27,044 bases of DNA from Oculatellaceae cyanobacterium bins.114 (GCA_033764315.1 JANRJA010000184.1:1-27044); one strand, 5' to 3'. Numbered from the stretch's first letter, positions 1-27,044 are shown. Notes: generated by a model not told the origin, from the letters alone. Program-made: numbers and translations.

Positions 1-206
1 ATGCTCCTACCCTCGACCAACTCAAACAAACCCTCTCACAGCATCTCAACAATATCTCTGCTGAAACACTTGCATCCCTCACCTCCTATGACTTCATCCT
101 AGAAGCTCTTTTTGGCGCAGCTTCATAAAATATTGGTATAAATTAGGAACCCGATCGCTGAAAGATTTGATAGGGTCTGATGGCGTGGGGTTGAATGCCA
201 GGTTTG

Positions 207-231
207 GGGCAGTTGGGTGTGCCAACTGCCC
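207..231. terminator. Perfect 10-bp GC-rich hairpin downstream of the crystallin-CAP gene (possible 3' end structure)
   Basis: GGGCAGTTGG-gtgtg-CCAACTGCCC about 100 bp past the stop of the minus-strand gene. There is no clear U-tract, so a terminator role is uncertain. Confidence 0.4.
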
Positions 232-331
232 GTTAAACTTAGTGATTCTTGATAGCAGTCACAAGGGGACGTATTGCCCAATCACGTTGCCTTGAGGACT
301 GTAGCGACAGACTAGGAATCGTTTCCGCTTA

Positions 332-1024
332 CTAGAAAACGGCTTGACCTTCCACATTTCCTGCCGGATTGTAGTGACAAACCAAAACATCGTTGCCATT
401 GCCACTTGCTAAACCACACCCAACTTCTGTAGTATTTCTCCAAATCAGTTGAGTGTAATGACCCACATCACTCCAATTCCCGCTACTAGAGATATTGGGG
501 AAAGTGCCGTAGACGAAATACTGCTTTTCGCTACCCCACATATCGACGAGCTGAGTGACAGAAAAACCGCCAGCACTGCCTTGTGCCAGGTTTTCTCCAG
601 CACCACTATGTTCAAATGTTCCTGTTGCAGCTAATTGATTTGCCCACTGTTGAGCACTCGCAGCCAAACTGTCTGACCATTGCAGCGGTGGAACACCGAC
701 TTGCGATCGGTATGCGTTATGAGCATTTAGGATCTCTTGTGCCATACCACCAATCGATAGTTCAGATGGAGTACCTTGTTCGACTGGTTTAAAGGATGAG
801 ATCAAATCATTCCATACTTCAGTAACCCAGGGATATTCGCCGGGTGTAAGCTGAAAACTTCTCCCCTCAAAATTCGCGTGTTCAAAAAATTCCCAGGTGC
901 CAGAGTAAACCTTAATCGAGGAAATTTGGTCGTTCCAAAAGTCTCCGATATAAGAATAGCCCTGCTCTAGAACTCCTGATGTGGCTCCAGAGAAATTGGA
1001 ATCTACAAAGATTTCGACTGACAT
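332..1024 (-). CDS. Beta/gamma-crystallin domain + CAP (SCP/PR-1) domain protein
   Basis: N-terminal crystallin motifs (FVDSNFSG, NDQISSIKV, FEHANFEG, NDLISSFK). C-terminal CAP motifs (AHNAYR, GENLA, GHYTQLIW, VGCG, VCHYNPAGN). ATG at 1024 has GGAG upstream and is preferred to the ORF-track start at 1033. Confidence 0.9.
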   Translation of the reverse strand: MSVEIFVDSNFSGATSGVLEQGYSYIGDFWNDQISSIKVYSGTWEFFEHANFEGRSFQLTPGEYPWVTEVWNDLISSFKPVEQGTPSELSIGGMAQEILNAHNAYRSQVGVPPLQWSDSLAASAQQWANQLAATGTFEHSGAGENLAQGSAGGFSVTQLVDMWGSEKQYFVYGTFPNISSSGNWSDVGHYTQLIWRNTTEVGCGLASGNGNDVLVCHYNPAGNVEGQAVF

Positions 1025-1122
1025 AATTAACACTCCAAAATTTGAAAAATAGTGAGTTGTAGTTCAGGTTTAGCTTGTTTGAGGTTGATCTATTCTTAGA
1101 ACTCACTCAAAGACCTTGCTGC

Positions 1123-1165
1123 GTTACATCAAGTAGATAGATGTCCGTGGTTTTAACTAATGCAG
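1123..1165 (-). promoter_or_regulatory. 43-bp conserved promoter-like motif, copy A (upstream of crystallin-CAP gene)
   Basis: + strand gttacatc aagtagatag atgtccgtgg ttttaactaa tgcag; aligns without gaps to copies at 2272, 11936 and 14925. Confidence 0.65.
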
Positions 1166-1217
1166 TTAGTGAGGTTGTAGCTAAAGATAGTCAATAAAAT
1201 TCTTGAATTAGATCACT

Positions 1218-1541
1218 CTATCCGCCTTCAGCTTGCAGAAAAATAGCACCTATTATAACTAAAGCAATGCCAGCCATTTTTATGCTGGTATAGGCTTCCT
1301 TAAACAGAAAGACTCCCAATAGCACGGTGCAGAGTGCGTCAAGCCCTAGAACTAGAATTCCAGTCATTCCCAAACTTGAATTGCGCGTTAATAGGTAAAT
1401 CTGTAGATGAACGCCAAGAGCAAACAGAGCGTAAGAAAGAATGCTAGGTAGTGGGCTGATATAACCGTTCGATAACTTCATAAACATGCCGCCAACGGCA
1501 TATAAAAGTGCAGTGGCGATCGCAATCAGGAAGAAAACCAT
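1218..1541 (-). CDS. SMR/DMT-family small multidrug-type membrane transporter
   Basis: 107 aa with four hydrophobic helices, MKLSNG and GVFLFKE...K.AGIALVIIG patterns; AGGAG RBS. Lacks the canonical EmrE Glu14. Confidence 0.8.
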   Translation of the reverse strand: MVFFLIAIATALLYAVGGMFMKLSNGYISPLPSILSYALFALGVHLQIYLLTRNSSLGMTGILVLGLDALCTVLLGVFLFKEAYTSIKMAGIALVIIGAIFLQAEGG

Positions 1542-1644
1542 AACAAACTCCTAATGTGCTTCGATGTAGTCTTTGTAGATTTGAGTGAGATTTCCAACTT
1601 CTTGAAGAAGTCGGAAATCTGACTAGCAGATCGCGATTGCCCAC

Positions 1645-1878
1645 TCAAATCAGCTTCTCACTGGAGTCTAGCTGCCATAATCGGTTCAGTAATTTAATTC
1701 GTCGTTGTACGACCATCGCTCGGTATTTTCGATAACTCATAATCGTGCAAATAATGACAACCGGAAAGAGGAGCACAAGTACTGCACTAATAGTATTTGC
1801 TTGCGTAGTATCAGCATTCTGGGTTAGGTTGTGCTGTGTTGAAGTAATTGTTCTATAACTGGATGAATTACCTGGCAT
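1645..1878 (-). CDS. Small single-TM hypothetical protein
   Basis: 77 aa, GGAGG RBS, hydrophobic stretch (ISAVLVLLFPVVIICTIM) followed by a basic tail ending LNRLWQLDS. Confidence 0.65.
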   Translation of the reverse strand: MPGNSSSYRTITSTQHNLTQNADTTQANTISAVLVLLFPVVIICTIMSYRKYRAMVVQRRIKLLNRLWQLDSSEKLI

Positions 1879-1934
1879 TTATGCCTCCGTCAGAACTTGA
1901 TAGTATTTGAACTGATATAGTGGTGTGCGGCTAT

Positions 1935-2093
1935 TTACTGCCAATACGATGAAGCAAACAGATCTGAGCTTACATCCACTAGAATCACAACACCAAGAAT
2001 GAAAACGCTGCCAAAAATAAATACACTGAGCGATAGCAAAACCATCTCTTTAATGGCTTTTTTAGAACGAGTAAATATGATGTTTCGTTCCAT
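1935..2093 (-). CDS. 52-aa small membrane protein (below ORF-track cutoff)
   Basis: MERNIIFTRSKKAIKEMVLLSLSVFIFGSVFILGVVILVDVSSDLFASSYWQ; AGGAG RBS; one TM; first ORF downstream of motif copy B. Confidence 0.6.
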   Translation of the reverse strand: MERNIIFTRSKKAIKEMVLLSLSVFIFGSVFILGVVILVDVSSDLFASSYWQ

Positions 2094-2216
2094 GATGATT
2101 TCTCCTAATTGAATGGGTGTGCTCGATACTTGGGACGTGAATCAACAAGTGATGCCGATTTGAATGGCGATCGCAACAAATCAATGATTGAGATATGTAG
2201 TCAGCAGTGCTTTCAC

Positions 2217-2246
2217 AATCCAAAATCAAAATCTAAAATCCCAAAT
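2217..2246. repeat. Short tandem heptamer (STRR-like) repeat
   Basis: aatccaa aatcaaa atctaaa atcccaa at; the duplicate near 11887-11910 has one unit fewer. Confidence 0.55.
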
Positions 2247-2271
2247 GGGATGTCTCAATCAAGCTTTCCCT

Positions 2272-2314
2272 GTTACATCCAGTGAATAGGTGTCGGAATT
2301 TTCAACTGATGCAG
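2272..2314 (-). promoter_or_regulatory. 43-bp motif, copy B (upstream of 52-aa / 77-aa / SMR unit)
   Basis: + strand gttacatc cagtgaatag gtgtcggaat tttcaactga tgcag. Confidence 0.65.
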
Positions 2315-2770
2315 CCGAGAAAAAACACTTGAAAGGTAAAAAACAATACAAGTAGTGTTTTGCCTACTAAAAGCTGACTTTTATTTCATCCATAACTCTG
2401 AGACATAACTATGACTGCAATGAGTGTGTCTACTTCAAGGATTTATAACATTGCTAGCATTTTTCTATGAGCATAATTATTGTTTAAGCAACGTCTTGCT
2501 TTTGAGGAGGTTAATTTTGAGATGCTTCAAAAACAGGCACATGGGCACCCGTTGTTCACTGTCTGCTGATCAGTGGAGCAATCGCTGTTTCACCTGTTCT
2601 TGCAAGTGCACAGCGCATTCCGTCGCCGATAACAAACACTTTGGGCAATGAGCGATTATCTCTTATTGTCGATTCTTGGAACTTGTAGACTCTAAAACAG
2701 TAAAAGGATCTGACAGGCTATAACCTTAGAGGTCAAGGCATGATTACAAAAGGTTGAGGGAACTCTCGCA

Positions 2771-5700
2771 ATGAGCAAGTCAGTAATTATTAAGCTTGGC
2801 AGTGGTGACTTGTATCAGGGATTTCCGAGAGTTACTGTGCAGTTATGGGCAGTGGGCAACCCACTCCCTGAGCAATTTATTGGCACGCTGCCTGCTGCGC
2901 CCACTTTAGTAGACCTGCATCGAAGTTGGCAGCTTGTTTATCGGGGGTTATGCGATCGCATCGCAGTCAAGCGATTTGAGAGTCCTAGATCTCAATCAGA
3001 ATATCCATTTTCAGATTCTTTCGTAGAAGCCGATCAATTAGAAATCAGTGAAGCAGGGATTACTAATATTTCTCAGGTCAGTTTTGATGAGCTGTGCCAA
3101 CAGCTTCAGGTAGCCATCAACTCCTGGCTGAAATCGGAAGGGTTCCTCCCCATTGAATATCAACTGCGATCGCGACTCGACCCATCGGAGCCGAGCCGAG
3201 TCATTATTGAAACCAACGATCTGGAATTACAACATCTGCCCTGGCATCGCTGGACCTTCTTTGAAGATTATCCCAAGGCCGAAATGGCTCTGAGTCAACC
3301 CGAGTATCGGTATTGCAATACCCTAAAGCCCGCAAAAACCAGCCAGAAAGTCAGGATTTTGGCAGTCTTAGGCAATAGTTCCGGCATTGATTTAGCAGCA
3401 GAAGCCCGTCTACTTCAGCGGTTGGAGGATGCAGAAGTCAAATTCCTGGTCAATCCCTCACGCCAAGAGTTCAATACTCAATTGTGGGACGCTGAAGGGT
3501 GGGATATCTTGTTTTTTGCGGGTCATAGTCAAACCCAGGGACAAACAGGTCGAATTTATATTAATGAGAATTCAACCCACAACAGTTTGACGATTCCACA
3601 GTTAGAAGAGGCGTTGAAAACCGCGATCGAGAATGGTTTAAAGCTGGCTATTTTTAATTCTTGTGATGGATTAGGTTTAGCACAAGCACTGGGGAAACTA
3701 CACATCCCCACAGTGATTGTCATGCGAGAAGCGATTCCCAATCGAGTCGCACAAGAGTTCTTTCAGCAGTTTCTCTCAGGCTTCGCGATCGCTCAATTGC
3801 CGCTATATCTTGCCGTTCAGCAAGCGCGTCGAAAACTACAAGGACTAGAGGATAATTATCCAGCAGCGTCTTGGTTGCCCGTGATTTGCCAAAACCTGGC
3901 GGTTGAATCTCCCAATTGGATTCAGCTAGGAGGAATGCCACCCTGTCCTTATCGCGGTCTATTTGCCTTTCGAGAGAAAGATGCTCGGTTCTTCTTTGGA
4001 CGGGAGCAGGTAACTCAGGAACTACTAGTTGCAGTCAAGCAAAAGCCATTAGTGGCAGTGATTGGTGCGTCTGGCAGTGGCAAATCATCCTTGGTCTTTG
4101 CTGGATTAGTGCCACTGCTACGTCAGGAATTGTGTAGTAAAAGCATCAACAAACAAGGTTCTCCATCTCCACATATTGTCTCGTTTCGCCCAGGGAACAA
4201 TCCATTTGAAGCATTAGCCAGTGGGTTGATGCAGTGCTCACCGATCGCCCAATTAGTTTTGTTACACCCGTCCCAACAGGAATGTGGGGATGTTGCCCAA
4301 AATGGTCAAATCGACCGATCGGTTGCAGTCGAACTAGAGTGGCGGTTGCGGCAAGACAACCAAGGATTGGTCAACCTCATTCAGTTAGTGGGACAGCAGA
4401 GTTTAGGAATGCGCTTGATTCTGATCATCGATCAATTTGAAGAGCTTTATACCCTTTGTCCAGAGGCAGATCGACAGGCTTTTTTGGACACCGTACTAAA
4501 TGCCGTGAGATTTGCTCCGACGTTTACTCTGATTCTGACCTTACGAGCAGACTTTTGTGGCTATGCTCTGGCTTACCGTCCCTTAAGTGATGCCCTGCAA
4601 GGAGCAATTCAGGTTTTAGGACCGATGAATCAGAAAGAATTGCAAGCTGCGATCGAAAAGCCCGCTGCCCAAATGCAAGTGAGATTAGAGGATGGATTAA
4701 TTCAGAAACTGATTTATGCCGTGAATGAGCAACCAGGGCGTTTGCCTTTGTTAGAATTTGCGCTCACACAATTGTGGTCAAACCAGCAAGAAGGATGGCT
4801 AACGCATCAGGGGCATGATCAGATTGGAGGTGTAGAAGAGGCATTAGCAAATCATGCTGAGCTTGTGTATGCCCAATTGAATGACGGGGATCAACAGCGA
4901 GCGCAACGGATATTTATCCAGTTAGTGCAACCTGGAACTGGAACTGATGACAGCCGACGATTAGCAACACGGGATGACGTACAGCCCCAAAACTGGGACT
5001 TAGTGACCCATCTAGCCTCCTGTCGATTAGTGGTGACTAACCGCAATGAGTCTACCGGAGAAGAAACCGTAGAAATTGTTCATGAGGCGTTGATTAGAAG
5101 CTGGAAACGGCTCAGGAACTGGATGCAACTGGATGGAGAGTTTCGTCTATGGCAAGAGCATCTGCGGAGAGCAAGGCGACAGTGGGAGGAAAGCGATCGC
5201 GAGGATGATGCGCTGTTGAGGGGTAGACAGTTACTGGATGCGAAGGATTGGTATGAGACTCGTCAAGATGAGTTGAGTTCTGGAGATTATACGTTTATTC
5301 GTCGCAGTTTGACGGTGCAAGAGCGAGAATTAAAACAGCGCAGACGCAGACGACAGATTGTTATTTCTAGTTTGATTGCAGGTCTGCTAGTTGCGTTGAC
5401 GTTGGCGGGCGTTGCCTGGTGGGGATGGCAAAATGCTGCCATCAACGAAGTCAAAGCACTCAGTACCTCTTCAAATGCACTTTTCGTCTCGAATAATCGG
5501 TTGGACGCGCTAATCGAAGCAATCCGAGCGCAGAAAAAATCGCAGATGATAGGCGGAGTAGACGCTGAGACTCAAACTCAGGTTGATTCCGTCTTACGGC
5601 AGGCAGTTTACGGAACGACTGAATACAACCATTTGTCATGGCATCGTGACGAGGTTAAAAGCGTCGCATTCAGCTCAGATGGTCAGACGATCGCCTCAGC

Positions 5701-7495
5701 TGGTGCCGATCAAACCATAAAGCTCTGGAAGCAAGACGGCTCTCTAATCGCCACTCTTAGTGGACACAGCGATAAAATTTGGCAAGCTGCGTTCAGCCCA
5801 GATGGTCATACAATCGCCTCAGGTGGCAAAGATAAAACCATCAAACTTTGGAGAATAGAAGCAGGTAAGACACCTGTCTTGCTAACAACTCTTGCTGGAC
5901 ATCGCGATGGTGTGAGAGGAGTGTCCTTTAGCCCCGATAGTCAAACACTGGCTTCAGTCAGTGACGATAAGACTGTAAAACTCTGGAAGCAGGATGGCAC
6001 ATTAATTATGACTCTCACAGGTCACACTGCTGTCGTGAACGGAGTAGCATTCAGCCCTGACGGTCAAATGCTAGCGTCAGCTAGTGATGACAAGACGGTT
6101 AAGATCTGGGCACTAGATGGCACATTAATTACGACGCTCACAGGTCACACTGATATTGTAAACGGGGTGGCATTTAGCCCTGATAGTCAAATGCTAGCTT
6201 CGTCTAGTTGGGACAAAACTATAAAACTCTGGAAATTAGAAGTTGGGAAAATGCCGACTCTACAGGCAACCCTTGTAGGACATAGTGAAGTGGTTTTTGG
6301 AGTGGCATTCAGCCCTGACAGTCAGACTCTCGTCTCAGGTAGTTGGGACAAGACGGTTAAGCTCTGGAAGCGGGATGGCATGTTAGTTACGACTTTTAAC
6401 GGACATAGCGATCGCGTTTGGGGAGTAGCATTTAGCCCCGATGGTGAAACCCTTGCCTCAGCCAGCGGTGACAAAACAGTTAAGCTTTGGAAGCTGAAAA
6501 ACCCTTTATTAACAAAGCTAACAGGACATGCTGCTGTAGTGATCGGAGTGGCATTCAGTCCTGATGGTCAGACCATTGCTTCGGCAAGTGATGATAAAAC
6601 GGTCAAGCTTTGGAAGCGCGATGGTACTCCGATCGCCACTCTCAGCGGACATGCCGCTCAAGCTTATGAAGTCGCCTTCAGTCCCACTGGCAAACTGGTT
6701 GCCTCCGCAAGTGCAGATAATACCGTGAAGCTCTGGAATGTAGAGAGGGAGAAATCTCAATTGTTCGCAACTTTGAGAGGACATGAAGCAGTAATTTGGG
6801 GAGTTGGCTTTAGTCCTGATGGTCAAATGGTTGCCTCCGCAAGCTGGGACAATACCGTCAGAACTTGGAAGTTAGGGCAAGGAGCACCTCAACCCTTCGC
6901 CACATTAAGAGGACACACTGCTGAGGTTTATTCAGTAGCGTTCAGCCCTGACAGTAAAACGATCGCTTCCACAAGCGCAGATAATACCATTAAACTGTGG
7001 AGAATAAAGCCAGGACAACTGCCTGTTCTCCTAACGACCCTTACAGGACACACCGCTCCAGTTTATGGAGTGGCGTTCAGCCCCGATGGTCAGACGATCG
7101 CTTCCGCCAGCGCAGATAATACAGTCAAGCTTTGGAAACCAGATGGCACATTGTTGACGACTCTTAAAGGTCATAGTGCTGTCGTTTACTCAGTCGCCTT
7201 CAGTCCCGATGGACAAACCATTGTCTCCTCCAGTTGGGATAAGACGGTTAAGCTTTGGAAATCGAATGGTATATTATTGACAACTCTAAATGGCTATAGT
7301 GATCGCTTTTGGGGCATCACCTTCAGTCCTGATGGTCAAATCATTGCTGCGGCCAATGAAGACAAAACGATCATTTTGTGGAATAAGGAGCAAGTTCTTA
7401 CCCTTAATCCATTGGAATACGGTTGCAGTTGGGTGCGTGATTATTTGAAAACAAATCCTAATGTGAGCGAGAGCGATCGTCATCTTTGTGATTGA
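2771..7495 (+). CDS. CHAT (caspase-like) protease + STAND/nSTAND1-type NTPase + TM helix + 14 WD40 repeats
   Basis: CHAT dyad motifs FFAGHS and IFNSCDG; CPYRGL..F....A..FFGRE; Walker A GASGSGKSS; Walker B LIIDQFEE; RRRRR followed by a hydrophobic helix; 14 GH...FSPDG...D.T.KLW repeats. Confidence 0.93.
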   Translation: MSKSVIIKLGSGDLYQGFPRVTVQLWAVGNPLPEQFIGTLPAAPTLVDLHRSWQLVYRGLCDRIAVKRFESPRSQSEYPFSDSFVEADQLEISEAGITNISQVSFDELCQQLQVAINSWLKSEGFLPIEYQLRSRLDPSEPSRVIIETNDLELQHLPWHRWTFFEDYPKAEMALSQPEYRYCNTLKPAKTSQKVRILAVLGNSSGIDLAAEARLLQRLEDAEVKFLVNPSRQEFNTQLWDAEGWDILFFAGHSQTQGQTGRIYINENSTHNSLTIPQLEEALKTAIENGLKLAIFNSCDGLGLAQALGKLHIPTVIVMREAIPNRVAQEFFQQFLSGFAIAQLPLYLAVQQARRKLQGLEDNYPAASWLPVICQNLAVESPNWIQLGGMPPCPYRGLFAFREKDARFFFGREQVTQELLVAVKQKPLVAVIGASGSGKSSLVFAGLVPLLRQELCSKSINKQGSPSPHIVSFRPGNNPFEALASGLMQCSPIAQLVLLHPSQQECGDVAQNGQIDRSVAVELEWRLRQDNQGLVNLIQLVGQQSLGMRLILIIDQFEELYTLCPEADRQAFLDTVLNAVRFAPTFTLILTLRADFCGYALAYRPLSDALQGAIQVLGPMNQKELQAAIEKPAAQMQVRLEDGLIQKLIYAVNEQPGRLPLLEFALTQLWSNQQEGWLTHQGHDQIGGVEEALANHAELVYAQLNDGDQQRAQRIFIQLVQPGTGTDDSRRLATRDDVQPQNWDLVTHLASCRLVVTNRNESTGEETVEIVHEALIRSWKRLRNWMQLDGEFRLWQEHLRRARRQWEESDREDDALLRGRQLLDAKDWYETRQDELSSGDYTFIRRSLTVQERELKQRRRRRQIVISSLIAGLLVALTLAGVAWWGWQNAAINEVKALSTSSNALFVSNNRLDALIEAIRAQKKSQMIGGVDAETQTQVDSVLRQAVYGTTEYNHLSWHRDEVKSVAFSSDGQTIASAGADQTIKLWKQDGSLIATLSGHSDKIWQAAFSPDGHTIASGGKDKTIKLWRIEAGKTPVLLTTLAGHRDGVRGVSFSPDSQTLASVSDDKTVKLWKQDGTLIMTLTGHTAVVNGVAFSPDGQMLASASDDKTVKIWALDGTLITTLTGHTDIVNGVAFSPDSQMLASSSWDKTIKLWKLEVGKMPTLQATLVGHSEVVFGVAFSPDSQTLVSGSWDKTVKLWKRDGMLVTTFNGHSDRVWGVAFSPDGETLASASGDKTVKLWKLKNPLLTKLTGHAAVVIGVAFSPDGQTIASASDDKTVKLWKRDGTPIATLSGHAAQAYEVAFSPTGKLVASASADNTVKLWNVEREKSQLFATLRGHEAVIWGVGFSPDGQMVASASWDNTVRTWKLGQGAPQPFATLRGHTAEVYSVAFSPDSKTIASTSADNTIKLWRIKPGQLPVLLTTLTGHTAPVYGVAFSPDGQTIASASADNTVKLWKPDGTLLTTLKGHSAVVYSVAFSPDGQTIVSSSWDKTVKLWKSNGILLTTLNGYSDRFWGITFSPDGQIIAAANEDKTIILWNKEQVLTLNPLEYGCSWVRDYLKTNPNVSESDRHLCD

Positions 7496-7503
7496 TAGCT
7501 TTG

Positions 7504-9507
7504 CTAAGTGAAATGGTAGATGCGCCCAAAGCTTGAAGGAATGCTAACTTCTAGCACATTGCTGCTAGAGAGAACATTTATAGTTGTGTGAGCATCGGTT
7601 TCCCCGTAGGCTTTCTTGAGAATATCCGTCCAGATCCCTACCTGGCCAAATGGGATGTCGATCTTTTGGTCTATTTCGGAAAAGTTGATGGCTACCAGTA
7701 CCACATCCGCTCCCTGCCAACGACGATAAACAATGATTTTACGCTGAAGATGTTCGCGCTCCAAAACACAGTGAGTGCGATCGCCCTTTAAAGCAGGTTG
7801 GGCTTTGCGAATATCCCCCAGAATTCGATAAAGCTTCGTCAAGGGCAATACCGGCTCTGCATCTGCACTACTTTGAGGCGAGTAAAAATAATCCCAATGC
7901 AGGGGGCGAGCACCTCGTACTCGTCCGTAGCCTTCATTAGGTAAGCCATAATTTTCGCCAAACTCTTGCCCCGCCCATAGCATCGGGATACCAACACTGG
8001 TCATCAACGCAATGGCATAGGGCTGTAGCTTCCACCATTTTTGGTTGTGTAGCCCATGTTGATAGTTGAAGCCTCCGGTATTGTCCCATTCTTGACCCGA
8101 CGTAATAATATACATCAAGCGGCTCTCATCATGTGATTCGAGGTATTGCACCGGTAATGCAGGAATCGTATCGCCATCAACCGTCTTTTCGCCACTATAG
8201 TTCAGGCTATCCCAGCGATCGCCGATCAGTAAAAGTTCTTTTCCGAAGTCACTACTGAAGGTGTTATCCTTTGCCATGGTCTTAGCAATATCATGGAGTC
8301 GCTTCTCCCAGCATCCATTGACAGCACTATTCGATTGAGTACCCAGTTGATAGGCACTTTCACCTAAATCCTCAGCAATCTGAATGATGCGTGAAGACCC
8401 ATCAATACTTTGGAAGCGAGTGATGCTTTTCGAGTGTTTATAGGTGTCTTTAGTCAAATTTTGTAGCGAGACAAAATTCGGTCGATTTTTAGAAGAATAC
8501 CAACTCACAGAGCCATCGGAGTTTTCTACAGGAGACTTATCGAGATAGCCGTTGACGTGGTCGTAGCGAAACCCATCAACGTGATACTCATCCAGCCAAA
8601 ACTGATTTACTGCGGCAAAAAATTCCTGGACTGATTTCATTCGGAAATCATTTTTGTGACCGAAATTGGAATAGGCATTAGACATTGGATTGGGAGATCT
8701 GCGTAGTGTGCCGCTATCTTGATATTCGTGCTGCTTCCATAGGTAAAAGAATGGATCGTAGCCTACCTGGTAAGGAAACATGAAATCGGTATGGGCATAA
8801 ACCATATCCAAAATGACAGCAATACCTTTGGCATGACAGGCTTGAATGAGCTTGCGGAATCCCTCAGGTCCACCAAAGCGTTCTTCAGGAGCAAAGTAGA
8901 AAATAGGCATATAGCCCCATTGCGAGGGCTCTGCGATGCTGTTAATCGGCATCAATTCGAGTACATTAACCCCTAAACTCTCAAGATAGGGTAAACGGTC
9001 GATGATGCCATAAAAATCATTTGCGAATTCATCCACGTTGATCTCGTAGATGACCGCATCCTTTAATTCTGGGACTTGGTAAGTCGCGGGATCGTTCATG
9101 GGTGGGGGTGCATCTTGAACTCGCACTACCGAAAATATCCCATTGGCTGTTTCCCGTGCGTAAGGGTCGCCAAAAAACAGCGAGCGAACCTTATTACCAG
9201 CATTTTCTTTGGAAGAACCCACGATTTCGTAGCGATAGATATAAGTTTCATTCCGTTCGAGATCCACGCTTACCTTCCAGAGATCTTTTGGCACATCGCC
9301 CCATCGATCATTTCCGGGGGGTGTTGCAGGTAGTGCAGTTATTGCTAAGGAAAATTTTTGGGCTGGAACTGTTCTTTCAAACTGTTGCGATCGCTTGATG
9401 ATATATACATTCACCTCAAAATCAGTTGGATTGACACTGGGCAGAAACAGCCGAAATTCAACCTGATTTCCTGTGACTAATGGCCCTACTTCGGAAATAT
9501 TAAACAT
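7504..9507 (-). CDS. GH13 alpha-amylase family glycoside hydrolase
   Basis: IYEINV, LESLGVNVLELMP, WGY, GIAVILDMVYAH, DGFRYD (nucleophile), IAED (acid/base), ESHDE, GIPMLWAGQEFG. Confidence 0.9.
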   Translation of the reverse strand: MFNISEVGPLVTGNQVEFRLFLPSVNPTDFEVNVYIIKRSQQFERTVPAQKFSLAITALPATPPGNDRWGDVPKDLWKVSVDLERNETYIYRYEIVGSSKENAGNKVRSLFFGDPYARETANGIFSVVRVQDAPPPMNDPATYQVPELKDAVIYEINVDEFANDFYGIIDRLPYLESLGVNVLELMPINSIAEPSQWGYMPIFYFAPEERFGGPEGFRKLIQACHAKGIAVILDMVYAHTDFMFPYQVGYDPFFYLWKQHEYQDSGTLRRSPNPMSNAYSNFGHKNDFRMKSVQEFFAAVNQFWLDEYHVDGFRYDHVNGYLDKSPVENSDGSVSWYSSKNRPNFVSLQNLTKDTYKHSKSITRFQSIDGSSRIIQIAEDLGESAYQLGTQSNSAVNGCWEKRLHDIAKTMAKDNTFSSDFGKELLLIGDRWDSLNYSGEKTVDGDTIPALPVQYLESHDESRLMYIITSGQEWDNTGGFNYQHGLHNQKWWKLQPYAIALMTSVGIPMLWAGQEFGENYGLPNEGYGRVRGARPLHWDYFYSPQSSADAEPVLPLTKLYRILGDIRKAQPALKGDRTHCVLEREHLQRKIIVYRRWQGADVVLVAINFSEIDQKIDIPFGQVGIWTDILKKAYGETDAHTTINVLSSSNVLEVSIPSSFGRIYHFT

Positions 9508-9590
9508 GACCTATCGCCTCTTCATAAATTTTGAAAGTCGCCGAACACAAACCTTGTCGTTTCGGCGTTGCTGAATAGTTGTAAGCCAAG

Positions 9591-11465
9591 TTAACTCATG
9601 TACTCTTTGATATGTTCAGCCAGTCTAAGTGCTAGAGCACCCAGCGTGAGAGAAGGATTTGCGGTTGGAATGTATGGAAAAACCGATAGATCACAGCAGT
9701 ACAAATTATCGTACTCATGAAATTTTAGGTGATTATCAACAACACCTTTGCCAAGCCCACCTATCCTCAGAGATCCACCCGTGTGGTAGGTTTCGGATTC
9801 CTCTCGATATTTAAGAGGTTTTTTAGCTGTAGACGGATCGACACCCAAAATTTTAAGGACTTGGTTCTTCAATTCAGTTGCTTCTTTTTCAAAGGGACGA
9901 TCTTGCATAGGTGCTACATTGACTATGGGTCGTGCCTCACCTCGTTTGACCCAGTTAGAATCGTTGAGTGCCCTGGGAAAAAGAAACTTGATGGTAGATT
10001 TAATCGGCGCATCATCATCTCCAAGTTTCTCTTTGTATAGATCATCATCCTCATAGCGAGGCTCCCAAAACCGATGGTTGATTGCAATCTCACAACTAAA
10101 CTTATTTGTATTTCCAGCGTCTGGGTTGGGCAGAAGAAATAGTTTAGCCTGGTCTCTTGGAGTGACGGCTATCGACCTTCGTGGAATTTCAAAATCTAGT
10201 GCCGCGCTTTGGTGATCAGTAAGACCATAACCAATTTTTCTGCTTTGATCATTCAGTCCGCTTCTGACAGCAATGCAAGGACTCTCTGTGGCTCCGGCAG
10301 CTAGAACAACGACATTTCCCCGATAGATTCGTTCCTTGTGGTTGATGAGATCCTGGCATACAACCCCAGTTACCTTTCGTCCGTCCCATTCAAGCCTGGT
10401 CACCAGGTGATTGAGATTGATTGTAATATTTTCTCCGCCAGTCCCCATATCAGGATAACTGACAGAGTTGAGTAATAGAGCTGCGGTAGAGAAGTAACCG
10501 GTTGGGCGCTCATCTGGATTACCCTGTCGCATTGTAATCCATGACATTTCTTGATGGTAGCTTCTAGGCAAATGCCGTACCTTATACTCGGGCAGTTCCT
10601 CTTCGATACGAGCCCGAAGAACTTTTTCGTAGTTGTTGTATTCGGTTCTCATTCGGAACAGCCTTTCTGCTCTCGTATATCCGCCTTTTTCAAGATAGTC
10701 AACGATGTCTTTATCCCAGTGCTCCAAATCCCATTTGTTCATTCTGGGAATCACAGATGACCAATAGAGCGATCGCCCTCCCAAGTTCAGGTGTACATCT
10801 TTTGTCAGTTTTGATCCTGGCTCGTTGTCATATGCTACCGATTTTCTTACATCCACCTCCGAGGCAGGAATAGGAGAGTTGCCGATATGAGAGGGCAAAT
10901 GAACTGATCCTGCTTCTAGTACAAGAACAGACATTCCTGAATCCGATAGCTGGTCAGCCAGGATTCCACCTCCCATCCCAGATCCAATGACAATGACATC
11001 ATATTTCTGCTCAGTATCTAAATTGCTAGGCACATATCGGCGGGAAAAATCTGTTTCCTCATTGAGTAAGTTTTCAATACCATGGGAATACCTCTTTTCG
11101 TAGCTGGGGAATGAAATATCTTGATCGGTAAACTTAACTTCTTGCTGATCAGTACAATGCTGATCAGTGCAAACGACAAACTGGCTATGCCCCATCACAC
11201 TGACAATCAAATTCTTATCCTTCTCCATCAAAACGACAATCGGGTCCTGCTTCATTGCAATATTCTCATTAACCTTAAATTGAAGAGTAGCCTTCTCCGC
11301 ACTCCAGGGTAAATGAACCGAGTACTGCCACTTCTTATCAACGTACTCGCCCCGGATTAGCCCTGAAGAAAACGATTCGGGGCAAGAAACAGTAATCTCA
11401 TTGGCAGGGATAAGATGCTCATTCGTAGTTGCAAAGCTGACCTTGAGAACTCTTGGTTCTTTCAT
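9591..11465 (-). CDS. GMC-family FAD oxidoreductase with ~150-aa N-terminal extension
   Basis: YDVIVIGSGMGGG dinucleotide-binding motif, VLVLEAG, LGGRSLYW, VVLAAGATES, YHTGGS and NLYCCDLSVFP...ANPSLT (His/Asn pair). Confidence 0.9.
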   Translation of the reverse strand: MKEPRVLKVSFATTNEHLIPANEITVSCPESFSSGLIRGEYVDKKWQYSVHLPWSAEKATLQFKVNENIAMKQDPIVVLMEKDKNLIVSVMGHSQFVVCTDQHCTDQQEVKFTDQDISFPSYEKRYSHGIENLLNEETDFSRRYVPSNLDTEQKYDVIVIGSGMGGGILADQLSDSGMSVLVLEAGSVHLPSHIGNSPIPASEVDVRKSVAYDNEPGSKLTKDVHLNLGGRSLYWSSVIPRMNKWDLEHWDKDIVDYLEKGGYTRAERLFRMRTEYNNYEKVLRARIEEELPEYKVRHLPRSYHQEMSWITMRQGNPDERPTGYFSTAALLLNSVSYPDMGTGGENITINLNHLVTRLEWDGRKVTGVVCQDLINHKERIYRGNVVVLAAGATESPCIAVRSGLNDQSRKIGYGLTDHQSAALDFEIPRRSIAVTPRDQAKLFLLPNPDAGNTNKFSCEIAINHRFWEPRYEDDDLYKEKLGDDDAPIKSTIKFLFPRALNDSNWVKRGEARPIVNVAPMQDRPFEKEATELKNQVLKILGVDPSTAKKPLKYREESETYHTGGSLRIGGLGKGVVDNHLKFHEYDNLYCCDLSVFPYIPTANPSLTLGALALRLAEHIKEYMS

Positions 11466-11697
11466 AAAAATCTCCGTGTATAGTTGTTACTCCTGATCTT
11501 GTTTGGAGATGTGCAATCAAGTTTCCCCAATTCCGTAGTAATCAATGTAACAATGCACATCTAAGCCTTTGAAAATGCTGTTTAGAGGCAATAAAAGAGC
11601 GAAATAGCAGACTTGCAATAACATTCTCTTGCATCCTTCTAATTTGCTACAGAAATTAATTTTTCTGGCAGCATCAAAAAACTCTCTCAACTACCTG

Positions 11698-11765
11698 CTG
11701 AGCAATCGCAAGTCTATCTCTTAAATGAATTTTTTAGAATGAGTAGATATGATGTTTCGTTCCAT
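11698..11765 (-). pseudogene. Truncated copy of the 52-aa ORF
   Basis: MERNIISTHSKKFI then TAA where the intact copy has AAA; similarity is lost after about 11698. Confidence 0.65.
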
Positions 11766-11935
11766 GATGATTTCTCCTGATTGAATGGGTGCACTCATAT
11801 TTGGGAAGTGACCAATGAGGGATACCACTTTGAATGGCGATCGCAACAAATGAACGACTGAGATATGTAGTCAGCAGTACTGTCGCAATCTAAAATCTAA
11901 GATCCTCAATTGAATGTCCCAATCGAGCTTACCTT

Positions 11936-11978
11936 GTTACATCCAGTTAGTAGGTGTCAGTGTTTTGAACTGATGCAG
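11936..11978 (-). promoter_or_regulatory. 43-bp motif, copy C (upstream of GMC / GH13 unit)
   Basis: + strand gttacatc cagttagtag gtgtcagtgt tttgaactga tgcag. Confidence 0.65.
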
Positions 11979-12050
11979 TTGGAGAGTGAACATAATTGCA
12001 ATGGAGAAAGTTATGTCAAAGATCGATAACGTTGTTGGCATTTTTCTAAA

Positions 12051-12380
12051 GATGTTGAGTTTTTGCTGGAACTGCTGGCTAAACTCCTCAAAACCTTGTT
12101 GAGAGACGTGAGTAATTCCCGTCTCGTCAATTTCCAGTTCATCTTCAATGATCGCTTCAATACCATCAGAGTCGGGGAGGCTTAACACCAAACGACTGCA
12201 CAAAGCCCGATAGGTAGACTGCCAGATACGATAGAATTCCACCAAGTCTGGGGCAGTGGGTAAGCTGCCAACCACCTGCTCGGCTTGGAACGACTGCTCT
12301 GTCTACAGGCAAACTGTAATTTGAGGAAAGCCCTGGGATAGATCCCCATTCCCCAAATTGATGACAACAGTCTTGCTCGT
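12051..12380 (-). pseudogene. Decayed N-terminal fragment of a CHAT-domain protein paralogous to 2771..7495
   Basis: Reads (ACG)SKTVVINLGNGDLSQGFPQITVCL*TEQSFQAEQVVGSLPTAPDLV... vs MSKSVIIKLGSGDLYQGFPRVTVQLWAVGNPLPEQFIGTLPAAPTLV. ACG sits at the start position, TAG (12303-12305) aligns to Trp26, and similarity ends after about 110 codons. Confidence 0.85.
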
Positions 12381-12381
12381 C

Positions 12382-13443
12382 TTAAAGTTCAAATGCTTCC
12401 CTGACATCGATGTTATGCAAACTGACTTTAATACTGAAGCCAGTTCCTGGCTTTCCTTTGAAGGGCTTTAGCTGAATGTAATTGTCCTGTTCTCTAGATT
12501 GCACCTCCTGTAGAATTTTGTCTACGTTAGATAATAATGTCAATTTAAGCTGTGCAGGTAAAACTTGTGCCCCTTGAGCAGGTAAAACCTGAACATTAAC
12601 ACCAATTTTCTCCTCACTTTCAGGAGTAACCGTGACCAGTAGTACAATGGCTTGATCCCCTAACTGCAACCCGAAATTAATCAGTTTGCCTCCCTTTGCA
12701 CCCAACGCAGCCTGACGGGTACTCCACGCCAGATTCGCTTCTGGATTGATCAGCGTTTCAATGGTTTGCCAGCCTTCTTCCAGAACTCCCTGCAACCATT
12801 GACTCAATCGAGTTCTCATAGTGCCAGAATCAGCTAGTGGTAGTACTTTAATTCGTTGATCCAACGCAGTTGGAATCGCAATGGTACTGGGTTCTAGATG
12901 TTGGACATAAACCATCAGATGATTGATCTCAGCATCTAAAGCTGATAGTGGCAGCAAACAAACTTCATCGGGTTGTGATGAAACCACAGGGTTGGCTTGA
13001 ATTGCGAGTTCGTCATACCGTAAAAAACCTCTCACGATCGCTTGCTCTTGTTCTTCTAGAACTTCTAATACGACGTAGAAGTGAGCGGCTAAATCTGGCT
13101 GTTCAATCACAAGTTTAGGAACTCTGACAATTTCATCTAGCATCTGTTCTGTGGCAATTAAACACAGTTGAAAATCACCCACTCGGAGATAACAACTATT
13201 CACAAGTTCATGAGTATTGTGTTGAATTGGGTAGCAAATGGGTAACCGTTCTCTCAACCAGGCTTCAAATGAAAGCATCCCTAAAACATTGAGATAGGTT
13301 TGCCACTGTTGTGACTCATCTTGTAAGCGATTCCCAGCAAGGGTGCTGATTGCTCTGGCTTGCTCGAAGTACTCCGGTTCTAACCACAGGGTTTCCGGTA
13401 ATTGAAGTCTCAGGTCTGTTGTATGCAGTGAATGGTTAACCAT
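12382..13443 (-). CDS. DUF1822 family protein
   Basis: Typical cyanobacterial DUF1822 patterns: WQTYLNVL...F..WL.ERLP, AAHFYVVLEV.EE....VRGFLRYD, LSQWLQG..EEGWQ.IE.L, LP..LKL.LL, DNYIQL. Confidence 0.85.
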   Translation of the reverse strand: MVNHSLHTTDLRLQLPETLWLEPEYFEQARAISTLAGNRLQDESQQWQTYLNVLGMLSFEAWLRERLPICYPIQHNTHELVNSCYLRVGDFQLCLIATEQMLDEIVRVPKLVIEQPDLAAHFYVVLEVLEEQEQAIVRGFLRYDELAIQANPVVSSQPDEVCLLPLSALDAEINHLMVYVQHLEPSTIAIPTALDQRIKVLPLADSGTMRTRLSQWLQGVLEEGWQTIETLINPEANLAWSTRQAALGAKGGKLINFGLQLGDQAIVLLVTVTPESEEKIGVNVQVLPAQGAQVLPAQLKLTLLSNVDKILQEVQSREQDNYIQLKPFKGKPGTGFSIKVSLHNIDVREAFEL

Positions 13444-13455
13444 GATTTATTTCCT

Positions 13456-14922
13456 CTATGCGTTTTGTTCAACGTAATGTTTTAGTTGCTGGGCATATAC
13501 GCTATCTAGCAACCGATTTTTCCCTGCCTTGATTTCAGACACTGCCGCTGTAAAGATCTCAGCATCAACAAATGCCTCAATCTGTTCAGTGAGTGTTTTG
13601 AGGTAGTTCGGCTCAGGGGGCATAGAGGCGAACCCTTGGGATTGGGCTTTTTCTAAAATTGGCTGCAACAGTTGCTGCACCATTAACCTACGGACGTTAC
13701 TCAACAAGTCCCCTAGATTGAGAATGCGTCGGGTCTGATCCCAACTGCTCATCCCTAACTGCGGACCAATGTCTTTGAGAGACAATCCCGCACAGTAGTA
13801 GAGACGCAAGCCAGGAATAAAGCAGGAAGCGAAGGGAGCATATCGCTTGCTTTTTTCGAGTTGAGCGATCTGAGTTTGAATCGCGTTTGCAATGGATTGA
13901 GCTAATGCAATCTCCAGTTGTTGGTGCAGAAACTCTAGAAATTCTTGCTCCTCTGCATCCAGTTCATTTAAGGAGTGGGTGGGTACATCTACTCTCAGGG
14001 TATAATTGCCATCCTCATTTTGAATTTCTAGGGGAGTTCTATAACTCCAGATATCATATTGTCGCAACTGTTTTGCCGCTTGCTTCAGTCCCTTCATCAG
14101 CTCAAGCGTTTTGAGAGAGATGCCTTGTTGCTGAAGTAAACTAGCCATTTCACTCAGTTGTAACTCATTCGGGTCTAGACAACGACCCACGTGTTGCTGC
14201 TGTCGGCGATCGCGTCTGTAAACGGCATGAAATGCTTCTACTAAAAGGCGATCGCACTCTGATAACTGTTCTAGCTGTTTGGGTCTAGCTCTGTTCAGCA
14301 GTGCCCAATCGCTCAGATGCTGAAATCCAAACTCCGACAGGAAAGCCTTTAATTCTGAATGTTGTTTAGTTTGTAAGAAAGCCCAATTATCCAAACTCAT
14401 GCTGGCTTGAGAATTCGGCTTATAGGTACGCAACACCTCCACAGTAAAAATCTTGTAGGTTATAGTTTGGGTTTCATCCACATCATTCAGCTTCAGTTGG
14501 GTAGATCCTTCCTCGTCTAAAAGAATGAGTGCCTTCCCATCATCATTAAGCACAAAGGGTAGCAAATCTCGGTAGGTAAACTGCTTGTTATCCCCTGTAA
14601 ACAAACTGTCAATCGTCTGGCAAGCCTTAAGAATGGGATAGGATACACGACATCTCAAGCAAAGACCAGCCTGGGCACGACTGGTTGTGTCAGCGTTCGA
14701 TTGCTTGTCACGAAATCGGGTGAGCAGAGCTGCTTGGATATCTCTAGTCTGAGAAGGAGAAAGATCGGAGAACTGTTGCTGAAAAAATTCCTGTATTGGG
14801 GGAATTGAGTAGTACTCATAGCCAACCCTTTCCCTGCTGAGGCTGATCCGGCAAAGAGTCCAGTATGTTGACGATGCATCCATGCTACTTATCTTCTCCT
14901 GATGTTCCCTACATGTTCTCAT
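13456..14922 (-). CDS. Conserved cyanobacterial sigma-70-like / HTH protein upstream of DUF1822
   Basis: Region-2-like segment (VLRTYKPNSQASMSLDNWA) and region-4-like HTH (LRLYYCAGLSLKDIGPQLGMSSWDQTRRIL). Start may be the ATG at 14883 (MDASS, AGGAG upstream). ORF is solid; sigma function is inferred. Confidence 0.65.
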   Translation of the reverse strand: MRTCREHQEKISSMDASSTYWTLCRISLSRERVGYEYYSIPPIQEFFQQQFSDLSPSQTRDIQAALLTRFRDKQSNADTTSRAQAGLCLRCRVSYPILKACQTIDSLFTGDNKQFTYRDLLPFVLNDDGKALILLDEEGSTQLKLNDVDETQTITYKIFTVEVLRTYKPNSQASMSLDNWAFLQTKQHSELKAFLSEFGFQHLSDWALLNRARPKQLEQLSECDRLLVEAFHAVYRRDRRQQQHVGRCLDPNELQLSEMASLLQQQGISLKTLELMKGLKQAAKQLRQYDIWSYRTPLEIQNEDGNYTLRVDVPTHSLNELDAEEQEFLEFLHQQLEIALAQSIANAIQTQIAQLEKSKRYAPFASCFIPGLRLYYCAGLSLKDIGPQLGMSSWDQTRRILNLGDLLSNVRRLMVQQLLQPILEKAQSQGFASMPPEPNYLKTLTEQIEAFVDAEIFTAAVSEIKAGKNRLLDSVYAQQLKHYVEQNA

Positions 14923-14924
14923 CT

Positions 14925-14967
14925 ACTCACCTGCATTAATAGATGCAGATCTTTTGAACTGATGCAG
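14925..14967 (-). promoter_or_regulatory. 43-bp motif, copy D (upstream of the sigma-like gene)
   Basis: + strand actcacct gcattaatag atgcagatct tttgaactga tgcag. Keeps the tttgaactgatgcag and tagRtg blocks at identical spacing; lacks the gttacatc block. Confidence 0.6.
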
Positions 14968-14983
14968 TGCTCTTTAAAACCCC

Positions 14984-15389
14984 TGAAATGACCCCCTATT
15001 TTCGGACAGGAAGCTAAGAGTAGTATTCTTGTTCTTGAAAGGGGGCAATTATGGCGGTAAACCGTCGTCAATACAGTGCAGAATTTAAGGCAAAAGTTGT
15101 TTTATAAGTGCTCAGGGGTGAGAAAACATCAAGCGAACTGTGTCGAGCACACAAGCTGAATCCGAATGTCTTGAACCGCTGGCGCAAAGAATTTCCGGAA
15201 CAGGCATCGAGTATTTTTGAGTGGGGTGAAGCGGGCAGTGAGAGGGCAGTTGACAGTACAGCTTGAAATTGCAAAAAAAACATTGAGCTACTTGAGCCAA
15301 GGCAAAAACGGGAGGTGGTGATGCAGTTGAGCCAAGAGTATCCCAATGCAACACTGTGTGAGGTGTTGAACTACCCACGAAGTCAGGTC
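14984..15389 (+). mobile_element. Truncated, decayed IS3-family insertion sequence (left IR, orfA, start of orfB)
   Basis: IRL-like TGAAATGACCCCCTATTTTCGGACA at 14984. orfA from 15051 reads MAVNRRQYSAEFKAKVVL*VLRGEKTSSELCRAHKLNPNVLNRWRKEF (TAA at 15105). An internal deletion/frameshift precedes GQLTVQLEIAKK, then an A8 slippery run and orfB start (VMQLSQEYPNATLCEVLNYPRSQV), cut off at the CRISPR repeat. Confidence 0.88.
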
Positions 15390-16561
15390 TTTGGTTGCGA
15401 CCTGAACTGTCCAACCGCGTTGGAGTAGACCAGAGGTTTCAATCCCCTTGCGGGGAAGTGTTTGGTTGCGACCTACTGCAACTAATAGGGGCGATCGCCC
15501 AATCGCTACAGTTTCAATCCCCTTGCGGGGAAGTGTTTGGTTGCGACCATCGCAAACTCAGGAGACAACGTTAGCTCAACAGTTTCAATCCCCTTGCGGG
15601 GAAGTGTTTGGTTGCGACTTCACCAGATGGCGTAGAGAGCAGATAGAAATCTGTTTCAATCCCCTTGCGGGGAAGTGTTTGGTTGCGACAATAATTGGGT
15701 ATTAGTGGGAGGAAAGACTATTAAGTTTCAATCCCCTTGCGGGGAAGTGTTTGGTTGCGACACCGAGCATTACAAGAGATGGGATGAAAACGGGTGGTTT
15801 CAATCCCCTTGCGGGGAAGTGTTTGGTTGCGACCACTGTCGCTAACGGGTCGGATTACCAGACCCATTGTTTCAATCCCCTTGCGGGGAAGTGTTTGGTT
15901 GCGACTAGTGTGTCTACTACCCCTGGTATTTCTCTGGTTGTTTCAATCCCCTTGCGGGGAAGTGTTTGGTTGCGACCAACCGGGTAAGGGGGCGGAACTG
16001 TTAATGAGCTATGTTTCAATCCCCTTGCGGGGAAGTGTTTGGTTGCGACACTTCTCGCATAGCGTGGATCAGGTAGACGACTTTGTTTCAATCCCCTTGC
16101 GGGGAAGTGTTTGGTTGCGACCTCGATTTTGTTGCCTCGTGCCCATCGGGTCGCGTTGAGCCGTTTCAATCCCCTTGCGGGGAAGTGTTTGGTTGCGACC
16201 AAAATGTAGTTTAGTTTGTATCTTGGAGTATTTGTTTCAATCCCCTTGCGGGGAAGTGTTTGGTTGCGACTGCTAAAAAGGTTAAAAATAAATCCATTAC
16301 GGTGGCGTTTCAATCCCCTTGCGGGGAAGTGTTTGGTTGCGACATCACTATGATGTTTCTGTCAAACGCTAGACGGATGTTTCAATCCCCTTGCGGGGAA
16401 GTGTTTGGTTGCGACGGTGTAAATTTCTTCGATGGCATTACGCAACCTTAGTGTTTCAATCCCCTTGCGGGGAAGTGTTTGGTTGCGACGATAGTGAAAC
16501 TCACGAGCAATCAAATCAACTTGAGTTTCAATCCCCTTGCGGGGAAGTGTTTGGTTGCGAC
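15390..16561 (-). CRISPR. CRISPR array: 16 identical 37-bp repeats + one 12-bp partial repeat, 16 spacers (34-41 bp)
   Basis: Minus-strand repeat GTCGCAACCAAACACTTCCCCGCAAGGGGATTGAAAC (TCCCC/GGGGA hairpin, ATTGAAAC 3' end, resembling cyanobacterial type III repeats). Full repeats start at 15436, 15511, 15582, 15653, 15725, 15797, 15869, 15940, 16013, 16085, 16163, 16234, 16307, 16379, 16453, 16525; partial at 15390-15401. Confidence 0.98.
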
Positions 16562-16811
16562 TGCGACCGTATGAAACTCTTCCTATATTTAGTTTTCAAG
16601 GTGCGATTGCGCGGATGTCGGATAGTATAGCACCTCCAGCCACATTTGATCCACCAATCGCCTCTCCACATATCCATCAAACCTTTATTTCATCAACTTT
16701 TGAGCGATCGCGCGGATCTGTTTTGGGGGGCGATCGCCTCTATCCCTTATCCCATCTGCCTTACCGCCCTTAATCAGATAACCATTCACAAAACAGCTAC
16801 CCATCCGCGCA
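16562..16811 (-). promoter_or_regulatory. CRISPR leader with extended -10 promoter and repeated GCGCGGAT motifs
   Basis: Minus-strand TGCTATACT at 16624-16632. GCGCGGAT at 16609 and 16710, inverted copy at 16803. Lies on the 5' side of the ATTGAAAC-oriented array. Confidence 0.7.
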
Positions 16812-16867
16812 CCAGGGTTAACTCGATTCAAGTCAAGGCATGTATCCATAGAGCACTTTTGAAGTTG

Positions 16868-16906
16868 ATGAGGTACAAAAAGGGGTGGAACCCCCTTATA
16901 CCTCAT
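16868..16906 (-). terminator. Extended hairpin; intrinsic-terminator-like on the minus strand
   Basis: ATGAGGTA...AAGGGG-tggaac-CCCCTT..TACCTCAT; the minus strand reads GGGG-ttcca-CCCC-TTTTT. Confidence 0.45.
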
Positions 16907-16947
16907 GAATATGAAATACGCTGTATTCTTCACAAGACTCTGATTAA

Positions 16948-16984
16948 GAAGCTCAAACAACTATCTCCATTGGGGGATGGAAGC
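16948..16984 (+). repeat. Solitary degenerate CRISPR-repeat-like unit upstream of cas6
   Basis: TCTCC-attg-GGGGA-TGGAAGC vs array TCCCC-gcaa-GGGGA-TTGAAAC: 14/21 identity at the 3' end with the same stem-loop-handle geometry. Confidence 0.5.
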
Positions 16985-17097
16985 CGTAGAATAGTGACCA
17001 TACTAGTTCTTCTTTAAACCGAAAACCTTTGAGATCCAATTCCCGTCTTTGTGAAAAGGGTTTAAGGAGGAGCAATCCCATTCATTGACACTCTCTC

Positions 17098-18261
17098 ATG
17101 CCGCCCACCCCTCCTACAAAACGACCATCGCGTTCAACTATAAAACGATCATCGCCTCAGGTTGATCCTCCTGGGGCAGGTATAACTTGGGCAAAAGATA
17201 CTGAATTAGTGGGGCTTGTGTTTGAGCTAGAAGCCGCGCAATCTTCAACTCTCTATGCCCAATACACCATTGGTTTACATGCGTGGTTTCTCGATCAAGT
17301 GCGACAAAACAACGCCAAATTGTCGGCTGCACTGCACGATGAGCAAACCGAAAAAGCCTTTACAATTTCTGGTTTAGAAGGGGCACTTATACCCAAAAGT
17401 GGGGGGTTTCAGTTAACCGCAGGCGATCGCTATCGTTGGACGATTACGGCTCTCTCAAAACCTGTGGTGCAATGGCTCGCTCGCTGGCTCAAAGCGTTGC
17501 CGCTGACGGTCGATCTGCGCGATGCTCCGCTGCAAATCAAACAAGTGGCGATCGCCCAGTCACCCACTACCTACGCACACCTGTGGGAATCTGCGGCGAC
17601 CTATTCTAACTCGGTAACGTTGAGTTTTTTGTCTCCTACCAGTTTTCGGCGTCAGGGTCATCACTTTCCGTTGCCTGTGCCCTATAACGTCTATCACAGT
17701 TATCTACGTCGCTGGAATGTGTTTTCTGACCTGCCCTTTGACCCCGATGAGGTCTTAGAGTGGATCGATGAATCGGTGATAGTGCTGCGTCATCGGGTCG
17801 AATCGACCAAAGTGCAAGCTGGAAAACGGGGAACTGTGACGGGGTTCACTGGAGCCGTTGAGTTTGGGCTAGCCACCAAAGCCAGAGCCGATGAGGAATG
17901 GGTGCAACTATTTTATGCCTTATCTAACCTGGCTCCCTATTGCGGAACGGGGCACAAAACCACTTTTGGGTTGGGGCAAACCCGCCTGAATTGGGATATT
18001 GCAGAGACACCCACTCTATCGACTAGAGAAAATTTAGTGGCTGAACGAATTGCCGAATTGACTGACTTGTTTATTGCTCAACGTAAACGCATTGGGGGCG
18101 ATCGCGCGACAACAGTGGCAGAAAAGATGGCAACGATCTTGGCACGGCGGGAATTGGGGGAATCTTTGCAGGCGATCGCGGCGGATTTAGAGATGCCCTA
18201 CGGCACCGTAAAGACCTATGTGAAGTTGGCACGACGGGCGTTGAAGGGGGATGAGGAGTAA
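17098..18261 (+). CDS. cas6: CRISPR-associated endoribonuclease Cas6 with C-terminal HTH extension
   Basis: GLHAWFL, KAFTIS, FLSPTSFR, GFTGAVEF, Gly-rich loop YCGTGHKTTFGLG; extra ~85 aa ending GESLQAIAADLEMPYGTVKTYVKLARRAL. Adjacent to the array. Confidence 0.95.
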   Translation: MPPTPPTKRPSRSTIKRSSPQVDPPGAGITWAKDTELVGLVFELEAAQSSTLYAQYTIGLHAWFLDQVRQNNAKLSAALHDEQTEKAFTISGLEGALIPKSGGFQLTAGDRYRWTITALSKPVVQWLARWLKALPLTVDLRDAPLQIKQVAIAQSPTTYAHLWESAATYSNSVTLSFLSPTSFRRQGHHFPLPVPYNVYHSYLRRWNVFSDLPFDPDEVLEWIDESVIVLRHRVESTKVQAGKRGTVTGFTGAVEFGLATKARADEEWVQLFYALSNLAPYCGTGHKTTFGLGQTRLNWDIAETPTLSTRENLVAERIAELTDLFIAQRKRIGGDRATTVAEKMATILARRELGESLQAIAADLEMPYGTVKTYVKLARRALKGDEE

Positions 18262-18368
18262 GAGCGAGTTTTAGTGAACATTTTCTGCTTGAAGTTCTGT
18301 GAAATGGGCTTCTTACAGCTTCTTGTGTTAACCATTTGCCGCTCTTGTTAGTAACTCTAAAAGATCAT

Positions 18369-18485
18369 TTATGGTTGTCGTTCTACTTTGGCTGCAATTC
18401 TTTCGACAGCACGAACTAACCGTCCCATAAGGACGACATGTGCAATCAGTGTTGTATAGATCAGAACGTTAATTATGACATCCAT
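18369..18485 (-). CDS. 38-aa small membrane protein (below ORF-track cutoff)
   Basis: MDVIINVLIYTTLIAHVVLMGRLVRAVERIAAKVERQP; GAGGT RBS 5 nt before the ATG; hydrophobic N-half and amphipathic C-half. Confidence 0.55.
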   Translation of the reverse strand: MDVIINVLIYTTLIAHVVLMGRLVRAVERIAAKVERQP

Positions 18486-18509
18486 TGTGAACCTCAAAAT
18501 GTTAGAGCG

Positions 18510-18543
18510 TGCTTTAAAGATTGAACTGCTTTAAAGATTGCAC
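18510..18543. repeat. 17-bp tandem direct repeat
   Basis: tgctttaaagattgaac tgctttaaagattgcac (16/17 identical). Confidence 0.8.
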
Positions 18544-18609
18544 TAAAAAAACTACCTCAATCTAAACAAAGTTGATCCTAACTTAACTCTCTAAAAATTG
18601 TGAAAAATG

Positions 18610-18642
18610 TCTCGTTCTATCACTTTCTATCATCACGTTCTA
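18610..18642. promoter_or_regulatory. Three 10-bp direct repeats (possible operator)
   Basis: tctcgttcta / tcactttcta / (tca) tcacgttcta, upstream of the 38-aa ORF. Confidence 0.4.
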
Positions 18643-18787
18643 CAGAGTGACAGCGTCTCTAAAAAAAGTGCGAGTGCTCCTCATTTTTAGATATATGTAG
18701 AGATAAACATTTTATCCTAATTTGATTTGAAAGTACCCCTCCCAAGCTCTCCTTGGCAAATTACCGTGTAGACACTCACCCAAACCA

Positions 18788-18885
18788 CCCTCACCCCTTG
18801 TGTTCCCCTCTCCCAGAACGGGCGAGGGGAAGGAGTTTCCCGCTCCCCTTCTCCTATTTTGGGAGAAGGGGTTGGGGGATGAGGG
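18788..18885. repeat. REP-like palindromic cyanobacterial dispersed element
   Basis: CCCTCACCCC ... CCCCTCTCCC-agaac-GGGCGAGGGG ... CCCCTTCTCC-tattttg-GGAGAAGGGG ... GGGGATGAGGG: two inner hairpins inside terminal inverted repeats. Confidence 0.75.
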
Positions 18886-18998
18886 CGAATAGGATCTGGC
18901 GGATTTTCAGAGACTTTTGCGTAATAGATAGCCTTGACAAGGGAAGGTGCTGTAGGACGTTCGGCGATGCTCAGTCAAGCCGTCGAGCCGCGTTGAGG

Positions 18999-19934
18999 TC
19001 ATTCGTGTTTGAGGGTGCGCCATGATTGTTGCGGTGAGATGAGAATGGCGATCGCAATCTTTACCCAAATCACGAGCATCAACTTTGAGCGTTTGAGCCA
19101 ACTGGGGTCATAGCGCATTACCGTCCAAAAAAATCGAGCGGCTGCAACTCCTCGCTGCCGTTCTAGTGAGCCTTCTAGAGCTTTTAAGGTGAAATATTGA
19201 TAGCGACTTGTCAAGACTTGCCGCTTTAAGGGTTGCAGAGATTCAGGAGCCTGTTGAAAGGCTCGCTCAATCACCCGCAGACTGCCAGATTCCATTTGCC
19301 ATAGGTTACAGGAGGCAGAGTGAGACGAGACGCGATAGAGAACGTGGGGGAATGGAACAGCAATAAATTCATATCGAGCGGCTAACCGTAACCATAAATC
19401 CCAATCTTCAGCAAATGAAAGAGTTTCATCAAAGGTGCCAACGACATCTAAGGCTTGGCGTCGCACTAAGACATTAGAACCGCTTTCAATAAAGTCTCGC
19501 AGTAATAGTTTTTCATAAACCTTGCCAGTGGCTGTACTGCGTCCAGCAGGACGAAGGGGGCGATCGCTTTCGTCAATCCAGTCTGTCCAGCTATAGGCAA
19601 CCGCTGCATTAGGATGGGTCTGCAAGGCGTTTAGTTGAGCAGCAAGTTTATCAGTTGTCCACAGGTCATCAGCATCAATGAAGGCGATGAACTCTCCAGT
19701 TGCCAGCGCAATGCCGCGATTACGGCTAGCCGATACCCCTGAGTTGGGATAAGACAAAAGCTGGATGCGGGGGTCAGCCATGCTATTAACAATTTCTAAG
19801 GTGCGATCGCTCGAACCATCGTTGATAATCAACAATTCAAAGTCAGTAAAGGTTTGCTTGAGGACAGATTCGACCGTTCGTTGAATGGTTTTTTCACCGT
19901 TATAGACTGGAAGAATAACTGAGATCAGTGGCAA
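18999..19934 (-). CDS. Glycosyltransferase family 2
   Basis: ISVILPVYN, INDGSSD, SRNRG, FIDADD, EDWDLWLRL; TTG start with GGAGG RBS. Confidence 0.93.
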   Translation of the reverse strand: MPLISVILPVYNGEKTIQRTVESVLKQTFTDFELLIINDGSSDRTLEIVNSMADPRIQLLSYPNSGVSASRNRGIALATGEFIAFIDADDLWTTDKLAAQLNALQTHPNAAVAYSWTDWIDESDRPLRPAGRSTATGKVYEKLLLRDFIESGSNVLVRRQALDVVGTFDETLSFAEDWDLWLRLAARYEFIAVPFPHVLYRVSSHSASCNLWQMESGSLRVIERAFQQAPESLQPLKRQVLTSRYQYFTLKALEGSLERQRGVAAARFFWTVMRYDPSWLKRSKLMLVIWVKIAIAILISPQQSWRTLKHE

Positions 19935-19990
19935 TTGACCCTCCTTATTAAATTAATCAAGTCTCATTTCAGATCTTTCTAAACTTTCCT

Positions 19991-20983
19991 TTAAAGGCGG
20001 GGTAGTTCTAAACGAAAGTATCCATACAACGTTGTAATATCTGAAAGTTTTCCGGTTTTGGCAAAAATAGTTTGAGCGATCGAAGCTGGAAATAGCCCTG
20101 TAGTCGAAATTCTAAATAGCAGTTTCCCAAATACTTTTTGTTTGATTAAAATTGGATCATTTTTAATAATATGGGTTAAAAATCGAGCCGCTTGTACTGC
20201 ATTTTTTCGCTGGGGTTTTCCTTCCAGGACTTTGCAGGTCAAGTATTTATAAATGTTTCCTATTACTAAAGGTTTAAGAGCTTTAAGAGATGCTGAATCT
20301 CGACTAAAAGCTCGATCGATTACTTGTAAACAAGCCGCTTCCATCCGTGGAATATTACGAGTCATGGCTTGAGGGGATATTCGATATAAAACCTGAGCTT
20401 TGGGAACACCAACAAAGGCATATTGAGCGGCCAATCGTAGCCACATATCCCAATCTTCGGCAGAGGGTAAGTTAGGATCAAATCCACCGATTTGGGCGAT
20501 CGCCTCTGCTTTGATCAGGGGGTTTGAGCCGTTCTCAATAAAATTCATGAGTAAGAGCTGAGCGTATACATTTTGAGTGGCGGTGAAATGGCTGCCGACT
20601 CGCAAAAAACGGCTAGATTCATCAATGTAATCTGTCCAACTGTAGGCAACAGCCGCCTCAGGAGCCGACTGGAGAGCATTAAATTGAGCCTCTAATTTAT
20701 CGGGAGTCCACAAATCATCGGCATCTAAAAAGGCTAAATAACGACCAGACGCATGGGCAATCCCGCGATTGCGACTAATGGGGAGGTTGCCTTTGGGATA
20801 GGAAAAAACCCGAATGCGAGGATCTGAAAAAGAATTAATAACGTCTAATGTTTGATCGTCAGAACTGTCATTAATAATAATGTATTCAAAGTCAGTGAAA
20901 GTCTGACTGAGGACAGAGGCGATTGTCTCTCCAATCGTTTTTTCACCATTATAAACCGGTGTAATAATTGAAATTTGGGGCAT
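19991..20983 (-). CDS. Glycosyltransferase family 2
   Basis: ISIITPVYN, FLDADD, EDWDMWLRL; ATG at 20983 (MPQISII) preferred by alignment to its neighbours. Confidence 0.92.
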   Translation of the reverse strand: MPQISIITPVYNGEKTIGETIASVLSQTFTDFEYIIINDSSDDQTLDVINSFSDPRIRVFSYPKGNLPISRNRGIAHASGRYLAFLDADDLWTPDKLEAQFNALQSAPEAAVAYSWTDYIDESSRFLRVGSHFTATQNVYAQLLLMNFIENGSNPLIKAEAIAQIGGFDPNLPSAEDWDMWLRLAAQYAFVGVPKAQVLYRISPQAMTRNIPRMEAACLQVIDRAFSRDSASLKALKPLVIGNIYKYLTCKVLEGKPQRKNAVQAARFLTHIIKNDPILIKQKVFGKLLFRISTTGLFPASIAQTIFAKTGKLSDITTLYGYFRLELPRL

Positions 20984-20991
20984 ACCCTTAT

Positions 20992-21990
20992 TCAAGCTAA
21001 TTGATTAGGATCAGAGACAGTCAAGCTGACAATTGCATTAATATTGAACAACGTTTTGAATCGATCAAATAACAGAGTGGCGATCGCAGGAGGTAACATC
21101 ATCATCAACCCTGCTTTTACAAACAATTTAATCGTGATGCGCTGACGTAATAAGCGTGGATCATAGTAGATGTTTTTCCACAACACCCGCAGGGCTTCTA
21201 ACCCTTGTTTTGCATGGGGAGTATCGGTCAAGATCTTGAAGAGCATCGCTTTATAAAAGTTGGCGATGCTATGGCGTTTGAGCGATCGCGGCAAGGGGGT
21301 GGGGGCTTGATCAAAATACTTTTCTCGGACTAACAGGCTGGTATTTTCCCACCGTTTTAGGTTGCTCGACATAGAGTTAGATACGCGACGATAGAGCACT
21401 TTGGGGGAGGGAACAGCGACAAATTCATAATGGGCAGCAAGTCGCAGGTAAAAATCAAAATCTTGACTGGCCGCGAGGGTTTCATCAAAGCCGCCGACCT
21501 CGGTGATGGCTTGGCGAGCGATCAGAGGGTTGGAGCCACTCACCACAAAACAACTTAAGAGCAGGGCAGCGTAGACGTTGCCATTGGCGGTGATGTGGCA
21601 GCAGGGGCCTAAGCGATCGCTATTGTGGTCAATCAGATCCGTCCAACAATAGGCGACTTTGGCGGTTGGATTGGCTTGTAAGACTTGCAGCTGGGCGGCT
21701 AATTTGTCAGGAGTCCACAAATCATCGGCATCTAAAAAGGCGATGAAGTCTCCGGTGGCATGGATGAGGCCGCGATTGCGACTGAGGGCGACCCCACCGT
21801 TGGGGTAAGAGAAGACCTGGACACGCGGATCGGGAATGGCAGAAACGATATCCAGGGTCGCATCCTGAGAACCATCGTTAATCACAATCAACTCCAGATC
21901 AGAATGGGTTTGATTGAGAACAGAGGCAATCGTTTCTGAAATGGTCGTCGCGGCATTATAGGCTGGAATAATCACAGAGATCAGCGGCAC
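20992..21990 (-). CDS. Glycosyltransferase family 2
   Basis: ISVIIPAYN, INDGSQD, FLDADD, QDFDFYLRL; GTG at 21990 with GAGGA RBS preferred. Confidence 0.92.
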   Translation of the reverse strand: MPLISVIIPAYNAATTISETIASVLNQTHSDLELIVINDGSQDATLDIVSAIPDPRVQVFSYPNGGVALSRNRGLIHATGDFIAFLDADDLWTPDKLAAQLQVLQANPTAKVAYCWTDLIDHNSDRLGPCCHITANGNVYAALLLSCFVVSGSNPLIARQAITEVGGFDETLAASQDFDFYLRLAAHYEFVAVPSPKVLYRRVSNSMSSNLKRWENTSLLVREKYFDQAPTPLPRSLKRHSIANFYKAMLFKILTDTPHAKQGLEALRVLWKNIYYDPRLLRQRITIKLFVKAGLMMMLPPAIATLLFDRFKTLFNINAIVSLTVSDPNQLA

Positions 21991-22090
21991 AGTCCTCAAA
22001 CTCCCTGAGAACAGCAAAATATAACTGAATTCTATGTCAGAAGTGAAATAGAGCTTGAAAAGATCAGGGACGAGTAGATAAAGCTATGAT

Positions 22091-23041
22091 TTATTTTTTT
22101 AAGTTGAGTTTTAAAAAGTAAAAGGGACTGAGTAGACTGCCCCAAAAAAATTCAAGCTCAAAGGCCGGAACTAACTCCGTTTTGAGTTGATTGCGATATT
22201 TTAGAGTGTGCAGACAGACGCGCCGAAAGTTACCCAATAATGTACGGATAAAAATAATTGGTTTTTCCCAGGGTTGAGCCAAGATCATCCGCAGTTGGCA
22301 GGTCGCTAAACCGTTGCCACGGGCGATCGCCAGCAAATAGTCTCGTTCAAACCGCCATTTAGGAATCTGGTGGTAAGTGTGCAGGGTTGGGGTATACCAA
22401 ATTTCCCATCCGGCTTTGTGGATGTATAGGAGTGGTTCGTAGTCTTCACCTTGAACGAGAACTCCTGGACGTTTGCCTGTAAGAATTTGACGCGCTGGAA
22501 CACTATCTAACCACACCTGTTTTCGCACAATCAAGCAGGCAGCAGGGGGAAGACGCAAATCGGGGGGGCTGAATAGGCGAGGGGTTGAGCCGTGACCTCG
22601 AATGGCAAGGTAAGGTTGAATTTTTTGGAAGTTTTGAGGGGGTTCAACCTCATACTCTCCATGAATTTGACCGCTATAGGCTCCAGCATTGGGGTGCTTA
22701 AGACTAAAGGTGTAGGCGGCGGTTAACCAATTGGAATCGGGCAAATTGTCATCATCTAAAAACCCAACCAGAGTGCCCTGAGCCTCTCGAATGGCGCGTT
22801 GTCGAGCAAAGGCGGCTCCCTGTTCGGCTTCAAAGCAATAGCGCAACGGAAACGGATGGATCCAGTTTGCCTGATAGTCGGCAATGACTTGAGCGGTGTC
22901 ATCACTGCTGTTGTTGTCAACGATGAGAATCTCCCAAGCGATCGCCTCAGGGTTGATTAGCGATCGCAACCGATCGAGCAGTATTGGCAGCCGTTTTGCT
23001 CCGTTAAAGGTGGGGATCGCTACTGTGAAGTCAAGGGACAT
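22091..23041 (-). CDS. hpsE: Glycosyltransferase family 2, HpsE-like (hormogonium polysaccharide biosynthesis)
   Basis: FTVAIPTFNG, VDNNSSD, QGAAFAR, GFLDDDNLP, GEDYE, GWEIWY, HQIPKWR. GT2 is secure; the HpsE assignment is by family recognition. Confidence 0.8.
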   Translation of the reverse strand: MSLDFTVAIPTFNGAKRLPILLDRLRSLINPEAIAWEILIVDNNSSDDTAQVIADYQANWIHPFPLRYCFEAEQGAAFARQRAIREAQGTLVGFLDDDNLPDSNWLTAAYTFSLKHPNAGAYSGQIHGEYEVEPPQNFQKIQPYLAIRGHGSTPRLFSPPDLRLPPAACLIVRKQVWLDSVPARQILTGKRPGVLVQGEDYEPLLYIHKAGWEIWYTPTLHTYHQIPKWRFERDYLLAIARGNGLATCQLRMILAQPWEKPIIFIRTLLGNFRRVCLHTLKYRNQLKTELVPAFELEFFWGSLLSPFYFLKLNLKK

Positions 23042-23072
23042 AGATGATAAGTGGCGTGAGGACTAGAAGAAG

Positions 23073-24086
23073 TTAGCTATAAACAGAGTTGATATCGGTG
23101 GACTCTGACCGATTTAGATGCTGCTTCCGAAAATATCCCTTGCTATAGAGATAAAAAGGACTGATCAGGCTGTTTATAAAGAGCTGCATTTCACAGGCGG
23201 CTGCCAAATCAGTGGTAACACGAGTGCGATATTTCAAAAGGTGCATGATGATCTTACGCAGATCATTGAGGCTATAGGCAGCCAACATCCAGGGTCTTTG
23301 CCAAGGCTTTACACTCAACATGCGCGACACATGGCGACTTAAGCCAATACCCTGAAAGAAGGGAATTAGATAGGCTTTTTCTAAACGCCATCGAGGAATT
23401 TTGTGGATAATCTCCATGTCGGCGTTGTACCAGATATCCCAGCCTGCCTGCTGAATGTAGGCAATCACTTCTAAATCTTCCCCAGTCAACATCGACCCTT
23501 CTACTCTGCCACTAAGAATCGTGTGTTGAGGCACGCTGTTTAACCACGCCTGTTTACGCACTACCAAGCCCGCTGAGGGGGGCAATAACTTTTTAGAGGG
23601 GTCATAGCGTAGAGGTTTGGGGCCTCGTTCGGTAATGGCTAGAAACGGAATGAGCCGCCGAAGCTCGTGGGGAGGCTCGACTTCAAAATCGCCGTGAATG
23701 CGGCTCCCAAAGGCACCTGCATTGGGTTGTGTTTGAGCAAACTGATAGGCTGCCGCCACCCAGTTGAGGGCAGGTAGGTTGTCATCGTCTAGAAACCCGA
23801 TTAGCTCGCTGCGGGCTTCCAGGATCGCTCGTTTTCGGGCAAAAGCAGCCCCTTGGCGCAGTTCAGAAACACAACGCAGAGCGTGAGGAAAATTTGCCTG
23901 GTAGGTCTGAACGAGTCTAACCGTTCCATCCTGGCTGTTATTGTCGATGACAATAACCTCGATGGGCAGGTGCTCTATATCTGTTTGCGATCGCAACCGT
24001 TCCAACACTTCCGGTAAGCGTTGCTCACCATTGTATGTAGGAATAGCTACCGTGAATTTCACCGTATTCATAGGCTCGTTGCTCAC
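23073..24086 (-). CDS. hpsE: Glycosyltransferase family 2, HpsE-like
   Basis: FTVAIPTYNG, IDNNSQD, QGAAFAR, GFLDDDNLP, GEDLE, HKIPRWRL; tandem paralogue of 22091..23041. Start may be the ATG at 24071. Confidence 0.8.
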   Translation of the reverse strand: MSNEPMNTVKFTVAIPTYNGEQRLPEVLERLRSQTDIEHLPIEVIVIDNNSQDGTVRLVQTYQANFPHALRCVSELRQGAAFARKRAILEARSELIGFLDDDNLPALNWVAAAYQFAQTQPNAGAFGSRIHGDFEVEPPHELRRLIPFLAITERGPKPLRYDPSKKLLPPSAGLVVRKQAWLNSVPQHTILSGRVEGSMLTGEDLEVIAYIQQAGWDIWYNADMEIIHKIPRWRLEKAYLIPFFQGIGLSRHVSRMLSVKPWQRPWMLAAYSLNDLRKIIMHLLKYRTRVTTDLAAACEMQLFINSLISPFYLYSKGYFRKQHLNRSESTDINSVYS

Positions 24087-24402
24087 AGTACGAGATTACA
24101 AAATCCTAACTCTGAAACGTCTTAGCATCTAAAAAACATCAGTAAGGAGTCGTTCTAATTGATTAAGGTTTGATGTGGATTAGGGCGAAAACGTACGTAG
24201 AAACACGGAGTAACTCTAAAGGAAGCAAAACTTCGTCTCAACTTATTACGAGAACAACTTGGACTGAAAGCTTAGAGGCTTGATTGGGAACTGAGTATTT
24301 TTGTTGGTAGGGTACCCTTAACGATGCTGTTACCGACTAGCCCTAAGTTAAACTTCAAAGAACGCATCCGATTTGAGTCACGACGGTTTTTGATAGGAGA
24401 AA

Positions 24403-26406
24403 CTAAGCGCGTTTACCGAGTAACTTATCTCTCAGATGCTTAATGCGATCGCGAAGCTTTGCAGCCTCTTCAAACTCTAATCGCTTGGCTGCATCCTTCA
24501 TTTGAGACTCTAATTGAACAATGAGGTCTGGAATACTCTCCAAAGGTAGATCCTCAGAATGTTCATAGGCAACCTCTAACTCCTGGGCACTGAGTCGCCG
24601 AGATACTTCTAAAAACGACAAGATGGAGTTACTCGACTTTTTGACGATGGGCTGAGGAACAACCCCATGTCGGGTATTGTATTCCGTTTGAATTGCCCGT
24701 CGGCGTTCGGTCTCACTAATTGCTTTTGCCATGCTGTCTGTTAGGTTATCGGCATAGAGAATGGCCTGTCCCTGAACGTGGCGTGCCGCTCGACCAATGG
24801 TTTGGATGAGCGATCGCTCTGCCCGCAAGAATCCCTCTTTATCAGCATCTAAGATGGCTACGAGAGAAACTTCTGGTAAATCTAGCCCTTCTCTAAGCAG
24901 GTTGACTCCAATTAACACATCAAAAGTTCCCTCGCGCAAATCTTGTAAAATCTCAATCCGCTCAATAGAGTTGATTTCTGAGTGCAAATAGCGGACTCGC
25001 ACACTGCGTTCTTGCAGATATTCCGTCAGGTCTTCTGCCATTCGTTTAGTCAGGGTCGTCACCAAGGTGCGCTCGTTGCGTTTGGCACGTTCTTGAATCT
25101 CGCCCAACAAATCATCGATTTGACCTTCTGTGGGACGCACAAAAATCTCTGGATCGAGCACTCCTGTAGGACGAATGATCTGTTCTGCGACTCGCCCTTC
25201 AGAGATTTCTAGTTCCCAGTCTCCAGGGGTCGCTGAGACAAAAACGCATTGGTTGACTTTTTCCCAAAACTCCTCAGCCTTAAGAGGACGGTTGTCAGCT
25301 GCACTGGGTAAGCGAAACCCGTGATCGATGAGAACCAGCTTGCGAGAGCGATCGCCATTGTACATAGCGCGAATTTGAGGCAAGGTGACGTGAGACTCAT
25401 CAATCACCAAGAGCCAATCTTTAGGAAAATAGTCGATTAAGCATTCGGGAGGAGATCCGGGAATGCGTCCTGCCAGATGTCGGGCGTAGTTTTCAACGCC
25501 GTTACAATAACCTACTTCTCGCAGCATCTCCAGGTCATAACGGGTGCGCTGTTCTAGTCGTTGTGCCTCTAAGAGTTTGTTTTGGCTTTCCAATTCTTGG
25601 AGGCGATCGCGCATCTCTTGTTCGATCGCTTCGCAGGCTTCTTGCAGTCGGTCTTCGGGGGTGACAAAGTGGCGTGCCGGATAGATGTTTAGAGCATCCA
25701 TGCTTTGCAGCGTTGCGCCTGTAATGGGGTCAATATAGCGAATGGCATCAATCTCATCGCCGTAAAACTCAATGCGAATCACCCGATCTTCGTAGGCAGG
25801 GCCAATCTCTAACACGTCACCTTTGACCCGAAATCGTCCTCGATTCAGATCTAAGTCGTTGCGTTCGTATTGAATGGAGGCTAAATCGCGAAGAATTTGC
25901 CGTTGATCTACTTCCATCCCTACCTTAAAGGGGATTGAAGCATTCAGATATTCAGAGGGAATTCCTAAGCCGTAGATGCAACTGATAGAGGCGACTACAA
26001 TGACATCTTGCCGCTCAAATAGCGATCGCGTGGCGGAGTGACGCAACATGTCAATTTCGTCGTTGATAGAGGCGGTTTTGGCGATGTAGGTGTCGGTGAC
26101 GGGAATGTAGGCTTCAGGTTGATAGTAGTCGTAATAACTGATGAAATATTCAACCGCATTGTTAGGAAAAAAGTCACGAAACTCGTTGCAAAGTTGCGCG
26201 GCCAGAGTCTTGTTGTGAGCCAGAACTAAGGTGGGTTTGCCGACATTTTGAATGAGGCGAGCAATGGTGTGGGTCTTTCCGGTGCCGGTGGCTCCCAAGA
26301 GGGTTTGATATCGGTGGTTTTCGTTTACAAATGTGGTGAGTTGAGCGATCGCTTTGGGTTGATCGCCTGTTGGCTCAAACGGTGCTTGGATGTCAAACTT
26401 CCCCAT
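24403..26406 (-). CDS. uvrB: Excinuclease ABC subunit B
   Basis: [47 protein letters not shown] motif (VNLLREGLD), QTIGRAAR, C-terminal UVR domain; ATG at 26406 preferred. Confidence 0.98.
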
Positions 26407-26633
26407 ACGTACCACCATCGCTATCAATACATCTCTATAATGACGGATTCGTTAAATTATGGTCGCATCCGTTGAGACGATCTCGGCAGTTTTATCGCCA
26501 TTGATAGAGGTGATTGTGACAGAGTACAAAGCTTAGCCGTCTAAATAGGAGCGCAATCGACGGCTAAAGTATTAATTCTAGAACCATGAGACTTACAAAG
26601 AGTCTACTTGTGAGATTGCTAGACTTGGTTTGA

Positions 26634-27044
26634 TCAAAAATGGATGACGGGCAACGTAAAGGAAAATGTGGTTCCTTTCCCCAGTTGCGACTCTACCCAG
26701 ATTTTGCCGCTGTGCTGCTCCACGATTTTTTTGCAAACGGCTAATCCGATGCCTGTACCTGGATAATTTTGGGCAGAAGGAGTCCGTTGAAAAATGTCAA
26801 AAATGCGTCCAAGGTGTTCTGACTTAATGCCAATTCCATTATCTTGAATGCCAATACACCACTGTTTTTTTTGTTGAACTGCTGAAATATGTATGACTGG
26901 GTTGACATCAGGCTGAACAAACTTAATTCCATTACTAATTAGGTTTTGAAAGAGTTGAATTAGTTGAGTTTCTCTACCCCAAACCATTGGCAAAGAGTCA
27001 TGAGTTAGTGTTACATGGTGTTCTGCGATCGCTCTCTGTAAGTT
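26634..27044 (-). CDS. Sensor histidine kinase, C-terminal HATPase domain (partial; 5' end outside window)
   Basis: [13 protein letters not shown] (N box), DNGIGI (G1), IFDIF (F box), [18 protein letters not shown] (G2). Confidence 0.92.

Follow-up and report, generated by a model that had tools for sequence, protein, structure and literature searches.

The stretch of DNA analysed here, 27,044 nucleotides of the genome of Oculatellaceae cyanobacterium bins.114 (the window), raises the question of what reads a signal, CTGCATYAGTTNAAA-N7-CAYCTA, that recurs in front of several of its genes. This 28-base signal is most likely a dedicated promoter read by the adjoining sigma-type factor; more specifically, it is probably the autoregulated promoter of the divergent sigma-like factor encoded at 13456-14883, and as such would single out the small set of genes under the control of that factor. 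Computation directly shows the motif itself, that it is exclusive to this part of the genome, its conservation with the sigma-like/DUF1822 gene pair and its geometry; every step of binding, cleavage or transcription is inferred. By exact-pattern search the motif occurs exactly four times in the whole assembly of 6,637,253 bases (6.64 Mb). All four copies lie inside the window, within 13.8 kb of each other on the minus strand and each upstream of minus-strand genes, where the original prediction had placed them:

1138..1165, minus strand: motif copy A, exact match, upstream of a crystallin/CAP-domain gene
2287..2314, minus strand: motif copy B, exact match, 193 nt ahead of the ORF for a 52-aa membrane peptide
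11951..11978, minus strand: motif copy C, exact match, part of a decayed duplicate of copy B (11698-11978)
14940..14967, minus strand: motif copy D, exact match, 56 nt ahead of the sigma-like gene if this begins, as is probable, at 14883

Allowing up to three mismatches, the 28-nt core has four matches in the window, whereas 100 dinucleotide shuffles of it average 0.00, and its 15-nt left half occurs five times in the genome, at the four copies and at C77:18536. A weight-matrix scan of the genome, as proposed with the original prediction, leaves only these four sites as strong: with a matrix built from 15 sites of other genomes they score 34.8-51.3 bits and the next best place 17.4, a gap that mainly shows that the genome is without weaker extra sites, since the 15 sites were themselves located with the pattern of the original prediction. 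The half-site proposed at 1906-1920 exists as a sequence, but it lacks TGCAT and the second box, falls outside the matches with up to three mismatches and scores below 14 bits. The predicted trailing element, N7-GATGTAAC, does follow copies A, B and C and is absent after copy D.

The surroundings of the copies differ. Copies B and C belong, as had been noticed, to a longer duplication of about 290 nt (2026-2314 and 11698-11978, 83-87% identical) that runs from the motif through the leader to the beginning of a small ORF, which in the copy-C duplicate meets a stop after 14 codons; a terminator-like hairpin (11702-11686) lies downstream of copy C. Copies A and D, described as sharing no flanking similarity, indeed have nothing in common outside the motif. 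The claim that all copies are intergenic needs correcting for copy C, which overlaps the tail of a 112-aa ORF, a CHAT-gene remnant. IS fragments and a CRISPR array adjoin copy D. It is conceivable that the copies play no part in initiation and are either repeats that have spread, as mobile-element ends or through recombination, or a structured RNA leader, as the duplicate origin of B and C and the mobile-element debris and array next to D might suggest. This is, however, very improbable, because the genome holds only four copies, all in a single orientation relative to genes, and A and D have no common flank; the random orientation to genes expected of the dispersed repeat or MITE end named in the original prediction was not found. 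As for an RNA leader, conservation stops directly after the second box, the consensus fold of 19 sites amounts to -1.76 kcal/mol with 0 compensatory pairs, and no Rfam family is reached at gathering score.

The gene behind copy D is the candidate reader of the signal:

13456..14883, minus strand: sigma-like gene, 475 aa from M14 (the ORF to 14922 would give 488 aa)

The start at 14922 assumed originally is probably too early: alignments with orthologues begin at residues 8-17 and the length of most homologues is 471-490 aa, which favours M14 at 14883. The sigma character of the 475-aa protein is suggested by its predicted fold and by weak profile matches. The AlphaFold model has a mean pLDDT of 86.4, and an unbiased structure search through 48,161 chains returned sigma factors in 18 of its 20 best rows, with sigma domain 2 at the top. 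Residues 46-186 resemble domain 2 of M. tuberculosis SigA (Z 7.0, rmsd 3.0 A, 99/122 residues), RpoS regions 1.2-2 are matched with Z 6.8 (96/96 residues) and residues 194-282 resemble SigR region 4 (Z 6.2, rmsd 2.4 A, 62/65 residues), the sigma-4 fold matches of this last segment (Z 6.2-6.3) concerning a different HTH from the profile-matched one; all VIA Z-scores of the protein are at most 7.3, and values below 8 are common among helical proteins according to the tool. Comparison with the ECF sigma factors of this genome by hhalign gives E 7e-4 and a probability of 26% at residues 354-400 (the sigma-4 HTH), a profile-profile match to region 2.3 gives E 0.0043 and a probability of 8%, both probabilities being low, and TIGR02937 matches residues 285-394 (E 2.6e-4). 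No curated sigma model, however, accepts the protein; for TIGR02937 it scores 20.7 bits against a cut-off of 42.9. Pfam has no family for it, Sigma70_r4 is touched by only 3 of 28 family members (best E 0.008) and Foldseek returns no match at E <= 0.001. Searched with the family profile, this genome yields no second relative at E <= 1, and the sequences of solved structures yield nothing relevant. Matches to the protein at E <= 1e-10 number at least 734 protein clusters; among the 120 matches listed, the source names shown are all 'hypothetical protein' or 'Uncharacterized protein', with no Pfam domain, and the named organisms are all cyanobacteria. The protein had been compared to ECF-type factors, but its appearance is less that of a plain ECF factor than of one with three domains and insertions, and it would comprise a sigma-2-like N-terminal domain, two sigma-3/sigma-4-type HTH domains and a C-terminal extension.

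Other genomes link the motif to this gene. In other genera it recurs upstream of orthologues of the sigma-like gene, where the original prediction had suggested looking, and also fronts 77-aa-protein and CAP-domain genes like those of the window. A search of 61 genomes with up to two mismatches gave 16 matches, against 2 for the backwards control; five of the 16 belong to a single genome (G014), where all lie on the two contigs carrying its two orthologues, with one motif directly upstream of each orthologue. Among 185,579 species genomes, the exact pattern occurs at 15 distinct loci, 14 of them cyanobacterial, and at 7 of these 14 an orthologue (49-62% identity) is located within 10 kb. Upstream regions of orthologues carry the motif or a variant at the position corresponding to copy D, and TGCAT is found within 250 nt upstream on the coding strand in 12 of the 15 orthologues examined, the three without it being those of G052, G049 and one Calothrix copy. 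A looser, family-wide form, TGCATA-N16-AnnTAT, is enriched upstream of homologues of 26-35% identity. When the 230 nt preceding each of 28 homologues (identity mostly 26-35%) are compared, TGCATA ranks first among 6-mers, present in 15 against 1.36 expected (p 4e-13) and in 15 forward versus 1 reverse orientation, although related genomes are not independent samples and the p-values therefore overstate the case. Anchored on the 21 of 28 family members with an upstream TGCAT, a second box emerges at a fixed distance (A22 in 15/21, T25 in 14/21, A26 in 16/21, T or G at 27 in 19/21), and a purine occupies position 36 in 18/21. Family-wide, the promoter would take the form TGCAT(A/C)-N16-A-Y-C-T-A-Y, in which 16 nt separate a -35-like box from a short -10-like one.

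Two other readers of the signal have to be weighed against these data. The motif could be an operator at which the sigma-like protein, or another DNA-binding protein, acts as activator or repressor while a standard sigma factor initiates. The failure of the protein to reach any curated sigma model would agree with this, as would the short inverted triplets (CTG..CAG) throughout the motif and the conservation of all 28 nt, 'spacer' included, in the close subfamily. Across the wider family, however, only the two boxes at fixed spacing survive, as expected of -35/-10 elements; the motif always points the way of the gene behind it, as the 15-to-1 bias of TGCATA illustrates; no sigma-70 consensus match coincides with the motif at any of the four sites; and a sigma-2-like N-terminal domain would be needless for an ordinary HTH regulator. 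An operator is thus unlikely. The full 28-nt conservation nevertheless exceeds the usual needs of a promoter, which counts against the promoter reading too and may reflect a second factor binding there. Less likely still, the motif could be the promoter of another alternative sigma factor encoded elsewhere, with the sigma-like gene and its DUF1822 neighbour as just one target. One genome (G012, 95% complete) does carry an exact motif copy without an orthologue at E <= 1e-20, and L084, L081, L076 and other loci bear the motif without an orthologue in the 10 kb fetched on each side. But the G012 copy appears to be a relic, since its leader resembles that of copy A and no matching gene follows; motif and variants track the presence and subfamily of the gene genome by genome; and no other regulator gene is common to the loci examined. 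The comparative evidence, namely that the motif travels with the gene, stands in front of it and has -35/-10-like geometry, fits the original proposal that the sigma-like protein recognises this sequence. No paper with this motif was found in the published literature searched, in keeping with the earlier view that it is not a described cyanobacterial motif.

If the two-box element in front of the gene acts as a promoter of the sigma-like factor, this protein would join the RNA polymerase core and transcription would start about 7-9 nt past AYCTAY. It would activate its own operon, a case of positive autoregulation, together with two or three units close by, whose products are a crystallin/CAP protein and two membrane proteins, a peptide of 52 aa and a protein of 77 aa. 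The genes behind copies A, B and C are the following:

332..1033, minus strand: beta/gamma-crystallin and CAP (PR-1-like) protein, 233 aa (Pfam CAP 2.7e-25, Crystall 1.6e-15)
1935..2093, minus strand: 52-aa single-pass membrane peptide, 193 nt downstream of copy B
1645..1878, minus strand: 77-aa small membrane protein, downstream of copy B
1218..1541, minus strand: EamA-like membrane protein of 107 aa, encoded at the end of the copy-B unit (Pfam EamA 5.5e-5, below cut-off)
9591-11465, minus strand: GMC-family oxidoreductase (Pfam), downstream of copy C
7504-9507, minus strand: alpha-amylase-family protein (Pfam), downstream of copy C

The local regulon originally outlined is upheld in part. 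In addition to the factor's own operon, the crystallin/CAP gene is a likely member, CAP-domain genes being found downstream of the motif also in G014, L077 and L084. The 77-aa protein, likewise a likely member, recurs downstream of the motif in four other loci (tblastn matches on the motif strand in L077, L084, L085 and L087/L088, 42-53% over 74-76 aa), while L080 has two weaker partial matches upstream of its motif. The 52-aa peptide is also likely to belong; G014 encodes a 33-aa peptide in a similar position after a motif copy, and BLASTP gives no alignment between the two. Membership of the 107-aa EamA-like protein is uncertain, with no counterpart in 16 motif-bearing loci. That of the GMC-oxidoreductase/amylase operon is doubtful, because it depends on the decayed duplicate copy C and a terminator-like hairpin lies in between; neither protein has a tblastn match in the 16 loci with the motif that the collection scan supplied.

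How such a factor might be kept silent and released is suggested by the rest of its operon:

12382..13443, minus strand: DUF1822 gene (Pfam DUF1822 E 3e-58), starting 12 nt after the sigma-like gene
12048..12377, minus strand: N-terminal remnant of a CHAT-CHASE2 (EACC2-caspase) gene that contains an internal stop and breaks off where the copy-C duplication lies

A DUF1822-like ORF adjoins the sigma-like gene in 23 of 27 other homologue loci, and structure modelling predicts that the DUF1822 protein is a binding partner of the sigma-like protein. The complex model has a median score of 0.72, against 0.00 for the best of three controls; it thereby passes a mark that 116 of 157 solved complexes attain but only 2 of 215 mismatched pairs, counts that are only approximate because the analysis's own alignments were used. 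Contact agreement between runs is at least 61% and the pLDDT of the partner at least 71. The modelled interface comprises residues 9-188 of the DUF1822 protein and, on the factor, residues 386-452 (the sigma-4 region and C-terminal extension), 189-235 and 86-99. By covering the sigma-4 region and C-terminal extension, the DUF1822 protein would keep the factor inactive in an anti-sigma-like manner. In relatives with an intact module, the factor would be freed when the DUF1822 protein is cut by a membrane CHAT-CHASE2 protease, the product of the following gene of the operon. The protease gene of G014 is intact (798 aa, CHAT and CHASE2 by Pfam), and a 1522-aa ORF occupies the corresponding position in G010. 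In the genome studied here, about 110 N-terminal codons are left, which match residues 2-115 of the G014 protein (47% over 114 aa, E 5e-24, tblastn), and the module has no intact protease gene, so the switch would be either disabled or controlled in another way. A CRISPR array and a Cas6 gene also lie beside the locus; they are not seen in the annotated orthologous regions of G014 or G010, and their nearness is thus probably due to chance.

A short, specific and near-private promoter would provide the output of the module, as it names target genes and predicts a transcription start, and the motif would be a ready reporter for anti-sigma action by DUF1822 and for release of the factor by the CHAT-CHASE2 receptor. 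The genes found behind the motif across genomes encode CAP/PR-1-like proteins, a CVNH lectin, a GH18 chitinase-like protein, a C39-like peptidase and small membrane peptides, a set that recalls plant pathogenesis-related proteins and thereby an inducible defence regulon. The receptor, DUF1822 and the sigma-like factor could then form an outside-in pathway that induces a defence regulon, perhaps an extracellular one, in filamentous cyanobacteria, a reading that is tentative and unlikely. An external cue would free a private sigma factor to turn on a small battery of non-housekeeping proteins, and paralogous modules, each with its own variant of the TGCATA-N16-AnnTAT promoter, would provide insulated channels within one cell.

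Classical ECF sigma factors (e.g., SigW, sigma-E) have a bipartite promoter before their own operon, an adjoining anti-sigma gene and a small regulon. The locus described here shares the bipartite element, an adjoining putative anti-sigma gene and a small predicted regulon. ECF-type factors are, however, proteins of about 200 aa with two domains that read boxes of the AAC / CGT type, whereas the sigma-like protein has about 475 aa and at least three domains, passes no ECF model and is associated with different boxes.

The nearest tested parallel of the module appears to be the sigma-HetZ/PatU3/HetF system of Anabaena PCC 7120, a likeness in described features. As presented in the accessible parts of these reports, sigma-HetZ is an oversized cyanobacterial sigma factor with extra domains (PMC13342950, PMC9457339, PMC7377430), whose inhibitor binds sigma-4 and the added domains and is removed by a CHAT-family protease (PMC13342950). 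Its private promoter has a hexamer at -35 and, after a 16-nt spacer, a short -10 box from -13, and the factor, with 546 promoters as targets, also drives the operon of its own inhibitor (PMC13342950). Going by those same parts, the motif resembles this promoter in its hexamer, 16 nt and short box from about -13 (PMC13342950), and the module resembles the system in its extra-domain factor, its putative inhibitor (predicted here to contact sigma-4 and the added domains), its CHAT protease and a factor that would drive the operon of its own putative inhibitor. It differs in the boxes (TGCATA / AnnTAT here, TCCGGA / TGnA there), in the protease, which unlike HetF is a CHAT-CHASE2 receptor of the same operon (a remnant in this genome), and in the targets, which would be a few neighbouring genes. 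Should the family turn out to share ancestry with sigma-HetZ, protease-gated sigma circuits would form a much larger group in cyanobacteria, to which the heterocyst switch belongs as a single member. In type III CRISPR sigma systems (CalpL/CalpT/CalpS, Craspase-Csx30/CASP-sigma and PCaspase/PCc-sigma; 10.1101/2023.06.23.546230), as far as the available text of that work goes, a partner-held sigma factor is likewise freed by the cut of a dedicated protease, as proposed here, and target genes are largely unknown as well. Their trigger is an intracellular cyclic oligoadenylate, whereas in relatives the protease of this module has CHASE2 as its sensor domain. Systems of this kind are already in print, judging from the portions available of these works (eLife 2021 for the neighbourhood, PNAS 2026 for sigma-HetZ). 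The computational catalogue of eLife 2021 describes, in the portion consulted, a neighbourhood of sigma-like, DUF1822 and EACC2-CHAT protease (variable C-terminus) genes, whose authors proposed that the sigma factor regulates many genes. The DUF1822 gene adjoins the sigma-like gene in the window too (12-nt gap), whereas the EACC2-caspase gene is a remnant here. To that neighbourhood, presented in the same portion without promoter or targets, the present analysis contributes a motif, the form that it takes across the family and target genes that recur.

A bipartite promoter-like motif, with the minus-strand form CTGCATYAGTTNAAA-N7-CAYCTA, is present in the window in four copies (A to D), all at the positions assigned to them by the original prediction and all directed, as it held, into minus-strand genes. 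The 28-nt cores and the genes behind them are:

1138-1165, minus strand: copy A, preceding a gene for a beta/gamma-crystallin plus CAP-domain (PR-1-like) protein
2287-2314, minus strand: copy B, preceding genes for a 52-aa membrane peptide, a 77-aa membrane protein and a 107-aa EamA-like protein
11951-11978, minus strand: copy C, upstream of a decayed small ORF
14940-14967, minus strand: copy D, 56 nt upstream of M14 (14883), which is the likely start of the gene for the 488-aa sigma-like protein

The explanation that we favour, with moderate confidence, is that the motif is a private promoter from which a divergent sigma-like factor would activate its own operon. This factor would be held in check by its DUF1822 partner, the protease gene of the module having been lost at the locus. 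The motif provides a testable output for a widespread, unannotated module.

Matches to the pattern with up to three mismatches in the window are exactly copies A to D, and 100 dinucleotide shuffles yielded none. The exact pattern occurs four times in the 6.64-Mb assembly of this genome (251 contigs, 90.7% complete), each time inside the window, and the left half of the motif alone is found once more, on contig C77. The proposed genome scan was performed with a weight matrix from 15 sites of foreign genomes, which is not fully independent because these sites were located with the pattern of the original prediction; copies A to D scored 34.8-51.3 bits and the rest of the genome at most 17.4 bits, which shows that this genome contains no weaker additional sites. 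The sequence does contain the half-site proposed at 1906-1920, but this has neither TGCAT nor a second box and, failing both the mismatch scan (three or fewer) and the weight matrix, is rejected as a site. No sigma-70 consensus match overlaps any of copies A to D. A look-up of the window DNA in public sequencing runs returned one run, of DNA type, that contained 8% of the words sampled; RNA runs were absent from the result.

A less likely reading is that the copies represent a mobile repeat. Copies B and C do lie within one longer duplication of about 290 nt (83-87% identity), as had been described, which spans the motif, a long leader and the beginning of the small ORF, and N7-GATGTAAC trails copies A, B and C and is absent after D. 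Between copies A and D the motif is the sole shared sequence, and this lack of common flanks, together with the single orientation of the four copies, argues against a mobile repeat.

The motif is also found in a more general form upstream of distant homologues of the sigma-like gene. For 28 homologues, mostly just 26-35% identical to the window protein, 6-mers were counted in the upstream 230 nt. TGCATA ranked first, being present in 15 of the 28 regions against 1.36 expected (p 4e-13, which overstates the significance because the sampled genomes are related) and in 15 forward and one reverse orientation. Outside the two boxes these upstream regions do not align. Anchoring 21 sites on TGCAT reveals another box at a fixed distance, with A at position 22 (15/21), T at position 25 (14/21), A at position 26 (16/21) and T or G at position 27 (19/21), and position 36 is a purine in 18/21. 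These positions give the family motif TGCATA-N16-AnnTAT, of which the window motif is the subfamily version. The results speak against a structured RNA element: conservation ends directly after the second box, the consensus fold of 19 sites reaches -1.76 kcal/mol with zero compensatory pairs, and no Rfam family matches.

The motif observation was confirmed to extend well beyond the window. Among 60 relatives and the own genome, the pattern at up to two mismatches gave 16 matches versus two for a backwards control. In G014, a genome of a different genus, the 488-aa protein has two orthologues (56-57% identity), and there are five matches, all on the two contigs that bear these orthologues: one directly 5' of each orthologue, and three exact copies 7-9 kb from one of them. 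The exact copies precede, respectively, a 33-aa membrane peptide accompanied by a DUF4278 protein and a 77-aa protein, a 91-aa protein with an N-terminal hydrophobic stretch, and a CAP-plus-RTX protein. The likeness of the 52-aa window peptide to the 33-aa peptide is one of position and eye, since BLASTP gave no alignment between them, and the CAP proteins of the window and G014 have the domain in common with an alignment of just 45 aa (E 1e-4). In two further relatives, G011 (71% identity) and G046 (63%, broken gene), CTGCATA(G/T)GCTCAAA-N7-CATCTA lies 5' of the sigma-like gene, and a third, G010, has a weak version there as well as a divergent site pair preceding a CVNH lectin gene and a GH18 gene. 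Exact matches to the variant motif in these three genomes are restricted to the copies before the sigma-like genes; four extra matches at 2-3 mismatches, versus none for the backwards control, may be due to chance.

In one genome each of 185,579 species, the exact pattern was found at 15 distinct loci, 14 of them cyanobacterial; with equal base frequencies, 596 Gb would be expected to yield about four chance matches, so that the single Bacteroidota match is compatible with chance. Calothrix sp. PCC 7716, Heteroscytonema crispum UTEX LB 1556 and Hyella patelloides LEGE 07179 are among the carriers of the exact pattern. Within 10 kb on each side, half of the cyanobacterial loci (7/14) contain an orthologue (49-62%) with DUF1822, and the genome of an eighth has the orthologue on a different contig. 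At four of the motif-bearing loci (L077, L084, L085 and L087/L088) the 77-aa protein has a match behind the motif, on the same strand, and L077 and L084 also have a CAP match there; in L080, two weaker partial matches to the 77-aa protein are upstream of the motif. Of 15 orthologues, 12 have TGCAT in the 250 nt that precede them; it is missing there in G052, G049 and one Calothrix copy. An orphan exact copy is found in genome G012:

L059:6900-7560 (G012:C16): exact motif copy with a leader that resembles that of copy A

Behind it lies hairpin-rich DNA that seems not to encode protein and, beyond that, a CHAT gene. The G012 genome yielded no sigma-like orthologue, nor a matching gene behind the motif, and this copy looks like a relic. 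After the CHAT gene comes a gene for an nSTAND1-CHASE2 protein.

An additional question is whether the 488-aa protein is of the sigma type. Pfam found no family in it, TIGR02937 scored 20.7 bits (below the cut-off of 42.9), Sigma70_r4 touched just 3 of 28 family members, and the homologues are named 'hypothetical protein' or 'Uncharacterized protein' throughout, among the 120 listed. A search of solved structures by sequence gave weak HTH matches only. The AlphaFold model has a mean pLDDT of 86.4; in Foldseek it matched no solved structure at E <= 0.001, and the top 50 matches are nearly all sigma chains. A different structure search, against 48,161 representative chains, placed sigma factors in 18 of the top 20 rows, led by domain 2 of M. 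tuberculosis SigA (Z 7.0, rmsd 3.0 A, 99/122 residues), and matched residues 194-282 to sigma-4 domains (SigR region 4, Z 6.2, 62/65 residues), Z-scores in a range that the tool flags as common among helical folds. Profile-profile comparison with the sigma factors of the own genome weakly detected a region 2.3 motif (E 0.0043, probability 8%) and a sigma-4 HTH at residues 354-400 (E 7e-4, probability 26%), both where they would be expected in such a protein, and in a language-model atlas the protein adjoins cyanobacterial clusters in which 12-87% of members carry Sigma70_r4. We read the protein as a very divergent sigma-type protein, with a putative architecture of a sigma-2-like domain at the N-terminus, followed by two HTH domains and an extension at the C-terminus. 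The motif may be an operator bound by an ordinary regulator, or a promoter read by another sigma factor, and the conservation of the spacer in the close subfamily and the genomes that carry the motif only are in line with both; the strict orientation of the motif, the family-wide conservation of both boxes and the sigma-2-like domain of the protein speak against them. A private promoter of the sigma-like factor is the reading retained here.

The candidate partner of this factor is encoded next to it. Beyond the window, 27 homologue loci were covered, and 23 of them have a DUF1822-like ORF beside the sigma-like gene. One ORF joins the two:

L029:1514-3814 (G018:C65): 766-aa ORF in which the C-terminal half of the sigma-like factor is joined to a complete DUF1822 domain

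This ORF could reflect either natural gene fusion or misassembly, an error being possible in a 91%-complete draft. The predicted factor/DUF1822 complex passes with a median score of 0.72, the best of three controls reaching 0.00; this mark is attained by 116/157 solved complexes and 2/215 mismatched pairs, counts that are only rough because the analysis's own alignments were used. Contact agreement between runs is at least 61%, and the pLDDT of the partner at least 71. In the model, DUF1822 lies with its N-terminal half over the sigma-4 region and C-terminal extension of the factor, as an anti-sigma factor would do. Four further DUF1822 loci exist in the own genome:

C62:3264-5989: preceded by a 503-aa sigma-like gene and followed by a large ORF
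C85:732-5586: preceded by a 395-aa sigma-like gene and followed by a large ORF
C199:55583-59747: preceded by a 215-aa sigma-like gene and followed by a large ORF
C213:26536-33588: preceded by a 263-aa sigma-like gene and followed by a large ORF

Three of these sigma-like genes were run against Pfam. Only the C62 factor is detectably homologous to the window protein (31% identity), and its gene has a TGCATAGG-type box in the upstream region.

The module of the window is rearranged downstream of the sigma-like gene, around these features:

12 nt after the sigma-like gene, minus strand: DUF1822 gene
12019-11992, minus strand: sigma-70-like promoter match TTGACA-16-AATTAT, immediately 5' of copy C and within the protease-gene remnant
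11702-11686, minus strand: terminator-like hairpin, after the decayed small ORF downstream of copy C

The DUF1822 gene is followed by the N-terminal remnant, 110 codons with an internal stop, of what was a CHAT-CHASE2 protease gene (47% identity to the intact 798-aa protein of G014). This remnant ends where the copy-C duplication starts, which places copy C on a rearrangement scar. The small-ORF copy downstream of copy C is decayed, with a stop after 14 codons, and beyond it and the hairpin lie a GMC oxidoreductase gene and an amylase-family gene; either the sigma-70-like match or the hairpin could make the oxidoreductase operon independent of the motif.

Other features surround the motif copies:

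2771-7495, plus strand: nSTAND1 NTPase (1574 aa) with 14 WD40 repeats, divergent from copy B
15053-15420, between copy D and the CRISPR array: broken frames resembling, by eye, a transposase N-terminus, which suggests an old insertion
15436-16561, plus strand: CRISPR array of 16 identical 37-nt repeats (start-to-start spacing 71-78 nt), beginning about 470 nt from copy D, with an extra degenerate repeat near 15364-15403
17098-18261, plus strand: Cas6 endoribonuclease (387 aa), beside the array
18999-24086, minus strand: run of five consecutive genes for family-2 glycosyltransferases, including three (18999-22017) that are clear paralogues with repeated segments

The C-terminus of Cas6 has a Sigma70_r4_2-like HTH (Pfam E 1.7e-5, 24.8 bits versus a cut-off of 25.7), an unusual fusion.

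The motif was found in no paper of the literature searched, which comprised non-subscription journals and a minority of supplements, and among the matches listed for the 8-mer TGCATAGG there was no paper on bacterial promoter motifs. The sigma factor of the EACC2-caspase/DUF1822 neighbourhood has been proposed as a regulator of many genes, and the portions of that paper covered give no promoter for it (eLife 2021). Protease-gated sigma factors exist beside type III CRISPR systems (bioRxiv 10.1101/2023.06.23.546230). In the parts of the HetZ papers covered, the CHAT protease HetF degrades PatU3, which sequesters HetZ (PMC9457339), and HetZ is required by DIF1-motif promoters (PMC7377430). In July 2026, cryo-EM and in vitro transcription identified HetZ as an ECF-type sigma factor with three inserted domains, whose promoters carry TCCGGA at -35 and TGnA at -13 to -10 and of which PatU3 touches two insertions and sigma-4 (PMC13342950). 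Family-profile and Sigma70_r4 searches of the own genome, as well as NCBIfam scans, gave no link to HetZ; in the Sigma70_r4 search, nothing of HetZ size stood out apart from the C85 sigma gene. As an analogy, the geometry and logic of the HetZ/PatU3/HetF system agree with those inferred for the window module.
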